Source: a virus
Length of the DNA stretch: 64,000 nucleotides
IMG/VR virus record: IMGVR_UViG_3300031992_000093
Span: 676 to 64,675 of that record
Reading direction: 5' to 3' (one strand)
In this document: in pieces, positions 1 to 64,000 of the stretch
Layout: the number at the start of each line of letters is the position of its first letter
Numbering within the stretch: position 1 is the first letter of the stretch
The notes under the pieces: generated by a model
Database searches by the model: none
Seen by the model: the letters and a program-made list of their open reading frames with translations, nothing else
What the model was told of the DNA's origin: nothing
Position numbers and translations under genes: made by a program

Positions 1-22
1 CACGGATAATTTCACTATCTTG

Positions 23-30
23 CAAAGTTA
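23..30 (-). promoter_or_regulatory. Bacteroidota -7 promoter box (TAACTTTG) pointing off the left edge, possibly the head-operon promoter
   Basis: Matches TAnnTTTG. If the genome is circular it lies upstream of the scaffold gene that is truncated at 64000. Confidence 0.45.
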
Positions 31-77
31 AACTTTCTTAAAATTTCGGGGTGATTTGAAGAAAAACACCGAAAAAC

Positions 78-108
78 TTGCATATATTGAATATATTGTC
101 TAAATTTG
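78..108 (+). promoter_or_regulatory. Promoter of the + strand early cassette
   Basis: TTG at 78-80 and TAAATTTG at 101-108, upstream of the ATG at 156. Confidence 0.6.
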
Positions 109-119
109 CAACATCAAAC

Positions 120-134
120 GTGCCTAACAAGCAC
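120..134. promoter_or_regulatory. 15-bp imperfect palindrome GTGCCTAACAAGCAC, putative operator
   Basis: A near-identical copy (GTGCCTAATAAGCAC on the - strand) lies at 13492-13506 beside another promoter. Confidence 0.45.
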
Positions 135-155
135 CTAACAAAACGCAATACAGAT

Positions 156-311
156 ATGGAATTTAAGGTTTTATTTATCACTGGAAAGACCAAGAGCTTC
201 AAAACGGAGCGCGGTATGAGAAACTTCATCGCCAGGAAGTCAAACGACATGAACAACGGCATCGTTATGTACGGTCTGGCAAAGTACATCAATTTATTCA
301 TCACTAAATGA
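156..311 (+). CDS. Small hypothetical protein (51 aa)
   Basis: ATG at 156 follows the promoter and is part of the conserved ACGCAATACAGATATG motif. Confidence 0.6.
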   Translation: MEFKVLFITGKTKSFKTERGMRNFIARKSNDMNNGIVMYGLAKYINLFITK

Positions 312-321
312 TTATCAGACA

Positions 322-570
322 ATGGAAAAAGCAAAACTTGGAACGGTTATCTACCTCGACGGCATCCGCTGTCACCTTGGAATGGTAGGTGGTTACACGA
401 AAGACGAGTGGGGCGACGACGCCTATTTACTTTCATCGGCTGTCATCGATGGCGACCTTGCACTCAACAATGAGGGAGAGGACGAGGACTTCATCTACCC
501 GATGGACTGCTGCAGTGAAGCGACCCAGGAGGACGCACAGAAGTATCTAAACAAGTTAATGAACAAGTAA
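322..570 (+). CDS. Hypothetical acidic protein
   Basis: Tightly packed ORF with phage-like codon usage. Confidence 0.7.
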   Translation: MEKAKLGTVIYLDGIRCHLGMVGGYTKDEWGDDAYLLSSAVIDGDLALNNEGEDEDFIYPMDCCSEATQEDAQKYLNKLMNK

Positions 571-582
571 AATCAGACAGCC

Positions 583-1047
583 ATGTTAATCAAGGAATTT
601 ATCGAAAGGACGGGTTTCACACCCACAGATGACTACTATCACACAGAGATAGAGCCGGAGTACAATCACAGCAAGCTCGAAAAGGACGATTGGTGCCGCG
701 AGTGGAAGAAGAACGGAGGCATCCAGAAAGCCTACGATGCCATGTGTAAGGATGCAGCCAACAACCATCTGAGAGTGAAGGAGCTTGAAAGTGTAATTGA
801 CGAGAACACTCAGAAGCTCGCTGAATACTACAAGCGGATTCAGGAACTGGAGCCGAAAGCCACCATCTATGACGGCATGGCAGATTTCCTAATCGAGCAA
901 GCCGAAAAGTGGTCTGCAACAGACCTCAGAGCAAAGGCCATTGAAATGCTCGGTTCCAGAGAGTACCTGCGTCGGAAGATTGAGAAAGGCTTCAACCTCT
1001 GGGAGTCAGACAAGGAATTACTCATTAACGTTTTATCGAATTACTAA
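583..1047 (+). CDS. Hypothetical coiled-coil protein
   Basis: 154-aa ORF in the + strand operon. Confidence 0.75.
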   Translation: MLIKEFIERTGFTPTDDYYHTEIEPEYNHSKLEKDDWCREWKKNGGIQKAYDAMCKDAANNHLRVKELESVIDENTQKLAEYYKRIQELEPKATIYDGMADFLIEQAEKWSATDLRAKAIEMLGSREYLRRKIEKGFNLWESDKELLINVLSNY

Positions 1048-1056
1048 ATAGGTAAC

Positions 1057-1082
1057 GGGGAGCCTAACCAACTCCCCATTTT
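1057..1082 (+). terminator. Putative intrinsic terminator/attenuator hairpin
   Basis: GGGGAG...CTCCCC stem followed by ATTTT in an intergenic gap. Confidence 0.45.
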
Positions 1083-1096
1083 AATGCAATACTGAT

Positions 1097-1487
1097 ATGG
1101 AAGATTTGAACAAGTACATCAAGAAGTCTCACATCAAAATGGTGGAGAACTTCAACGCGGATCTGGAAGCGTTCCGCAAAGAGACAGGAGAGCCAGTAGC
1201 GACGTTGTATGAGGATGCAAACACCTCATTCACACTTTCCTCTGTTCGCGTCGAGGAAGGCCGCTTAAAGTACACTTACGACGGCAAGGAGGAATACGAG
1301 GAAGCCTTGTGGGTGGATGAAGAGGACGGTTCACTTTCCGAAAGGGAGGGTCGACAGCATCCCGGAATACATCAAGTTCTGGCGTGCTTGCCTACGCCGG
1401 GCAAAGAGGTACTGGAGCATGGATGGTGACAAGCTGGATGCCATTCAGAACGGAGAGGCTCTTGACATTGAGATTGACGAAGATTAG
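1097..1487 (+). pseudogene. Hypothetical gene with an apparent +1 frameshift near 1349
   Basis: After ...SEREG the frame starting at 1350 reads VDSIPEYIKFWRACLRRAKRYWSMDGDKLDAIQNGEALDIEIDED* and ends at 1487, just before the next gene. The shift lies in the G-rich GAAAGGGAGGGTC. Confidence 0.55.
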
Positions 1488-1513
1488 TATTAACCATTAA
1501 ACGCAATATTGAT

Positions 1514-1912
1514 ATGGGACAATTTAGTTGGTTCACACAAGACACTCACCATCGTATCATTAACGATGAAGAGTACACGGTCATCATGTCGGATGACAAG
1601 GGAAACAAGTACGAGGAACACTGCTACGAGGGCTACGGTGTTTTCGGTGGTAAAGACTACTACGAGCTGCTGGCAGAAATGAACGGCTACAGCCTCGATG
1701 ACTTCAACGGTGACAAGGAGGCACTAAGACAGAAGGGTATCGACCTCGCCTTTGACGGTCATCCACATGGGGATAACCCGAACGTCAAGCACCCGTCGCT
1801 CACTGAGGCTGGTGTGTACTGGAACGGTAAAGCTCCAGAGTCAGACCCAGACCAGGGATGGCTGGAAGAGGACGAATGGGACGATTACGAATTTACTGAT
1901 GACAACTATTAA
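1514..1912 (+). CDS. Hypothetical phage protein (MGQFSW... YEGYGVFGGKDYYELLA)
   Basis: 132-aa ORF whose start is embedded in the ACGCAATATTGATATG motif. Confidence 0.8.
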   Translation: MGQFSWFTQDTHHRIINDEEYTVIMSDDKGNKYEEHCYEGYGVFGGKDYYELLAEMNGYSLDDFNGDKEALRQKGIDLAFDGHPHGDNPNVKHPSLTEAGVYWNGKAPESDPDQGWLEEDEWDDYEFTDDNY

Positions 1913-1916
1913 GACT

Positions 1917-2792
1917 ATGGAACAGATTACAAGAAGGGCCTCAGTAGAGGCATTGAAGAAACAGGCTTACGAGGCTAACCGCTGGAGCAGTTTCAACCCG
2001 GAGAGAGCAGGCGAGGTTCTGCTGAATTGTTGTGAACAGGAGCTGTCCGAGTTCCTGAGTAAGATACCCGAGGAATTTCACGAGGAATACGAGAAGCGTT
2101 TCCTTGAATTGTTCCGTCATTGGCTGGCCGCTCAGTCCAGATGTGCCAGCCCAGCGGTGACAGGCCCGGCCAAGTTCCCCACGGCGAAGAACCGCAAGTA
2201 TCTGGAGTGGGAACGCTCAGCCCGTGAAAAGCTCAATACATGGGTGGAGCGTGTTGTGAAGCGACTCAACCGCCAGCACCGTTTGACAGGATGGGAAGAG
2301 ATCGAGCGACTGCAAGAGAAGATTGACCGTCTGACTGAGCTGCAGGAGCTGATGAAGAAAGCCAATGCGGTGATCCGCAAGAAATCACTTGCCGACGTCG
2401 AGAAGGTTGAGGAACTGGAGAACCTTGGCCTGACTGAGAAACAGGCATTGGAGCTGATGGACGGCACAGGCTGTTGGTGGGGCAAGGGCTTTGCACCCTT
2501 CCAGCTCACTAACAACAATGCCAAGATTAAGAGCACACAGGAACGCCTCGACCGCCTCACGAAGATGGTCAACACCGAGGACAGGACTGAGGACTACGAA
2601 TGGGGAAGCCTCGAATACTGCTACAGCGAAGAACGGCTCCGCATCCACTTCAAAGAAATCCCCGACGAAAAACTCCGCTCGGAACTGAAAGGCTCTGCTT
2701 TCAAGTGGTCACGCAATAACCAGGCATGGCAGCGTCAGTTGACAAGCAATGCCATCTATTCCGCCAAACGTATTCTCAACATAGAGGGCTGA
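1917..2792 (+). CDS. DUF3560-like / polyvalent-protein-associated early protein
   Basis: The motifs SPAVTGPAKFP and LRIHFKEIPDEKLRSELKGSAFKWSRNNQAWQRQLT resemble proteins of mobile-element leading regions. Start moved to the ATG at 1917. Confidence 0.7.
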   Translation: MEQITRRASVEALKKQAYEANRWSSFNPERAGEVLLNCCEQELSEFLSKIPEEFHEEYEKRFLELFRHWLAAQSRCASPAVTGPAKFPTAKNRKYLEWERSAREKLNTWVERVVKRLNRQHRLTGWEEIERLQEKIDRLTELQELMKKANAVIRKKSLADVEKVEELENLGLTEKQALELMDGTGCWWGKGFAPFQLTNNNAKIKSTQERLDRLTKMVNTEDRTEDYEWGSLEYCYSEERLRIHFKEIPDEKLRSELKGSAFKWSRNNQAWQRQLTSNAIYSAKRILNIEG

Positions 2793-2795
2793 GTC

Positions 2796-3032
2796 ATGAA
2801 TAAGCGAAAGGTGTTCCATGTAGAATTGAAGCAGCCCCTCGACGGGAGGCAGCATTTCTACTTCGGCTCAAAAATGGCGATATTTGACGTTTTACCGCAT
2901 GAGGCAGTGGGAATCACTTACCGCACTCTTACGAACTGCGTAAAGCTCTCAAATGGGCCGTATGAGAATAAAAAATGCGTCATCAGACAAGGCGAACTGA
3001 TAACAACGAACCAAATTAGAGCAAAAAAGTAG
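2796..3032 (+). CDS. Small basic hypothetical protein
   Basis: 78-aa ORF, last gene of the cassette. Confidence 0.7.
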   Translation: MNKRKVFHVELKQPLDGRQHFYFGSKMAIFDVLPHEAVGITYRTLTNCVKLSNGPYENKKCVIRQGELITTNQIRAKK

Positions 3033-3040
3033 CCGAAAAT

Positions 3041-3071
3041 TTTGTCAGCTCGGAAAATTTGCTTAAATTTG
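3041..3071 (+). promoter_or_regulatory. Consensus Bacteroidota promoter with no credible downstream gene
   Basis: TTTG (3041-3044), 19-nt spacer, TAAATTTG (3064-3071). Confidence 0.65.
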
Positions 3072-3072
3072 C

Positions 3073-3156
3073 AGCCAAATAAAGGGTGTTCCTTAAATAC
3101 CGCGCCGGATTGCATCTCTGGAGGGAAGGGTTTAAGGGACGCTTTTTATTTTGGCT
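3073..3156 (+). ncRNA. Putative small RNA: long stem capped by a tRNA-Cys-like anticodon arm
   Basis: 3073-3097 pairs with 3131-3156 (about 25 bp, four G-U pairs that work only on the + strand). Inner stem CCGGA/TCTGG closes the 7-nt loop TTGCATC. Confidence 0.55.
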
Positions 3157-4627
3157 TTGCATTCTCGCTGTCGGATATGCTGTGCAGCTTCATTTCACCC
3201 CATTTCATTTCGTGAACGATTATCCAGCCCTTCTTTCCGTTTACCTCAGTCTCGAAGATGTGGCTACCCACAACGTCCTGCCTGTTCTTGCTGTCGCTGG
3301 TGACTCCGAGGTAGGTTGTCTTGTCGAACTTGTCAGGCAGTTCAAGCAGGAGCTCGTTCTTTGCCGCAAATTCCTCAAAAGGCTGGTTTAGCCACTCCTT
3401 GACGGCGCTGTTCGGCACCGTGATAGGTGAACCGATGGAAGGATGCGAAAGCGTATTGTCCTTGAACAGCACCTTTGCCTCTTCCCTAATCTCATTACGA
3501 CGCTCTCTGACGGCATCATCAAGTGGCCTGCTGGCCGCTGCCGTATTCGTCAGGAATTTCGGATTGTCCTTCATCCAGTAGGGCAGCGTTCCGCGCTGTG
3601 CCGCCTCGTCGATGCGCTCCTGGTTATCCTTCACCCATTTCTTGAAGTCCTCATGCGGTTCCGTCACCTCATTGGAAGAGTGGAAATCACCCGGCTCTTC
3701 ATCGTTGAGCAAGCGTTTCTGCATGGCTATCATTTCATCCATTGAGCATAGGATCGGCACGGCATAGCACCTACACTGGGGATGCCAGCCCCTAAAGTCG
3801 AAGTCCTTGGGGAACTTCCCGGCCAGGGCCTCACATATCTTGCACGGGAATTTCCTCTTGGAACGCTTCACCTCTATGCCTACGACGAAATCAAGCTGGC
3901 TCCACCGCTCATTATCGGCAGCACGGTAGGCCATGTTGGTCTCAGTCCTGGCAAGGCGCATGGCATTCTTGTAGCTGCTTCGGTACTCACCACGTCCGGG
4001 GTGGTACGCTGCGGCCCTCTTCGACAGCTTCAAGTTCCCCTCTTCGTCACGTACCCGGCGGAAAAGTCGGTCGGGCTCCTGCAGGTACTGGCGCACATGA
4101 CGCGAGACGGTGGCCGCTGAGTCACCACGCCCAAGGCTGGCAGACAGGGCAAGCTCCATTTCCTCTTTGAACTGGCTGGTGTACTTCCACACCTTCTGGG
4201 AGAGGTTGAGACCGCCGTACTCACTCTTGCGCTTGAAGAAGGCATCCATTGCGTCATGATTCCTGCTGAACCATCTGGCATAGTGGTTGTCATCTTTCAG
4301 CCCTTTTCCGAAGATGGACTCAATCATTGCATCGTTGGAGAGGTTCGCAAACTCCCATTCGGCTATGACACCCCTACGGATTTCCTGATAAACGGCGCTG
4401 TAGAGGCCACGCAGGACGTTTGTAGCCTTCACGGATAGTTTCTTATGGTCGGCGAAATAAAACACCTCTTCGGGCTCCAAATCGACGTCTGCGGCCAAGT
4501 CAAGCAGGGCATTGACGGCAGCGGTGTAGTACTTGCTGACGTTGGAAGCATAGCCCTCAGTACGTGCAAACAGCCCGGGCAGATACTTCTCGATCTCTAT
4601 CTTCTTCTGTTGCTTCTTCTTTTTCAT
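3146..4627 (-). CDS. MuF (SPP1 gp7-like) minor head protein with C-terminal nuclease-like extension
   Basis: Motifs RLARTETNMAY and CKICEALAG..FRGWHPQCRC. About 120 extra C-terminal residues end in LHSISD. Located downstream of the portal gene. Confidence 0.85.
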   Translation of the reverse strand: MKKKKQQKKIEIEKYLPGLFARTEGYASNVSKYYTAAVNALLDLAADVDLEPEEVFYFADHKKLSVKATNVLRGLYSAVYQEIRRGVIAEWEFANLSNDAMIESIFGKGLKDDNHYARWFSRNHDAMDAFFKRKSEYGGLNLSQKVWKYTSQFKEEMELALSASLGRGDSAATVSRHVRQYLQEPDRLFRRVRDEEGNLKLSKRAAAYHPGRGEYRSSYKNAMRLARTETNMAYRAADNERWSQLDFVVGIEVKRSKRKFPCKICEALAGKFPKDFDFRGWHPQCRCYAVPILCSMDEMIAMQKRLLNDEEPGDFHSSNEVTEPHEDFKKWVKDNQERIDEAAQRGTLPYWMKDNPKFLTNTAAASRPLDDAVRERRNEIREEAKVLFKDNTLSHPSIGSPITVPNSAVKEWLNQPFEEFAAKNELLLELPDKFDKTTYLGVTSDSKNRQDVVGSHIFETEVNGKKGWIIVHEMKWGEMKLHSISDSENAKPK

Positions 4628-4809
4628 CCTGGCTTCTTTGGCTTGAAATTGTCATTACAGCCCTCATGGTTCATCAGCATGGAATGAGTCTGGTGAGGGC
4701 ATCGGCACATAAAGAACTCACCCTTCACATTCTTGCAATGGAAGTCGTAAGCCTTGGCGCAGTCACGGCACAGGTGCTTCGGCCTGTCGTATTTCTGACC
4801 ACTCGCCAT
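4624..4809 (-). CDS. Small Cys/His-rich (Zn-binding) hypothetical protein
   Basis: CRDC...CRCPH...C. Overlaps both neighbouring genes. Confidence 0.6.
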   Translation of the reverse strand: MASGQKYDRPKHLCRDCAKAYDFHCKNVKGEFFMCRCPHQTHSMLMNHEGCNDNFKPKKPG

Positions 4810-6266
4810 TATTCAGCCCCTCCGAAAATGTCATCCTTCTTCTGGGTGGCCGTAAACAAGTCCTGCTGTTCCTTGGCGGCTTCTTCCTTCTGCTTCTTGA
4901 TGCGCTGTTTCTCCAGCTCCTTATCCTTAATGAGCGGGTTCTGCTCGATGCCGCTTTCCTCTGACATGGTACCTCCGTCGATGGACTCATTGATATTCTT
5001 GATGGTCTCGACAATATCCTCACCGAATGGCTCCTGGTACTCATGGTCGCACTCCAGCTGGTCAAGCTTGTATTCGCTCTTGGTGATATACAGGACGTTG
5101 GCCATGATGGATATGACAAGCGAGGCGGTTCTATCCAGCAGCTCGTCGTAGTTCTCCTTGTGCTTCGTGGCCTTGATGTCTGCAAGGAGCATCATCTGTT
5201 TAAGAGCCTTGCCCGACATCTGAGACATTCCCTTGAACTGGCTCCAGTCGATGTCCGGCGTGAACGTCTTGGTCAGGATATGGTGGCGCAACCACTCCAG
5301 CTCGTCTTTCTTGCTCTCGTTCTGGCCGTCCCATGTGAGGAAGGAGGCCATCTTGCTTACATCTTCCACGTTGTCGCTGGCAACAAGGGTCTTATTCTCC
5401 ACCTCCTTGTCAGGCATGGACTTCAAGAGGGCCGCTTTCAGTACCAGATAGGGGTCGCTGAAATAGTCGTTTGTGTCTGCCCGGCGTGAGGCCACGTATT
5501 CCTCGCGGTTTATCAGTTCCTCAACACCGTCCCATTCCTTCTTCTGCTTGAAGTAGATGACGGGGATTTTCCCGATGGGGTTGTCCTCTTCCTCCACCTC
5601 CCATCCGAACGTTCCGCGCTGGCAATGGTAGATGGTCTCGTCTGTGAAGATGTCGAGGTGATAGGTGGTCTTTCCGGCCACGTCCTTTGAGTAGTGGCCC
5701 CATGCGAAGGAGATAAGGTTCTCGTACACGTCCCATCGGGTGTAAATCTCGTCACCCTTGGAGCGGGCGAGGACGCGAATCTGGCAGTCCGGCTCATTCT
5801 TCTTGTTGCGGTACACACGGAAGAGCATAGCGGATTCCGTCTCACTTCCTGCCAGTCGCTTGCACTGTCTTATCTTGCTGTTGAAGTGCATCTTCTTCAG
5901 CAAGTCGGTGTAAGCCTGGAATCCTGCGTCGGCACCCTCGCTCTTCTGCTTCCACTTCACGGGCTGGCCGAAGAGGAACACAAGGGAAATCTCATTGATG
6001 TACACAGGATAGCCGACGGGCAGTTTCCATCGTGTAAGCGTACCCTTGCGCTTTCCTGTGAGGTCTTTCAGCACCTTATCCTTGCGCTCCATAATGAGGT
6101 GCGTCTTCGGATCGTACTCCTTCATGGCTTCCTCGGCCTCTAACTGGTGGGAGTCAAGCAGACTCATAACTCTGGTGATGTCCTTGGCGGCAATAAGCTG
6201 CTCAAAGTCCTGGTTCCTGCCTACGGTGGCATTGAACAGATTGGTAATCGAATTGATAATTGACAT
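4809..6266 (-). CDS. Portal protein (SPP1 gp6-like)
   Basis: 485 aa, follows terL. Motifs NPIGKIPVIYF and SGKALKQMM. Confidence 0.9.
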   Translation of the reverse strand: MSIINSITNLFNATVGRNQDFEQLIAAKDITRVMSLLDSHQLEAEEAMKEYDPKTHLIMERKDKVLKDLTGKRKGTLTRWKLPVGYPVYINEISLVFLFGQPVKWKQKSEGADAGFQAYTDLLKKMHFNSKIRQCKRLAGSETESAMLFRVYRNKKNEPDCQIRVLARSKGDEIYTRWDVYENLISFAWGHYSKDVAGKTTYHLDIFTDETIYHCQRGTFGWEVEEEDNPIGKIPVIYFKQKKEWDGVEELINREEYVASRRADTNDYFSDPYLVLKAALLKSMPDKEVENKTLVASDNVEDVSKMASFLTWDGQNESKKDELEWLRHHILTKTFTPDIDWSQFKGMSQMSGKALKQMMLLADIKATKHKENYDELLDRTASLVISIMANVLYITKSEYKLDQLECDHEYQEPFGEDIVETIKNINESIDGGTMSEESGIEQNPLIKDKELEKQRIKKQKEEAAKEQQDLFTATQKKDDIFGGAE

Positions 6267-6290
6267 AACTTTTACTTTTATTGGTTACTA

Positions 6291-7751
6291 CTATATTGCT
6301 AACATGGAGCCGACGTACTCAGGCACCTCGAAGCTGTCATCTACGAAATAGTTGATGGCATAGCCCAGTATATCGACATATTCATCATGGGTCTTGGCCG
6401 GGAAGCCGCAAACCTCGTCTATAAATTCCTCATTCCAGTCACCTTCCACCAGATACACGCGGCCACACTCAACCTTCGGGGCCACAGCATAGAGGCGCGT
6501 GTCTTTCGGATCTGTAGGCGACGGCGTGTAGGTGACATTGAGCGAACTCGACTCCTGTAGCTGCTGGCACACGCTCACACCGTTGGCTTTCGGCTCGATG
6601 CGCAGCGTGCTCTCTCCGCTGGCATCGTTAGCGGCCATGAAGTCCGGCAGATAGCGTATGAGGTCTGGAAACTCCTTGTAAACCTTCTGTGCGCAGGTGA
6701 TGTAGATATTGTTTCGTATCTTGCAGGCTCCGATGATGCCGCTGGGGTCATTGTCGCTCTTCTGCTTCTTGTTGTAGGCGGTATCGAGGAAGAAGTGAAT
6801 CGGCTCATGGAAGTGCAGGGCGTGATAGTCTGCCAGGCTGATGTGCCTGAACCATTTCTCCTTGATGATGTTACCGCCCTCTGCCGTCGGACGCTGTTCG
6901 TACTGCCCGGCATAGCCACGACTACCGAGGTCTGTCTTTGCTTCATTCAGTACGGGCCTCGGTAGTCTTACAGGATCGAGCAGGCCGTCCACATATTTCT
7001 CCCTCAGTTCCACAGGGCTTACGTTGTCCGACAGCTCAGCAGGGAGGCAGATATGACGGATATTCTCACCCTTCTTCTTCAACAGGTAGCCAGTCACATC
7101 TTCCTCATGGAGTCGCTGCATGATGGTGACCACAGGCGTATTGGCTTTGTCAACCTTACGTGAGGAAAGCGTCTTGGTATGCTCATTGGCAGCAGTACGC
7201 ATCTGCTCAGATTCGGCCTGTTTGGGGTTTACAGGGTCGTCATTGATGATAACGTGAGCATGGAAGCCGGTAATGGTGGCTCCCGTCGAAGTGGCGTAGC
7301 GGTAGCCAGTATCGGTATTCTCATAGTTCTGCTTGCCGCTCTTGTCTCGCCTTATCTTTATCTCGGGGAACAGCTTGCGGAACTTGTCACTTTCTATGAT
7401 GTCTTTCGACTTGGTGGCATGGTCGATGGATAGTGCGCCGGAGTATGAGTTGGTGATGATGCGGATGCTGGGGTCTTGCGTCCACAGCCAGACGGGCCAC
7501 ATCACCGTAACGATGGTACTCTTGGTGGTGCCTGGTGGAATGTTGATGATCAGGTCATACGGCTTTGGCCTTCGCTCCACGATAGACACGGAAAGCTTCT
7601 GGAGCTCACCACAAAGATACGGAATGTGCCAGTTGTACACAGGTTCCTCTTTGATGATGACGTCCCAGAAGGTCTTGACGAAGAAGAAGAAGCTCTTCCT
7701 GCACTCGTCAGCTACCACGGCGATTGCCAACTCCGAATAGTCGATGTTCAT
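6291..7751 (-). CDS. terL: Terminase large subunit
   Basis: Walker A-like INIPPGTTKS, Walker B IINDD, motif IMQRLHEED, nuclease motifs DTAY and FPAKTHDEYVD. Confidence 0.95.
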   Translation of the reverse strand: MNIDYSELAIAVVADECRKSFFFFVKTFWDVIIKEEPVYNWHIPYLCGELQKLSVSIVERRPKPYDLIINIPPGTTKSTIVTVMWPVWLWTQDPSIRIITNSYSGALSIDHATKSKDIIESDKFRKLFPEIKIRRDKSGKQNYENTDTGYRYATSTGATITGFHAHVIINDDPVNPKQAESEQMRTAANEHTKTLSSRKVDKANTPVVTIMQRLHEEDVTGYLLKKKGENIRHICLPAELSDNVSPVELREKYVDGLLDPVRLPRPVLNEAKTDLGSRGYAGQYEQRPTAEGGNIIKEKWFRHISLADYHALHFHEPIHFFLDTAYNKKQKSDNDPSGIIGACKIRNNIYITCAQKVYKEFPDLIRYLPDFMAANDASGESTLRIEPKANGVSVCQQLQESSSLNVTYTPSPTDPKDTRLYAVAPKVECGRVYLVEGDWNEEFIDEVCGFPAKTHDEYVDILGYAINYFVDDSFEVPEYVGSMLAI

Positions 7752-8182
7752 TCCTTCTTGTTAATGAGGTCAAGCCCGATGGAAAGCAGCACTTCACGCT
7801 GCTCTTCCGTAAGCTGGTCTAAGTCGATTTTCTGCTTTGGTACCAGAGATTCGCCATCCTTGCCGACAAGCTCCCTGCGCTCGGTGTAGCCCCTGTCCTT
7901 CATCTGGGTCTTGGCGTAGAAGATTAGCATGGTGGTGTCACCGTCTTTCATCTTCTTTAGGATAAGGGCCTCGCAGAAGTCCTTCTGCAGCTCCTTCACA
8001 TCGTCCACTTTCTCCTTGAAGTCCGGGTCTTCGTTATACCAGCGGTAGAACGTCATGCGGGATATGCCAGCAGCCTTGCAGGCCGAGGAAACGATGCCCG
8101 ATGTCTTATTCAGCTCTTCGAGCATACGTTCCTTGTCTGTCAGAACCCTTTCCTGGATGGTCTTGTCATTGTTATTAGCCAT
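7748..8182 (-). CDS. terS: Terminase small subunit (HTH)
   Basis: HTH ACKAAGISRMTFYRW and IFYAKTQMKDRGY. Overlaps the terL start. Confidence 0.8.
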   Translation of the reverse strand: MANNNDKTIQERVLTDKERMLEELNKTSGIVSSACKAAGISRMTFYRWYNEDPDFKEKVDDVKELQKDFCEALILKKMKDGDTTMLIFYAKTQMKDRGYTERRELVGKDGESLVPKQKIDLDQLTEEQREVLLSIGLDLINKKE

Positions 8183-8186
8183 AGTC

Positions 8187-9251
8187 CTATTGTTGTAAGT
8201 CACGAATCAAATCACCAACCACCACACGATAGGTGCGCTTCTTCGGATCGCCAGCTATGAGAATCTGGTAAACCTTCTTGTAAGTGGCCTGTGAGTGTCG
8301 GTCGGTCAGACGGGCATAGAGTTTCTTTGCAACCTCATGCCCCGGGTAGTCCTGCGGATGCTCAGCCGCTTTCAGCATTTCCTCTTTGAGCAGCTTCTTA
8401 TAGTCCTTCTCATTGCCGAACTGCCTGTTCTGCTGAGAGGAACGGAACATTTCGGTGTCCCAGTAGAGCATGACGAGGTCTGCATTCGGTTCACGCTTCA
8501 AGATACGCTCGTACAGGTTAGGGTAGAACTCCAGCACCTTCGGCAGCGACTTGATGGTGTCGATGGAAAAGAACTGGCTGATGCGCAGTCTGTTCAAGGG
8601 AACACCCACCTTGTAGAGGTAGATGTAAGTGTCTGGTATCTGTAGCCCGTATAGCTTGATGTATAGCCAGATGTCGTTATCCTTCCAGTCATAGAGAGGA
8701 TAGACGAACTTGCTTTTCTTCATCGATGCTATTGCCGTGCGACGCTGGACGGACTCAGCCATACGGAGGCCAACCATCTGAGGGATGGACTGGAAAATCT
8801 TCTCTCCGAAGGTCTGATAGTTCATTCCCATGCGGAAATCCTTGTGGTTCCTGATGGCGAACTTAGGCATCTGGCGCACCCACACACTTTCCTTGCCCGG
8901 CTCCCAGCAGATGAATGTTTCGTCGTTAGCGAGCTTGTTGCAGCAGTTGAAGTGCTTGATGGGCATACAGAACCAGTAGAACTTTGCACCAAGCGACATG
9001 AAGCGGGAACGCCAGTTCAACACAATCTGCTCGACATCGGGATAGATGGCTTCCTCGTCGAAGAAGATGACCATGAGCCGGGAGAACTGGATGCCGTACT
9101 TCTGCATCGTCTTGATGACCATATCGGCCATGCAGATAGAATCCTTACCGCCAGAGAAGGACATCGAGACGAACTGGTTCCTGTTGAAGGTTTCCAGTAC
9201 GCGCCTCTCAGCCGCTTCCACTACATTGATTTCAAGCTCCTTTTCAAACAT
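8187..9251 (-). CDS. PAPS-reductase/PP-loop family protein (IbrA-like)
   Basis: Motifs SFSGGKDS, FFDEEA, VGLRMAESVQR and YPLYDWKDNDIW. Confidence 0.85.
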   Translation of the reverse strand: MFEKELEINVVEAAERRVLETFNRNQFVSMSFSGGKDSICMADMVIKTMQKYGIQFSRLMVIFFDEEAIYPDVEQIVLNWRSRFMSLGAKFYWFCMPIKHFNCCNKLANDETFICWEPGKESVWVRQMPKFAIRNHKDFRMGMNYQTFGEKIFQSIPQMVGLRMAESVQRRTAIASMKKSKFVYPLYDWKDNDIWLYIKLYGLQIPDTYIYLYKVGVPLNRLRISQFFSIDTIKSLPKVLEFYPNLYERILKREPNADLVMLYWDTEMFRSSQQNRQFGNEKDYKKLLKEEMLKAAEHPQDYPGHEVAKKLYARLTDRHSQATYKKVYQILIAGDPKKRTYRVVVGDLIRDLQQ

Positions 9252-9254
9252 AGC

Positions 9255-9782
9255 CTAACCCTTTCTGATTATCACTGCCTTGCTGAAAGTCTGCTTGCGG
9301 TCTGTAATCATCTGTAGGAACGTCTGGCGGTCAAGCTTCGAGAGACGGAAGATTTCCTCGTCGCTCATGCCAAGCTTCTTACTGATGTCAGCGACTGATA
9401 CGCCCTCCTTGATAAGAGACTTGACAATATTCTCCATCGGCTCCAGCAGATGGGTACCACGCGCACGGTTGAACGTAATGGTTCCTGCCATGTCATCCTC
9501 ACGGTTGGCATGAGCGACGATGACAACGGGAATCTTATTGCCAAGCATGGTTTTCAACGGCTCCCTGCCGGACACAAGCCAGCGGTGGAAACCGTCAATG
9601 ATGGTATAGTCGGGCCTTATGACGATGGGGAAGCAGAAGCCGTTGTTAAGAATGCTCTCCATCAGCAGCTTCAAGTTCTTCTCCAGAACCTTGTTAGGGT
9701 TGTAGTCATTGGGCTTTACCAGGTCACGGTCTATGAACTGGAGATTTCGCAGTGGCGCGAACAGGTCTTTTGTCTGGCTCAT
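9255..9782 (-). CDS. ParB/Srx-like protein (IbrB-like)
   Basis: Motifs PNDYNPN, IIDGFHRW and TITFNRARG. Confidence 0.85.
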   Translation of the reverse strand: MSQTKDLFAPLRNLQFIDRDLVKPNDYNPNKVLEKNLKLLMESILNNGFCFPIVIRPDYTIIDGFHRWLVSGREPLKTMLGNKIPVVIVAHANREDDMAGTITFNRARGTHLLEPMENIVKSLIKEGVSVADISKKLGMSDEEIFRLSKLDRQTFLQMITDRKQTFSKAVIIRKG

Positions 9783-10351
9783 AGCGTAATCTCCTTTCCG
9801 CAATGTGGGCATACGATGGTGTGAGCGGTCTGCATCCCTTCCTCGATGTCGTTTCGCTCCTGTACGTCCTCTTGCTGCTTTTCCTCGTTGAACTTCTGCT
9901 TTGGTGCTGCAGGTTCTTGGAAGTCCACGCCCATATTGTCGGGCACGTTCTCCTTGATGATGGCATCGAGGTATTCAGTAGTGAAGCCTATGACGTTGGT
10001 GTCGCCAATCTCGCGGATGATTTCCTCAACCTTGGTAAAGTCGATGTAGGACATGGACTGAATCTTGTTGTCCTCGACCACGATTTTGAGCTTCTGTTTC
10101 TCCGTGAGGCCATGCATGATAGTGACCTCTCCCTCAGTACGACCCAGATACTCCAGGGCCAGCTTCTTGCCGTGGCCGCAGAGAATCCTATTGTTCTCGT
10201 CTATGATGATGGGGTAATACTGACCGTAGGTGTCGATACTCTCCGCTATGGCCTTCACCTGTTCCTCTGGATGGATATTAGGGTTCTTCTCATAGGGAAT
10301 GAGGGTGTCGAGCTTCACGACCTTTGTCTCTTTCTTGATGTTTGTTGCCAT
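9779..10351 (-). CDS. ParB N-terminal domain protein with C-terminal CPHCG finger
   Basis: Motifs LIPYEKNPNIH, ILCGHG, EDNKI and CPHCGK. Confidence 0.85.
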   Translation of the reverse strand: MATNIKKETKVVKLDTLIPYEKNPNIHPEEQVKAIAESIDTYGQYYPIIIDENNRILCGHGKKLALEYLGRTEGEVTIMHGLTEKQKLKIVVEDNKIQSMSYIDFTKVEEIIREIGDTNVIGFTTEYLDAIIKENVPDNMGVDFQEPAAPKQKFNEEKQQEDVQERNDIEEGMQTAHTIVCPHCGKEITL

Positions 10352-10352
10352 A

Positions 10353-11135
10353 TTACTTTCGAATTGATGTTAGAAATTGTCTTGCTGAATTGATATATAC
10401 CGACGCGGCCATCACAACGTGAGGGTCTATGTCGTAAACCTCCTGCCAGGAATATTCACGCTCTGGCCAAAGCCCGGTGCCTTTCGTCCAGCCGTCCTTT
10501 GAGCCATATAGTACCCAAGGCAGATTGTCGTGCATGAAGTAGTGGATGACTGCCATCACCTGCTCATGCGTCCAGTGTGCAATCGGGTTGTATCTGGTGT
10601 GGCCGTCGCCAGTCGTGTAGATGTTGGTGCCCCTTCCTACAAAGTTGCCGTCCTGTGAACGTCTGCCGAGAATGAGGAACTTGATACCCGTCCGCTGGCA
10701 GTATTCACGCTGCCCGGCATATTGCAGTTTCTCCATCCAGCGTGAGTTCATCTTTGCCTCAGATGGGAACAGCATTTCGGGATGATCCGCAAGCCAACGG
10801 AGTGACAGCCCATCAAGATTGATTGTCATCATGCCGACAGGATGATATCTGTACACCCATTGAAGGAAAGCAGGATATTCCAGGGCCTTCGAGGTGCAGA
10901 ACACACATCGATGGATTCCAGCCTGTTCACACACATACTGGAGTGCCAATGAATCCTTACCACCACTCCAAGCGTATGCAACCATTTTCCCGGCAGTCTT
11001 TAGCTTGATGTCATTAACGGTTGAAGCAACCAGTGCCTGCGCTTCATCACGCGACACCAGTTGCTCAATATTCTTCCAAGCATTGGCAAAGTCCTCATTC
11101 TTTGCCGTCTGCTTCCTTGGAATGGTTGACCTCAT
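10353..11135 (-). CDS. Second PAPS-reductase/PP-loop family protein
   Basis: Motifs AWSGGKDS, LGRRSQDGN and NPIAHWTHE. Start placed at the ATG at 11135. Confidence 0.85.
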   Translation of the reverse strand: MRSTIPRKQTAKNEDFANAWKNIEQLVSRDEAQALVASTVNDIKLKTAGKMVAYAWSGGKDSLALQYVCEQAGIHRCVFCTSKALEYPAFLQWVYRYHPVGMMTINLDGLSLRWLADHPEMLFPSEAKMNSRWMEKLQYAGQREYCQRTGIKFLILGRRSQDGNFVGRGTNIYTTGDGHTRYNPIAHWTHEQVMAVIHYFMHDNLPWVLYGSKDGWTKGTGLWPEREYSWQEVYDIDPHVVMAASVYINSARQFLTSIRK

Positions 11136-11136
11136 A

Positions 11137-13443
11137 TCAGTTGAATTGTAGTGCTGTGCTGAAGGTGAATGCCTTAGCCCCACCGTCATACTTGAACTGG
11201 AGCCAGTCGTAATCGGTAATCTTCAAGCGTAGGTTGGCAATCACTCCCGGCTTGTTGCGCATGGAGTAGCCAGCATTGACCACGAAACGCCCATGAGCGA
11301 CACCACCGAGAACCTGCAGCCTGTCCGTATCTATGAACTTGTGGCCGTTGTAGGCATCATCCCACGTCGCATCAATCATGAAGCCCTTTGGCAGCTTTAC
11401 GGTTGCAGACAGCGTATGACGGTAGATATTGGCCTTGGTGTCATAGATGGATCGGGAGAGGAACCACAGCCACTTGTTGTAGTTGACATTGAGCCACAAC
11501 TGAGGCACGAAAGCCTCTCCACCGATATTGTACTGAGCGACGGCAGTAGCTGACAGCCAGTCGGTGAGGTTTTCCTTATATCCCACAAAAGGCGATACAG
11601 AGGTGCTTCCATGGCCGTGCAGGTTGGCAGACACTGGAATCCATATTCGATACCTTGTCGGCTGTGTAATACCGTCGTAAACCTGCGCATGGAGGCCGCA
11701 AGGAAGCAGAAGGAGTACTACCAGCGTCAATTTCTTCAGGAGCTTCCGGGCAATCGAATCAATCTTTTCACGGTTGCCGACGTGTTCCTCATGGATGGCC
11801 TCAGTGAGCTTGATCATGCCGTTTGTGTTCTTACGCATGTGGTCTGCGATACCAATCATACTTTCTTTCAAGTCCTTCATAGCCTCATTGAGCTGGTCGA
11901 ATCGTGCAGCCGTAGTTTCTGAAAGTGCCTTATTCAGTTCTATGACTGCTTTCATCTCGTCGGACGGCTCCATGTGTGCCACAACCTTTTCGCCCTCTTT
12001 CTCTCTCTCTTTCGAGAAGAGTGAGAGAATGCCAGACAAGCCGATTGTGAGCAGTGAACCAGTAACTATCATCGGCACGTTTCCATTAAGGTTTCCGTAA
12101 GCGAAGATTGGAAGCCCTACACAGATAGATAGCAAGATTCCCCAAAACAGCCCAGCTTCGGACATCTTGACGCCCTTGATGGCCCATATAGAAGGGAGCA
12201 TGACACTACTGCGCAAAGTACCATACAGAAGGAACAGATACACGATGGTCATGCCTGGTATGTTGGCAATGATGATGGCAAAGATTGCTACTGCAATCAT
12301 AGCCATCTTAGCCATACGCCTTCCATCACCGAGGAAAAAGTGTAGTAATCGGTTGTCTAAAATGCGTCCGCACCATTCCTTGCTTGCGAATATTCTGGCG
12401 CTGATGTCGTGGCCCGATACTGAGGACACCGCGCACAGGATGCTATCGACGGTACTCATGAGGCCGGAGAGAATCAGCAGCAGGAACGGGAACACGAACC
12501 ACTTGGGCGCAAACGCGATTACAGACGCTACATTGGTGAGTTGAGTGTCAGATATAGCTAAATGTGCCCCGGCAGCTATAAATCCAAGGAAAGACAAGGA
12601 AACAGGCACACAAGCGAAAATAAGTGCCGCAAACATCATCGACTTCTTCACTTCACCCTCTCTGATGGAGAAAACACGCTGCCAAAACATCTGGTCGCCA
12701 AAAGTGCCAGACAAAAGGCCGATGGCTGTTGGTATTCCGAATGACAGCATGACATTGATTCCGTTCTCGTCGGTGAGTGATCCGAAAGTTCCCGTCGCAC
12801 CAGCGAGGCCATCAGCGAACGTGCCAGGCTCTGTGTTGCTGAATATGATAGGCAAGCCGACGGCCAGCACTACCACAATCCACAGCATCTGCCAGAAGTC
12901 CGTCAAGATGGATGCCTTGATACCCTTGGCCACCGTATAGGCCAAAGGTATGAGGGCGAGGGCAAGCGTCGTACCGAAGAACGGGAGGCCACACAGCTTA
13001 TGCAGGATGGTAGCACCTGCCAGCAGCTGGACGGCAAAGCTCAACGTCTGGAGTCCGAACGATTCCACAAGGTAGAGGTTGTGTGTACGGTTGGAATACT
13101 TCTCACGGATGAACGCTGAGAACGTCCACCCGTCAGGCTTAATCTTACGCATCCAGCTTGCAAAGAAGCCAAACAATACAAGTGTCAGCACGTTCGGCAC
13201 TACGAACCAGAACACGCCCGGCAGTCCCTGAGTGTAGGCCTTCTCTGCCGCTACGAACATCGAAGGTGCCCATACCCATGTAGCAGCGATGGAGAATGCG
13301 GCTATCCACCAAGGCATTTTCCTGTCTGCCACCAAATAACTCTCTTTAGTTCCCTTTTCGCTGATGAACCTTACCAGGAGCATCAGCACGACGAAGTAGC
13401 CCGCAAGGAGCAAAACGCCGTCCATTTTAGTCAAAATTTCCAT
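11137..13443 (-). CDS. Sodium:solute symporter (SSS family) fused to a coiled coil and a signal-peptide-bearing probable outer-membrane beta-barrel
   Basis: About 13 hydrophobic segments with YLVADRKMPWW, SIAATWVWA, DQMFWQRVFS and SGLMSTVDS. Then LKKLTLVVLLLLPCGLHA/Q and amphipathic beta-strands ending TALQFN. Confidence 0.85.
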   Translation of the reverse strand: MEILTKMDGVLLLAGYFVVLMLLVRFISEKGTKESYLVADRKMPWWIAAFSIAATWVWAPSMFVAAEKAYTQGLPGVFWFVVPNVLTLVLFGFFASWMRKIKPDGWTFSAFIREKYSNRTHNLYLVESFGLQTLSFAVQLLAGATILHKLCGLPFFGTTLALALIPLAYTVAKGIKASILTDFWQMLWIVVVLAVGLPIIFSNTEPGTFADGLAGATGTFGSLTDENGINVMLSFGIPTAIGLLSGTFGDQMFWQRVFSIREGEVKKSMMFAALIFACVPVSLSFLGFIAAGAHLAISDTQLTNVASVIAFAPKWFVFPFLLLILSGLMSTVDSILCAVSSVSGHDISARIFASKEWCGRILDNRLLHFFLGDGRRMAKMAMIAVAIFAIIIANIPGMTIVYLFLLYGTLRSSVMLPSIWAIKGVKMSEAGLFWGILLSICVGLPIFAYGNLNGNVPMIVTGSLLTIGLSGILSLFSKEREKEGEKVVAHMEPSDEMKAVIELNKALSETTAARFDQLNEAMKDLKESMIGIADHMRKNTNGMIKLTEAIHEEHVGNREKIDSIARKLLKKLTLVVLLLLPCGLHAQVYDGITQPTRYRIWIPVSANLHGHGSTSVSPFVGYKENLTDWLSATAVAQYNIGGEAFVPQLWLNVNYNKWLWFLSRSIYDTKANIYRHTLSATVKLPKGFMIDATWDDAYNGHKFIDTDRLQVLGGVAHGRFVVNAGYSMRNKPGVIANLRLKITDYDWLQFKYDGGAKAFTFSTALQFN

Positions 13444-13474
13444 GATTCTTTTTTATGTCACATTTGTCACGTTG

Positions 13475-13506
13475 CAAAATTAGTGATTTTCGTGCTTATT
13501 AGGCAC
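13475..13506 (-). promoter_or_regulatory. Promoter of the symporter-terminase-portal operon
   Basis: TAATTTTG at 13475-13482, with the palindrome GTGCCTAATAAGCAC (13492-13506) where a -33 box would be expected. Confidence 0.55.
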
Positions 13507-13524
13507 TCTTAGAGGGCAAAAAAA

Positions 13525-13959
13525 TCATTCTGCCAAATAGTTTTTAACTTCCTTAACAAATTCGTCTATACTTCTGACCACTACGTACTTGTTTCCGTGG
13601 GCCTCTGCGTCTGCCTGCCACAGCTTCTGACTGGCTGACTGCTTGCCGTCCTTTGTCTTGAACTCGATGCACAGGCAACCGTAGCCTTTTCTTGGTATGA
13701 GGATAATCATGTCGGCCACTCCTGCGGTGACTCCCTCTCCCTTCATGATGGCCGCTTCGCGTGCGTTCCTGGCACCACCATTGGGTACAGCGAAGCACAG
13801 ACGGCTCAGCTTTGGATATTGGAGGTCAAACCACGTCTTACACGCCCGTTGCAGCTCACTCTCGATGTGTGCAGGCTTCTCAACGGTTCCTTTGTTGCCT
13901 CTGGCCAGCATCATCATGAACTTCTCTTCCGGGCTTCTGCGTCCTGTTCTCTGTGCCAT
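13525..13959 (-). CDS. VRR-NUC domain nuclease (resolvase-like)
   Basis: Motifs ESELQ, FAVPNGG, GVTAGVADM and IEFKT...QSASQ. Confidence 0.85.
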   Translation of the reverse strand: MAQRTGRRSPEEKFMMMLARGNKGTVEKPAHIESELQRACKTWFDLQYPKLSRLCFAVPNGGARNAREAAIMKGEGVTAGVADMIILIPRKGYGCLCIEFKTKDGKQSASQKLWQADAEAHGNKYVVVRSIDEFVKEVKNYLAE

Positions 13960-13963
13960 GGTG

Positions 13964-14341
13964 TCAGAAGGTGATATCGTCGCCGTTGCTTGGCTGGTTG
14001 TTATTGGAAGGCTTGGGGTCGAGCAGCTCCAGCACATCGACGTGAATCTCCGTAACGTAGCACTTGCGCCCCTGGTTGTCATCATACGAGCGGGTCTTTA
14101 TCTTACCCTCGATGTAGAGCTTGGAGCCCTTATGCACATACCTTGCAATCACATCGGCTGTCTTTCCCCATGCAATGAGGTTGTGCCACTCTGTGCGGTC
14201 TGGTACCTGAGTACCGTTCTGCAGGGTGTAGCCCCGTTCTGTCGTGGCGAGGGTTAGCTGTGCCACGCTGCCGTTTGACATTGTCTTTACTTTCGGATCG
14301 GCTCCTACATTGCCGACCAATATTGCCTTGTTTATCGACAT
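13964..14341 (-). CDS. ssb: Single-stranded DNA-binding protein
   Basis: Motifs INKAILVGNVGADP, TEWHN and KGSKLYIEGKIKTRSY, with acidic tail DDITF. Confidence 0.95.
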   Translation of the reverse strand: MSINKAILVGNVGADPKVKTMSNGSVAQLTLATTERGYTLQNGTQVPDRTEWHNLIAWGKTADVIARYVHKGSKLYIEGKIKTRSYDDNQGRKCYVTEIHVDVLELLDPKPSNNNQPSNGDDITF

Positions 14342-14398
14342 ATAGATTGTACTATTTAAGTTATTACTACTATACACCACCCATACTCGGGTGTAGTA

Positions 14399-14884
14399 CT
14401 ATTGTTCACTATTGTAGCGGAAGTCCGTAAAGTGGATGATGATGCCGCTGTAGATGTCACGGCTCATGCCCTGGCCGAAGAACCAGTCCTTGAACTCTTC
14501 GAGCGTCATGCCGTCATTCTTGGCCAGTGTCGCAATGTCTGTGAACCTCTTGCCGTCGATGACACATTTCAGCTCGTCGGTGTCACGGTCGTACTTCATC
14601 GTGAAACGCTGGTACCCGGCCTTGCGGTACTCCTTGATGACCTTCTGCTTCACGCCCTTTCCGTAGGGTCTGCCGTCCCACTCGCGGACTGACATCAAAT
14701 AGCCTTTGTCATTCACCTTGTCAATGTTGCTGGCCCATCCGTCGTAGCGGCCTCTGCAGGTGTGGATTTTCCTGCCGTCCAGCAGCTTCTCTTTGAAATG
14801 GGTCGGCTTTCCCGCATGGATGGCGGTTTTCGGGTAGTGGTGCGACAGCATCAGTACCACGGTCTTGCTTCTTGTAGTTTCCAT
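14399..14884 (-). CDS. Hypothetical protein (ASCH/PUA-like)
   Basis: KIHTCR...W..RPY...LAKNDGMTLEEFKDWF pattern. Confidence 0.7.
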   Translation of the reverse strand: METTRSKTVVLMLSHHYPKTAIHAGKPTHFKEKLLDGRKIHTCRGRYDGWASNIDKVNDKGYLMSVREWDGRPYGKGVKQKVIKEYRKAGYQRFTMKYDRDTDELKCVIDGKRFTDIATLAKNDGMTLEEFKDWFFGQGMSRDIYSGIIIHFTDFRYNSEQ

Positions 14885-14896
14885 ACTCAATGTTGT

Positions 14897-15394
14897 TTAG
14901 TCAAATAAAGATAATTGAATTGTCTCAGTCTGCTTCTTGGCTACTGCCTTGGTGCATGGTTTTGTTCCGACTTCTGGAACTGGCTCTTTCGCCGGGGCCT
15001 CGATGTGGCCTTGTGGTGTGTGCTCCATCTTCCAGAGGAAATAGAACTCGTCGAGGGAGTCCGTTCTGAGGTGGTTGCGCTCGGTGTCCCAATGGGCTTT
15101 CCTGAATGCCTCGCACTGGCTCGTTTCTGCAACTTTCGGAACGCTTTCGGCATATTTTGGAACGTTTTCTTCAATTTCTGGTACGCTTTTGGCAATTTTC
15201 GGAACACTTTTGGAATTTTCCGCATCATCTGCCGTGTCGTACACATGACCAGGAGTGAAGAGGGCTATAGGGTGCTGGCCCTGCAGCGGAATCCTCACCG
15301 CCGTCATCCCCATCATGTCATTCTCCCTTACGACGTTGCCTTGGAGCACCTTGCCGTACCAAAGAACATATACCGTCTGTCCTTCTGTTCTCAT
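14897..15394 (-). CDS. Hypothetical protein with 7-aa repeats and C-terminal QLSLF motif
   Basis: Contains KSVPKIA/KSVPEIE/ENVPKYA/ESVPKVA and ends IQLSLFD. Confidence 0.7.
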   Translation of the reverse strand: MRTEGQTVYVLWYGKVLQGNVVRENDMMGMTAVRIPLQGQHPIALFTPGHVYDTADDAENSKSVPKIAKSVPEIEENVPKYAESVPKVAETSQCEAFRKAHWDTERNHLRTDSLDEFYFLWKMEHTPQGHIEAPAKEPVPEVGTKPCTKAVAKKQTETIQLSLFD

Positions 15395-15449
15395 ACCTTC
15401 ATGCGATTATTTGCGATTTATCGGCTTTTCTAACTGACAGACTGGTTTC

Positions 15450-15845
15450 TCACCGTTGGCGGGGATTGCTGCGGATGCGGTACCAGTAATTGGGCTTTCC
15501 GTGGCTCTCATGCTTCTTGTATGGGTGCAGCTTCTTGGTGTACTGAGGGCACGATGGCTTTGCCGGGAGCAACAGGGGCTCAACATAGCACATCTTATCC
15601 ACCACCTCTTGAAGCTTCAGAACCATAGCAGAATCCAGATTATCCATTATGTCGGGAACCTGGGCAAGATAGCCGACTACTAACTGGCCGTCCTTCAAGT
15701 CGCCTCTTTCCTCTGCTTCACGGATCAGCTCTTTAACTCTCTCTGCTACCAGATTGGCATCGAGGCCCGATTCTTCTGCAATCTGTAAGATGTGCAGGTT
15801 ATCGTCGGCACCTGTAATGACCACATATTTACGTTCGTACATCAT
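15450..15845 (-). CDS. Hypothetical protein
   Basis: 131-aa ORF in the operon direction. Confidence 0.6.
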   Translation of the reverse strand: MMYERKYVVITGADDNLHILQIAEESGLDANLVAERVKELIREAEERGDLKDGQLVVGYLAQVPDIMDNLDSAMVLKLQEVVDKMCYVEPLLLPAKPSCPQYTKKLHPYKKHESHGKPNYWYRIRSNPRQR

Positions 15846-15993
15846 ACCTTGCTCTCCTTATCCTTGAATCCGTCATTGCACTCATAGCTTCTGGCATTTC
15901 TGTATGTACCAAGCCAATAGCACCAGCCTCTATTCTTATTTTCGCGTTGGTAATACCCGCAATGGAAGCACATTCTTCCTTGAACCGTTGTGC

Positions 15994-16746
15994 TCATACC
16001 TCATACTTTCTTGGTGTCGGATATTGTTTCCACTCTCTGCCGTCGAGCAGACAGCCATTGTCTTTCTTGTTGCGCTTCTTGCCGTCTTCGCCGTAGGCTC
16101 CCCACTGCTTGAAGAAGAAAGGAACATTGGCTTTGATGCAACGGTCTCTGAGATAACGGAAGCAGTCAGCGGGTGTGTGCCTTGCGCATGATCCGCTCTC
16201 GCCTCCAGTGATGACCCAATCGATGCCGTCAAGGTTGATGTTATCCAGATAGCCCATCAGAGGCTCACAACTGAGGAAGCGGACGGGTGCTTTGTCAATC
16301 CATCTGAGCCAGTCGATGCGGTCATAGTAATTGAAGCTCTCACAGGTGACACCAAGCCATGCGTTCTGAGGAACACCTTCACTTGCACCACCCATGAAGT
16401 ATTTCGCCATTCTCTCAGCCCTCTTTGTGAGTATCTGGAAGGTGTGCTGTGGGTTCTCGCGTATCACCTGCATCACCTGGTCTATGTAGTCACAGGGTAC
16501 GTCATGGTGGAACAGGTCGCCCATGGAGCAGACGAACACCATGCTTGGCTTCTTCCACTTGTAGGGGTCTTTCAGCACGTCGGGGTTCAATGTAGGCTTG
16601 AAGCCGTTCTCATAGCTCTTGATGTGGTTGCCCTGCAATCTACGGGCCATCACTTCGGCATAACAATGAACACATGCCGAGCTTACCTTGGTGCAACCGT
16701 GCATTGGTTGCCAGACTTTATCAGTCCATTCAATCTTTGTTGCCAT
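15994..16746 (-). CDS. DUF5131 / phage Gp37Gp68 family (radical-SAM-like) protein
   Basis: Motifs IEWTDKVW, GCTKVSSACVHCYAE, FVCSMGDLFH, FLSCEPL, WVITGGESG and FFFKQWG. Confidence 0.9.
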   Translation of the reverse strand: MATKIEWTDKVWQPMHGCTKVSSACVHCYAEVMARRLQGNHIKSYENGFKPTLNPDVLKDPYKWKKPSMVFVCSMGDLFHHDVPCDYIDQVMQVIRENPQHTFQILTKRAERMAKYFMGGASEGVPQNAWLGVTCESFNYYDRIDWLRWIDKAPVRFLSCEPLMGYLDNINLDGIDWVITGGESGSCARHTPADCFRYLRDRCIKANVPFFFKQWGAYGEDGKKRNKKDNGCLLDGREWKQYPTPRKYEV

Positions 16747-16804
16747 ACTGCAATGATATTATATACTACTATACACAATACTCAATACTTGTACTATCCA
16801 GAGG

Positions 16805-17830
16805 TTATTTGCGAGGCTTCTTGATCAGGAACGTCACATAGTCTCTGGTGCGTGAGAGGTTGTCGGATATATCGACAAGGACGCGCTCAGTCGTCTTGTC
16901 ATACCCGAGGGCTTTAATCAGGAACTCCACCAGGTCTTTATTGCTGACGGTCACGTTCCTTTTGTTCTTGATGCAACACGCGGCCCCGTTGGTGGTGTTG
17001 AATACGAAATGCAATGCTCCTGTGATATTGTCCTGTCTCAGTCTCAGGCGCATGAGGTTCGCGTCGATGATAACCTTGCTGTCCTCGATGTTCATTACCA
17101 CGGTGTAATTGCCTTTCTTGTTATTGATGGCGAACTTGTTGGGGCCGATGCTGTTTACCAAGCTGCTCTTCTTGTCAAAGTCGAAGAATGTGAAATCTTC
17201 CATCTTTCTCGTTGTTGGGGTTGTAGAAATAGGTTCTGGAATCTCCTTGTCAGAAACTTGTGCCGCATAGTTCAGGGCGTGCTCAATCTCCTTTTCCCTC
17301 TGCCTGTCAGCGGATTCGGTAGAACCAGTAAGCCTTTGAAGCTTGGCCTGCTTCTCTCCAATCTCCTTTTCAAGCTGTCGGGCCTGTTTCTCCAGCTGCT
17401 CCTGCTCCTTCGCGGCCTTCTCTTTCTCCTTTTTCACTCGGTCAAACTCCCCGGACTCGCATTCCTGGCAGTGCTTGTGGAGCTGGCCTTTGCTATTGTA
17501 GAGGAATGAGGACTTCGGCATCAGGCGCTTGCAATGAGGGCAGTATATCTTCTGCTCTGGTACATCTATCTTGCCAGTCTCGCGGAAGTCCTGCAACTTG
17601 CGCTGCCATTTCTCGTCGAGCTTCTTCCAGTACTGGAAATTGAAGATGGTGTTGCGGGCCTCTCCCATGTCGAAAGCGTCCAAGATGGCATCTTCTGGGG
17701 CTACCTGCTCCAGATAGGCATCGATGCTGATGCGCTTGAAGCGGTGGTTGGCATAGAAATACTCGAAGTTGTTGAGCGTCCCCTTGTCTGTGAGGAACTT
17801 GCGGAATAGTGTTATCTCATCATACGTCAT
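16805..17830 (-). CDS. Hypothetical protein with Zn finger and coiled coil
   Basis: CPHC...CQEC followed by a K/E-rich helix. Confidence 0.75.
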   Translation of the reverse strand: MTYDEITLFRKFLTDKGTLNNFEYFYANHRFKRISIDAYLEQVAPEDAILDAFDMGEARNTIFNFQYWKKLDEKWQRKLQDFRETGKIDVPEQKIYCPHCKRLMPKSSFLYNSKGQLHKHCQECESGEFDRVKKEKEKAAKEQEQLEKQARQLEKEIGEKQAKLQRLTGSTESADRQREKEIEHALNYAAQVSDKEIPEPISTTPTTRKMEDFTFFDFDKKSSLVNSIGPNKFAINNKKGNYTVVMNIEDSKVIIDANLMRLRLRQDNITGALHFVFNTTNGAACCIKNKRNVTVSNKDLVEFLIKALGYDKTTERVLVDISDNLSRTRDYVTFLIKKPRK

Positions 17831-17848
17831 ACGATACTCCTTTCTGCA

Positions 17849-18622
17849 TTACTGCTCAATAAGTGGAATGATATTGGCTTTCTTCAACTCGTCATAGAGG
17901 AACAGACGGCCTTTCTGCGTCCACTCTGAGTTGTACTTGATTTCCTTCCGGCCATCCCTTCGGGTGATCTCGACGGGCTTAGAGTGCATGTAGCCCTGCG
18001 AAAGGTAGGGAGCATAGAGAATCCATTGGTCACCGACCTTGTGCTGGATGCGCATCATGTAGAGCTTCTGATTGAACGCCTTGGCAGACATGCCGTAGTC
18101 GAGGGCAATCTGTGTGGTTAGCACGGTGGACTTGTTGTTGAGGATGGTGTCATAGTAGCTGACCTTTGGCTGCATGGTCGCTATCTCCTGGGAGAGTGCG
18201 AACACCTGCTGCTCGGCAGCGTCGGCACGCTTCGACTCAATCAGCTTTGCCTCATACTCTGAGGCCCATGCCCTTGCAGCTTCAGCGGGGTTGGAGAAGT
18301 TCGGGAGTGCCGTCATGCTGCTGCGCTCCTTGACTTCGAGCTGCTTCCATCTGAGGACGAGCTTTGCACGGGCTTCATCCTTGAACTTGGTGGCCACGTA
18401 CAGGCACTCTTCCTTGTCGAGGTAGTAACAGGGCCTCTGCTGGTTGTTGGCATCCTGATACGTGCCGAGCGTAAATTTCCGCCCGGCGGTTTTCTCCCAT
18501 GCTGGCTCCATCTTGCGGATGGCCTCCAGAACGTCCGAATGTCTCTTACCTGTGAGTTCCGCGATTTCGATGGAACTCAACGTCTTCTGGCTTTCGCCAA
18601 ATCTGATTACTTCATTACTCAT
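17849..18622 (-). CDS. Rha-family / KilAC (ANT) antirepressor
   Basis: N-terminal SSIEIAELTGKRHSDVLEAIR. C-terminal PKVSYYD..TTQIALDYGMSA..WTQKGRLFLY. Confidence 0.9.
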   Translation of the reverse strand: MSNEVIRFGESQKTLSSIEIAELTGKRHSDVLEAIRKMEPAWEKTAGRKFTLGTYQDANNQQRPCYYLDKEECLYVATKFKDEARAKLVLRWKQLEVKERSSMTALPNFSNPAEAARAWASEYEAKLIESKRADAAEQQVFALSQEIATMQPKVSYYDTILNNKSTVLTTQIALDYGMSAKAFNQKLYMMRIQHKVGDQWILYAPYLSQGYMHSKPVEITRRDGRKEIKYNSEWTQKGRLFLYDELKKANIIPLIEQ

Positions 18623-18851
18623 GGCTGTTGTGTATTATGTTAAGATACTCTTCGTTTGAATGTGCAGACCAATAGCCGTCATTGTTCTCACAAAGCCAGT
18701 CGCCCTTTTCGGCACAACCGCCCCATTTGAGAATATACATCAGCCATTCAAAGCCTGCCTTGTCATCACACTTTTTCACTCCCTTGACACAGGGGAGCTT
18801 TAAGATGTCGGTCACATTGTCGCCGATCTGAATTGCTTGTCTGAATATCAT
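18615..18851 (-). CDS. Hypothetical protein
   Basis: 78-aa ORF, tightly packed. Confidence 0.65.
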   Translation of the reverse strand: MIFRQAIQIGDNVTDILKLPCVKGVKKCDDKAGFEWLMYILKWGGCAEKGDWLCENNDGYWSAHSNEEYLNIIHNSHE

Positions 18852-18854
18852 ACG

Positions 18855-19070
18855 TTACTCTTTTATTACGATTACTAAATCACCTCCTATCTGGAAGCCT
18901 TTCTCGAATAGTTCCTTGCACCGCTTGGGGACATTGGCCCACCTGCTCTTGTGTTTGGAGAAACATGTGCAGAATCCCATAGTGTCCTCACGACCTGCAA
19001 GGAAGAAGGGGCAGGTTCCGCACATCGTCGGCATTTCATAGAATGTATGTCCGTTAATAGTCATCACCAA
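18855..19070 (-). CDS. Small Cys-rich hypothetical protein
   Basis: CGTCPF...C..F...C pattern. Confidence 0.65.
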   Translation of the reverse strand: MVMTINGHTFYEMPTMCGTCPFFLAGREDTMGFCTCFSKHKSRWANVPKRCKELFEKGFQIGGDLVIVIKE

Positions 19071-19890
19071 ACAGGCTTAGTTGGATGGGGGCCGTCTTTG
19101 GCCTTGCCGATGGCTCTGCCTTGACTGGCTCCACGATTACTGCTTCTTCGATTCTGGGGCTTTCCTTGGCCTGTTCCCTCGCTTTCCATAGACGACACCC
19201 GATGAACACATTGGAGTCTGTAAAGCGTCGTATGGTAGGCAAAGCGGGGAAAGGATAAAGCCCCTCATTCACGATGTAGCCGAACCGGGCCTCTCCTGGT
19301 TCGCAAAGGGTGTCGTGGCAGATGACCTCGCCGTAGCACCCGTGAATCATCATATTGATTGCCGTCTGCTTGCAGCACATGGCATCGATATCCTCACCTA
19401 TGAGATAGGGCTTTTCGGCACCGATGCGCTCCAGCTTGCTTGCAGCGGCCAGAAGGAGGCGACCACTGCCACAGGCGCAGTCGCTGACGGTGATACGTCG
19501 GCCAAAGCCGTTGCAGTTCACTTGCGGAACATCTGGCTTGGTGTCGCCAAAGGTGCAGTCGGCCATCATATCACAGATGCAGGCTGGAGTAAAGCACTGG
19601 CCGAGGGCGTTCTTGCTCCCGGCCCATTCCATAAAGAGGTCGCCAAAGGCATCATGCCAGCCGTCATGAACGAGAGCGTCCTGCATGATGTTGAAGTACA
19701 CGGACATCATCGTGTAGAAACACTGGTTCTGCTCCTTGTTGTACCGCCATCCCTCGACGGGCTTTCCATCTGGATTCATGAAGCCGATGATGTAGTCAAG
19801 CAGAGCGGACAGAGTTTCAGCCATGCCAATGCCATAGCGGTAGCCGAATTTCTCCATTTCCTGGGAGAGAGGTTTTATTGAGTACTTCAT
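19054..19890 (-). CDS. N6-DNA-methyltransferase-like protein (SAM-binding part only)
   Basis: Motifs LGQCFTP, DCACGSGRLLL and GEDID are present. No NPPY/DPPY motif is seen. Ends QLSLFGDDY. Confidence 0.75.
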   Translation of the reverse strand: MKYSIKPLSQEMEKFGYRYGIGMAETLSALLDYIIGFMNPDGKPVEGWRYNKEQNQCFYTMMSVYFNIMQDALVHDGWHDAFGDLFMEWAGSKNALGQCFTPACICDMMADCTFGDTKPDVPQVNCNGFGRRITVSDCACGSGRLLLAAASKLERIGAEKPYLIGEDIDAMCCKQTAINMMIHGCYGEVICHDTLCEPGEARFGYIVNEGLYPFPALPTIRRFTDSNVFIGCRLWKAREQAKESPRIEEAVIVEPVKAEPSARPKTAPIQLSLFGDDY

Positions 19891-21311
19891 GCCGCTTTCT
19901 TGAATAGTCCGATGTTCTGCTCTACCAGCTTCACAATCTCGTCGTGGAACTTGGTTTTACCGTTCTGCAATGCCCTCGACTGAATGACCTTCCACGTCTT
20001 GATGTTGAGTTCAATCGTCTCGAGGCGGTGGCCTTCCTTGTCTTTGGCAGATAGAATGAGGCTGTTAGGATGCTTCGTGTGGTCATAGTAGCCGTTAGCA
20101 TATACGCAGTGGTGCATCATTGTGCCCTCTTCGGCCATTTCCTTGACGCTGCAGATGACAGTTATTGCGATATGCTCATTACCAAAGCAGATGCCGAAGA
20201 ACATGCCTCTGTGCTTCTTATACTGCTTCTCGTATTTCTCAGCCTGTGCAATCTGCCTTTTCAGTTCCTCGGCTTTCTCAATCCGCGTCTTCTTATCCAT
20301 CAGCCTGTCGTGCTCATGCTTCAAGTTCTCCGGGCAGACATAGTGAGGATTGCGGGTGTCTTTATGGAAGTAGTTCAGCAGGTCGATGTAGTCAAACCAC
20401 ATTGAAGCGTCTTTAATGACGTAGTGATGGCGGTTGCAAATCCTCACTATCGGCATCCATACCGATTTGTCCTTGAAGTGGCCACCTGTGCCAAACCAAT
20501 AGTCTATGACGTTGTACTGGCCTGTCTTGGCAAGCGCCTCGACGGCTGGATCTGTCAGCAGTCCACGCCAGAGGGCAACTGGGCTTGTGCGCATCCTAAA
20601 CATCCTATTGCTCCATCCGTTGCGTTTGAGGATTGGAAGAATCTTGGCTCTTGGATAGATGTATTTGTTTTCGAGAGAGTAAACGTCCTCGTATGAGTAG
20701 TAGCCAGTTGAATAGGAGTTGTGCTGCTTCACTTTCCACTCGCTGTACATGTGCCATCTGAAATGATACCAGCTTCTTGTGTAATCCTTCGATAAGATGA
20801 CCTCCTTCCCCTTATTAGGCTCAAACCAGACCTGGAAGGCTTCGAATACATGGTCAACCGTATCGCTGCCTAATGATTCTGACTGGTGCCAGTTGAAAAC
20901 TCTCACAACCTGCATCCCGTCGCATGTGGTGACGATGCAGAAATTGAAATTATGCTCAACGTCCTTTTTACGATCCCAATTCCAGCTCTTCACTTCAAGC
21001 TTTCTTCCGCATCTGGAGCAAACGTGGCTGTTGGTCTCTTTTATCTTGACTGCGACAGCCAAAGGTGGGAGTCCTACTTCGTCAATTTGACCGCACTCCT
21101 GGCACCATATACAGCTGTGCTTTCCGTGATAGCCTCTTACTACATAATAGCCAAGTGCGGCCATCTTACTACGTGCCCACAATCGCTGTTCCTCTGTGAG
21201 AGGCGGCAATGTGTCTGCCAAATCGAGGCACCTCTGCTGAAGCTTCGTATGAGGCCTGCGGCCCTTTACGGTCTCTACCGGGGTAGATAATAATAAACTT
21301 GCACTACACAT
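19887..21311 (-). CDS. PcfJ-like protein
   Basis: N-terminal Zn fingers, then WFDYIDLL, CPENLKHEHD, EEGTMMHHCVY and RLETIEL. Confidence 0.85.
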   Translation of the reverse strand: MCSASLLLSTPVETVKGRRPHTKLQQRCLDLADTLPPLTEEQRLWARSKMAALGYYVVRGYHGKHSCIWCQECGQIDEVGLPPLAVAVKIKETNSHVCSRCGRKLEVKSWNWDRKKDVEHNFNFCIVTTCDGMQVVRVFNWHQSESLGSDTVDHVFEAFQVWFEPNKGKEVILSKDYTRSWYHFRWHMYSEWKVKQHNSYSTGYYSYEDVYSLENKYIYPRAKILPILKRNGWSNRMFRMRTSPVALWRGLLTDPAVEALAKTGQYNVIDYWFGTGGHFKDKSVWMPIVRICNRHHYVIKDASMWFDYIDLLNYFHKDTRNPHYVCPENLKHEHDRLMDKKTRIEKAEELKRQIAQAEKYEKQYKKHRGMFFGICFGNEHIAITVICSVKEMAEEGTMMHHCVYANGYYDHTKHPNSLILSAKDKEGHRLETIELNIKTWKVIQSRALQNGKTKFHDEIVKLVEQNIGLFKKAA

Positions 21312-21315
21312 AAGC

Positions 21316-21843
21316 CTACATCATGTCAAATAGTGATAACTGCAAGGACTTCTGGCGCTCTTCCGCTTCTCTCTGCTTCCTGATGCGTTCCTCCTTGGCC
21401 TTGCGCTCCTTTTCCTCACGCTTGCGCTCTTCCTCCTTTAGCTTCGCAAGCTGCTCCTTCTCATAGTCAGCCTTGGCTTTCTCCTTCGCCTCGGCCTTCT
21501 CTTCCTCAGAGAGTTCGACGGTGTGGTTAACGACCACCTTCGCACTCACTGGCTTTACGTCCTTGATGTCATCCTCGTCATAGTAGTGAATGGCCATGTT
21601 GTAGATTTCGTCGTCATCGAATCCGCAACAGCCGGACTTCTTCACTTCCTGGAGAATGTAGTTACAGCACTCGTCAAGGTTCTTATTCTCCTTGGCGTAG
21701 GTCTGAGCAAACAGCGTGTCCTCTGCAGCTCTCTTGTCAAGATACGCCTTGATGGTGTTCTTGAACGAGGTGGAAACCTTCTCACCTCTTGGAGCGGACT
21801 TCTTCTGTTCCTGCTCCTTCTTGGTCTCATTCTTTGTTGCCAT
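21316..21843 (-). CDS. PcfK-like protein (family that includes AcrIIA9)
   Basis: FKNTIKAYLDKRA..D.LFA..Y.KENKNLDECCNYI..GFDDDEIYNMAIHYYDED. Ends QLSLF. Upstream of the PcfJ-like gene. Confidence 0.85.
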   Translation of the reverse strand: MATKNETKKEQEQKKSAPRGEKVSTSFKNTIKAYLDKRAAEDTLFAQTYAKENKNLDECCNYILQEVKKSGCCGFDDDEIYNMAIHYYDEDDIKDVKPVSAKVVVNHTVELSEEEKAEAKEKAKADYEKEQLAKLKEEERKREEKERKAKEERIRKQREAEERQKSLQLSLFDMM

Positions 21844-21860
21844 ATCAATATTGCGTTGAA

Positions 21861-22604
21861 TTAAAGTTTTCTTCTGTCCTGCCCCTTTATCTCCAGGTAG
21901 TTGCACATTTCCACAAGGCGGCTGGCCACACGGTCGCCGTAGCGTTGTATGAGTGTGTTGTGCGACATTGGATAATTGGAGGTGAACAATGTGATTAAAT
22001 CCGTCCTGTCACCCCTCGATTCAATGAGGTTACGCAGGACTTCCAGTTTGTTTCCCATGAAGCAGCACTCGGTAGGTTCTGCCCCAAGGTCTTGAATGCC
22101 GATGATGTTGGTTTTCTTATAGCCGTCGATGTTGCCAGTGTTGGTGAATCTGGCACACACATCATCTGCACTTACGTTAGTCCAGACAAGCTGATTGAGC
22201 TTGTCATCGAAGGTTATCTGGAATCCCATCAAGCGTGAGTATTCACGGATGATTTCGAGAGCCCACGACTTGCCTGTGCCAGTGTTCCCGGCAATGTAGA
22301 TACCACGCTTCAAGTTCCCCTTGCGTACCTCCTTGCTGTCTGCATCGAGGCATTGCATGGAAGCGTCGCCGTGTACCCACTTGATCAGGTTGGTGTAGGC
22401 GAAGCGGTTCTCGTCATCAATCACGAACTTCTGCGTCCTGCTCTTCCCCAATATCTCTATCATCTGCAGGGACTCGTTGATGTCATAGTCCATGTAGCGG
22501 TAACGGATAATTTCATTGAACAGGCCGCGCTGCTTCATCTTGGCCAGAAGGAAATCTATCCTGGCCGTGTGGACAACTTCGCCTTTCTCGTTCTTTATTT
22601 CCAT
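21861..22604 (-). CDS. DnaC/IstB-like ATPase (helicase loader)
   Basis: Walker A GNTGTGKS, then IQDLGAE, TSN and RYGDRVASRL. Follows the initiator gene. Confidence 0.85.
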   Translation of the reverse strand: MEIKNEKGEVVHTARIDFLLAKMKQRGLFNEIIRYRYMDYDINESLQMIEILGKSRTQKFVIDDENRFAYTNLIKWVHGDASMQCLDADSKEVRKGNLKRGIYIAGNTGTGKSWALEIIREYSRLMGFQITFDDKLNQLVWTNVSADDVCARFTNTGNIDGYKKTNIIGIQDLGAEPTECCFMGNKLEVLRNLIESRGDRTDLITLFTSNYPMSHNTLIQRYGDRVASRLVEMCNYLEIKGQDRRKL

Positions 22605-23323
22605 AAATCATTCACTTTGTTATTGGTTCCAGAAGATGATTCCTTGCCGCTCTTCCTCAGTTCGTCTTTGTACTTGTCAACGACCCAGTTGAGAATAGCC
22701 CTGTAGTCTGACTTGTAGGATCGGCCAGTAGCGGCCTTGTAGTTATCAAGGAGTTCAACCAGCCTCTTTGCTCCGGACTCCCCATATTCTGCTACCAGCT
22801 TGGAATACTCAGCCTCGGTCAGCTTGACCGTCTCAGCGTACTTGTGCTTGACATCAGACTTTGGTTTTGCCGGGGCTTTTGCCGATGGATTTGCCGTCTC
22901 GTTTGCTGCATCATTTGTCGCGGCAAAACGCTTGTTGGTGATGGATGACCCCCTGCGTCCGGCTTCTGCACGCTTCTCACTTATTTCAGAGTCGCGTATC
23001 ATCCGCTTCTGACAGAGATAGTTGCCATCCACATAGAGGACACCTTCACCGACAAGCTCTTTCAGGGCATTAAGAATCTCTTTCTTGTCGTATGGCATGT
23101 GACGAACCAACTGGGATGCGAACTGCTCCAGCGGCTCGATGCCACCGAAGAGGGAAATATCCCTCGACTTGATGGCTATCTTGCCGTAGGGGTCAGACTT
23201 ATGCATCATGCACATCAGTCTGATGTAGATGCCTGTTGCCGATGCAGAACACTCCAGCAGCTTTTCATCGTTGAGGAAGTCCTGCACGTTCAACGGCAAA
23301 CATGGTTGGTCTCTTAATGCCAT
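22595..23323 (-). CDS. Phage replication initiator (DUF1376/YdaU-like N-terminus)
   Basis: PCLPLNVQDFL..GIYIRLMC, KRAEAGRRG and C-terminal YKSDYRAILNW. Contains internal iterons. Confidence 0.8.
   Translation of the reverse strand: MALRDQPCLPLNVQDFLNDEKLLECSASATGIYIRLMCMMHKSDPYGKIAIKSRDISLFGGIEPLEQFASQLVRHMPYDKKEILNALKELVGEGVLYVDGNYLCQKRMIRDSEISEKRAEAGRRGSSITNKRFAATNDAANETANPSAKAPAKPKSDVKHKYAETVKLTEAEYSKLVAEYGESGAKRLVELLDNYKAATGRSYKSDYRAILNWVVDKYKDELRKSGKESSSGTNNKVNDLWK
22866..22927. repeat. Iterons inside the initiator gene
   Basis: TTTG(C/T)(C/T)G at 22866, 22878, 22890, 22902 and 22914 (exact 12-bp period), plus an inverted CGGCAAA at 22921. Confidence 0.8.
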
Positions 23324-23328
23324 AATCT

Positions 23329-24207
23329 CTACTTCTCGTTATAAACCAGTGAGAACTCTTTCGGAACGAAGCCCTTGGCAGGCATCGGCACGGCTTTCTC
23401 GATGCAGAGCGTAGCCGTCCGCACCTGGTACTCGCCGCCTTCCTTCTCTGCACGTTCCTTGCGCTTTTCCTCGCATTCCTGCAGATACCTGCTGATGACC
23501 ACCAAGGCACGGTTCGTGTCGATGGTGTTCACGATGAAGGACTGGTGCAGCTCAACGCCATCGTCATAGGTGATCTTCATATCCATCTGGAAGAACTTCT
23601 TCTGATCCTCCCTGATGGGTTCTTCATCCTCCTTGCTCTCTGTCTTGGCATTGATGTAGGTCTCCATGTCGATTTTGTCCTGAATATAGGCCACGTCGAT
23701 ATTCTCCTTGCTCATTTCGTCGGTTAGGATGATGCAGGAGTCCATTTCCTTGATGGCCGTGAACACGAAACCGCCGCTCCTGTTCAGCTCCAGGTAGTCA
23801 CGCATGATTTCCAGAACATTCTCAATGCCACAGGCGTAGAGGATGAAGCGAAGATTATCCTTTCCGATGCGGACGTTCACGCTGTAGGGGTAGAGGGCCG
23901 TGTTCTCCAGCTCGTAGGCCTCGCGGTTCTGATTGCTGACCTCAATCTCCTTACATTCCCCTGCTGCCTGTGAGAACTGAATCTTCTGGAGAACGTCGCG
24001 GGTGATGAGAGTGCCTTTCTCGAAAAGCACCTCATTGCGCTCTATCTCACAGGGCTTTCCCGTGTCGTGGTCGAAGAACGTCTCTTTCCAAGTTTTCAAG
24101 ACCTTCTTGCAGATGTACTTGTTAAGCATCCGCTTCGGGTCAGCTGTCGTGATGCGGATTTCATCCTTCCGCGTCTCAACCTTCTTCTTGATTGATTTCT
24201 TTGCCAT
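23329..24207 (-). CDS. Hypothetical protein with a segment resembling Bacteroidota RNA polymerase beta
   Basis: VLKTWKETFFDHDTGKPCEIERNEVL resembles, from memory, RpoB VLKTWxEDFVDEDTGEVVSIERNEVI. Confidence 0.7.
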   Translation of the reverse strand: MAKKSIKKKVETRKDEIRITTADPKRMLNKYICKKVLKTWKETFFDHDTGKPCEIERNEVLFEKGTLITRDVLQKIQFSQAAGECKEIEVSNQNREAYELENTALYPYSVNVRIGKDNLRFILYACGIENVLEIMRDYLELNRSGGFVFTAIKEMDSCIILTDEMSKENIDVAYIQDKIDMETYINAKTESKEDEEPIREDQKKFFQMDMKITYDDGVELHQSFIVNTIDTNRALVVISRYLQECEEKRKERAEKEGGEYQVRTATLCIEKAVPMPAKGFVPKEFSLVYNEK

Positions 24208-24209
24208 AG

Positions 24210-24800
24210 TTACTTACCATTTGTTGTGAACATCATAAACTCAGCCCAGATGTCGAGGAACTGCTTTCCTGCATACTCCGCTAACTCTTCTGTCTTGAAG
24301 CAGAGCCGACCACCGACGCCCGTGTTCGAGTACGTGGAGGCGTTACTCGTGCTCGAATAAGCGACACCCGCGTTCGCGTGCGCATTGTTGACCGAGCGAC
24401 CGAGCACCCGGCGTTTGTTCTCTTCTTTCATTTCGTCAATCTCCTTCTGTGTGTAGAGAACGAACCAGGGATAATAGCGGTATTCATCAGTTGTGAACTG
24501 CGGAGTCCATCCCTCATTCAATGCAGCTGTGATGATTCTTACCTTCAAGTAGGCAATCAAATCCTCAGACAGCGCATCACCACGGTAGGCTGATGATGTC
24601 TGTAGATATTGGACTACCAGAGGATGGTCTTGGCCAAGCTCATTGCAGGCATCCTCGAATGTCTTGACGCGATCCCTGATGTCCTTTGGCTTGAACAGCT
24701 CCTTGCCGAGAAGATGTTCCAGCAGTTCCTTACCCTCGGGGGATGCGTTCTTATAGGCATTCAGCGCATTCTCTTCCGAAATTTTAATTTCCTTTTTCAT
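24210..24800 (-). CDS. DGR target 2: non-structural protein with a variable region near its C-terminus
   Basis: Contains VR2 (RVLGRS...AGVAYS...GGRLCF), homologous to the TR. Confidence 0.9.
   Translation of the reverse strand: MKKEIKISEENALNAYKNASPEGKELLEHLLGKELFKPKDIRDRVKTFEDACNELGQDHPLVVQYLQTSSAYRGDALSEDLIAYLKVRIITAALNEGWTPQFTTDEYRYYPWFVLYTQKEIDEMKEENKRRVLGRSVNNAHANAGVAYSSTSNASTYSNTGVGGRLCFKTEELAEYAGKQFLDIWAEFMMFTTNGK
24299..24412 (-). repeat. DGR variable repeat VR2
   Basis: 114-nt ungapped match to the TR with 10 mismatches, all at TR adenines (coding strand). Confidence 0.95.
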
Positions 24801-24996
24801 TGTTACTTTCTTTAATTGATGATTTGAGTTTCTTATCCAGCTTCTTCGCCATCAGCCGCATGAGCCTTGCGCGGTTCTCCAGTCGCAGGGTTCCTATACC
24901 GAGTTTTTTCCTGCTGCATACCTCGACCTCTACGAGTGCTGCAGATTCTTCCAGAAACCGGATGATGTTCTTGATATCTGTCTTACATACTTCCAT
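24784..24996 (-). CDS. Small basic hypothetical protein
   Basis: 70-aa ORF between the MBL hydrolase and DGR target 2. Confidence 0.65.
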   Translation of the reverse strand: MEVCKTDIKNIIRFLEESAALVEVEVCSRKKLGIGTLRLENRARLMRLMAKKLDKKLKSSIKESNNEKGN

Positions 24997-24997
24997 G

Positions 24998-25753
24998 TCA
25001 GTACGGTTCTTTGGATAGGTCGAGCGTCATGCCAGCATTGGCGGCGTACACGCACTTTCCCGTCAGCTCTGAGACCTCACGGACAAAACGCTTCTCGTCG
25101 GCGTTTCCGTCGGAGAGGTGAATCAGGATGATGTTGCTAACGTCCGAGAGGTCGTTGTCCTGTAGTATGAGCTTGGTGGTGCCAATCTCCATGTGGGATT
25201 TCAGCAGACGGGGGCGCATAGCCGGGGGAACGCTGCCGTTCTCAATATTCCTGGTCAGAATGTCGTCGGCATAGTTCGCCTCAATCATGATGTGGTTCAT
25301 GCGAGGCACAACCATGTCAAGCGTCATGGTGTCGGTGACGAACAGGATTCTTCCGCTTTCGGGATGGTCAATGACATAACCGAGGCATCCGCATCGTGTA
25401 CCGTCGCTGTTGGAATGGTTGAGGGCTATCGGCATAATCTTGAAGTCGCCAACCTTGATGCCGTGCAGCGGCTCGATGGCCCTGGTGAATGGAGCACCGA
25501 GCAGCTGCTTGGCTTCAAGTGTCTCAGAGAGTGCCAGAACCAGTACCCCGGAAGCGGCCAGTTCGCCGATGTACTTGGCGTGGTCATTGTGATGGTGGCT
25601 GATGATTGCCCCTACAATGCCGTTTATCTTGAATCTGAGAGCCTTTTTCACTTCCAGAAACCTTACACCTGCCTCTACTATCAGAGAGCCGCTGGCGGCC
25701 TCCAAAACGTAGCAGTTGCCAAGTGAGTTGCTTCCAAGGATATGCAGTTTCAT
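24998..25753 (-). CDS. MBL-fold metallo-hydrolase (YycJ/WalJ-like exonuclease)
   Basis: Motifs GSNSLGNCY, SHHHNDH, FVTDT, IEANY and LIHLS. Adjacent to recT. Confidence 0.9.
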   Translation of the reverse strand: MKLHILGSNSLGNCYVLEAASGSLIVEAGVRFLEVKKALRFKINGIVGAIISHHHNDHAKYIGELAASGVLVLALSETLEAKQLLGAPFTRAIEPLHGIKVGDFKIMPIALNHSNSDGTRCGCLGYVIDHPESGRILFVTDTMTLDMVVPRMNHIMIEANYADDILTRNIENGSVPPAMRPRLLKSHMEIGTTKLILQDNDLSDVSNIILIHLSDGNADEKRFVREVSELTGKCVYAANAGMTLDLSKEPY

Positions 25754-25774
25754 ACTTCGTCTGGCTTTGATGGG

Positions 25775-26713
25775 TTAATAACCTGGTTCGTCATCGTTCG
25801 CGGGAGCTGCAGGAGCTGGGGCAGGAGCTGTGCCGGAGTCCTGACCCTGCGGCTGCTGAGTGGTTCCGCTGTTCGTGACGTCCTCATACTCCGCATCTTC
25901 GAGCTTGGTAGTAGAGCGGCCCTGCACCTCTGCGTCACGCTGGCGCTGTGCGGTGTCCACATCATCCTCGTCTTGCTTGCCCTCATAGAGCCATGCGTCA
26001 TCAGAGCTGTTGATGACCATCTTACAGGCACGGCCGATGACCGTCTTTTTACACATTTCGGCCGGGAAGTTCTTGTGTGCCGGACTCTGGCCCTTGGTGG
26101 CTCCCTGATTCCAAGCCTTCTTGATTTGGTCAATGGTCATGATAGTTACCTCAGTTCTGCCATCCTCAAAGGTGGTGATGGCGTAAGCTGCCTTGATTTT
26201 TGCATCGTCGATGTTCTCAATCTTCTGGTCGTGCTTGATGACCTTCATGAGTCCTGTTTCAGGATCGATGGTGTACACGAACTCGTCACCCTCATAGATG
26301 ACGTTGGCAACTGGTTCACGCTTGATGCCGCCGCCTACACGCTTTGCCAGTGCAACGGTGCCGAAATAGGAACGCTGGAACTCCAGCTTGTTTCCGTAGG
26401 CAATGAAATAGCCTTGCGCCTTGCTTACGGACAGGCCCTGCAGAACCATGTCGAAGATGGCGTTGGCAATGGATGCCTTTGTGCATACTTCCAGCACTGG
26501 CTTGTTGTTGCGGTCAACGGCCTCTTGGAGGATAAGCCATGCTGATTTCAGATTGTTGCCTACCGAGTAACTCTTGGGGAGTACGAGGCTACCGTCAGCG
26601 GTAAAGCTCTCGACTCGCTTCATTACGAGGTCAGCAACGTTTTCGTACTTGACTACAGCAGTCTGTTGCTGCTGTGCGCCCGGCTGGGCTGTTGTCGATT
26701 GATTCTGTGACAT
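25775..26713 (-). CDS. recT: RecT-family single-strand annealing recombinase
   Basis: Motifs CTKASIANA, QGYFIAYG, FQRSYFG, VIYEGDEF and EMCKKTVI. Confidence 0.9.
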   Translation of the reverse strand: MSQNQSTTAQPGAQQQQTAVVKYENVADLVMKRVESFTADGSLVLPKSYSVGNNLKSAWLILQEAVDRNNKPVLEVCTKASIANAIFDMVLQGLSVSKAQGYFIAYGNKLEFQRSYFGTVALAKRVGGGIKREPVANVIYEGDEFVYTIDPETGLMKVIKHDQKIENIDDAKIKAAYAITTFEDGRTEVTIMTIDQIKKAWNQGATKGQSPAHKNFPAEMCKKTVIGRACKMVINSSDDAWLYEGKQDEDDVDTAQRQRDAEVQGRSTTKLEDAEYEDVTNSGTTQQPQGQDSGTAPAPAPAAPANDDEPGY

Positions 26714-26740
26714 ACAATCTTGAATTTAGGGTGAATAATA

Positions 26741-28729
26741 TTATTGAACTTTGAGCTTCGTACAGGAAGCGTCAACTATCAAATTGATTACCTGGGAGTC
26801 CACGTCGATGATGTCTGTGGCCGACTCCCTGTTGTCGATGAAGATGGGGGCGTTTACCTCATTGGCCCGGCAGATGGCATTGATGATGTCAAGCCCGGCA
26901 TTGATTTTCTCTGAGTTGGATAGTACGGAGTAGGGGGTGCCGTGCATCATGCACTCGCAGGTCTCGACTTCGCCACCGTTGATCTGTCGCTCGTACATCT
27001 TGAACTTGACGATGGAGAAAAGGCTGTTGATTTTGCCCTCTACCATGGCCACCTTCGCCTTGCCGAACTCCAAGATGTTGAACTCGATGCCTTCAAGCTC
27101 AGTCAGGGCCTCGTTGTTCTTCTTCAACTCTTTCTCCAGTTCCTCGATGCGCTTCAACGTGGCGGCAATGGTATCACGCTTTGCCAGACGCTTGCGGTCA
27201 TCCTCTATGCCATCAAGCAGGAGGTTCTTTCCATCGGTGAGGAAATCGGTGTCGGGCTTCTCGATGGGCTTGGCGATCTCTGCCTCCAGTGCGGCAATCT
27301 CCTTGTCGATTTGCTGAAGCTCTGAGTCTGAGGCAATGCCGGAGGTGATATCTGGCTGAGTCGGTGCAGCCTCTGTGAAGGGCTTCTCGACGAGTGATGC
27401 CAGAAGGGCTTCTTTCTCCTTGATGACAGCCTCGGACTTGGCAATGCTCTCTTTCAGCTGGGCCACCTCAGCGGCAACCTTCTGGCCGTTGGTCTTATTC
27501 TCGCTGAGCAGATGGGAGGTGTGAGCATTGTATGCCTGTCGCTGTTCCTCGATGCTGCGGTCTATCTGGCTCTGCTCATAGGGACGGCCACAATGCGGGC
27601 AGACGGTTTCAAGGTTCTCTGGGTTGAACTCACGGGCCTTGATGCTGCGCCACTCGTCACGGAGTCTGTTAAGCCGCTGTTCTCGCTCGTTGATGTCACA
27701 TTGTAGGCTGATGATGACTTCACGCTCACGTCTGATTTCAGACTCGGCCATCCTGCGGCGCTGGCTGGTGTCGAAGCTCTGCTGCTGTGCTGCAATGCGT
27801 CGGTTGTTGTAGTCCTCAGTCTGCTTATAGAAGTCTTTCAGCAGTTCGTCGCGGACGGCACCCTCACGGACGGCACGCTGGCGTTTCTTCTCGGCAAGTT
27901 CCTTGGCTTTAGAGGCTGTTTCCTGTGCCTTGGCTTGGTAAGCCTTGCCCTCGTCGGCAATCTGGCCGTCAAGCTCCTTAATCTTCGCCTCCTTCTCCTT
28001 GATGTCCTTTTCAAGGGCTGACCAGTCCTCGGCCTCCGGCATCTGGCGTTTGTTCTCGTCGATGCGTGCAGGGATGGTCTCGATGGCTTCCTTGATGCGC
28101 TTCTTCTTCGCTCCGATCTCACGCTTGTATTCATCCAGCGTCTTGTAGCTCAGCTGCTCGGCGAGGTTGGCGAACTTCTCCTGGTCACTGGCCGCTACGT
28201 CGGCATCGGTGAGGTCACCTGCCATCTGGAACAGCATACCGCGCTGGATGGCTGGCTTCATGGAGGGGAAATAAAGAGGGTTGGTAATGAGCTTGAAGAT
28301 GCTCTCGTCGCAGATGTCGGCAATCTTCTTGGCAAATTCAGTCTTGGAACAGGGTACATCGTTCCAGTAGCGTTCCTCGCTGTTGCCGTCATAGACTGCT
28401 TCCTGTGAGCCGCGTTTCTTGACCCAGTTCTCAACGAAGCAGCGTTTGAGGTTGATTTCAACACCATTAACCTCGATGCAGGCAGAAACCTCATGCGGCA
28501 GCTTCGGGATAATGTTGTTGTTCTCGTCATAGGTTCTGATGCCGAAGTTCTGGCGATCCTGGCTGTCCTTGTCGAACATGAGCCAAACAAAGGCATCGAA
28601 TAGGGTGGTCTTTCCTGTGTGGTTCGCGCCGTAGATATTGGTCTCGTGCTCGTCGAAGTCCACCGTCAACTCCCGTACACCCTTGAAGTTAAGGAGCGAC
28701 ATTTGCCTGATAATGATACTTTTATTCAT
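26741..28729 (-). CDS. SMC/SbcC-like AAA ATPase of the recombination module
   Basis: Walker A GANHTGKTT, long coiled coil with CPHC hook, then LSNSEK and PIFIDNRES. Confidence 0.9.
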   Translation of the reverse strand: MNKSIIIRQMSLLNFKGVRELTVDFDEHETNIYGANHTGKTTLFDAFVWLMFDKDSQDRQNFGIRTYDENNNIIPKLPHEVSACIEVNGVEINLKRCFVENWVKKRGSQEAVYDGNSEERYWNDVPCSKTEFAKKIADICDESIFKLITNPLYFPSMKPAIQRGMLFQMAGDLTDADVAASDQEKFANLAEQLSYKTLDEYKREIGAKKKRIKEAIETIPARIDENKRQMPEAEDWSALEKDIKEKEAKIKELDGQIADEGKAYQAKAQETASKAKELAEKKRQRAVREGAVRDELLKDFYKQTEDYNNRRIAAQQQSFDTSQRRRMAESEIRREREVIISLQCDINEREQRLNRLRDEWRSIKAREFNPENLETVCPHCGRPYEQSQIDRSIEEQRQAYNAHTSHLLSENKTNGQKVAAEVAQLKESIAKSEAVIKEKEALLASLVEKPFTEAAPTQPDITSGIASDSELQQIDKEIAALEAEIAKPIEKPDTDFLTDGKNLLLDGIEDDRKRLAKRDTIAATLKRIEELEKELKKNNEALTELEGIEFNILEFGKAKVAMVEGKINSLFSIVKFKMYERQINGGEVETCECMMHGTPYSVLSNSEKINAGLDIINAICRANEVNAPIFIDNRESATDIIDVDSQVINLIVDASCTKLKVQ

Positions 28730-28739
28730 ACAAATACTA

Positions 28740-29033
28740 TTATTTATGTGTGAAACAATAAGTGTTCGCTTTCGATTCCGTGACGGCCTTTGTCTCTACC
28801 TTGTTTGTACGGAGCCAGTTTTCAATCTCCGTCTTGTCGAAGAAAATCTTGCCGCCAAGAGGTTTGTAGAATGGGATCGTCTTGTTGGAAGTCATGCGGT
28901 ACAGATTGCCAACGGTGAAGCCAGTCATAAGGCTGACGTCCTCGATGGTGAGTATGTCCTTTGCTCCCATCAACACCAGACGCTCAATCTTGTCGAGCCG
29001 TTCATTGATTTGTAAGTATTCCTCGCTTGCCAT
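28740..29033 (-). CDS. Excisionase-like HTH protein
   Basis: LTIEDVSLMTGFTVGNLYRMTS..IPFYKP.G..IFFDKTEIENWL. Confidence 0.85.
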   Translation of the reverse strand: MASEEYLQINERLDKIERLVLMGAKDILTIEDVSLMTGFTVGNLYRMTSNKTIPFYKPLGGKIFFDKTEIENWLRTNKVETKAVTESKANTYCFTHK

Positions 29034-29298
29034 GTTCCTGCTTTTTGTTTACGGTGTTCAGCCTCCAGACGAACAGCCCGGCAATGCCTATGCATATCGC
29101 CGCCAACAGAATCGAGCTGTCAGCAGCGAGGATGCCAGTAAGCATGAATACCATGATGATATTCACCAGCACTACCTCGCGTCTTGTCACGGGGCCGTCT
29201 TCACCCATTACTTGTGTTCCTGTTTCGCTCTTCGCATCGAGCCATGCCTTGACAGCCGATACCCGCTGAGCGTAGCGGTTAGATAGATAATTCTTCAT
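29002..29298 (-). CDS. Small two-TM membrane protein
   Basis: Two hydrophobic stretches. Start embedded in the ACGCAATACTGGTATG motif. Confidence 0.7.
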   Translation of the reverse strand: MKNYLSNRYAQRVSAVKAWLDAKSETGTQVMGEDGPVTRREVVLVNIIMVFMLTGILAADSSILLAAICIGIAGLFVWRLNTVNKKQEHGKRGILTNQ

Positions 29299-29315
29299 AC
29301 CAGTATTGCGTTTTG

Positions 29316-29543
29316 TTAATCCTTTGTAGGGAAGAGAGTAGCCACAGGAACATTCAGCTCCTTGGCGAGAACAGCTTGCGTCAGCGCATCGGGAATCTGT
29401 CGGCCAATGACCCACATCTTCACGGTAGCCTCGGACTTCTTAGTTACATCTGCCATGCGGCGGATGAACTCCTTTCTTGGGGTTGGAAGAGGTGGCCGCT
29501 TAGCGTACCCCTCGTAAATCTCCTTGAATGACTTTGGTTCCAT
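29316..29543 (-). CDS. Cro-like HTH regulator
   Basis: MADVTKKSEATVKMWVIGRQIPD...LAKELNVPVATLF. First gene of the leftward operon. Confidence 0.85.
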   Translation of the reverse strand: MEPKSFKEIYEGYAKRPPLPTPRKEFIRRMADVTKKSEATVKMWVIGRQIPDALTQAVLAKELNVPVATLFPTKD

Positions 29544-29590
29544 TTTACGTTAAATTTCCTTTTTCTTAATTGTTTTCCGCACTTTTTGCG

Positions 29591-29631
29591 TATCTTTGTC
29601 GCAACTTTCAAAGGTTGTCGGTGCAAAATTA
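29591..29631. promoter_or_regulatory. Lysis/lysogeny switch promoters in face-to-face arrangement
   Basis: TATCTTTG on + at 29591-29598 (toward the repressor) and TAATTTTG on - at 29624-29631 (toward cro). Confidence 0.55.
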
Positions 29632-29711
29632 AAGAAAAGTTCTGAATATCTTCACCACAAATGGAGAAAATCTTCTGAATTTTTGAAATTTTTAACAAAA
29701 AGACTATTTTT

Positions 29712-30143
29712 ATGAGTACAATTAAAGAGCGAATAACCGAATTTATCGAATCCAAGGGCATTTCCGTAAATGCTTTTGAGACATCGGTAGGACTGAGTAA
29801 GAGTTATATGGCCAAGGTCAAAGGGTCTCTTGGCTCTGATATTCTGGAGAAGATACTCACCACTTATCCAGAGATAAACTGCATGTGGCTTATCAAGGGA
29901 GAAGGTGAAATGTTCCGAACTGATTCACCACCAGACGATGAAGCTATTCACCATGAGGACGGTCATACTATAGTCGGTGGCCATGTATCAGGCAATGGCA
30001 ATAATATCTCTCACAACGACCACGACAATATCTCTGGTATGATTGACCTGCAAAAGGGCTACCAAGACTTGTTGAAGAAGAGTCAGGAGCAGATCGACAG
30101 GCTCATTGGCATCATAGAGAAAGGAGGCAAGGATGATAGTTAG
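29712..30143 (+). CDS. CI-like repressor (HTH, no S24 peptidase domain)
   Basis: IKERITEFIESKGISVNAFETSVGLSKSY...YPEINCMWLIKGEGEMF. Divergent from cro. Confidence 0.85.
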   Translation: MSTIKERITEFIESKGISVNAFETSVGLSKSYMAKVKGSLGSDILEKILTTYPEINCMWLIKGEGEMFRTDSPPDDEAIHHEDGHTIVGGHVSGNGNNISHNDHDNISGMIDLQKGYQDLLKKSQEQIDRLIGIIEKGGKDDS

Positions 30144-30306
30144 GATTCAGGATTTTGTTGACAAGTGGAAGATTGCTATTCCACAAGAACTATTCATCGA
30201 CATGATGAAGGCTCAGCTAAATGACAAAACATTCTTCCGACTGAATGAGGAAGATTTCGACATCATCAAAACCAATTATAATAAGATTTATGGAAAAGTA
30301 TTATGA
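30133..30306 (+). CDS. Small hypothetical protein (57 aa, not in the ORF track)
   Basis: MIVRIQDFVDKWKIAIPQELFIDMMKAQLNDKTFFRLNEEDFDIIKTNYNKIYGKVL* fills the gap and overlaps both neighbours. Confidence 0.55.
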   Translation: MIVRIQDFVDKWKIAIPQELFIDMMKAQLNDKTFFRLNEEDFDIIKTNYNKIYGKVL

Positions 30307-30463
30307 AATGGCCATTGCAGCCTTGATAGATTGCATAAAGAACGGCACCAGCGACAAAGCTCTGGAAGAAGCCCAGTTCAACCTACAGAACGCCCTCGGT
30401 ACATCGACAGATGGTAAGACAGCAGAACTATTGGAGTCAATCAAAGAACTGAGGGGCTTATGA
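30290..30463 (+). CDS. Small hypothetical protein
   Basis: Starts MEKYYEMAIAAL; near-abutting stop/start overlap with the next gene. Confidence 0.55.
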   Translation: MEKYYEMAIAALIDCIKNGTSDKALEEAQFNLQNALGTSTDGKTAELLESIKELRGL

Positions 30464-30741
30464 GTAAGAGACGTGCATACAAGCAAGAGACCATCGACTG
30501 CCAGCAGCGGTTCTTCGACGTGCTGCAGATACTTCTCGATGGCGACAAGGTGCCGGGTGGAATGACTGGCTTCTGTGAGACATACGACATAGACAAGCGC
30601 CACCTCTACGAACAGAGAAAGGACATGGGTAAGGGTTATTTCGAGGTTGCCTGGATCCTTCCCCTTATCAAGTATTTCAAGGTCAATCCTACATGGCTCC
30701 TTCTCGGAACTGGAGAGCAGTTCAGGAAGAGGACTATATAA
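30460..30741 (+). CDS. HTH-like protein of the lysogeny operon
   Basis: FCETYDIDKRHLY...YFKVNPTWLLLGTGEQF, a repressor-like tail motif. Confidence 0.75.
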   Translation: MSKRRAYKQETIDCQQRFFDVLQILLDGDKVPGGMTGFCETYDIDKRHLYEQRKDMGKGYFEVAWILPLIKYFKVNPTWLLLGTGEQFRKRTI

Positions 30742-30745
30742 CAAC

Positions 30746-30779
30746 AAAAGCGGGGCCAGTTTTCGTGACCTCGCTTTTT
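30746..30779 (+). terminator. Intrinsic terminator of the repressor operon
   Basis: AAAAGCGGGG...CCTCGCTTTTT. Confidence 0.6.
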
Positions 30780-31120
30780 CATCTTTCCCCATACCCCTAT
30801 TTTACTCTTTCTATTTTTTCTTTCTCTTATTCATTATTATAATATATATATAGGCAAAATTCCAGCAGGTGCCGCTACTTTTGCCGCGGCGTTTGTCGAT
30901 AGTTTTGCCGCGACAAATCACACGAAAAATAAGCAGTTCGGGCGTTTTGGTTAACGGATTTAACAATTAACACCCAAAATGATGAAAAACGTGTTGCGGC
31001 AAACTTCCAGCAAAAGGGTCGGCAAATGGTGCGGCAAATACTGCGGCAAATGATGCGGCAAATTTCGATTTTTGCCGATAGTTTTGCCGTTACTTTTGTC
31101 GCGGCAAATGACGCGGCAAA
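30780..31120. repeat. Origin-like region: AT-rich tract plus about 15 iterons
   Basis: CGGCAAA/TTTGCCG-type heptamers, mostly at 12-bp spacing (30880, 30892, 30904, 30911, 30997, 31008, 31020, 31032, 31044, 31056, 31071, 31083, 31095, 31102, 31114). AT-rich tract at about 30799-30852. Confidence 0.75.
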
Positions 31121-31122
31121 TT

Positions 31123-32274
31123 TTATTTGTCCTTTTTCAGCCCTATATCTGGTATGTTCATCACCGCCGCCTGCTTGGTCTTGTCGAGCACCTTTGCGTA
31201 TATCTGAGTCGTGGAAAGCTCACGGTGGCCCAGAAGCTTCGAGACGGTGTAGATATCGGTACCAATATCCAGCATCATGACGGCGAAGGTATGCCGGGCA
31301 CAATGGAAGGTTATCTCCTTGGTGATGCCAGCCCGGAGCATCCACACCTTTATTGCATGGTTGGTGGCCGATGCCGTGAGGAAATCGTTAAACACCAAGT
31401 CCGTTGGGTTCCTGCGCTCACCCAGCAGCTCAGCGGCTTGCGGCGTGATGTCGATGTACTCCTGTCCGCTGGTTTTCTTCTGCTTGAAGATGATTCGCGT
31501 GTACTCTCCCTGCTTGTGTACCTCGCTCCATGTCATCTTCATGATGTCTGATCTGCGAAGACCTGTAAGGCATGAGAAGAGGAAGGCACGCTTTACACCA
31601 GGTGCAGGACAATCGGCAGCGGTGATGGCCTTTATCTCGTCAATGGTAAGGTACATTCGCTTGCTTTCCTCGGCCTTGAAGTTGTCAACGCCTCGTAATG
31701 GATTGTCAGAGATAACACCGTCCGCAAGTGCCTGATGTATGCACGCACGGAGCTTGTTGAAGTAGGACAGCTTGGAGTTCCTGGATAGCTTGTGGTACTC
31801 CAGTTCGCGCTCATACCTTGGCGACCACGCCTTGGCATCGTTCTCCAGATAGTCCTTGAAGCCCTGCACCCACTCAGGCGTTATGTCGTCGAAGGTGATA
31901 TCCTCGTTCTTCTCATATATTTTCAGATGCTTATAGCAGGAGTACCAGTTTCCCCAGTTGCCCCTCGACTCCGGCGCACCCTTGCGCTTCTCGCACATGG
32001 CAGAGTAGTAGTCGAAGAATCTGATGTTGTGCTCTGGCTGATGGAAGCCGAACTTTCCGTTCTGATAGTCCACTATGCGCTTGGCCTTGATGGCTTCCGC
32101 AAGCTGCATAGTCTTCTTGTTGGTTTCCTTGTCTGCCCGGCTCTTTTCTGGAATGAGGTAGAGCTTCAAGTATTCATACTCCCTCTTGCCGTTGTGGTAG
32201 AGGTCAAGGTAAATGGAGCTTCTGCCGTCCTTCAGCAGACGCGTCCTTAGTCTGATAGGTTCTGATGATGTCAT
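31123..32274 (-). CDS. int: Tyrosine integrase (Bacteroidota arm-binding type)
   Basis: N-terminal SIYLDLYHNGKREYEYLKLY. Catalytic motifs TGLRRSD, FHCARHTF and LGHRELSTTQIYAK. Confidence 0.95.
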   Translation of the reverse strand: MTSSEPIRLRTRLLKDGRSSIYLDLYHNGKREYEYLKLYLIPEKSRADKETNKKTMQLAEAIKAKRIVDYQNGKFGFHQPEHNIRFFDYYSAMCEKRKGAPESRGNWGNWYSCYKHLKIYEKNEDITFDDITPEWVQGFKDYLENDAKAWSPRYERELEYHKLSRNSKLSYFNKLRACIHQALADGVISDNPLRGVDNFKAEESKRMYLTIDEIKAITAADCPAPGVKRAFLFSCLTGLRRSDIMKMTWSEVHKQGEYTRIIFKQKKTSGQEYIDITPQAAELLGERRNPTDLVFNDFLTASATNHAIKVWMLRAGITKEITFHCARHTFAVMMLDIGTDIYTVSKLLGHRELSTTQIYAKVLDKTKQAAVMNIPDIGLKKDK

Positions 32275-32276
32275 AC

Positions 32277-32573
32277 TTTTGTTGTTTTGTTGCTTGAATG
32301 ATAACGAGCAACAAAGTAACAACAAAAAAACGACAAACGGACTAAAACGGACTCAAAACACCCTATTTATAACTATATTTAAGAAAAATGCCTGTTTTCG
32401 GGGCTTTTCTGAGTTCTTTTGCGGTTTTTCTGATACCGTTTGTTATTGTCCTACTTTCCGACGCAGAAACGCTACTTTCCCACGCAGAAATTAGACAAGT
32501 CGCTGTAAGTGTGCTGATTACAAGCATCTTAGGCGATTCTTGTTTCTCGTCGAGCAACAATCCAGCAACAAAA
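32277..32573. other. attP: tandem 18-bp cores matching the 3' end of mnmE/trmE, flanked by arm-type repeats
   Basis: The - strand reads AAT TTC TGC GTG GGA AAG TAG CGT TTC TGC GTC GGA AAG TAG (FCVGK* twice; cores 32472-32489 and 32451-32468). CGAGCAACAA occurs at 32305 and 32551, with related AGCAACAAAA copies nearby. Confidence 0.8.
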
Positions 32574-32602
32574 ATGCAGAAAAATCACTTTCGGAGGGAT
32601 GC

Positions 32603-32639
32603 CAAAAGCCCCCATGCCTGACGAAGGACACGGGGGCTT
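32603..32639 (-). terminator. Intrinsic terminator (for the sRNA and the lysis operon)
   Basis: AAGCCCCCGTG...CATGGGGGCTTTT on the - strand. Confidence 0.75.
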
Positions 32640-32675
32640 ACGCAATACTGATATGTCCTAAAACATTATCAGACG
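32603..32675 (-). ncRNA. Putative trans-acting antisense sRNA (~70 nt)
   Basis: Bounded by a consensus promoter (32680-32711) and a terminator (32603-32639). Contains CATATCAGTATTGCGT, complementary to five start-codon regions. Confidence 0.7.
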
Positions 32676-32679
32676 GGTG

Positions 32680-32711
32680 CAAAGGTAGTCATTTTTTTCG
32701 GAACGGCCAAA
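32680..32711 (-). promoter_or_regulatory. Consensus Bacteroidota promoter driving the sRNA
   Basis: TTTG (32708-32711), 20-nt spacer, TACCTTTG (32680-32687). Confidence 0.7.
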
Positions 32712-33261
32712 TTTTGGAGAGGGAAAAATTATATTGGACTCCCAAACCGAGGTATGGCTGCATCCCTGCCGGGGTTATTCCGTACCCAGCCTGCACTCCG
32801 AAAGTGAACGCCGGGGGAGGCTCCCTTCTTGTGACGGTTATCATCTTACTATACACGCTGATGCTGTCGAGCTTCGCATCAAAGCCGCTTACGTATGCGG
32901 TATAGGTGGAGTCCCGATAGACCTTCTGCGTGATGGGAAGTGAGATCGTCACGCTGTCGCTGTCCTCTGGAATAATTCCGACGGCAATGTAGCATGAGTC
33001 TGGAATAGAATCAGGCTGATTGTTGCCGATTATCGGCTGTTTCCGTCGGTTTCCACGGACTTTGACAGCGGAAGCAGGGATTTTATAGTCCTTGACTGCT
33101 ACCTGTGCGCTGTCGGACGCAGAATCAGGTACAAACGTGCTGACAATGGTTGTGGTGTCGATAGACACCTCTCCCGGCTCTGGCTTGCACACCTGGTTCA
33201 GCAGTACCAGGTTCAGCAATATAGATACCAGCAGCAGGATTGGAACGATACTCTTTTTCAT
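32689..33261 (-). CDS. Membrane-anchored lysis accessory protein (spanin-like position)
   Basis: N-terminal TM, LPITQKVYRDSTYTAYVSG, and a C-terminal beta-hairpin GVQAGYG..PYLGLGVQYNF. Follows the endolysin. Confidence 0.75.
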   Translation of the reverse strand: MKKSIVPILLLVSILLNLVLLNQVCKPEPGEVSIDTTTIVSTFVPDSASDSAQVAVKDYKIPASAVKVRGNRRKQPIIGNNQPDSIPDSCYIAVGIIPEDSDSVTISLPITQKVYRDSTYTAYVSGFDAKLDSISVYSKMITVTRREPPPAFTFGVQAGYGITPAGMQPYLGLGVQYNFSLSKIWPFRKK

Positions 33262-33265
33262 ACCA

Positions 33266-33922
33266 TCAGGCTTTTCCATAGGTTTTCTCAATGTAGTTAA
33301 CGATTCCCTCTACGTGGAGCCTCTCGATGGCGTGACGGCCAGCGTCTGAGGCGAGGAAGGCAACATCATCCCTGTTGTCCTGGAACAGGTTCTCAGTCAG
33401 GACGGCAGGACACGCGGTGTTGCTGAGGATATACAGCCCGGCATTGTTCCAGTATTTCTGGCTGGCCGACGGCTGGCGCATCTTCAAGCCGTTGCCCTTG
33501 GCAGCGTCGAAGAGACAGTCTGCCAGAAGCTTGCTCTTGGAAGAAGCCTTTGGCGACACGTTGACCTGCCATCCTCTGGCCTCATGCCACTTGCCGTCTG
33601 CCCATGCAGCATTCACATGGATGCTGACATAGAGGACGTTGGCGGCACCGTATTCCTTGCACATCTGATTCACATTGGCGACACGCAGGGCAAGTTCCCG
33701 CTGCTGCTCCAGCTTTGCCATTGGCGTCTGCATGGTCTTAGGCAGCTTGTCGCCGTCATAGTCGAAAGCAACGGTGTAACCGAGTGCTTCCAGCTTGGCC
33801 TTGATGTCACGGCCCACCTCACGGCTGTAGATGGCCTCGCGGAATTTTCCGTCGGGCGACCTCTTGCCTGGAGTGGTGAACAGGTGAGCAAAGCCGATGA
33901 TGATTAGGATCTTCTTTTTCAT
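33266..33922 (-). CDS. Endolysin, N-acetylmuramoyl-L-alanine amidase (Amidase_3)
   Basis: Motifs H..TPGKRSPDG..RE, YVSIHVNAA and CPAVLTENLFQDN. Confidence 0.9.
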   Translation of the reverse strand: MKKKILIIIGFAHLFTTPGKRSPDGKFREAIYSREVGRDIKAKLEALGYTVAFDYDGDKLPKTMQTPMAKLEQQRELALRVANVNQMCKEYGAANVLYVSIHVNAAWADGKWHEARGWQVNVSPKASSKSKLLADCLFDAAKGNGLKMRQPSASQKYWNNAGLYILSNTACPAVLTENLFQDNRDDVAFLASDAGRHAIERLHVEGIVNYIEKTYGKA

Positions 33923-33934
33923 GACCTTACTGAT

Positions 33935-34435
33935 TTAGAAATCGTCGTTGTCTAATGTTGTCCTACTGCCGATATCCGGGGTTTCTTTCTCCTTGACTCT
34001 CGCCCTCAGAATCTCCAGTACCGTTTCCTTGTCGAGAATGTTAGCCAAGGCAGCAGCGGCATCATCCATGCGCTTGCGCTGCTTCTTGTCGGCTTTCTCC
34101 TTCACGCTCCATGCCTCTACGATGCAGAGGACGATTCCCCAGGCAATCGTCATCAGCGGAACGAAATAGGAGCCGTCCATGAGCATTGCCCAGACGAAGT
34201 GTATCATGGTGTCGATACACACGCCAATGAGCAGGATGCCCTCATAGATCAGGAACTTCGTAAGCGTCCGTGACGCTGCATAGCTCGTTTTCTCGTCGCC
34301 TCGAAGCGTGGCCTTGCGCCAGCCCGAGACGAAATCCACACCCATAGCCACGATGACGGCTACCATTACAAGGACGGCAAGCATGTACATGACACCCATG
34401 CCGTTAAATACAAGTTCTTTCATTGTCTCATTCAT
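33935..34435 (-). CDS. Holin
   Basis: Three TM segments, DFVSGWRKA and EAWSVKEKA. Upstream of the endolysin. Confidence 0.85.
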   Translation of the reverse strand: MNETMKELVFNGMGVMYMLAVLVMVAVIVAMGVDFVSGWRKATLRGDEKTSYAASRTLTKFLIYEGILLIGVCIDTMIHFVWAMLMDGSYFVPLMTIAWGIVLCIVEAWSVKEKADKKQRKRMDDAAAALANILDKETVLEILRARVKEKETPDIGSRTTLDNDDF

Positions 34436-34922
34436 TGTTATAAAGTTGGTTTACCCAGTCTCGCGCCGCATCCTTCTCTTCCCATCCTGCAGCAAGGGTC
34501 TGCTGGATGAAGGAAATTGCACCAGTATAGAAGTCCGTAAACGCGTTCATGCTGTTGAATGTGTGGTACATCGGCAGTCCGTCGGCATCCTCTCCAAGCT
34601 TGAACTTGATGGGGAGCTGGGCACCCTCCGTCTGTACTGCGACGTCATAAGCCGCCTTGAAGTTGAACTGGTTCTCAGATGACAGGTACACGTTCTTTCC
34701 CTGCCACCGATAGCCTGTCAGAATCTTCTGATCCGTAAGTGAGTCCACATGGTCGGTGATGACCTTCAACACTTCGGATGCCGTCGGCCGATGGTCAAAC
34801 CTGTGCCGATAGTCGAAACCCTGGCCATCCTCTTCGCCATGGCCATAAATAAGAACACACTGGCCCGTACCAAGCACTATAAGCTGGTCGCGCCTCTCTT
34901 CTGCTCCATAACACTTTTCCAT
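34428..34922 (-). CDS. Conserved phage protein (DUF4376-like, tail-fibre associated)
   Basis: VYLSSENQFNFKAAYD..LPIKFKLG..GWEEKD. Confidence 0.7.
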   Translation of the reverse strand: MEKCYGAEERRDQLIVLGTGQCVLIYGHGEEDGQGFDYRHRFDHRPTASEVLKVITDHVDSLTDQKILTGYRWQGKNVYLSSENQFNFKAAYDVAVQTEGAQLPIKFKLGEDADGLPMYHTFNSMNAFTDFYTGAISFIQQTLAAGWEEKDAARDWVNQLYNNE

Positions 34923-34933
34923 AGTTGTATTCT

Positions 34934-36244
34934 TTATGTGAATTGATACCGAACCTTCCCCTGACCGAAGTACTGAGGCTTGATAGTGGTCTCAAAAGGA
35001 ATGTTGCCAGCCTTCTTGAACTCTTCAAGCCAGAACTTCTGTTCCGAGTCGTTTGTAAGATACTTGCACAGAACGCCGTCCTGCTTCTTGTACTGGACTA
35101 CATAGCGAGGCCCGTTCTGGGTCTGCACGTCCGGCTCGAAGTCGAGGACGGTAATCTGCATGTTCACCAGTGAGCGCAGATTCTCCGGGGTACCCGGAAG
35201 GATCCGCTTTCCATCCTTGCCAGTGTAGTCAACACCAGCGCCTTGTCTCTTTTTCTTCAATTCTGCAAATGATTCCATATTCTTTCCTGTTAATGTTTTA
35301 TACAAATTCTTGCAGTCACCCCATTTGGCCATGCCTTTGAGGCTTCCGATGATTTCCTGCCTACGCTTGCGGCTCTTGACCTTTGACAGCTTGCGGGCCG
35401 CTTTCTGCTTAGTTCTTTTCCTAAGTCGTGCCTTTTCGCCGTCGTACACGAAGCCGAGGAAGTCTATTCCCTCCTTGATGGGCTTCACGCTCTCATTGGG
35501 CTTTATCTGGAGGCCTAACTCTGCAACCTTCTCATGCATAATGTCGCGGAGCATCCAGAGCTTACTCTTGGAGTCTGCCAGTATGACGATGTCGTCACAA
35601 TAGCGGTAGTAGTACTTGACTCCCAGCACATCCTTGAAGTAGTGGTCGATACTGCTCAGTATGATGTTACCGTAACACTGGCTCGACCTCAGACCGATGG
35701 AGAGGCCCTTCGGCATCATGGTGATGAAGCTATGCAGGATCGGTAGAAGAACGGGGTCTTTTATGTAGTGCTTCACGCACCGCCACATCACTTCCTGGTC
35801 TATCGACTCAAAGAACTTCCTGATGTCGCACTTGTAAAAGAACCTCGTGCCTTCCGGGTCGCTCTCGATGTCGTGGCGCATCTTCTCGAAAAGATGGTGC
35901 ATTCCACGACCGGGGATGCTTGCTGCAGATGTCTTGATGACGCCCGGATATAGCACATCTTCAACGATACGCATGATGGCGTTGCATCCTACCCTGTCAG
36001 TCACGCACGGGCTTTGCACCAGTCTTATCTTAGGCCCGTCCGTTACAAGCATTTCCTGATAGCCCCTCACCCTGAAAGTGCCGTCGGATATCTCCTTTGT
36101 CAGCCAGGCGATAATCGTTTCACGCTTGTTACGATAATATGTACGCCTTGGCTCCTTTAGCTGGTCAACCACTTCGTCAAATGCCCGATCCATATTGGAA
36201 CGCTCAACGATCCTGGCGACCAGATGACCATATCTTTTAGCCAT
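34934..36244 (-). CDS. DGR reverse transcriptase with ~114-aa C-terminal extension
   Basis: KCDIRKFFESID, DGR-type IGLRSSQ, YRYCDD and GIDFLGF. Immediately downstream of the TR. Confidence 0.95.
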   Translation of the reverse strand: MAKRYGHLVARIVERSNMDRAFDEVVDQLKEPRRTYYRNKRETIIAWLTKEISDGTFRVRGYQEMLVTDGPKIRLVQSPCVTDRVGCNAIMRIVEDVLYPGVIKTSAASIPGRGMHHLFEKMRHDIESDPEGTRFFYKCDIRKFFESIDQEVMWRCVKHYIKDPVLLPILHSFITMMPKGLSIGLRSSQCYGNIILSSIDHYFKDVLGVKYYYRYCDDIVILADSKSKLWMLRDIMHEKVAELGLQIKPNESVKPIKEGIDFLGFVYDGEKARLRKRTKQKAARKLSKVKSRKRRQEIIGSLKGMAKWGDCKNLYKTLTGKNMESFAELKKKRQGAGVDYTGKDGKRILPGTPENLRSLVNMQITVLDFEPDVQTQNGPRYVVQYKKQDGVLCKYLTNDSEQKFWLEEFKKAGNIPFETTIKPQYFGQGKVRYQFT

Positions 36245-36465
36245 TACAATTCTTCTTCGTTCGTGTGGCCATAGCATGTTCGAGCAGATGCCTACTTATC
36301 CATAATCGGCCACACCCTGTGATGTTCCAGTTTTCCATCCTGTAAAGGATGCTGTTACTGAGGCTCAAATCCCTCGCCGTCAGCATTCACCCATCCCGTG
36401 AGTGTGCGCCGTAGCGACGATTGTTTCTCCAGATGATTGCTCACCGTGAAGCAGAGTTTCGATTT

Positions 36466-36580
36466 AGCAGAGCCGACCACCGTTGTTCGTGTTCGAGTTC
36501 GTGGAGGCGTTATTCGTGTTCGAATAAGCGACACCCGCGTTCGCGTTCGCATTGTTGTTCGAGCGACCGAGCACCCGGCC
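36466..36580 (-). ncRNA. DGR template repeat (TR)
   Basis: AAC-rich non-coding repeat. It differs from VR1 at 11 positions and from VR2 at 10, all TR adenines. Confidence 0.95.
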
Positions 36581-36629
36581 TGTGGGATTTTCTACCTTTT
36601 TCATATTTCAATCTCGTTTTCCGTTCGGG

Positions 36630-36647
36630 GGTGGCCATGCGGCCACC
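36630..36647. promoter_or_regulatory. GC-rich hairpin downstream of VR1 (DGR target-recognition element)
   Basis: GGTGGCC-ATGC-GGCCACC, a 7-bp stem with a 4-nt loop, 5 nt after the target stop codon. Confidence 0.7.
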
Positions 36648-36652
36648 ACGTT

Positions 36653-39600
36653 CTACGCTGCCGATTCAAGCTCGCTCTCGTTCTCGATCTCACCGAAGAA
36701 GCAGAGCCGACCACCGTTGTACGTGCTCGAGTTCGCGGAGGCGTAATACGTGCTCGAATAAGCGACACCCGCGTACGCGACCGCACTGTAGTTCGAGCGA
36801 CCGAGCACCCGGCCTTTATCACTATTAGATGACTGATAAGCGGCATAGCACATAGCGTATGAGGTCTCTCCCGTATAGGCTGATACCACTATCTCACACC
36901 TTCTGCCGAAGCGGACACGGGCTGCACAGGTAGTATTGTTCAGAGAAGCAGCCTTTACCCTGCGCTCGTTGCCGTCCTGCTGTAAGATGTTGTAGAAGTA
37001 GTCAGTCACATAGGAGGCACTTGCAGGACGCCTCTCTCTGAGGAACTGAGCAAACGAAGGAGCATTAAAGCAGCCCTTGTCAGTCCACTCATAGGTAGAT
37101 GCCGTCCAGCACTCCAGACCCCACATCTTGTTATGCTGGTTCTGTGCCGGGTATGCTGAATCACCCATACCGATATTGTTACGAATACCAGTCGTTTCAC
37201 CAGAGGAAGAACCTCGTCCGACTATGGTTTCAATATCTCTTGTACCGAACCATGCCATCAGCAAGTTTGCCATGTCCTTCGATGTCTCGAAAGGCACGGT
37301 GGTATATTCACCGTTGAGGACGCCAGACTGATACGTGCGGTATCTCGCAAGATTGAAGAAGTCCTGGGCCGTGCCATTGATGCGACTTGTCGGCAAAGCG
37401 GTTGGATTGCCTATGCTGTCGTAAGACCATGCAACCTGTGTCGATGTACCACTGCCGCGAGACACTACCTTGCCACTGATGGAGCGTAGACCACTTGTCG
37501 GAGTTCCGCCAGTAGTGATGCCCTCTGCCCAGCCTTGATAGATGCCGATTAGCTCAGACTTATGTTCTACCCAGTCTGGCTCAATGGCCTCAATCTCCAT
37601 GCTGTCAGTCAAGATAACCTCCGGCTCAGTAGCTGCCGACTCCTTGGTGCAGGCGAAATAGAGATACTTCGCGTTGTCCGGGATGGTCAGGAAGATGTAG
37701 TCGCCGATGTTGTTGTCGAAGTCAGCAGGGTTGACAATGGAACCGTTCACGACAATATCCTGCATTTCAAAGTTGAACACCTGCAGCACCTTATTATTGA
37801 TGCCGACGAAAAGGACACAGGCCATGCCGTCGCTCCTATCATGGTAGCCAGGGAACCTTACCTGCTTCATACCACCGCTAACGTCCACCCTGTATGTGTC
37901 AAGGGCATTGGTTCCGTAAAGCAGAGCCTCGTTCATGGTGTCACCGACGCTGTGCCTGGTATTCAATGGAACAGAATCAGCTATCTTCGTAAGTGATGAC
38001 AGCTGTAATCTCGTTGTGACGGTAGCCGTGCTGTCTGGGGACGTAGTGCGGTTGGAGAGGAACAGGTGCTTTCTCGCATTCTTATAGTCATTGACACCCT
38101 TGTAGTGATACTTAGGGACATATAGGAATACATCACGCAGGAGGATGGAAGAGGCTCCCGTGATGTCGGCAGCAGTTCCGTCAGCCTTTAGCGTATAGTT
38201 CGTCTTGGAAAGAGGCTCAACGTGCATCTTGTGTGTGTCAGGATTGACGTATGCAGTAACAGGAACACAGCGGTCGTGAATCAGCTCTACGTGGCCCGAG
38301 TGGAAATATCCGTTGGGGTGTTCTATGCTGGTATCTGCACCTGCCCTGTAGTCATATCCTGTCTGGTTGTCCTCGTTGGTGATATTCGCCGGATCTGTTT
38401 CTTCGTCACTGAACACATATTCCGAGTACTGACATTCAAGCACCGTAAGGCCGCAGCGCTCGAAGAACGTCTGCATGGTGGAGAAGTCATCCACCACGTC
38501 AAGGAGCTGCACGGTGCCGATCAAAGCGGGATAGGTCTGTTCAGCACCAGTGGCCGTCAGACCCATGTAGCCGGACATGAAGGGTCTCAGAACAGAGGAA
38601 CGGACACGTCCGCTCATGCCCTCAATGCGCACATGGTCTATGTTATGGCACTGCTGGAGCAGTATTCTCCAGTCGAGGTTAGGACACTCGGCGAAGTTGA
38701 GCGCACGGACTGACGCGGCATTCTGCAAAGTTAGCCCGGAATGAGTCAGCTGTGGCAGATAGCGAAGCGTCAGGGTTGTCAGCGTGGCCGGAAGAACAAC
38801 GGTTGTAGCAGGGGCACCCTCCGCAATCTTCACGGTAGTAAGAGAGGTTCCTCCAGCAAGCAGCGTTGTTAGCCTGGTATGCTTCGATACGTCAAAGATT
38901 CCTGCAGTTCCTGTGTGTACCGATGTCTGGCCTGTGATGTCGATATACTGGAGTTTTGACGTCTCTCCGAGAATCAGCGGTGCATTAGACACGCCGACGG
39001 TGGCTGGCATCACCAGCTTGGAAAGCATCGTACAGAGAGAGAGGTTTACGGTACCATTCAACTGACTGCCCATGTTGGTAAAGTCAAGCTCCTTGATGCA
39101 GCTTGCACCTCCGAGCATCAGCGGGTCATTGGTGGCAAGACGCTGTGTGAAGCTGAGCGTCAGTTGTTCGTCGATGTCTGCTCTCGACGGGCCTTGCAGC
39201 CAAATACCGTTTAGCTTGTAACCGAAGTAGTAGAGATCACCGCTCGTCAGCGTCAAGGATGACGGAGTATCGCCTGCCTCACGTACCACCGTGAAAGTCA
39301 TAACGTCGCCGTTGTAGTCACCAGCACCGTAACGGGCATCGAGCAGCCTTGCACGGTCGTTGATGAACTGCCTGATATGTTCCTCACGGCTACCAGTCAG
39401 CGTATAGACGTAGTTCATGGTGTCGATGGTATCAATGTATTTCAGCTTGCCACTCTTGTTGTACTGACGTGCAGACCAGTTGCCAATCATGGTGCCGATG
39501 AACTCGTCGAGCATCTTCTGGTTGGTGAGCTTGTTGCGCAGGGCAATGGCACAGCGTTTCAGATCGCTTTCGAGGTTGGCCAGTACCAGGCACCACAACC

Positions 39601-42600
39601 ATGAGCTGTGGCCCTCAAAGGCATACTTGGCACGCTCTGAGTCGTAGCTGTCTCGCGTGATATTATATAGGTACACGATGAAGGCATCATTACGGATGGC
39701 CTCCCATGTGTCGCCGTCGTAGAATGTGGAGTACCATTTCAGGCCGTCCCACGTTCTCCAGAGGATATTCTTCGCCAGCTGGTCTTTTCCTGCCAGGTAG
39801 TCGATGATAAGGTAGTAGGTCAGCAGGTGGTCAACGTCGAAGTACTGGCTTATCTCGTTCTGGAACTTGGTAGATACCCACTTCGCCTTTGACACGTCGC
39901 TCCATCCTGCGGAGGTGCCGTAGTCTGGATTGGCTCTCATGGCAGCAGGTACGCAGTCGTATATCCAGCCCATCAGACGCTCGATCACGCCACGGGCGCC
40001 TACCCATGTATTGTTGTTGCCGTCGATGATGTTCCCATCTACTGGCTTCACGCTCCACTTGCCTTTAGAGGCATCCCACTGGCCCTCGTTGACGTTTGCC
40101 CACTTCGCATCCTCCGGGAAGTTGAACTCAAAGCCGTCATCAAACTTGTCTGCAAGCTGATTCCTGAGTGCCGTGCTGCCAGCACTACCCGCTGGCTGGA
40201 ACAGCGTCATGGGAGAGTTATTGTCGAGGGCTTCAAGGGCAATGGCACAAGGCCAGTTCACGGGGTTGCCGCCGCTGTCCTTCACACCCTCCATGCCGAA
40301 GATGGTGCCTGACTTGGATTTTTCGTTGTTGAGCACGAACTGGCCGCAATAGGACAAAGCGCCTGCCATGCTGGTACCACAGAAGATGTCGCACGGCAGA
40401 CCGTCAACGGACTGGCGCACACGGGCATCATACTCCTGCGGAGGTGTGAGGAATCCCAAGGAGCGCATGATGTCATCGAATAAGTGGGCACCGCCAGTGT
40501 TACCAGCGAGTGAAGAGTCCACGAAGTCGGTCTTGGCACAGAGGACGGACTGCTCGATGCTGTTGCCGCTGCCTCGCATGGCATAGCCCTTGGCGGTGTC
40601 CGTCACATCGATGCCTCCGACAAACAGCGTCCTCGTCAGCGTGCCGTATGCCTTGACGATGTAGATGCGGATATTCTTATAGGGATATTTCACCGATGAC
40701 GTACCTTGTATGCGGATGATGACATTATATGCCTCGAAACCCTGTCCTATGGGATTTCCGTTAGCATCGAGAGGCGGATCCCAGCGCACATAGTCTGCGA
40801 GGAAGTCCTGTTTCTTGTCAACACAGGCGAAGAGGTCAGTAAGTCCATTGCCGGAGTCGCCGCTTCTGATGATTGTGAGCGTACCGCGACCCTTACTGCG
40901 TAGAGTGTCACGGTTGATGGCAATATTGCCGTCGCTGTCCGCTGTGTTATTGTTGTCGCCTACGGCATTGGCTTCATGTGCTGCTTGAATCTCAGCTGCT
41001 GTAGGACGGGTGAGAATCTGGAGTGATACGATTTCGTCAGCAGTCAGCGGTGTACGGAAGTAGTACATACTGCGGATTCTCACGTCTGCCTTGTCTGAGT
41101 CAACTATTATAGGCTGAGGTGTATTCTGTCTTAGTGAACCACTATATCGGTTAGCACGGCTCAGCTTACCGTTGACAAACAGCATGGCAAGGCCGTAGCC
41201 GTTGCGCACTGGCTGCACGACGAATGCAAGGTGCATCCATATATCACGGGCCATATTGGTGACCACACCATGAGGGCGTGTGATGTAGAGGTCTGCGGCA
41301 TGACTTTCGTCGGTGATGTTTCCGTTTGCGTCCAGATAGTTGCCGTCTGCATCTGTCAATTTCTCTGCGGTCTTAATGCTCTCCACGCCACCGAAGTAAA
41401 GACCGGCTTCTTCGGTGGTCACCTTTATTCCCATCGGGTAGCCTTCGCCTCCGTTGTCCCAGAGACAGCTAACGATGGTGGCTCCACGCTCCATGACCTG
41501 AGAAACCTTGATATCCATGAGGAATGTCATACCCTGGTTCTGGATGGAGTAGTCATTATCCTGCTCGTCGAGCACGAAGAGGTAAATTTCATGCGTCGAT
41601 TTGGCCCCATTCGTTAGCAGCATGGCCGTTACTCCCTGCGCGTCGGTGTTCCACCCGTTGGTGCGGTAGTCAACGCCTGTAAGCGTCGTTATACCGCCCC
41701 AGTCGCTTCGTGTGGCAGGACTCTCGCTGTTGGTACGACCATTGGCTGTTAGTTTGACTCTGTAGCCAACAGGTTCGGTCTCGGTCACACCTGCAGCGGC
41801 AGACACTACTACGGCAAATGTTTTCATGACGTTGCCAACCGTGATAGTCATGACGTGTGTGCCGCTGGTGTCGAAGCGTTGATTGAGCGTCTGCAATGTT
41901 CGGTCTGCAGAAAGGGTCTGCGTGGTCACTCCGTCAACGGCTACTTCAACTTCCGCCTCCAGTGTGTCGGATTTCCATACAGCATAATCCAGGGCCAGTG
42001 ATCCGAACTGCTCAGCAGAAAGAGGAATCGCCTCTGAGCCATAGGCGTATGGAAGCGGCATGTCTGCCAGCTGTGCAATGGGGATTGACATTCTTACGCC
42101 GAGGTAGTTGCCGGAGGCACCCGCTTTCAGCAGGTCAACGCTTACGACGTTACTTAGGAGCCCGGAACTGACTGCCACAAGCTGTATGTTGTGACGTCCC
42201 GGCGTGAGGTCAGCAGCCGTCAGATAGACATTGCCACGGGCAGTACCGCTAACCGTAGCCGTATCGAACTGCACGCCGTCCTTATAGATGTAGATGGTGG
42301 TGCCAGCGGGCACGGTGTATGTATAGGGGATGGTGATTGTCTGGCCGTCAACGAAACCGTTACTCAGGGCCAGAGCCGATGCAGGGTCAAAGGAGGTGGC
42401 CAAGTCCATGGTGATGACGCTCACGCTCTTGAAGCCCTGCGCCCTCTGAGGTTCCTCACCATAGACGGTCTGCGCAATGACGTAGATATTCACCGTTCCT
42501 GCCTGGTTGATGACATCGGGGCCGAGCGTCAGCACCTCGGTAGTTCCTGCGGCCACTGACGGCTTGGTAACGCTATATACCTCGGTGGCACCTATCAATG

Positions 42601-43195
42601 CGCGTATGGTGACGGTCTGAGCTGCCGTACCGCTCGATGACTGCACACCTTCCTCCTGGATGATGTGGTCATACGTCCACCTCATGCTGATGGAGTCGCC
42701 GAGCTTCACACGGGCAGTGGTAAGAAGCTCCGTTGTAACCCTCGGGAACGTCACGGTACCAACCTCGCTTGCGGCAGGGATGCGGACGCTGGCGAAGTCC
42801 GTGCCCTGCTCGTTGGTGAAAACGAGGTCGAGCTGTGACGAGTCGCCTTCCACAGGATCTGTGCGGATGCTGTCGATGGTCTGCCCCTTGATGCTGTTTA
42901 TCTCATGGGCCACGGCTGCATTTTGCACAGCGTTGGAGCTTTCCTCTGACAGCGACTGGTCAACGACAGGAAGGATGATATCCACCACGCCGTTCACGTC
43001 CTTTGTCTGGAGCTGGTTATTTACTCTGAGGCCGGACATCTTCTGCCCAAGCTTCGTCTCATGGTCGGAGAAACTGGCCTTGATGCGCTCTTCGACGCGC
43101 TTTTTGTCATAGCCCCACTCTCCGTTAGAATCCGTGCCAGACCACGCCTGGTTAAGATTCTGCAATTCTTCGTCTATTACTCTTATTTTAGCCAT
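36653..43195 (-). CDS. DGR target 1: large tail adhesin/fibre (beta-sandwich, CotH-kinase-like, LRR and C-type-lectin-like terminal domains)
   Basis: 2180 aa in the tail module. CotH-like RIQGTSS..YPYKN, DQLAKN and FYDGDT motifs, LRR-like repeats, and VR1 at the extreme C-terminus. Confidence 0.9.
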   Translation of the reverse strand: MAKIRVIDEELQNLNQAWSGTDSNGEWGYDKKRVEERIKASFSDHETKLGQKMSGLRVNNQLQTKDVNGVVDIILPVVDQSLSEESSNAVQNAAVAHEINSIKGQTIDSIRTDPVEGDSSQLDLVFTNEQGTDFASVRIPAASEVGTVTFPRVTTELLTTARVKLGDSISMRWTYDHIIQEEGVQSSSGTAAQTVTIRALIGATEVYSVTKPSVAAGTTEVLTLGPDVINQAGTVNIYVIAQTVYGEEPQRAQGFKSVSVITMDLATSFDPASALALSNGFVDGQTITIPYTYTVPAGTTIYIYKDGVQFDTATVSGTARGNVYLTAADLTPGRHNIQLVAVSSGLLSNVVSVDLLKAGASGNYLGVRMSIPIAQLADMPLPYAYGSEAIPLSAEQFGSLALDYAVWKSDTLEAEVEVAVDGVTTQTLSADRTLQTLNQRFDTSGTHVMTITVGNVMKTFAVVVSAAAGVTETEPVGYRVKLTANGRTNSESPATRSDWGGITTLTGVDYRTNGWNTDAQGVTAMLLTNGAKSTHEIYLFVLDEQDNDYSIQNQGMTFLMDIKVSQVMERGATIVSCLWDNGGEGYPMGIKVTTEEAGLYFGGVESIKTAEKLTDADGNYLDANGNITDESHAADLYITRPHGVVTNMARDIWMHLAFVVQPVRNGYGLAMLFVNGKLSRANRYSGSLRQNTPQPIIVDSDKADVRIRSMYYFRTPLTADEIVSLQILTRPTAAEIQAAHEANAVGDNNNTADSDGNIAINRDTLRSKGRGTLTIIRSGDSGNGLTDLFACVDKKQDFLADYVRWDPPLDANGNPIGQGFEAYNVIIRIQGTSSVKYPYKNIRIYIVKAYGTLTRTLFVGGIDVTDTAKGYAMRGSGNSIEQSVLCAKTDFVDSSLAGNTGGAHLFDDIMRSLGFLTPPQEYDARVRQSVDGLPCDIFCGTSMAGALSYCGQFVLNNEKSKSGTIFGMEGVKDSGGNPVNWPCAIALEALDNNSPMTLFQPAGSAGSTALRNQLADKFDDGFEFNFPEDAKWANVNEGQWDASKGKWSVKPVDGNIIDGNNNTWVGARGVIERLMGWIYDCVPAAMRANPDYGTSAGWSDVSKAKWVSTKFQNEISQYFDVDHLLTYYLIIDYLAGKDQLAKNILWRTWDGLKWYSTFYDGDTWEAIRNDAFIVYLYNITRDSYDSERAKYAFEGHSSWLWCLVLANLESDLKRCAIALRNKLTNQKMLDEFIGTMIGNWSARQYNKSGKLKYIDTIDTMNYVYTLTGSREEHIRQFINDRARLLDARYGAGDYNGDVMTFTVVREAGDTPSSLTLTSGDLYYFGYKLNGIWLQGPSRADIDEQLTLSFTQRLATNDPLMLGGASCIKELDFTNMGSQLNGTVNLSLCTMLSKLVMPATVGVSNAPLILGETSKLQYIDITGQTSVHTGTAGIFDVSKHTRLTTLLAGGTSLTTVKIAEGAPATTVVLPATLTTLTLRYLPQLTHSGLTLQNAASVRALNFAECPNLDWRILLQQCHNIDHVRIEGMSGRVRSSVLRPFMSGYMGLTATGAEQTYPALIGTVQLLDVVDDFSTMQTFFERCGLTVLECQYSEYVFSDEETDPANITNEDNQTGYDYRAGADTSIEHPNGYFHSGHVELIHDRCVPVTAYVNPDTHKMHVEPLSKTNYTLKADGTAADITGASSILLRDVFLYVPKYHYKGVNDYKNARKHLFLSNRTTSPDSTATVTTRLQLSSLTKIADSVPLNTRHSVGDTMNEALLYGTNALDTYRVDVSGGMKQVRFPGYHDRSDGMACVLFVGINNKVLQVFNFEMQDIVVNGSIVNPADFDNNIGDYIFLTIPDNAKYLYFACTKESAATEPEVILTDSMEIEAIEPDWVEHKSELIGIYQGWAEGITTGGTPTSGLRSISGKVVSRGSGTSTQVAWSYDSIGNPTALPTSRINGTAQDFFNLARYRTYQSGVLNGEYTTVPFETSKDMANLLMAWFGTRDIETIVGRGSSSGETTGIRNNIGMGDSAYPAQNQHNKMWGLECWTASTYEWTDKGCFNAPSFAQFLRERRPASASYVTDYFYNILQQDGNERRVKAASLNNTTCAARVRFGRRCEIVVSAYTGETSYAMCYAAYQSSNSDKGRVLGRSNYSAVAYAGVAYSSTYYASANSSTYNGGRLCFFGEIENESELESAA
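36700..36814 (-). repeat. DGR variable repeat VR1
   Basis: 115-nt ungapped match to the TR with 11 mismatches, all at TR adenines. Confidence 0.95.
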
Positions 43196-43214
43196 AATTC
43201 AAATGTTTGGTGGT

Positions 43215-43319
43215 TTACCAAGGTTCGCCGTGCCGCCATGCCTCACCATGACGCCAGCAGCTTACATAGTCGATGACTGACTGGACGGCCATCAAAAGGA
43301 ATCTCCTGAAAGCACTCAT
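43215..43319 (-). CDS. 34-aa peptide with WRHGE(A/P)W repeat
   Basis: MSAFRRFLLMAVQSVIDYVSCWRHGEAWRHGEPW. ATGA overlap with the upstream gene. Confidence 0.5.
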   Translation of the reverse strand: MSAFRRFLLMAVQSVIDYVSCWRHGEAWRHGEPW

Positions 43320-43795
43320 GACGCTGCGGCCTCCCAGCCCGCGCACAATCCGAGTCCGTCCTGTATGCTGACATAGTAGGTATAGCCTGCCTGGAACTCC
43401 GGCTCTACCGCCCATCGGACGGTGTCGGAGAGCGTCAGCGTGAAGTTGTCCGACGCTGCCGTGAACTGGAGCATGTATTCGTTGGCAATGCCATCGGTTC
43501 CGGGCGTAAGCGTGATATTGAGAGCCGCCACGCTCCCCCAGATGTTCATCTTGTTTGGATCGATGGCCACCGTCGTCTCTGTCTGCTGCACCTTGACGAT
43601 TTTCGTCTCTTCCCTCAGTCCTGTCACGGACTGCGAGAGCCTGGTCAACGACTGGCTGACACCGCTAACGGTGTTCTGCAGCGTCGTAATCTCGTCGGCA
43701 TTGTGGTTGACGGCCTCCTTCACCTCATTGGCATTGGCCGAGGTGAACAGGTCGCCTCGCACCTTATTCTGATAGTTAATCTTCTGTGCTGCCAT
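43316..43795 (-). CDS. Minor tail protein
   Basis: SANANEVKEAVNHNA followed by a coiled coil and beta domain. Tail context. Confidence 0.7.
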   Translation of the reverse strand: MAAQKINYQNKVRGDLFTSANANEVKEAVNHNADEITTLQNTVSGVSQSLTRLSQSVTGLREETKIVKVQQTETTVAIDPNKMNIWGSVAALNITLTPGTDGIANEYMLQFTAASDNFTLTLSDTVRWAVEPEFQAGYTYYVSIQDGLGLCAGWEAAAS

Positions 43796-43799
43796 AATG

Positions 43800-44129
43800 T
43801 TATTCTAATAGTTCAAAACCGAAAACATCGGGGTCATCCGTAGGGTTGAACACATACGGGAACCCCACTTCTTCGCCAAGCGTGAAGCCGCCCAGCGTCG
43901 CCTCTCCCTCGATTGGCTTGAAGAGATAGTCGAAGCCTATGCGCTCTGCCACATTCTCGCCACCGATGCTGAGGGCGTGAGTGAGCAGCAGTGGAACATT
44001 GCGCGTCCCCTTGCCGTCATCGACGTCTGGCATGTTGGTGTCAGCCACCTTGACGCGGACAATCTTCCTGCGCCCGTCGGCATCTGGCTCCTGCCTCGTT
44101 ACGTGTAGCTTGATGTGTTGCAGTGGCAT
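43800..44129 (-). CDS. Hypothetical tail-module protein
   Basis: 109 aa, tightly packed. Confidence 0.65.
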   Translation of the reverse strand: MPLQHIKLHVTRQEPDADGRRKIVRVKVADTNMPDVDDGKGTRNVPLLLTHALSIGGENVAERIGFDYLFKPIEGEATLGGFTLGEEVGFPYVFNPTDDPDVFGFELLE

Positions 44130-44132
44130 GGC

Positions 44133-44393
44133 TTACTTGATAGCGTCAAGTGCAGGGATAAGTTCTCGCTTCACGATGGCCTTGAAGCCCTCGTCGATAA
44201 ACATCTTCACCGTCTGGGCCTGTTCCTTGCTCAAATCCACCTCATGCTTGTGGTAGATGTCGTGGCCGAGGTCTGCTACTGCGATGTCCTTTGCATTCAG
44301 GTACATCATGTTTCCTAACTCCTTCGAGATGTCAACGGTCTGTACGTTGCCCTCGATGTCCTTAATCTGGACTTTTGAAAAATCAATTTTCAT
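44133..44393 (-). CDS. Small conserved phage protein (possible tail chaperone)
   Basis: MKIDFSKVQIKDIEG...LGNMMY...LGHDIY. Confidence 0.7.
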   Translation of the reverse strand: MKIDFSKVQIKDIEGNVQTVDISKELGNMMYLNAKDIAVADLGHDIYHKHEVDLSKEQAQTVKMFIDEGFKAIVKRELIPALDAIK

Positions 44394-44398
44394 AATAA

Positions 44399-44737
44399 CT
44401 AATCTTTATTGGTTACTAAATAGTGAATCCATGCGAATCTCCTGCGCTCTGACAGATAGCCAGTATTATTCTGGTTGGCGTATGCCTCGCGCTCGAATGA
44501 TACATTACGGTATGCCTTATCCCAGTTCCTGTACTGAATCAGTCTGAAAAGGAACTCCAGCCCATACCAGAGAAAGAAGAATATCACCAGCATTTCCTTC
44601 TGCTGTCTGCTGTGAATCTCTTCGTGGATCAGCAAGCGGGGCGTTATCTGGTAGCCCTCCTTGACGAGAAGCCACCAGACAAGCATCATTGCGTCATATC
44701 CCTTTGGCGGGAACCTCTTGCACATAATAATCTTCAT
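44399..44737 (-). CDS. Small membrane-associated HExxH (zincin-like) protein
   Basis: LIHEEIHSRQQKEML...AYRNVSFEREAY. Confidence 0.75.
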   Translation of the reverse strand: MKIIMCKRFPPKGYDAMMLVWWLLVKEGYQITPRLLIHEEIHSRQQKEMLVIFFFLWYGLEFLFRLIQYRNWDKAYRNVSFEREAYANQNNTGYLSERRRFAWIHYLVTNKD

Positions 44738-44738
44738 A

Positions 44739-47700
44739 TTATATCTGGTCAAAGTCACCGATGTTAAACAGCATGAACTGGATATTACCGTCGTTTCTTG
44801 AATCATCGTCACCGCATTGCAAGGTAACTCCAGTAACCACTCCGTTTGTATTCGTATAGGCTTTTACGCCTCCATAGAGAGGGTTACCGCCACCTGCAAT
44901 GTCGCTTGATGCAGTGACCATAGCAAGAAGCTCGCCTTCCTCAATATTCCAATCGGAAGGAATGGAAAGTTCATAAACGCCTTGGCCAGTTCTTGAAGCC
45001 GTGAGCGTTTTCCCGTCGAAAGTCTTATACGATACGGTGACTGCACTATTGTCATAAACAATCGTTCCGAACCCGAGACACTTCAACTCCCTGCCGTAGC
45101 TTCGCGTCGGTGCGAGGTCAATACGTCTTACAACGATGTACCCGAAGAAAGTAGATGCCGTCCCATAGCCTTTGAGAATGACGCATTGGCGTGAAACCTC
45201 GATAGAGGTACGCTTGCGGCCATCCTCATAGAAGAACATTCCACTTGGAGCATCAAACGTTGTCGATCCAGTGACGCTTTCATGGTGACACAACGTAATC
45301 AATCTGCCGCTACATTCAGTATTCCAGTACAAATTGTGGCTGGAAGAATTATATAGCAGGTTGTCATGTGCCTTCGCCGCATAATATTCGTTACCGTCAA
45401 TCCATGTTATTTCGCTGTTCTCAACGACGAATGGGCTTGCCATGATACCGTTCACCTTTACATTCGTCAATTCGCTGTTTTGGATAGTGGCATGGTTCGC
45501 CGTCATATTCGTCATGGTAACGTTTCCGCTATTGTCAACGGTGAACTTTCCATTGATGACGGTTTTTCCTACGAAGTTTAGGTGTTCGGCTCCGATTGTG
45601 AACGAACCTGTGGCGAAGTTTATCTGCGAAGCATTAAGCGTGACGTTGGCTGATGTCAGATCCATAGTCGTGCCTTGCAGATTAAGCGTCTCATAAGTGA
45701 AGTCAATGTACCTTGCCCAGAGTGTGAGGTTACTACTATTGAGGTTCACCGTAGAACTACTGAGGTCAATTGTCTTTCCGCTGAAACTGATATGGTCAGC
45801 ACCGATGGTAAATGACCCAGTAGTAAAGTTGATGCAGTCGGCTTGAATGCTTGCGGTATCAGTAGAAAGCGAAAGCTTAATTTTCCTGACATTGTTTTCT
45901 GTTGATATGGCGAAGTTCAGAACGCCTACCCAATCGTATTGCTGCGTACTGCTATTGTAGGTGTAATAGCCAAATCCGAAATTGTTGCTTGCATAGCCTG
46001 TTGACATCACGATGCCTAAAGCGTTTGACAGACTCTTTCCATCTGTTGCCGTGAAGCTGATGTGAGAGGCTGCAATGGAAAAATTACCAGTCGTGAAGTC
46101 GATGTTACCAGCCCCAATGGTGGTGTCGAAGGTAATGTTGCTTGCCTTGACACCAAACTCACAGCCCGTAAAGTCGATGTGAGAAAGCGCATTGATGGTA
46201 TAGTTACCTGAGTTGAAGTTCACGTCGCCAGCCGTGATATTCAGATCAGAAGCCGTAAAGCCGATGTGCTTGGCCAACACCGTGAAGTTTTCGAGGGCGT
46301 CATCAATATAGGCGTCGATGACATCACCAACCGCATATTGGCTGTTGTCACCGAAGCGGACACTCTCGCCTCTGATGATGACATTGGCGTTTATCTCAAC
46401 GTTATTGGCATTCAGCAGAAGCTTTGTATTACCATTCTCAGTCTTAAATGAGAGTCCGGCCTGCCATGTGTAGGCATTGTTGGCATAGCTGTATGTGCCG
46501 AAGGAGAACTCACCATTGCTGCCGTCAGACCTGATGACAAGTCCGAGGCGGTTCTGGATGGCCTTCTTGTCATTCGCGGCTATGCTTGACAAGTCACCGA
46601 CGAAAGCCTCTATGAGGTCATCTGCCAGCAGGAATCCGGCATCACCAACCGCCGCGCTTATGTCATCAGCGTGGAAGGTGACATGGCTTGAATCGATATT
46701 GAAAGTTCCCGTGGTGAAGTCCACCTGGTCTGCCTCGATGGAAACGCCATTGGATATGACCGTCATCAAGTCGGAGTTTATCACGACATTGCTTGCAGAG
46801 AGATTCAGCTTGCCCGTGAAGTTCCCGCTGCTGTTCTTCTCCAGGGCCAGTGAGATTGTTGCAAGCCTGCTCCAGCTGTCGGTCGTGCTGTCGTAGGCTT
46901 CCACATACAAGCTGCCGGAGGTAGAGTCAAGGTGAAGGCCGCTCTTGGTCTTACTCTTGCGGTTGTTGACCTCTGCCAGGATCTGGTCGCCGAGGTTTTC
47001 AATCTTCGCCGTAGTGCCGCTTGCTGCATCAGCCCAGTCATTGATGCTCCTTGCAGCGTTGGTGGTTCTGGCAGTCTTACAATAGAGAACGTCGCCAGTC
47101 CATTTGTAGGTGCGGCTTGTTACGCCGTTTACCGTTGTCTCGGTGTACCAGATGGCATTTACCCACAGGTCGCCTACATCGTAGGGAGCCGGAGGAAGCT
47201 CGTTGGCCGATGTCGAGAACACACGCTTTTTCTTGTCGGCTGTATCTTGCGCATCGTCTGCGGCCTGCTGTGCTGCATCTGCCCTGTCCTTTGCATCGTC
47301 AGAGAGGGCCGTCAAGAGTGCCGTGCGTGCTGTGTAGAACGCAGACCAGAGACCGCGCCATGTGTCGCCGTCGATGGTTTCCGTGATGTCATTGCCCTGC
47401 GCATCCTTTCTGTTGGCATGAAGCCAGAGAGGAATCTTGTCGAGGGCGTTTGCAGCGGAGTAGACGGGGTCGCTCGTCTCGTGTGTTGTGGGGTCGGTGT
47501 ACCAAGTGCCGTTAGAGCCGTTTAGGTAGGTCGCCACGGCTATGAAAGCTGCAACGTATGGGTCAATATAGGAGGTCTTGATTGTGTCGTTTATATAGTC
47601 GTTTCCCTCCATGCAGCGTGCAATGATTTCCGCACGCTCACGCCATGCTGCCAGGAACTCACGCTTCACCGTCAGTTTCTCAGACGGATCGAGCTTGTCA

Positions 47701-50700
47701 TCATTACCCATGTCGCCAATCTTGCTGAGAGCGTTGGTGGCATCCGTCTGGGCCTGTTCCGTCTTTACACGGGCTGCTACCTCGATAGCTTTCAGCAGAG
47801 TTGCCCGGCTGTCGAAGTAGTTCTTCCATGTATCGCGGTAGTTGGCGGCTGTCAGGCTGTAGTCTGAGAGCTTCACGTCAACGTTCAATGAGGCCAGCCA
47901 TGCAGGTACGGCATTGCCGGACTCCACGCTGTTGATGCTCTCGATGCTGTTGCCGTTGAGCATGAGGGCAAGAGCATGGTATCTGTTGACATACGCATTG
48001 TATGGGGTATAGATGACGGTGCCGCCCTCGCTGGTGTTCTGAGCATCGTCGAGGTCGTAGTCCTGGGCCTGCTCAATGAGCTTGACGTATTCAGCCACGG
48101 TGTCCTGCCACATGATCAGAAGCTCACTCTTCTCGGTTCCTGCGCTGATGATGCCGTCGTCGCCGAAGTTCTCCACCTTCTGCTTGGCTTCGTTGGCGGT
48201 GGCTACGGCATCGTCTGCGGCCTCCAGAGCGGCCAGCGTATCGACATCGGTAATCTCTACCCAGAGGAACTTCTGGAGAGTGGAGTCATACGTCCACTGC
48301 CATGCACGGCCACCTACACGGGTGGTATTGTTGCGACGCAGGTAATAGACATCTTCGAGGTGTAGCTGCTGCTGGTCGGTATTCCCTGCCTCTACATCGG
48401 CATCGTGCCAGTCCTTTGCCGGGTCGTTATAGTGCGTAAGGTCGCTGGAGTTCGGTAACGGGGCATCGTCATCACCGTACCAGATAACCAGCTGCTTGTC
48501 GCTCTGCTGGCTGATAGACAGGAGGGATGCACGGAGCGCGTCGAGCTGCGCCTGCAGGTCATGCCCGGCAATACTGATGAAGTCGCCATTGATTTTGTTC
48601 TTCTTGGGCGATATGTAGGTAATGGCGGTGGCGTAATCGTTGAGCTGCGGTGCGGAATCCCTCCACGTCGTGAATCCGTCGTAAACGGCAAAGAAGCCAC
48701 CATTGGGGCCGCTGCCTCCGAGGACGGTAGCACCCTGGCGCTCTGCCTTGGTGGTGTTGCCGAGCTGTACGACCACATCACCATCCCTCGGCTCAGAGTG
48801 ATTCACGCTGGATGGCAGAAGGATGATATAGCCGAATTCCTCAGAACCGTCATCGATGGCAGACACCTCGCGCCAGAAATAGCGGTTGATGCTGCCGTCC
48901 AGGGCCTCATTGAAAACCATCATCAGAGCGAGGTCGCCAACCTCGAACTGGTTGTAGATGTGCTGGCCGTTGCCGTCCACCCTGCGGAAGTACAGCTTAT
49001 CCAGTCCACCGTCCAGATGCTCAACATGGTCAACGATGATGTTGGCCTTCGTGACCACCAACATGCCGCCTGTGTGCTTGATGTGGTTGACGTCTATCTC
49101 ATTCAGATGGGTAGTGCCAAGGACGGTAAGGGAGCCGATGGTCATACTTGCGTCGCCGTTGTTGTCGATGAAGATGCCATGCCCGTTTGTACCAAGGATA
49201 AGCTCTCTTAGAATCGTCAGCGAGTCCTTAATCACGCTGCCGCTACCCATGAGACGTGACAGCAGGGGGATAGACAGCTCACTAACGCCGCCGCCCCTGG
49301 TACCATTGCCACCGTCGCCTGTGGTGGCGCTGCCTCCTGTGCTACCTATGGTGTCTATCTTGTCTGAGAGACGCCCGATTAGTCCCTTGCTGTTCTGATA
49401 GTTGCCGACGGTATATTGCACCTCTCCAGTAATGAGGTCGTGGCGTACCATGGTGATATTGCCGCCAAGTGACGGGGGCGTGCCATAGGTAAGGTAGGTG
49501 AAGCTGCTCTTGTCACGGGTGTATGCGGCCATAGCAGCCTGTCCGGCCTCCAGAAGCTCAGCCTTTGCAGCCTGCTTATACACTTCGTCCATGGCCACGT
49601 TTACAAGCGTGACCTTGTTGTTCTTCAAGTCCATGTTGCCGCCGTAGGGCCTGATGCCTTCGTCGCTGGTAGATGGCAGGATCAGCCCGCCGTCAACCTT
49701 GAAGATGATGCGGAACTCACCGTGCGAGGGCTGGTAGCCGTCGCCGATGTCATCATCCTCTTTCTCCCTTGCAGGACTGAGAGCATCGAAATAGGTAAGC
49801 TCAAACTCACGACCGACGAGAGGCTGAGGAAGAGCACCGTCTGCATAGTTGGGCTGGAACTCCATCGAGAGGGGCAGTCCTTCAATGATAAGGTTGGTGT
49901 CGAAGGAATAAGGCACCAGCTCCGAGCCGTTCCAGTATGCCAGCTTGAAATACCACTTGGAATACTGCTTGTAATGGGTTATCGTGCCTCCCGTCTCTGG
50001 GTCTGTCTCAGTGGAGTCGATAATTTTCTTGCCGTTCTCGTCGGTAAGCCAGCACCTGCGCTCATGCACATCGTACATCCAAAGCTCCATCTTCGGGTAG
50101 ATGTCATCAAACACCAGGTCTTTCATTATCTTGGGACTGCCGCCGCCGAGGATGCTGTCACCATCGAGCATGAGCCGCTGTGTCACCTGCACGTTCTGGC
50201 CCTTGATGGTCTTCTTCGACATGTTCCTGGTGCCGCCGAGGATGCGGAAGGTGTTGTACTGGATGCCGCCGTCGGTGGCAGATACAAGGGTTCCTACGGT
50301 CTCTGTGATGCCGTTGGCACCTGTACGGGCCTGTCCGTATGAAGGGGTGTCACCGTTCATGTCGAACGATCCGAACTTGATGGTGCGGCTGCTCCATATA
50401 AACTGATAGTCCACACCAAAAGCGTCTGCAATGGCCTGTGCTGCACTCTTGACGGTGGCACCGTCGAAGTTGATGCTTGCCGTCACACTACCCGAAAGGC
50501 CGCTGGTGTCTGCCGTCCATGTGCCGAGGTCGCCGTGGTCGCTCAGACAGGCGGCAAGGGCATTGGCAATAGTCGAGATATTGCCGGTATAGGGATAGGT
50601 GGAGAGCACCACGTCCTCATAGGTGACATTGCCGCTACCGTCAACACCAGTAACAGCCTTGGTGTTGAAGTAGAAAGGCAGGTAGTCCAGCTGTGCCATG

Positions 50701-50918
50701 CGGTGCAGGAACTTTACGCTGTAGTGGTAGCCGTATGCGTTCTGCTGGCTTGGGTGATAGGTGGAGAACAGGATATAGTCGCTGTCGATGGGGCAGTTGG
50801 TACCAACGGGAAGGGAGGAATTGTCGGTGGAGTTCCACTCCATCTGCACATATCCGCCGTCGCTGATGTTCTGCTCCTTGACGATGGACTCAAATACGTT
50901 ATTGATAGGGAATGCCAT
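44739..50918 (-). CDS. Tail tip / baseplate hub-central fibre protein
   Basis: 2059 aa following the distal tail gene. GGTRNM and VFDDIYPK motifs, coiled repeats, PYDVGDLWV, and a long beta-helix-like C-terminal region. Confidence 0.85.
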   Translation of the reverse strand: MAFPINNVFESIVKEQNISDGGYVQMEWNSTDNSSLPVGTNCPIDSDYILFSTYHPSQQNAYGYHYSVKFLHRMAQLDYLPFYFNTKAVTGVDGSGNVTYEDVVLSTYPYTGNISTIANALAACLSDHGDLGTWTADTSGLSGSVTASINFDGATVKSAAQAIADAFGVDYQFIWSSRTIKFGSFDMNGDTPSYGQARTGANGITETVGTLVSATDGGIQYNTFRILGGTRNMSKKTIKGQNVQVTQRLMLDGDSILGGGSPKIMKDLVFDDIYPKMELWMYDVHERRCWLTDENGKKIIDSTETDPETGGTITHYKQYSKWYFKLAYWNGSELVPYSFDTNLIIEGLPLSMEFQPNYADGALPQPLVGREFELTYFDALSPAREKEDDDIGDGYQPSHGEFRIIFKVDGGLILPSTSDEGIRPYGGNMDLKNNKVTLVNVAMDEVYKQAAKAELLEAGQAAMAAYTRDKSSFTYLTYGTPPSLGGNITMVRHDLITGEVQYTVGNYQNSKGLIGRLSDKIDTIGSTGGSATTGDGGNGTRGGGVSELSIPLLSRLMGSGSVIKDSLTILRELILGTNGHGIFIDNNGDASMTIGSLTVLGTTHLNEIDVNHIKHTGGMLVVTKANIIVDHVEHLDGGLDKLYFRRVDGNGQHIYNQFEVGDLALMMVFNEALDGSINRYFWREVSAIDDGSEEFGYIILLPSSVNHSEPRDGDVVVQLGNTTKAERQGATVLGGSGPNGGFFAVYDGFTTWRDSAPQLNDYATAITYISPKKNKINGDFISIAGHDLQAQLDALRASLLSISQQSDKQLVIWYGDDDAPLPNSSDLTHYNDPAKDWHDADVEAGNTDQQQLHLEDVYYLRRNNTTRVGGRAWQWTYDSTLQKFLWVEITDVDTLAALEAADDAVATANEAKQKVENFGDDGIISAGTEKSELLIMWQDTVAEYVKLIEQAQDYDLDDAQNTSEGGTVIYTPYNAYVNRYHALALMLNGNSIESINSVESGNAVPAWLASLNVDVKLSDYSLTAANYRDTWKNYFDSRATLLKAIEVAARVKTEQAQTDATNALSKIGDMGNDDKLDPSEKLTVKREFLAAWRERAEIIARCMEGNDYINDTIKTSYIDPYVAAFIAVATYLNGSNGTWYTDPTTHETSDPVYSAANALDKIPLWLHANRKDAQGNDITETIDGDTWRGLWSAFYTARTALLTALSDDAKDRADAAQQAADDAQDTADKKKRVFSTSANELPPAPYDVGDLWVNAIWYTETTVNGVTSRTYKWTGDVLYCKTARTTNAARSINDWADAASGTTAKIENLGDQILAEVNNRKSKTKSGLHLDSTSGSLYVEAYDSTTDSWSRLATISLALEKNSSGNFTGKLNLSASNVVINSDLMTVISNGVSIEADQVDFTTGTFNIDSSHVTFHADDISAAVGDAGFLLADDLIEAFVGDLSSIAANDKKAIQNRLGLVIRSDGSNGEFSFGTYSYANNAYTWQAGLSFKTENGNTKLLLNANNVEINANVIIRGESVRFGDNSQYAVGDVIDAYIDDALENFTVLAKHIGFTASDLNITAGDVNFNSGNYTINALSHIDFTGCEFGVKASNITFDTTIGAGNIDFTTGNFSIAASHISFTATDGKSLSNALGIVMSTGYASNNFGFGYYTYNSSTQQYDWVGVLNFAISTENNVRKIKLSLSTDTASIQADCINFTTGSFTIGADHISFSGKTIDLSSSTVNLNSSNLTLWARYIDFTYETLNLQGTTMDLTSANVTLNASQINFATGSFTIGAEHLNFVGKTVINGKFTVDNSGNVTMTNMTANHATIQNSELTNVKVNGIMASPFVVENSEITWIDGNEYYAAKAHDNLLYNSSSHNLYWNTECSGRLITLCHHESVTGSTTFDAPSGMFFYEDGRKRTSIEVSRQCVILKGYGTASTFFGYIVVRRIDLAPTRSYGRELKCLGFGTIVYDNSAVTVSYKTFDGKTLTASRTGQGVYELSIPSDWNIEEGELLAMVTASSDIAGGGNPLYGGVKAYTNTNGVVTGVTLQCGDDDSRNDGNIQFMLFNIGDFDQI

Positions 50919-50920
50919 AG

Positions 50921-51352
50921 TTACGTTCTGTTGTTAGGATTGGGTTCTTCGAGCGAAAGGGTGAACTTGGCCATTTCCCGGTTATACTCGGAGAACGGCT
51001 GGCAGTCCACGTAGCGGAAATGGAATACCACGTCATCGAGGGCCGAATGCTTGATGTGAATCCAGCCGGGGTCGAGTATCTCTGTGCAGAACTTCCAATA
51101 GAGCTGGAAGAACGCCGTCCTTGTCGGTGCCGTGATGTGCATGGGTATCGACAAGGTGCGGACGTCCTTGTAGTTCACGCCTCCCTCTATCGACGTGCCG
51201 TGCATGGCCATGTTCTTATTCTGTACTGGCTCCTTGTGCGGGGCAGGGGTCATGATACGGGAAAGTCCCTCATCCTCGAATGAGAGTCCGTATTCGGTAT
51301 AGGCATCGACCCATACATTGCCTTTTCTCAGTTGTACTTCTCCTATTGGCAT
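50921..51352 (-). CDS. Distal tail protein (Dit-like)
   Basis: DAYTEYG...KFTLSLEEPNPNNR. Directly after the tape measure gene. Confidence 0.75.
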   Translation of the reverse strand: MPIGEVQLRKGNVWVDAYTEYGLSFEDEGLSRIMTPAPHKEPVQNKNMAMHGTSIEGGVNYKDVRTLSIPMHITAPTRTAFFQLYWKFCTEILDPGWIHIKHSALDDVVFHFRYVDCQPFSEYNREMAKFTLSLEEPNPNNRT

Positions 51353-51353
51353 A

Positions 51354-54300
51354 TCAAATCAATCCTTGTAAACGTGTAATAATAGTGTCGAGCTTCTCAC
51401 CGAACAGATTCAGAATAGACCTGTTGCTACGCTTGATGTCAAGCAGGTATTCGTTGGTGGTGTTGAGCATTGTCCGTATCTCCTTGACGGTATCTCCGTT
51501 CGGTGACGTGATGCCCGTCATGGCCTGTAGAGTTGCGAGAATCTGGAGGCGCACCTCGTTACCCTGCAGCATGGCCATCTGCTGGGCCACCGCAATGCCA
51601 AGGTACGTCTCGAACTGGTCATAGGTCGCCTTGTCTGCCATGTTCATCGTGGCTGTCTGATCCTTGGCGTTACCTGTTCCCATGAGGTCGTGGATGGCCT
51701 GCGCTTCCTCGGCGTAGCCCTCCTTGGCGGCTGTGATGGCCGCTTGCAGGTTCTTCAGAAGCAAGGCACGCTCTTCCTCGGAGTAGTTGCCTTTCATGAT
51801 GGCCGCATACTGCTCCTGCCACTCTGCCAGGCGCTTGTCGAACTCTTCACCGAGAACGAAGCGGTCAATGAAGGCCTCAGTCAGTATCTTTGCAATGTCA
51901 TCGGCAAAGTCCTGTGCGTCCGACTCCATATCCATCAATGCGGAAACAAAGCTGCTTCTGAGGTCTGCCAGCGGCGAGTTCATCTGCTCCACGATGGCAG
52001 TCCAGCCCGTGAGGTCAAAGATGGCCTGAGTCTGCTCCTGCATTTCCTTGGCCTTGGCTTCCCACTCTGCGGCCAGCCTGTTCATGGCCGCTGCCGCCTG
52101 TTCCTCGTTCATGCTGCCGTTGAAGATGGCATCGTACTGGCTCTGCATACCCTGGAGCCATGAGTCAAAGGCACTATTGAGCACGAACTTCTCCACCAGC
52201 TTCTGCGTCAGAAGCTTCCTGATGTCGTTTACGAAGTCCTGCGTCCCTGACTTCATATCCATGAGGGCAGACAGGAAATCGTCACGCATCGATGTGATGG
52301 TCTCGTCGATTTCTTCCTCCACCTCTTCTGGCACATACTCAATCTCGGCCAGCGTGTCGAGCAACGGCTTCACGGCATCACCGATGACGGAATAAAGCTC
52401 AATGAGCTGCTGCCGTATCTTCTCCATGGCGGCTGTGTCGCCAGCTTCAAGGGCATTGAACCATGCCTCGTTGATGGCTGCAAGCTGATCTGAGAACTGC
52501 TGCTCAATGAGGGCTGATATCATCTGCTCGGTCATTGCACGGGCAATGTCGCGTCCGAACTGCTCAGCATCCTTTTCCATATCCATGAGGGCAGATACGA
52601 AGGTGCCTCTGAGGTCGCCGAAGCCCTCCTTGGCTTCTTCCTCCACTTCCTCGCGGAAGATACCGAGGGCATTCAGAATCTGCTCCACGATGGGCTGCAA
52701 GTCACCGAATGCGGCTTTCAGTTCCTCGATGTACGGTGCCATCTGAGGAAGGACGCTCTGCCATGTTGCGCCCTCTGCGCCCATAGCCTCGTTAAAGGCA
52801 TTCTGCAGGTTGTCGAGCAAAGGCTGGATCATGTTAGCAGCCACCATCTGCTCGATAATCTTACGGGCCATTGTACGGCCTATTTCCTCTGCCAACTGCT
52901 CACCTGTTGACTCCAAGTCCATGAGAGCGGAAATCCAGCTGTCGGTCATGTCGCTGAAAGTGGTGTCCGGCATTTCCTCTTCCACCTCTACGAGCCTGTC
53001 ACGGAGCTTTTCGGCCTGATCCAGCGTCAACTCACGCTTGGCGACAAGTTCCTCAATCATGGCATCCAGAGCGGCCTCTATCTCTTCCTGCGTCTTGTTG
53101 CCGTCATTGAGAATATCCATATATCTCTGATTCCAGTCCTCCAGGTACTTGTCGAAGTCATCATTGAGGATGAACTTCTCAATGAGCGACTGAGTGAGAA
53201 TCTTATTGAGGTTCTTACGGAAGTCCTCAGCGTCACCCTCCATATCCATAAGGGTAGAGAGGAACTGGTCTCGCAAGTCCTTGAACGGTGATTCCGGGGC
53301 TTCCTCCTTCTTGCCTATGCCGAGGGCGTCACGCATCTTCTGAACCAGCTCAGAAGCCTTGCCGAATGCCTCTTCCATTTCAGAAAGAACATCGTCGATA
53401 TTCTGCTGACGCTGTGCGTCCGTCAGGGATTCGTCTGTTATGTAGCTGAGAAGCTTCGCGCCGTAGGTTTCCATCAGTTCGCCAAGGCCCATGCTCTCAA
53501 CGATGGTTTTCTCCACCATTTCCCGTAGCAGGGTCTCGCGGATCTTCTCACCCCATGACTCGGCATCGGCATCCATATCCATGAGCGTGTCAAGCAGAGA
53601 GGAACGAATGTCGCTGAAAGCGTTCTCGGCTTCCTCTGCCAGTTTCTCATATCCTATGCCGTCGGCAAGCTGCTGTGCCTTACCTGCCAGCTCTTCGCGC
53701 TTTCGGACTTGCTCTTCAAGAAGCTGTGTCAGACGCTGCTCGTCGCCAGCCTCCAGAGCCTCCTTATAGGCATTCTTCCAGTTCTCCAGCCATGTATTGA
53801 AGTCGTCGCCAAGGATGAACTCATTCACCAAGTCCTCAAACATCACACGCTGGATTTCGCGTTTCCACGACTCACCGTCTGCCTCCATGTCAGTAAGGGT
53901 GTCGAGCCAGCTGTCACGGAGGCCGCTGAAATACTCCTTCGTGACTTCCTCAACGGCTTCTTCTATGGGCTTGATGATGCCCCATTCCGTAAACTGGTCA
54001 ACCTGCTTTTCCGCATCAGTCATATAGCCCAAATAGGTGCTCTTCAATGCTTCAAGCCTGCTCTTGTATGTCCTTTCGTCAATCTTGCCGCTGTTGTAGT
54101 CGGACTGCAATTTCGCAAGGTCGGCATACCAGCTTTCAAGCTTCTGCTGGAAATCCTTTGCAATGAGATTGTTGATGACCATGCGGTTCACCATCTTCTG
54201 CCAGTTCTCGGCTATGTTGTCAAAGACATCTTCCGAACCGTCGGCCAGCTCATACAGGGAGTTGAGGAAGTCGTCAAAGACATCTTCCTTGGTCGTGGTC

Positions 54301-57300
54301 GTAAGCTGTTCATTGAGGGCGGCAATGGTTTCCTCAGCGGCCTTTCCAGCCTCGATGTACTGGTCAAGGTATTTCTGGGCCTCTCCATGCAGGGAGTTCC
54401 AGAACTGGGGGGCTTCGTTCTTCAACTTCTCCAGCTCCTGCCAGGTGAGGTCAAATAGTCTGGAAACGTCGCCATTGGTATAGTCCATCTGACGGGTGAA
54501 CGGGTTAATGAACGCGGTACTACCCATCTTCTGTGCGAGTTCCGGGTCATACTGCCAGAGGAATCTCCAGCTTGCGTCATCATTGACATTGTAGCCGTTT
54601 GAGTGAGAGAACCACCCGGCACCGCTTCCAGCCCAGCCACGATATATCTCTGCGGCTGCTTTCTGAGTATCTTCAAGGACTTTCAGGGCTTTTTCGCTGA
54701 CATCGATAGCATCCTTACCGTAGGCTTTCTCCATCAGTTCGCGCTCATATTTCAGATTGCTTTCCCATGAGTCAAGTATGTGGCCCCACTTATCCATTGC
54801 AGCCTCGTAGGCTGACCAGTCGGCACCGCCGCCGAAGAGTCCGGCAAACAGTCCTCCAATACCTGTGAACACGCCACCGATGATATTGCCGACGCCCTTG
54901 ATGGCGGCTACAATTATCTCCGGGAGCTGTGACAGAATGGCCTCGAGGACATCAGCAATCTTTGTAAGGAGGTCATCGATGAACTTTGCAGGCTCAGTAC
55001 CAAGAATGTCGATAATCTGTAGGATGGCACCGACAAGACCGCCGATCTGCTTTCCTGCCTCTCCGAACAATGCACCGAAATCGGTAGCCACTTTGTCCGT
55101 GTCGCCGCTGATTTTCTTGATGATGTTACCGACGGCAAGGGCAAAGCCGGACAGAGAGCCAGACGTTATCTGTCCGAGGATGGTCTGGAAGTCACCCATT
55201 CCCTGGTTCATGCTGTCGGTCTTTTCTTTGAGGTCGCTCTGTGCATCTGCCACCTCTGCCTCGGCATTCTCCACGGTCTCGCTGATTTCCTCAAAGGACT
55301 CCTGCAGACGGGTAACGACCTCTTGCAGGCGCAAGTCAGCGGGGTTGGCAGCGGCTTCCGCCTCGGCTGCATTGAGCCGCTTGCGGATGTCCTCTGCCGT
55401 CTCGTTGGCATCGTTAAGCACCTGTATGGAGTTGCGGTAACGCTTAGCGGCCTCGCCGATCTCATCCCATGTCTGCTTGCTGAATGGATTGCTGGAGCTT
55501 GTGCCTCCGGCATCTATCAGCTGGTTACGAAGGTCGGAATATGCCTTTTTGTCCTGGGCGCTCAAAGCCTTGAACTCCGTGGACTTCATATATTCCTCTA
55601 CCTTCTTCAAGGTATTCTTGGCAATATCCTCGAGGACGTTGCCGACGCCGCTGAACGTCTGTTGCCAGTCGATGCTCTGAGCGATATTCTGGGCACTCAT
55701 TTGAGAGAGCCTTGACTTCTTCTCTGCTTCAAGCTGCTTCTTGCGCCATTCGTCCTGCTCCTTGGCAATCTTCTCGTTATACTCCTTCTCGATGGCGTAC
55801 TTCTGCTGTGCGATGCTTCCATACTCCTTCAAGTAGTCGAGCATGGCCTGAGCCTCCATCCTGCGACGTTCATCAAGGGCACGGCGATAGGTGGCGTTGC
55901 AAGCCTCCATAAGGGCCGCATAGTTGGCCTTCTCTTCTTCGGTATAGTCCGTATTGACGGTGCTTGCATCAAATACGCTATTCTTATTGGCGGGGTTGGC
56001 CTCCCACAGCTTTCTTGCCTCTTCGATTTTGGCCTGCTTCAAGTCCTGATAGCCGCGCTCGATCTCTTCCTTCTGTTTCTTGAAATTCAGTTCGAGTTGA
56101 CGGAGGGTCTTTTCAGTACCATCTTCCATAGCGTCGATGGTGGCCTGTTCGGTGGAAAACTCCAAATCAGTTGCTGCACGCTCACGCTCCACCTTGTTTT
56201 TCTCTATCAGGTCAAGGTATGCCTGGTGCTGTCTGGCAGTCTCTGCAGCCTTCTTGGCTGCATTGCTCCTGCTGCTGTCGCCTTTCAGCTTGTCATAGTC
56301 CTTTTTGGCTTGGTCGGCGGCATCCTTCAAGGCCTTATACTCCTTGTCGAAGGTGGCCTTATCCATTTCCTCCTTCTTATTCCAGAAAGCATCTACGGCG
56401 GCTTGTGCCTGCTTCCAGTTGTTGTAGGCATCCTTGCGCCATTGTGCGGCTGTGTGGGCCTCCGGCGCTGTCGCTTCATCCTTTACCCATGTGCCAGTAG
56501 GACCGTTGAACCTCATACCCTCGGTATTGATGCCCTGACCGTTCTTGGCATTCTGTAGGCTTGTCTCAACCTGCGAGAAATTCATGACGAAGTTAAGGGG
56601 AATGGTCGTAACTCCTGACCACGCCCACTGCTTCTTCATGTCGAGAATGTCATTGAGGCACTTCTGCTTCTCTTCGAGCTCAATCTGGAGCCTGATGTCT
56701 GCCGGACTCTCAGCAACCTTGGTTCTGAGCTCTTCCACGTCAGCCTCCAGTTCTGCTATGAGGGAATCGTATTTCTCCCTGGTGTCATCCGCAATCTGCT
56801 CATAGTTCAAAGGAATGTTGCTGTTGGCAATGGTACCAGCGGCAACATCGTGGGCGTTCTTCAACTCCCCGGCGAGGTCTGCGGCACGCTTGTAGAAGTC
56901 ATAGACGGCTTGTTTGGCCTGTACGTTCTCGTTGGCCTCTTTGATACGGATCTCCAGAGGCTTAGCGTCCTCGGCCATCTTCTTGCGGATGCGGTCAATC
57001 TCGGCCAGCTTCTTCAAATAGGTGTCAAGCTGTGCCTCGGCACCTGCCAGCTGCTGGAGGTTGAAGATGGCATTCTTGCCGCCTGTGTACCTCGCATCGT
57101 CGAGCATGTTCTGATTGATGCGCTCGATGGCTTCCTTCCACTTCTGCACCTCACTGCGGATATGGTCATAGTTGGCCTTGTCAGCCTGTTCGTTAAGCTC
57201 CTTGGTGGCTTCCGCGAGGTCGATGGTGGCAATGGTGGCCTTGTCGTACTTCTCCGTGAGGGTGGGAGCCATCTTGTTAAGCATTTCCCAGGCAACCGCT

Positions 57301-58835
57301 TTCTGGTACTCGGTGGCCGTCTCGTCCTGTATGGTCTGAATGTAGCCCTTGATTTTGTTCTGCTGCTCGTCGAGCTTGTCAGCGAAGGTCTGCATTTCCT
57401 CATTGGCCCTGCGGCGTGCAGCAGTCTCGACACCTTCTGCGGTGGCCAGCTTATAGACACCGAAGGCCACGGCAGCGAGTGCAACGGCTACGGCAGTATA
57501 TGGATTGGCAAGCATGGAGGCCGTCAGAGCCTTTGTAGCCGCCGTCAAGCGCATTTTAGCCACCGTCAATACATTCACACTGCCAAGCTCTGCTTTCGCC
57601 GCTGCAATGCTGATACCACGGGCAGCGGCCAGTTTCTTCGCCTCTGCAGTAAGCAAGGCCTCCTGCACGGCCATAGCCTGCTTGATGGCAATGGATGTCT
57701 TCTCGATAGCATGGGCGGTAATGAGGGCAGTCTTGTAAAGGCCGATGGCTACAACGGCATCCATCAGGACGGCACCCACCTTCTTGTAATTCTCCACCAG
57801 GTAGGAAACGCTACCCAGCACGTCATTGATAATGCCCTCGTTGCTCTTGCCAATCTCGTTGAACATCGTATCGATGGCATCCTCAATATTTGAGATCTGT
57901 CCTGCAATGGTGTGCGACTGGGCCTCCATCAGTCCGGCGAACTTGCCGCCCTCTGAGGACATCGACATAATGGCCTTGTTGAACTCTTCGGCACCAACCT
58001 TGCCAGCGGTCACCAGCTCACCCACCTTGTCTTTGGTCACTCCGAACTGCTTGGCCAGCTCTTCGGCAAGAGGAATACCACGACCCATGAACTGGCGCAA
58101 GTCCTGAGTGAACATGCGGCCCTGTGTCATAGTCGTGCCATAGAGCATCACAAGGTCGCCAAGGGGAATGGAGAGGCCAGCGGCAATGTCGCCGAGGTGA
58201 ATCAGCGTATCGTTCACATTCTCTGCGGCCACGCCGTATGCAAGCAGCTGCTTGGCACCGTCGGCCACGCCTTTAAGGTCAAAGGGAGTAATGGCGGCGG
58301 TACGGGTCAGTTCCTGCATCAGCTGCTGTGCGCGTTCGCCAGAACCAAGCATAGTAGTGAAAGCCACCTCCAGCTTCTGGAACTCACCACGGATGCTGGT
58401 AACCTTCTGAATGAAGTCCTTTCCAGCCTGTAAGGTGAGGAACCCGGCAGCGTACTTGGTCAGCTTATCCATACCCTCTGCCATGATGCCAGAGGACTTC
58501 TCGAATTCTTCCCCAAGGTCTTTTGTGGCATCGGTGGTTTTCTCGATGGCCTCAGTAGCCTTGTCGGCTCCGCGCTTCTCTTCCTCTCCAGCCTTCTTCC
58601 CGGCCAAGGCAGTCTGCTCATGTGCCTGGGTATTCTTGTTGACGGCAGCGGTCATCTTGTCGAATGCGCCAAGCAGCTTATTCATCTGGGCCGTGAACTC
58701 GTCGATGGTCATGCCCGTCTGCTTGACGTCCCTTGCCGTCTCATGTATAGTCTCTCTTATGTTGTTCGCACCACGCACGAAGTCGCTGTCATCCATCCCG
58801 GCTACGAACGAGAGTCTTCCTTCTTCATCTGCCAT
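51354..58835 (-). CDS. Tape measure protein
   Basis: 2493 aa, helical. N-terminal tape-measure motifs (AAITPFDL..VADGAKQLLAYG, GRGIPLAEELA) and C-terminal ~100-aa repeats (F.DLR..F.S.LMDME.DA). Confidence 0.95.
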   Translation of the reverse strand: MADEEGRLSFVAGMDDSDFVRGANNIRETIHETARDVKQTGMTIDEFTAQMNKLLGAFDKMTAAVNKNTQAHEQTALAGKKAGEEEKRGADKATEAIEKTTDATKDLGEEFEKSSGIMAEGMDKLTKYAAGFLTLQAGKDFIQKVTSIRGEFQKLEVAFTTMLGSGERAQQLMQELTRTAAITPFDLKGVADGAKQLLAYGVAAENVNDTLIHLGDIAAGLSIPLGDLVMLYGTTMTQGRMFTQDLRQFMGRGIPLAEELAKQFGVTKDKVGELVTAGKVGAEEFNKAIMSMSSEGGKFAGLMEAQSHTIAGQISNIEDAIDTMFNEIGKSNEGIINDVLGSVSYLVENYKKVGAVLMDAVVAIGLYKTALITAHAIEKTSIAIKQAMAVQEALLTAEAKKLAAARGISIAAAKAELGSVNVLTVAKMRLTAATKALTASMLANPYTAVAVALAAVAFGVYKLATAEGVETAARRRANEEMQTFADKLDEQQNKIKGYIQTIQDETATEYQKAVAWEMLNKMAPTLTEKYDKATIATIDLAEATKELNEQADKANYDHIRSEVQKWKEAIERINQNMLDDARYTGGKNAIFNLQQLAGAEAQLDTYLKKLAEIDRIRKKMAEDAKPLEIRIKEANENVQAKQAVYDFYKRAADLAGELKNAHDVAAGTIANSNIPLNYEQIADDTREKYDSLIAELEADVEELRTKVAESPADIRLQIELEEKQKCLNDILDMKKQWAWSGVTTIPLNFVMNFSQVETSLQNAKNGQGINTEGMRFNGPTGTWVKDEATAPEAHTAAQWRKDAYNNWKQAQAAVDAFWNKKEEMDKATFDKEYKALKDAADQAKKDYDKLKGDSSRSNAAKKAAETARQHQAYLDLIEKNKVERERAATDLEFSTEQATIDAMEDGTEKTLRQLELNFKKQKEEIERGYQDLKQAKIEEARKLWEANPANKNSVFDASTVNTDYTEEEKANYAALMEACNATYRRALDERRRMEAQAMLDYLKEYGSIAQQKYAIEKEYNEKIAKEQDEWRKKQLEAEKKSRLSQMSAQNIAQSIDWQQTFSGVGNVLEDIAKNTLKKVEEYMKSTEFKALSAQDKKAYSDLRNQLIDAGGTSSSNPFSKQTWDEIGEAAKRYRNSIQVLNDANETAEDIRKRLNAAEAEAAANPADLRLQEVVTRLQESFEEISETVENAEAEVADAQSDLKEKTDSMNQGMGDFQTILGQITSGSLSGFALAVGNIIKKISGDTDKVATDFGALFGEAGKQIGGLVGAILQIIDILGTEPAKFIDDLLTKIADVLEAILSQLPEIIVAAIKGVGNIIGGVFTGIGGLFAGLFGGGADWSAYEAAMDKWGHILDSWESNLKYERELMEKAYGKDAIDVSEKALKVLEDTQKAAAEIYRGWAGSGAGWFSHSNGYNVNDDASWRFLWQYDPELAQKMGSTAFINPFTRQMDYTNGDVSRLFDLTWQELEKLKNEAPQFWNSLHGEAQKYLDQYIEAGKAAEETIAALNEQLTTTTKEDVFDDFLNSLYELADGSEDVFDNIAENWQKMVNRMVINNLIAKDFQQKLESWYADLAKLQSDYNSGKIDERTYKSRLEALKSTYLGYMTDAEKQVDQFTEWGIIKPIEEAVEEVTKEYFSGLRDSWLDTLTDMEADGESWKREIQRVMFEDLVNEFILGDDFNTWLENWKNAYKEALEAGDEQRLTQLLEEQVRKREELAGKAQQLADGIGYEKLAEEAENAFSDIRSSLLDTLMDMDADAESWGEKIRETLLREMVEKTIVESMGLGELMETYGAKLLSYITDESLTDAQRQQNIDDVLSEMEEAFGKASELVQKMRDALGIGKKEEAPESPFKDLRDQFLSTLMDMEGDAEDFRKNLNKILTQSLIEKFILNDDFDKYLEDWNQRYMDILNDGNKTQEEIEAALDAMIEELVAKRELTLDQAEKLRDRLVEVEEEMPDTTFSDMTDSWISALMDLESTGEQLAEEIGRTMARKIIEQMVAANMIQPLLDNLQNAFNEAMGAEGATWQSVLPQMAPYIEELKAAFGDLQPIVEQILNALGIFREEVEEEAKEGFGDLRGTFVSALMDMEKDAEQFGRDIARAMTEQMISALIEQQFSDQLAAINEAWFNALEAGDTAAMEKIRQQLIELYSVIGDAVKPLLDTLAEIEYVPEEVEEEIDETITSMRDDFLSALMDMKSGTQDFVNDIRKLLTQKLVEKFVLNSAFDSWLQGMQSQYDAIFNGSMNEEQAAAAMNRLAAEWEAKAKEMQEQTQAIFDLTGWTAIVEQMNSPLADLRSSFVSALMDMESDAQDFADDIAKILTEAFIDRFVLGEEFDKRLAEWQEQYAAIMKGNYSEEERALLLKNLQAAITAAKEGYAEEAQAIHDLMGTGNAKDQTATMNMADKATYDQFETYLGIAVAQQMAMLQGNEVRLQILATLQAMTGITSPNGDTVKEIRTMLNTTNEYLLDIKRSNRSILNLFGEKLDTIITRLQGLI

Positions 58836-58849
58836 AATAAAATCCGTTG

Positions 58850-59584
58850 TTATTCGTTAAACTTCACACCCCGCAATGCCAGGCCTTTCAGCTTGTCGAA
58901 CGATGCAGGGTCGTTAGCATCAAGCATAGTGCCCCCGGCCTCTGTAGATACGTTCTGCAGTTCCTCGTCTGTGAGGTACACAGATGTTATCTTGTCGGCA
59001 ATCATGAGGCGAAGGAAAGTAAACCCTTTCTCATAGATGATTTCATCGTCTGAATAGCCAAGTTCTTTCAGTTGGCCGATGAATGAGCCGAAGATGGTAA
59101 GTCCACCGAATGAGATATTGTTCTTTCCGTTCTTACGCTTGATTTCCATTACCTCTGCAAGCCGCTTCTGCTCCTTGTCAAGTCCGAGCTCATGGATCAT
59201 GCGGTCGGTCTTGTCTGAGGTAAGGACATAAATAAGCAGCGTTGCAACGTCCTCGATGCTCATTTTGCTGAAAACGTTGCGACGCTCTGTGATGGCCTTG
59301 CTGTTATGCAAGTCTTTCTTGGTGTTTGGTGTTGCATGGATGGCGAGAATGTGGCAGCATACTTTCCCGTTGGTCTCTGCAAGGCGCAGGGCTTCCATAT
59401 AGGGATTCTTTTTGAGTATGGCGTCATTCATAGAAAGACCGTCCATAATCCGTTTCAGCAGGAATTGCTTTGCCAGCGTTACGGGGTATAGACGGAACAG
59501 CTTGCGGCCAACCTTGATTTCATGCGGCTTCTGTGTGATGATGTCTGCAAGCTCATATTCAATATCTTTCTTCTTGTCATCCAT
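58850..59584 (-). CDS. Tail assembly chaperone
   Basis: Lies between the major tail and tape measure genes. Motifs LYPVTLAK and SFGGLTIFG. Confidence 0.75.
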   Translation of the reverse strand: MDDKKKDIEYELADIITQKPHEIKVGRKLFRLYPVTLAKQFLLKRIMDGLSMNDAILKKNPYMEALRLAETNGKVCCHILAIHATPNTKKDLHNSKAITERRNVFSKMSIEDVATLLIYVLTSDKTDRMIHELGLDKEQKRLAEVMEIKRKNGKNNISFGGLTIFGSFIGQLKELGYSDDEIIYEKGFTFLRLMIADKITSVYLTDEELQNVSTEAGGTMLDANDPASFDKLKGLALRGVKFNE

Positions 59585-59586
59585 AG

Positions 59587-59651
59587 TGGACGTGACAGGG
59601 CTCGAACCCATTCAAGTGCTGTATGAGGCACTTGACTACCAAAGCACGCCC
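59587..59651 (-). ncRNA. tRNA-like element lacking a D-stem
   Basis: GGGCGTG/CACGTCC-A acceptor stem, ATGGG-TTCGAGC-CCTGT T-arm, and TCAAGTGC/GCACTTGA stem with loop CTCATACA. Confidence 0.6.
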
Positions 59652-59654
59652 GTG

Positions 59655-59681
59655 TGCCGTCTCTATGAACCCGAGACGGCA
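59655..59681. other. 9-bp perfect hairpin after the major tail gene
   Basis: TGCCGTCTC...GAGACGGCA. No U-tract on the - strand. Confidence 0.55.
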
Positions 59682-59686
59682 GGGGG

Positions 59687-60283
59687 TTAGCTGAGCTGGT
59701 AGTACGTTGTACCGTTCACGACCTCAGTGTCCCAAGAGTGGACATAGGTGTTACCGTTCTTGATGAACCAGCCAAGAGCCTTCGGGTTCTTGGTGGAATA
59801 GCCATCGATGCTGGTAGAGACAGCCGTGTAGGTATCAGCGGCGGTGTGCTTCTTGATGTCAACATCGTCGAGGTCACCGTTGGAGTCCGTGCTTCCCTTG
59901 GTCTTATAGTAGTAGTGACCTACCAGACCGTTCTGGGAATCCTGCTTCAAGGTCTTCTTGCAGGAGCAGTCTTTCAGCTCTGCATAGACAGCGCCCACGT
60001 TCTTCGGGATGATGGCGATATCGCCAGCGTCCTCGACGTAGCCGGGGGTGAAGTCGTCGCCGTCCTCGAGGCGACGGTCGAACTCGATGATATACTTGTC
60101 AGGGCGTACCTTGCGGCCTTCGGCACGGCCACCCTCAACGAGTGCTTCGTCCTCCTGGCCCTCATCGACGCTCAGACTTGCGGTACCGTCCACGATGTCG
60201 TCGTGGGTCTCGGCATTACCGCCAGCGGAGGGAGTGAACTTGGAAGTACACTCGCCCCAACCTAAAATCTTTCTTACTGCCAT
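59687..60283 (-). CDS. Major tail (tube) protein
   Basis: Position, the ILGWGEC...LSVDEG...EGG pattern, and a short appended C-terminal domain. Confidence 0.75.
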   Translation of the reverse strand: MAVRKILGWGECTSKFTPSAGGNAETHDDIVDGTASLSVDEGQEDEALVEGGRAEGRKVRPDKYIIEFDRRLEDGDDFTPGYVEDAGDIAIIPKNVGAVYAELKDCSCKKTLKQDSQNGLVGHYYYKTKGSTDSNGDLDDVDIKKHTAADTYTAVSTSIDGYSTKNPKALGWFIKNGNTYVHSWDTEVVNGTTYYQLS

Positions 60284-60305
60284 AATTCTTTTTCAGTTAA
60301 AGTTA

Positions 60306-60731
60306 TTATTCAGCGCATCTTTTGAATGTAATTCGCGTATGAATGTAGCTCTCGCCAGTCTGGGGGTCTTCGTAGTCCCTTATCGTCGGCCTGTCTTTCT
60401 TTGGAAGCTCATACTCCGGCGAAGCGGGACGGGTATCAAGCCAGTCGCGGATGATCTGAGACAGCGCATCGATGCGGGCAATGTCCTTAACAGGCTCGGT
60501 GTCCTTGCCGAATGGTTTCTTAGGCACGAACACGTTAACGACTACCACACCGTCTTGAATCTGCCCGTCGAGCCCGGCCACGAATGCGACCACAGCATCC
60601 TCGGCCTTGGAATTCCGCGGCCTGGTGCCGTCGCGGTACACTTGGCCTCCGATGGCTGTTGCTATTGGGCTGTCCTTGACGAGACGGTAGAAGTCCTTCT
60701 CAATCTGTGTCGCTGTCTTGATGTCGCTCAT
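60306..60731 (-). CDS. Tail terminator / completion protein
   Basis: GQVYRDGTRPRNSKAEDAVV...GVVVVNVFVP. Neck position. Confidence 0.7.
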   Translation of the reverse strand: MSDIKTATQIEKDFYRLVKDSPIATAIGGQVYRDGTRPRNSKAEDAVVAFVAGLDGQIQDGVVVVNVFVPKKPFGKDTEPVKDIARIDALSQIIRDWLDTRPASPEYELPKKDRPTIRDYEDPQTGESYIHTRITFKRCAE

Positions 60732-61180
60732 ATTCGCTTGATAGTGAATCCTAATTGTTCAAGCATCTGCGGTACCAGACGGTCGGCCAGGAGCTTTGCC
60801 GATGTCAGCACGTTCTTGCCGCGTCCTTCGACATATACGGCGTAGTTCATGCCAGCAACGACAATAAGGCAGATACCTGTCTTATGCTCTGACGCGAGAC
60901 GGGAGAGGAAGGCTGTTGCCTCGCCTTTTCCTGCCACACCATCCTTGACCTGCTCAGACACCTTCGAGCGGACAATCTGCCCGTCAACAACCACGGCGTA
61001 GCCGATGGAAGAGCGAAGGTTTCCCGTCTGGTCAATGTAGGAGCCGTTATCCCTTGCCTCAGTGACGCAGGATTCTCCGACATAGGCAAAGGTGTTTATG
61101 ATGACCTGCCTCGCTTTTTCGAGGCTTGCGTCAATATAAGCATCCAGTTCCGAATCAGGAGTTGACAACCTAATTGGCAT
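60728..61180 (-). CDS. Neck / tail completion protein (HK97 gp10-like)
   Basis: YIDQTGNLRSSIGY and VAGMNYAVYVE. Confidence 0.8.
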   Translation of the reverse strand: MPIRLSTPDSELDAYIDASLEKARQVIINTFAYVGESCVTEARDNGSYIDQTGNLRSSIGYAVVVDGQIVRSKVSEQVKDGVAGKGEATAFLSRLASEHKTGICLIVVAGMNYAVYVEGRGKNVLTSAKLLADRLVPQMLEQLGFTIKRI

Positions 61181-61506
61181 CAGACAATGATTTTGATACG
61201 GTCAAGGCACACTTCCTGAATATCCTGCACTTTGAACTCGCCAAGGTCTCTGTTTCCCCTTACAAGGCGTACGGTGTCGGTGTCTAACCCGCCGGGAATG
61301 CGCTCAATCAGCACTTCGTATGCCTCATGGGTGAATGTCCCGCTTACGCTTACACCTTTATTATCGTGCGTATTGGTCTTGATGAAACAGCGGACAGGAT
61401 AGCTCCAGACGGAATCGGCGACGATGGGCTGGCCATCCTCGTCGAACTGCCCGGCAGCGGCTCCAGTTCTGTATGTAAGTGTCCCGTTGGTTCGCATAGC
61501 TTTCAA
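61180..61506 (-). CDS. Head closure (stopper) protein
   Basis: Size and position. FDEDGQPI...WSYPVRC. Confidence 0.65.
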   Translation of the reverse strand: MKAMRTNGTLTYRTGAAAGQFDEDGQPIVADSVWSYPVRCFIKTNTHDNKGVSVSGTFTHEAYEVLIERIPGGLDTDTVRLVRGNRDLGEFKVQDIQEVCLDRIKIIV

Positions 61507-61841
61507 TAAGTCAAAGACCCGTCCTGAATGACGGTCATACTTTCAGAGAGATACTCGGAAGCATCCAGGCCGAACCGCTGGCACCAGAAGAGAATGTTCT
61601 TTTCCACCGCCTCGCGGTTTATGCTCACGTTGATGCCACCCTCGCTGCGGTTAGACTCAACCCATCCCTTGACGACAACGATAGCTGCCTTGACGATTTC
61701 CACGTTATTAGGCACGGCATTGCCGCTTTGGCTGATACCCGCATCCTCCAGCACGTCAATGAGCACGTCATCGTCGGCATAGCAGGTGTCGCATATAAGT
61801 TTGCACTTCGCCCTGAGTGCTTCCAAGTTAGTTCTTTCCAT
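61503..61841 (-). CDS. Head-tail adaptor protein
   Basis: Follows the capsid gene. SEGGINVS motif. Confidence 0.7.
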   Translation of the reverse strand: MERTNLEALRAKCKLICDTCYADDDVLIDVLEDAGISQSGNAVPNNVEIVKAAIVVVKGWVESNRSEGGINVSINREAVEKNILFWCQRFGLDASEYLSESMTVIQDGSLTY

Positions 61842-62941
61842 TACAGCTGGGTTTTGAGGGTATAGATATCCTGACCTTCCGTAATGATAGGCAAAGAGAG
61901 GGATTCTGCCTTGGTGAACTCACCGTGGTTGTCGCCCTTGGTCTCGCCAACGTTCCACTGGCTGATGCGGATGCGGCCATAGTTGCTGTAGGCAACGTCG
62001 CTTTCCTGTTTCAGCTCATTGTCGCTGTAGGCGTTCTTGACCGTGCCAAGCTTACCTTCGGGAATACCTACCAAGTTCTTCTCGTTCCAAGGATTGTAAC
62101 CGAGGAACTGACGGCCCTTCTGCACACGCAGACGGCGGCGCACCTTCTCGAAGACGGGATAATCGTTGCTCAGCATGTACTCGTTGATGTCCTTCAAGGT
62201 GACAATCTTCGAGGACTTGTCTGTGCCCCAAATCATCTGCTTCATCTTCTTGGTGCGGCACATGTAGCTGATACGGCTGGGCGCACACAGAATCTTAGAG
62301 AGGCTGGTCTTATCCTCGGCGGCGTCGATCAGCTCGAACACGTCTTCCATCGGGTCAACGGTGTCGATGTTCTCTTCCGTCCACTGCGTCTTGGCGGTGG
62401 CGAGGTTAGCCTGCGGGAAGTTCATGCTGATGCCTCCACGGATGGGGCCTTCGGGGTTGTTGTTCTCGTCGAAGGTAAACACGCCGTGGTTAGACAGCAG
62501 ACCAAGGAAAATCATGTCAAGCTTGCCCTCTACGGAGTTGACCACCGTCTGGACGTTGCCCCACATGATGTTGACCAGCTGCTGAGTCTTCTGCTTGTCG
62601 CTGATGCTCTTTGAGTCGAGAATCTGGAGAATCTTACGATAGTCCTTCATCGAGAGTGGAAGAGTCAGGGCGTGGTTCATCACGCTCTTCTTGATCGTCT
62701 CGATGCCTTCCGTCTGCAAGATAGGCTCCTTAGAGTCGATGCCGATGGTAGGAGCAACAACGGTGATGTTGTACTTACCTACCAGTTCCTCAAAGTCAAG
62801 CCCAATAGTCGGGTTATCCCAGTCGAGCCAGCGAGTGTACAGCACCTGGTCAAACAGACGCTTCTGAAGCTCAGAAGCCTTGTCGATGCGAATCTGCACA
62901 TTTTTAGTGAGTTCGCCAAAAAGTGAACTGAGTTCTGCCAT
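61841..62941 (-). CDS. Major capsid protein (lambda E / HK97 fold)
   Basis: 366 aa, downstream of the scaffold and decoration genes. C-terminal EFTKAESLSLPII. Confidence 0.85.
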   Translation of the reverse strand: MAELSSLFGELTKNVQIRIDKASELQKRLFDQVLYTRWLDWDNPTIGLDFEELVGKYNITVVAPTIGIDSKEPILQTEGIETIKKSVMNHALTLPLSMKDYRKILQILDSKSISDKQKTQQLVNIMWGNVQTVVNSVEGKLDMIFLGLLSNHGVFTFDENNNPEGPIRGGISMNFPQANLATAKTQWTEENIDTVDPMEDVFELIDAAEDKTSLSKILCAPSRISYMCRTKKMKQMIWGTDKSSKIVTLKDINEYMLSNDYPVFEKVRRRLRVQKGRQFLGYNPWNEKNLVGIPEGKLGTVKNAYSDNELKQESDVAYSNYGRIRISQWNVGETKGDNHGEFTKAESLSLPIITEGQDIYTLKTQL

Positions 62942-62943
62942 AG

Positions 62944-63678
62944 TTACTGCTCAATGACTTTGATGTTTGGATTTGATTTCAGCGCATAGCCATTCTCAAT
63001 CAGCCACTCAGCAGGGAAGGCCGGGAGAATGTCTTTCAAGAGTACTGCGTCATACGCAGGAGAGAGAGCGGGGTAACGCTCCTTTACGAACTCTTCATCC
63101 TCGGCGAGAGTCGAGTTAGGCACATACTTCGGAGCGGCCTTCTGCAGCACAACGTAATCGTCGGCAGCGAGGGTCTTTTCACCGAGATACGGAGTGACAG
63201 AAGCGAGAGCAATCTGTCCCTCACTGGGCTCAGAAGCGACAATCTTCAAGGCACCCTCTGTGGTGCTCTCAGCGTCGATGTAGCCGTAGTCGATGGCCTC
63301 CTGGATGAAGTGACCCTCTGCCAGCGTAGAGATAGCGGCATTGAGAGTCAGAACGTCATAGTCAGGGTTGCTGGTGTCGATGGACTTGATGGTTGTCGTC
63401 TTGGCATCGTTGGAGAGATCCATCACCGTGTCGCCAACCTGGAAGTAACCATCCTTCGCAACTCTCGGCTTGGTGGTGGTACCGCCAGTGAGAACCTTGG
63501 CCACCTTGATGACGGCACAGGTCAGATTTGGCAGAACCTGAATCCAAGCGCCCCGGTAGATTTTGGTACCTACGGGGAATTCCTGCACGGGCTTGAAACC
63601 TGCTGGCAGGATGCGTCGCTCCTGGCGCCAGAAGGGATTCGGATGCTTCGTGTAGGAAGTTGAAGCGAATTCAATCAT
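62944..63678 (-). CDS. Head decoration / fibre protein
   Basis: Between scaffold and capsid. LPAGFK..., VIKVAKV...RVAKDGYFQVGD. Confidence 0.7.
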   Translation of the reverse strand: MIEFASTSYTKHPNPFWRQERRILPAGFKPVQEFPVGTKIYRGAWIQVLPNLTCAVIKVAKVLTGGTTTKPRVAKDGYFQVGDTVMDLSNDAKTTTIKSIDTSNPDYDVLTLNAAISTLAEGHFIQEAIDYGYIDAESTTEGALKIVASEPSEGQIALASVTPYLGEKTLAADDYVVLQKAAPKYVPNSTLAEDEEFVKERYPALSPAYDAVLLKDILPAFPAEWLIENGYALKSNPNIKVIEQ

Positions 63679-63683
63679 CGTTC

Positions 63684-64000
63684 TTAATCGGTTTTGTTGT
63701 CAGGCAATGTTTTGGCCCACGCATCGGCATCATCCTCCATTGCCTTTTGAGAGGATGATAAGATGTCTGCCTTTTCGGCTGGCATCAGTTTGTTGGTGAC
63801 CAGATCCTGCTTGTATTCCTTCAACTCCTTCTCGATGTCAGCGTCATCGGCAATGCTGAAACGCTTCATCAGGAAGCCGGGGATTCCAAGCTCTTTCGCT
63901 TTCAGATTGATGGCGGCCGTGCGCTCGCCCTTGGCCTTCTCGGACTTCAGCGCGGCATTTTCATCCTGCAGGTCCTTGATGGCCTTGTCGTTCTGCTTCT
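63684..64000 (-). CDS. Capsid scaffolding protein (5'-truncated by the window edge)
   Basis: Open frame from the edge: KQNDKAIKDLQDENAALKSEKAKGERTAAINLKAKELGIPGFLMKRF... Confidence 0.7.
   Translation of the reverse strand, partial: KQNDKAIKDLQDENAALKSEKAKGERTAAINLKAKELGIPGFLMKRFSIADDADIEKELKEYKQDLVTNKLMPAEKADILSSSQKAMEDDADAWAKTLPDNKTD

Follow-up and report, generated by a model that had tools for sequence, protein, structure and literature searches.

Antisense RNAs of phages, such as CI, OOP and sar, are known mostly as devices with one target. The CI RNA of phage P4 is a relative of the c4 RNA of P1 and P7, c4 controls one downstream function by way of sites in its own operon, and the P1/P7 seeds differ between heteroimmune phages. 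RegA of T4 is a protein that shuts off the translation of many early mRNAs by recognising a short sequence they share, which overlaps the AUG, and stoperator arrays are known from Cluster A mycobacteriophages. In Bacteroidota, translation is not known to depend on Shine-Dalgarno pairing. The C4 antisense RNA regulates Ant (PMC8201110, citing Citron & Schuster 1990). In Cluster K mycobacteriophages, an asymmetric motif of 13 bp, the start-associated sequence (SAS), has been described a few bases upstream of the starts of many non-structural genes (Pope et al. 2011, PMC3203893). According to the sections of that paper devoted to the motif, SAS is preserved across subclusters in front of genes of different families, the host genome is virtually free of it, and the authors allow for a phage- or host-encoded RNA or protein as its partner (PMC3203893). 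In the portion of a 2025 study drawn on here, the function of SAS is still given as unknown and small RNAs are not mentioned (PMC12699233). From Bacteroides thetaiotaomicron, which has no obvious homologue of Hfq or ProQ, the sRNA GibS has been described, which uses an extended single-stranded seed to pair with its targets across their start codons (PMC7366714).

A temperate Prevotella phage encodes a short minus-strand unit at 32603-32711 of the window (the whole stretch of 64,000 nucleotides analysed here, positions 676 to 64,675 of the IMG/VR record IMGVR_UViG_3300031992_000093), and this unit probably encodes a trans-acting antisense sRNA by which initiation is blocked at cistrons carrying a common start-codon tag (Table 1). 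An earlier note, made from the sequence, had placed the complement of a sixth tag copy inside a minus-strand unit with a consensus promoter and an intrinsic terminator, and both the full-consensus promoter and a strong terminator are indeed there. The unit thus has what is expected of a trans-encoded sRNA, namely its own promoter and terminator bounding a short non-coding stretch. Promoter matches of the full consensus are found twice in the window (0.24 expected), and that of the predicted sRNA is kept in relatives; in this phage it is overlapped by the final codons of the upstream late gene of 200 aa, the stop of which is at 32689. The predicted fold has an energy of -34.7 kcal/mol (z = -4.0; z = -4.0 to -4.3 over the folds computed). 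In this fold the seed half UAUUGCGU (32640-32647) is single-stranded, and the other half, CAUAUCAG (32648-32655), which is the complement of the tag half that holds the start codon, is sequestered as the 3' arm of the 5' hairpin. A conserved ORF was sought on either strand of the unit in relatives and none was found. With Rfam at the gathering threshold there is no C4 (RF01695) match in the window and no family fits the RNA, and also at E<=10 over 32400-32800 no RF01695 match appears, the best match in that interval being Flavo-1 with 18.7 bits on the other strand.

Table 1. Features of the RNA gene, the tagged starts and the attachment site in the window. Energies are structure-aware cofold ddG values with ranks among 305 candidate starts.
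Feature	Position	Strand	Description	ddG (kcal/mol), rank
Promoter TTTG-N20-TACCTTTG	32680-32711	-	Bacteroidota -33/-7 type, full consensus	
Predicted small RNA	32603-32676	-	~74-75 nt; 5' end inferred from promoter, 3' end from U-tract	
5' arm GUCUGAUAAU	32665-32674	-	predicted to pair with seed half in the free RNA; complementary to 311-320	
Anti-tag (seed) CAUAUCAGUAUUGCGU	32640-32655	-	complement of tag	
Intrinsic terminator	32604-32638	-	13-bp G+C-rich hairpin, then UUUU	
Tag consensus ACGCAATACTGATATG			16-mer; 5 sense copies with 1 mismatch each, 1 antisense copy with 0 mismatches	
Tag 1 ACGCAATACAGATATG	143-158	+	start of 51-aa gene 156-311, first in rightward early cassette	-13.2, rank 5
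Secondary site ATTATCAGAC	311-320	+	one base ahead of ATG of 82-aa gene 322-570	-9.7, rank 7 (shared with another start)
Tag 2 ATGCAATACTGATATG	1084-1099	+	start of 110-aa gene 1097-1429	-13.0, rank 6
Tag 3 ACGCAATATTGATATG	1501-1516	+	start of 132-aa gene 1514-1912	-14.6, rank 4
Tag 4 ACGCAATATTGATATG	21841-21856	-	start of PcfK-like gene 21316-21843 (175 aa)	-16.0, rank 3
Tag 5 ACGCAATACTGGTATG	29296-29311	-	start of 98-aa membrane protein gene 29002-29298	-18.0, rank 2
Integrase	31123-32325	-	PHROG integrase, 1.6e-53	
attP core	32452-32492	-	two tandem copies of mnmE 3' end; junctions ~32469-32476	

The tag occurs six times in the window at <=1 mismatch, where even at <=3 mismatches only 0.43 copies are expected, and a seventh match, with 3 mismatches, lies at 37320; none of 100 shuffles reached seven matches. 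All six positions given in the earlier note were recovered, and the five one-mismatch copies all end in the ATG of real ORFs (51, 110, 132, 175 and 98 aa), so that the tag spans -13..+3 with the start codon included. The sixth copy, at 32640-32655 of the plus strand, reads ATG TCC TAA. A scan of the whole 64,675-bp record gave no additional copy at <=1 mismatch, and in the host MAG (4.8 Mb) there is no tag at this threshold outside the prophage, which indicates that the regulon is internal to the phage. Six dispersed copies in one genome recall the stoperator-like arrays that have been contrasted with SAS where that motif was described (PMC3203893), and the 16-mer might accordingly be taken for a double-stranded DNA operator of the phage repressor or another DNA-binding protein. 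Such an operator is most improbable here, as the sense copies share a single orientation and a single ATG register, also at operon-internal cistrons, the motif is not palindromic, and the early promoter bears another repeat, CATATATTGAATATATTG, that is unique in the window.

The tagged genes are spread over the genome. The PcfK-like identity proposed for the tag 4 gene has now a Pfam match (2.6e-42), and this gene lies downstream of the genes of the replisome organiser and the DnaC-like loader. The 98-aa target contains a strongly hydrophobic stretch, in agreement with its description as a membrane protein, and its gene comes second in the leftward early operon, preceded by a gene of 75 aa whose product is read as HTH-like, by eye and without a family match. 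A repressor-like protein is encoded at 29712-30143. When the structure-aware cofold ddG of the RNA was computed against 305 candidate starts, the five tags occupied ranks 1-6 with -13.0 to -19.1 kcal/mol (median of all starts -2.2, 5th percentile -7.0), the rank 1 start being one that overlaps the start at tag 4 and holds the identical tag. Among candidate starts the tagged 5' regions thus come out on top, as the earlier note had expected. Plain duplex energy was rejected as a ranking: with the whole RNA it is meaningless, being dominated by the G+C-rich terminator, and when confined to nt 1-38 it puts four tags among the best 16 of 31,986 windows, leaves site 143 outside the top 22, and gives like scores to many windows that are no starts. 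The conserved seed is complementary to several unlinked initiation regions. Half of it sits in a predicted stem of the free RNA, which counts against the antisense reading.

Each sense tag in the window deviates from the consensus at one position, and at four of the five sites the deviating base can still form G-U with the RNA: one C>U at position 2, two C>U at position 9 and one A>G at position 12. The fifth, U>A at position 10 of tag 1, does not pair. The same variant of tag 1 is found in G001 and G013, and the G variant of tag 5 is retained in G001 and L275. A second seed in the 5' arm had also been claimed, with sites before genes 2 and 3 of the early cassette. The sequence ATTATCAGAC has exactly two occurrences in the window, one in the RNA gene itself and one at 311-320, and this gene-2 site is kept in both relatives checked (G001 and G013) although the flanks vary. 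The site at 572-578 before gene 3 is not supported, being a weak partial match that ranks 49th of 305 and is not conserved in G001. The original proposal of an sRNA is thus partly supported, namely by the conserved unit, the top-ranked tagged starts, the position beside attP and the gene-2 site; constitutive expression and a part in prophage repression or superinfection immunity, which it included, are conjectures.

Diverged homologues of the unit in rumen and gut Prevotella phages keep its layout of a 5' hairpin, an exposed UAUUGCGU and a terminator. The 16-nt seed is kept and the 5' loop and the terminator stems are replaced in G001, G002/G003/G013, G004, L275, L276 and L277. The three-part architecture is present in six of six folded variants (z -3.5 to -6.4), with a 5' arm complementary to the seed in all of them, and the changes in the terminator stem are compensated in G001, G004, L275, L276 and L277. 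A search anchored on the neighbouring protein, in which the seed was not required, found the unit at five of seven loci (L070 via L017), and G004 retains the unit with a neighbouring protein of 35% identity. A search anchored at the att side recovered solely five contigs that were already known. In the most distant neighbours of the anchor protein, G011 and G012, the seed is missing and there is no repeated start motif; G011 has another promoter-hairpin unit in this position, the complement of which recurs nowhere in its genome (a self-match and two matches with 3 mismatches). Among at least 108 viral-contig matches to TTTGCA-N12-30-ATCNNTATTGCG, 105 were screened and five passed the filter, none of which resembles the RNA. 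At the first ATGs of 59 PcfK loci (L076-L134) no 7-mer plus ATG recurs three times or more; most of these loci have AACGCAATTATG ahead of PcfK, which is a partial tag without other copies. In every genome for which both ends are available, several sense tags are accompanied by exactly one antisense copy, and the fragments G006-G010, from which the lysis/att end is missing, contain tags.

The sense tags from nine records amount to 23 distinct ones, a count that leaves out the full tag sets of L272, L275, L276 and L278. The half that faces the exposed octamer is kept in 22 of them, the exception being a C>U that still pairs as G-U, and all 21 mismatches are confined to positions 9, 10, 12 and 2. 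Conservation of the tags is thus bipartite, ACGCAATA-NN-GATATG. The preference for G-U pairs, which had been put forward as a sign of RNA-RNA recognition, carries less weight than was claimed, as eight of the 23 sites across relatives are incompatible with the seed at positions 9-10 (U>A, U>G and CU>AC). The tags could also be operators of a phage or host RNA-binding protein that acts in the manner of RegA, with the antisense RNA as a competitor or as an unrelated element. A protein site would likewise show two fixed halves with a free dinucleotide, the ATG register is fixed, and seed and tags are identical among phages with 66-80% nucleotide identity as though a third partner constrained them. 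This identity of the seed is partly a matter of construction because the homologue searches demanded the exact seed, and as no changed seed was found among the relatives searched for one, seed-target covariation is not seen. A protein operator leaves unexplained, however, why a perfect complement of the tag should lie between a conserved promoter and terminator, in a unit whose fold is preserved. There is also no candidate for the protein, PF01818 (RegA) being without a match in the 64,675-bp record in a search that had no positive control, and we consider a protein of this kind unlikely to be the partner of the tags.

An antisense RNA is also the better explanation when the mosaic structure of these phages is considered. 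Tag 2 is a mosaic joint: G001 follows the window collinearly as far as the ATG and has an unrelated gene directly after it, and an identical tag precedes unrelated genes in different phages. The 16-mer may hence be mainly a recombination linker at module boundaries, spread by the shuffling of genes, and the copy at 32640 a stranded gene start beside attP. The promoter and terminator would then serve the late operon or int, at which the promoter in fact aims across attP as long as the phage is unintegrated. A relic would decay, and yet the antisense copy is perfect in every homologue despite replaced flanks, the plus-strand frame that follows it is not conserved (2, 2, 6, 7, 15 and 42 codons across relatives), and in all folded variants the seed has a 5' arm complementary to it. 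Nor does a linker account for the exact register of -13..+3, and it is very unlikely that the 16-mer is one.

The location of the unit beside attP, which had been proposed in the earlier note, is borne out by the provirus and host junctions. The provirus junctions place the RNA unit ~130 nt inside the prophage end that is opposite int, and it reads outward, toward the mnmE-derived att core; on the int side, the junction lies at the host gene for MnmE/TrmE. The integrase gene follows downstream of the RNA gene, beyond attP, as long as the phage is unintegrated, and integration puts it at the other end of the prophage. As the RNA gene lies this close to the prophage end and behind the last late gene, expression from its own promoter is possible in the lysogen. 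Metatranscriptomes of four runs (X1, X3, X5 and X7, out of 23 listed) were available as contigs that carry neither strand nor end information. In X3, from bovine gut, a strandless contig of depth 238 spans 32603, the bin of the locus has a mean depth of 111 as compared to 0-1.8 in the neighbouring late genes, and loose contig ends lie at 32465/32472, within the attP core. Local enrichment at the RNA locus is seen in this one of the four runs: in X1 the depth of 4.2 at the locus is similar to that of its neighbours, in X7 a contig ends at 32634, and X5 has no cover in the bin 32515-32815.

From the features of the unit we infer that it is transcribed, that the RNA acts in a repressive direction, and what its biological role may be. 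The exposed octamer UAUUGCGU would dock on the invariant tag half ACGCAAUA at -13..-6 of five phage cistrons, and the duplex would then extend as the 5' hairpin opens, until -13..+3 is covered, start codon included. The 30S subunit would thereby be kept off the tagged cistrons in the polycistronic early and replication mRNAs, and the released 5' arm may additionally pair with AUUAUCAGAC ahead of the second early gene. With the stop of the late gene lying within the promoter, at 32689, late transcripts would end with the RNA sequence, and carried as their 3' end it may bring about a shut-off of the tagged early genes late in infection. The RNA might also pair with the tags and have another effect, either by activating or stabilising the tagged cistrons or by masking an enhancer in the tag at one stage only, in which case silencing in the lysogen would be a misreading. 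That late transcripts would end with the RNA sequence agrees better with a temporal switch than with immunity. A duplex over -13..+3 normally blocks initiation, as is general knowledge and agrees with what is described for GibS (PMC7366714), which argues against activation. Against an enhancer, the pairing of the tag with 16S rRNA is no better than that of shuffled tags (a run of 8 nt, shuffle median 8; the 16S was taken from a relative, and the host MAG has no 16S gene). It is quite unlikely that the RNA has an activating or stage-limited masking function of this kind, and repression of initiation by the antisense RNA is the preferred reading.

A broader role can be put forward only tentatively. 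The RNA may be a portable regulatory layer, in which genes that recombine behind a tag, with the tag as the mosaic joint, fall under one master RNA, the seed of which is gated by a tag mimic within the RNA itself and pairs by toehold-mediated strand displacement, and this layer could serve cross-immunity of lysogens as well as early shut-off. As the seed is common to phages that are just 66-80% identical, the cross-immunity would be expected to be family-wide. If this is true, Prevotella phages that abound in rumen and gut would have in it a compact switch at the post-transcriptional level, for prophage maintenance, cross-immunity or early shut-off. Tag and seed could also become an orthogonal part for translational control in Bacteroidota, where genetic tools are scarce. 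A published description of such a phage sRNA/start-tag design was not found.

Among the known systems, the c4 RNA of P1/P7 (immI: c4-icd-ant; RF01695) is similar in being a small structured phage RNA that base-pairs in trans with phage mRNA, which is predicted here, and in the case of c4 holds back lytic or antirepressor functions and contributes to immunity. Antisense RNAs of phages such as c4 have mostly one target, whereas a single RNA here matches a tag that is common to dispersed cistrons, five to six of them in at least two operons, with the tag locked to the start codon. The RNA also lacks a match to RF01695 in sequence or structure, its host phylum is another one, with no obvious homologue of Hfq or ProQ (PMC7366714), and in contrast to P1/P7 all relatives found share one seed. 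RegA is a protein, whereas the evident partner of the tags is an RNA. GibS, which is also an sRNA from Bacteroidota, likewise has a promoter and a terminator of its own and pairs at start codons without a known chaperone, but it is chromosomal and metabolic, has ~145 nt and a 5' seed that is largely unstructured, and is only partially complementary to its targets (PMC7366714). The RNA of the phage has ~74 nt, a half-sequestered seed and a complementarity of 15-16/16 to a repeated tag, and homology to GibS was not found (no Rfam match). Like SAS, the tag is an asymmetric repeat at the starts of non-structural genes that has one orientation and is missing from the host, a likeness that is an analogy and not membership because the phages and hosts are unrelated. 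The SAS consensus GGGATAGGAGCCC holds a Shine-Dalgarno core and is situated 3-7 bp from the start according to the description of the motif (PMC3203893), whereas the tag has no such core and includes the ATG, and the Prevotella phage has an identifiable antisense RNA gene. SAS, too, has a single opposite-strand copy in Cluster K mycobacteriophages. An arrangement of many sense tags and a single copy on the opposite strand may nevertheless explain also the SAS of Cluster K, the function of which has been open since its description in 2011 (PMC3203893).

The 16-mer ACGCAATACTGATATG occurs six times in the window at one mismatch or fewer, with an expectation of 0.43 even at three mismatches, and no further copy at one mismatch or fewer exists in the whole 64,675-bp source record (IMG/VR, rated complete), of which the window covers bases 676-64675. 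The six sites listed in the earlier note were all found at exactly its coordinates. Five of them, here called tags 1 to 5 (143-158, 1084-1099 and 1501-1516 on the plus strand, 21841-21856 and 29296-29311 on the minus strand), end in the ATG of an open reading frame, of 51, 110, 132, 175 and 98 aa, respectively, and the sixth, at 32640-32655, is a perfect consensus copy that reads ATG TCC TAA. This sixth copy is indeed flanked by a minus-strand promoter and by a terminator hairpin with a U-tract. Only two full matches to the -33/-7 promoter consensus of Bacteroidota occur in the window, where 0.24 would be expected. One is this promoter; the other TTTG-N19-21-TAnnTTTG promoter, at 3041-3071 (+), faces the 3' end of a minus-strand head-morphogenesis/MuF-like gene (3146-4627). 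The 85-nt stretch of the RNA gene has a fold energy of -34.7 kcal/mol (z = -4.0) and matches no Rfam family, neither at the gathering score nor at E<=10. The best explanation is probably a regulon of tagged genes controlled by an antisense small RNA of about 74 nt (32603-32676, minus strand), whose seed is the complement of the tag; its expression may be constitutive and it may serve in immunity, as the earlier note proposed.

Features of the phage genome discussed in the text, with window coordinates
Feature	Position	Strand	Basis
Repressor-like gene	29712-30143	+	PHROG/Pfam scans
Integrase (int)	31123-32325	-	PHROG/Pfam scans
attP core, duplicated 3' end of host mnmE/trmE (FCVGK-stop)	~32452-32492		junctions
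Terminator of RNA gene, 13-bp G+C-rich hairpin + U-tract	32604-32638	-	fold
Promoter of RNA gene	32680-32711	-	TTTG-N20-TACCTTTG
Reverse transcriptase	34934-36277	-	PHROG 1.9e-89
RT-3 RNA	36266-36422	-	Rfam RF03068, 94.9 bits

In relatives, whole-record and local scans at two mismatches or fewer gave 23 distinct sense tags in nine records, all directly before open reading frames except for a case in provirus G001 and in G002, where a 7-codon mini-ORF intervenes before the gene. There a perfect tag (G001:25741-25756 (+), G002:268-283 (+)) opens only the mini-ORF MNDYIFH, possibly a leader peptide or a displaced target site; the ATG of the larger gene lies 14 bases past its stop, and the module is absent from the window. 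The tagged genes are often unrelated between phages, and an antisense copy is present once in every record that extends to the att-proximal end. The 4.8-Mb Prevotella host MAG (G013) contains no tag at one mismatch or fewer outside the prophage, and three matches at two mismatches versus two for the reversed control. All 21 mismatches fall on positions 9 (11), 10 (7), 12 (2) and 2 (1), and positions 1-8, which face an exposed octamer of the RNA, are unchanged in 22 of the 23 sites, the exception keeping a G-U pair. The earlier note had argued from such wobble pairs for recognition between RNAs, which holds for four of five tags in the window and only partly across the relatives: C>U at position 9 or 2 and A>G at position 12 leave a G-U pair with the seed in place, whereas the changes at position 10 (U>A at four sites, U>G at two) and a CU>AC site do not. 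Other lineages retain, at homologous genes, the A>G form of tag 5 and the U>A form of tag 1.

An operator recognized by a protein at the RNA level would fit this bipartite conservation, but it leaves the conserved antisense unit without explanation, and a search for a RegA-family gene in the record, run without a positive control, found none. An operator in double-stranded DNA does not fit, as the tags have a fixed register and orientation, including those at operon-internal cistrons, and the early promoter has a different repeat; a role of the tag as an rRNA-pairing enhancer is likewise not supported. At tag 2, the window and G001 align as far as the ATG and encode unrelated proteins beyond it (1050-1100 versus G001:34636-34700), and the tag is thus also a mosaic joint, which is accompanied by a conserved hairpin, GGGGAGCCTAACCAACTCCCC. 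That the tags are recombination linkers and the antisense copy a stranded relic conflicts with two observations: this copy stays perfect although its flanks are replaced, and the plus-strand frame that follows it, of 2 to 42 codons, is not conserved. In PcfK loci of other gut phages (L088-L134), most of the distant PcfK homologues are preceded by AACGCAATTATG, which agrees with the tag in its first 7 letters and not beyond, and which does not recur elsewhere in these 20-kb loci.

Homologues of the RNA gene were found among the 50 stretches, mostly chance matches, that an exact-seed scan of viral contigs returned, and scans for promoter plus seed gave one match in genomes and 11 in metagenomes, nine of the latter being real units and two chance. 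In four homologous loci (G004, L275, L276 and L277), homology to the window is recognisable in the promoter region and in the att-side flank, and the 16 nt are identical, an invariance that is partly by construction because these scans demanded the seed; the 5' loop and the terminator stem are different sequences. A seed-independent scan anchored on a neighbouring 200-aa protein covered seven loci, and the unit is present in five; the two that lack it are the most distant, at 41-45% identity across a part of the protein. All six variants that were folded, picked from nine distinct aligned sequences of which the remaining three differ from them by few bases, share a predicted architecture in which a 5' hairpin with the 3' arm CAUAUCAG(U) is followed by a single-stranded (U)AUUGCGU and the terminator.

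The antisense regulon was further assessed by a target scan in which the 74-nt RNA was cofolded with positions -30 to +15 of the first ATG of 305 candidate frames of at least 45 aa on both strands. The five tagged starts took ranks 1-6, rank 1 being an overlapping candidate start that contains tag 4, with ddG values of -13.0 to -19.1 kcal/mol against -2.2 at the median and -7.0 at the 5th percentile. Two further sites had been suggested for the 5' end of the RNA. The one before gene 2 (82 aa, ATG 322), ATTATCAGAC at 311-320, is predicted to pair with the 5' arm and ranks 7th (-9.7), level with one unrelated start. This exact 10-mer has no occurrence in the window besides this one and that in the RNA gene, and the site is conserved in G001 and G013 between variable flanks. 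The other, before gene 3 (ATG 583), ranks 49th, is absent in G001 and is not counted as a target, though it is 9 nt long in G013. The 5' arm practically duplicates the start-codon half of the tag and pairs with the seed in folds of the free RNA, so that binding of a target would begin at the exposed octamer and displace the arm, which might in turn engage the site before gene 2, a toehold model suggested by the folds.

Provirus and MAG junctions support the location of the RNA gene beside attP, within the prophage and about 130 nt from the end opposite int. Provirus G001 runs collinear to the window, its ends, 119 and 58959, mapping to 32473 and 32474; in G001 and in provirus G003 the similarity to the window ends right after the FCVGK-stop unit, and in the Prevotella host MAG, which is from sheep abomasum, the prophage junctions map to 32469 and 32476. 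As the host gene at the int-side junction is MnmE/TrmE (L302:10598-11968 (-); Pfam 1.8e-46 and 5.3e-40), these junctions identify attP as the duplicated 3' end of mnmE. The RNA gene reads outward in the prophage, and in the unintegrated form it is upstream of int with attP in between. The stop of the last late gene (32689) immediately precedes it, and by this gene order late transcripts would end in the sequence of the RNA. About 1 kb past the RNA-side junction, the host MAG encodes a second tyrosine-integrase-like protein (L301:141-1148 (-); G013:C32, ~6640-7650), 30% identical to that of the phage, which may belong to another element in tandem integration at the same site.

Gene layout was derived from PHROG and Pfam scans. 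The rightward early cassette (1-3100) has tags on its first, fourth and fifth genes, and its promoter, TTG-N20-TAAATTTG at 77-108 (+), contains between its two elements the tandem repeat CATATATTGAATATATTG, which is unique in the window and a likely repressor operator. A long leftward operon begins near 29,600 with a 75-aa protein that appears HTH-like by eye, without a family match, and continues with the membrane protein of tag 5, Xis/HTH-like and SbcC-like proteins, RecT, a replisome organiser, a DnaC-like loader, PcfK with tag 4 (its PcfK-like identity being borne out at 2.6e-42), Ant, terminase, portal and head genes. To the right of the RNA gene, the minus strand encodes an endolysin, a reverse transcriptase, assigned to a DGR because an RT-3 RNA lies directly upstream of it, and three proteins of >2000 aa each. 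A contig of the RNA run X1 matched to 36466-36579 has loose ends exactly at both places (region 36466-36580) and its only differences are T>N, read on the plus strand (A>N on the minus), the pattern that a variable-repeat copy aligned on the template repeat would give.

Expression was judged from Logan contigs, which have neither strand nor ends; 23 runs were listed, and four RNA runs from four studies were compared. In X3, a bovine-gut run, position 32603 is spanned by a contig of depth 238 and the bin of the locus has a mean of 111, and as these contigs are strandless the signal is a hint of an RNA-gene transcript and no more; the other three RNA runs have no local enrichment at the locus. 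Depths in X3 are 135-324 from repressor to int and 0-1.8 in the adjacent late genes, which resembles the profile of a lysogen, and this unevenness argues for RNA rather than contaminating DNA. Also in X3, a contig of depth 316 at 29806-31400, from a ~95% identical relative, is the highest in abundance across the 9 kb compared; it spans the 3' end of the repressor gene, a 163-codon minus-strand frame, a repeat-rich intergenic region and the 3' end of int.

Literature searches turned up no earlier account of phage RNAs of this kind in Bacteroidota. Among described phenomena, the nearest to the tags are the start-associated sequences of Cluster K mycobacteriophages, which include unexplained single opposite-strand copies (PMC3203893), and the function of which was still unknown in 2025 (PMC12699233). 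That antisense works at start regions in Prevotellaceae is suggested by a 2026 preprint on antisense oligomers silencing mRNAs of this family (10.64898/2026.04.17.719208). The c4 RNA of P1/P7 (PMC8201110) and sRNAs of Bacteroides that target translation initiation regions, such as GibS (PMC7366714), would be alike in action to the RNA proposed here, which is a member of neither family.
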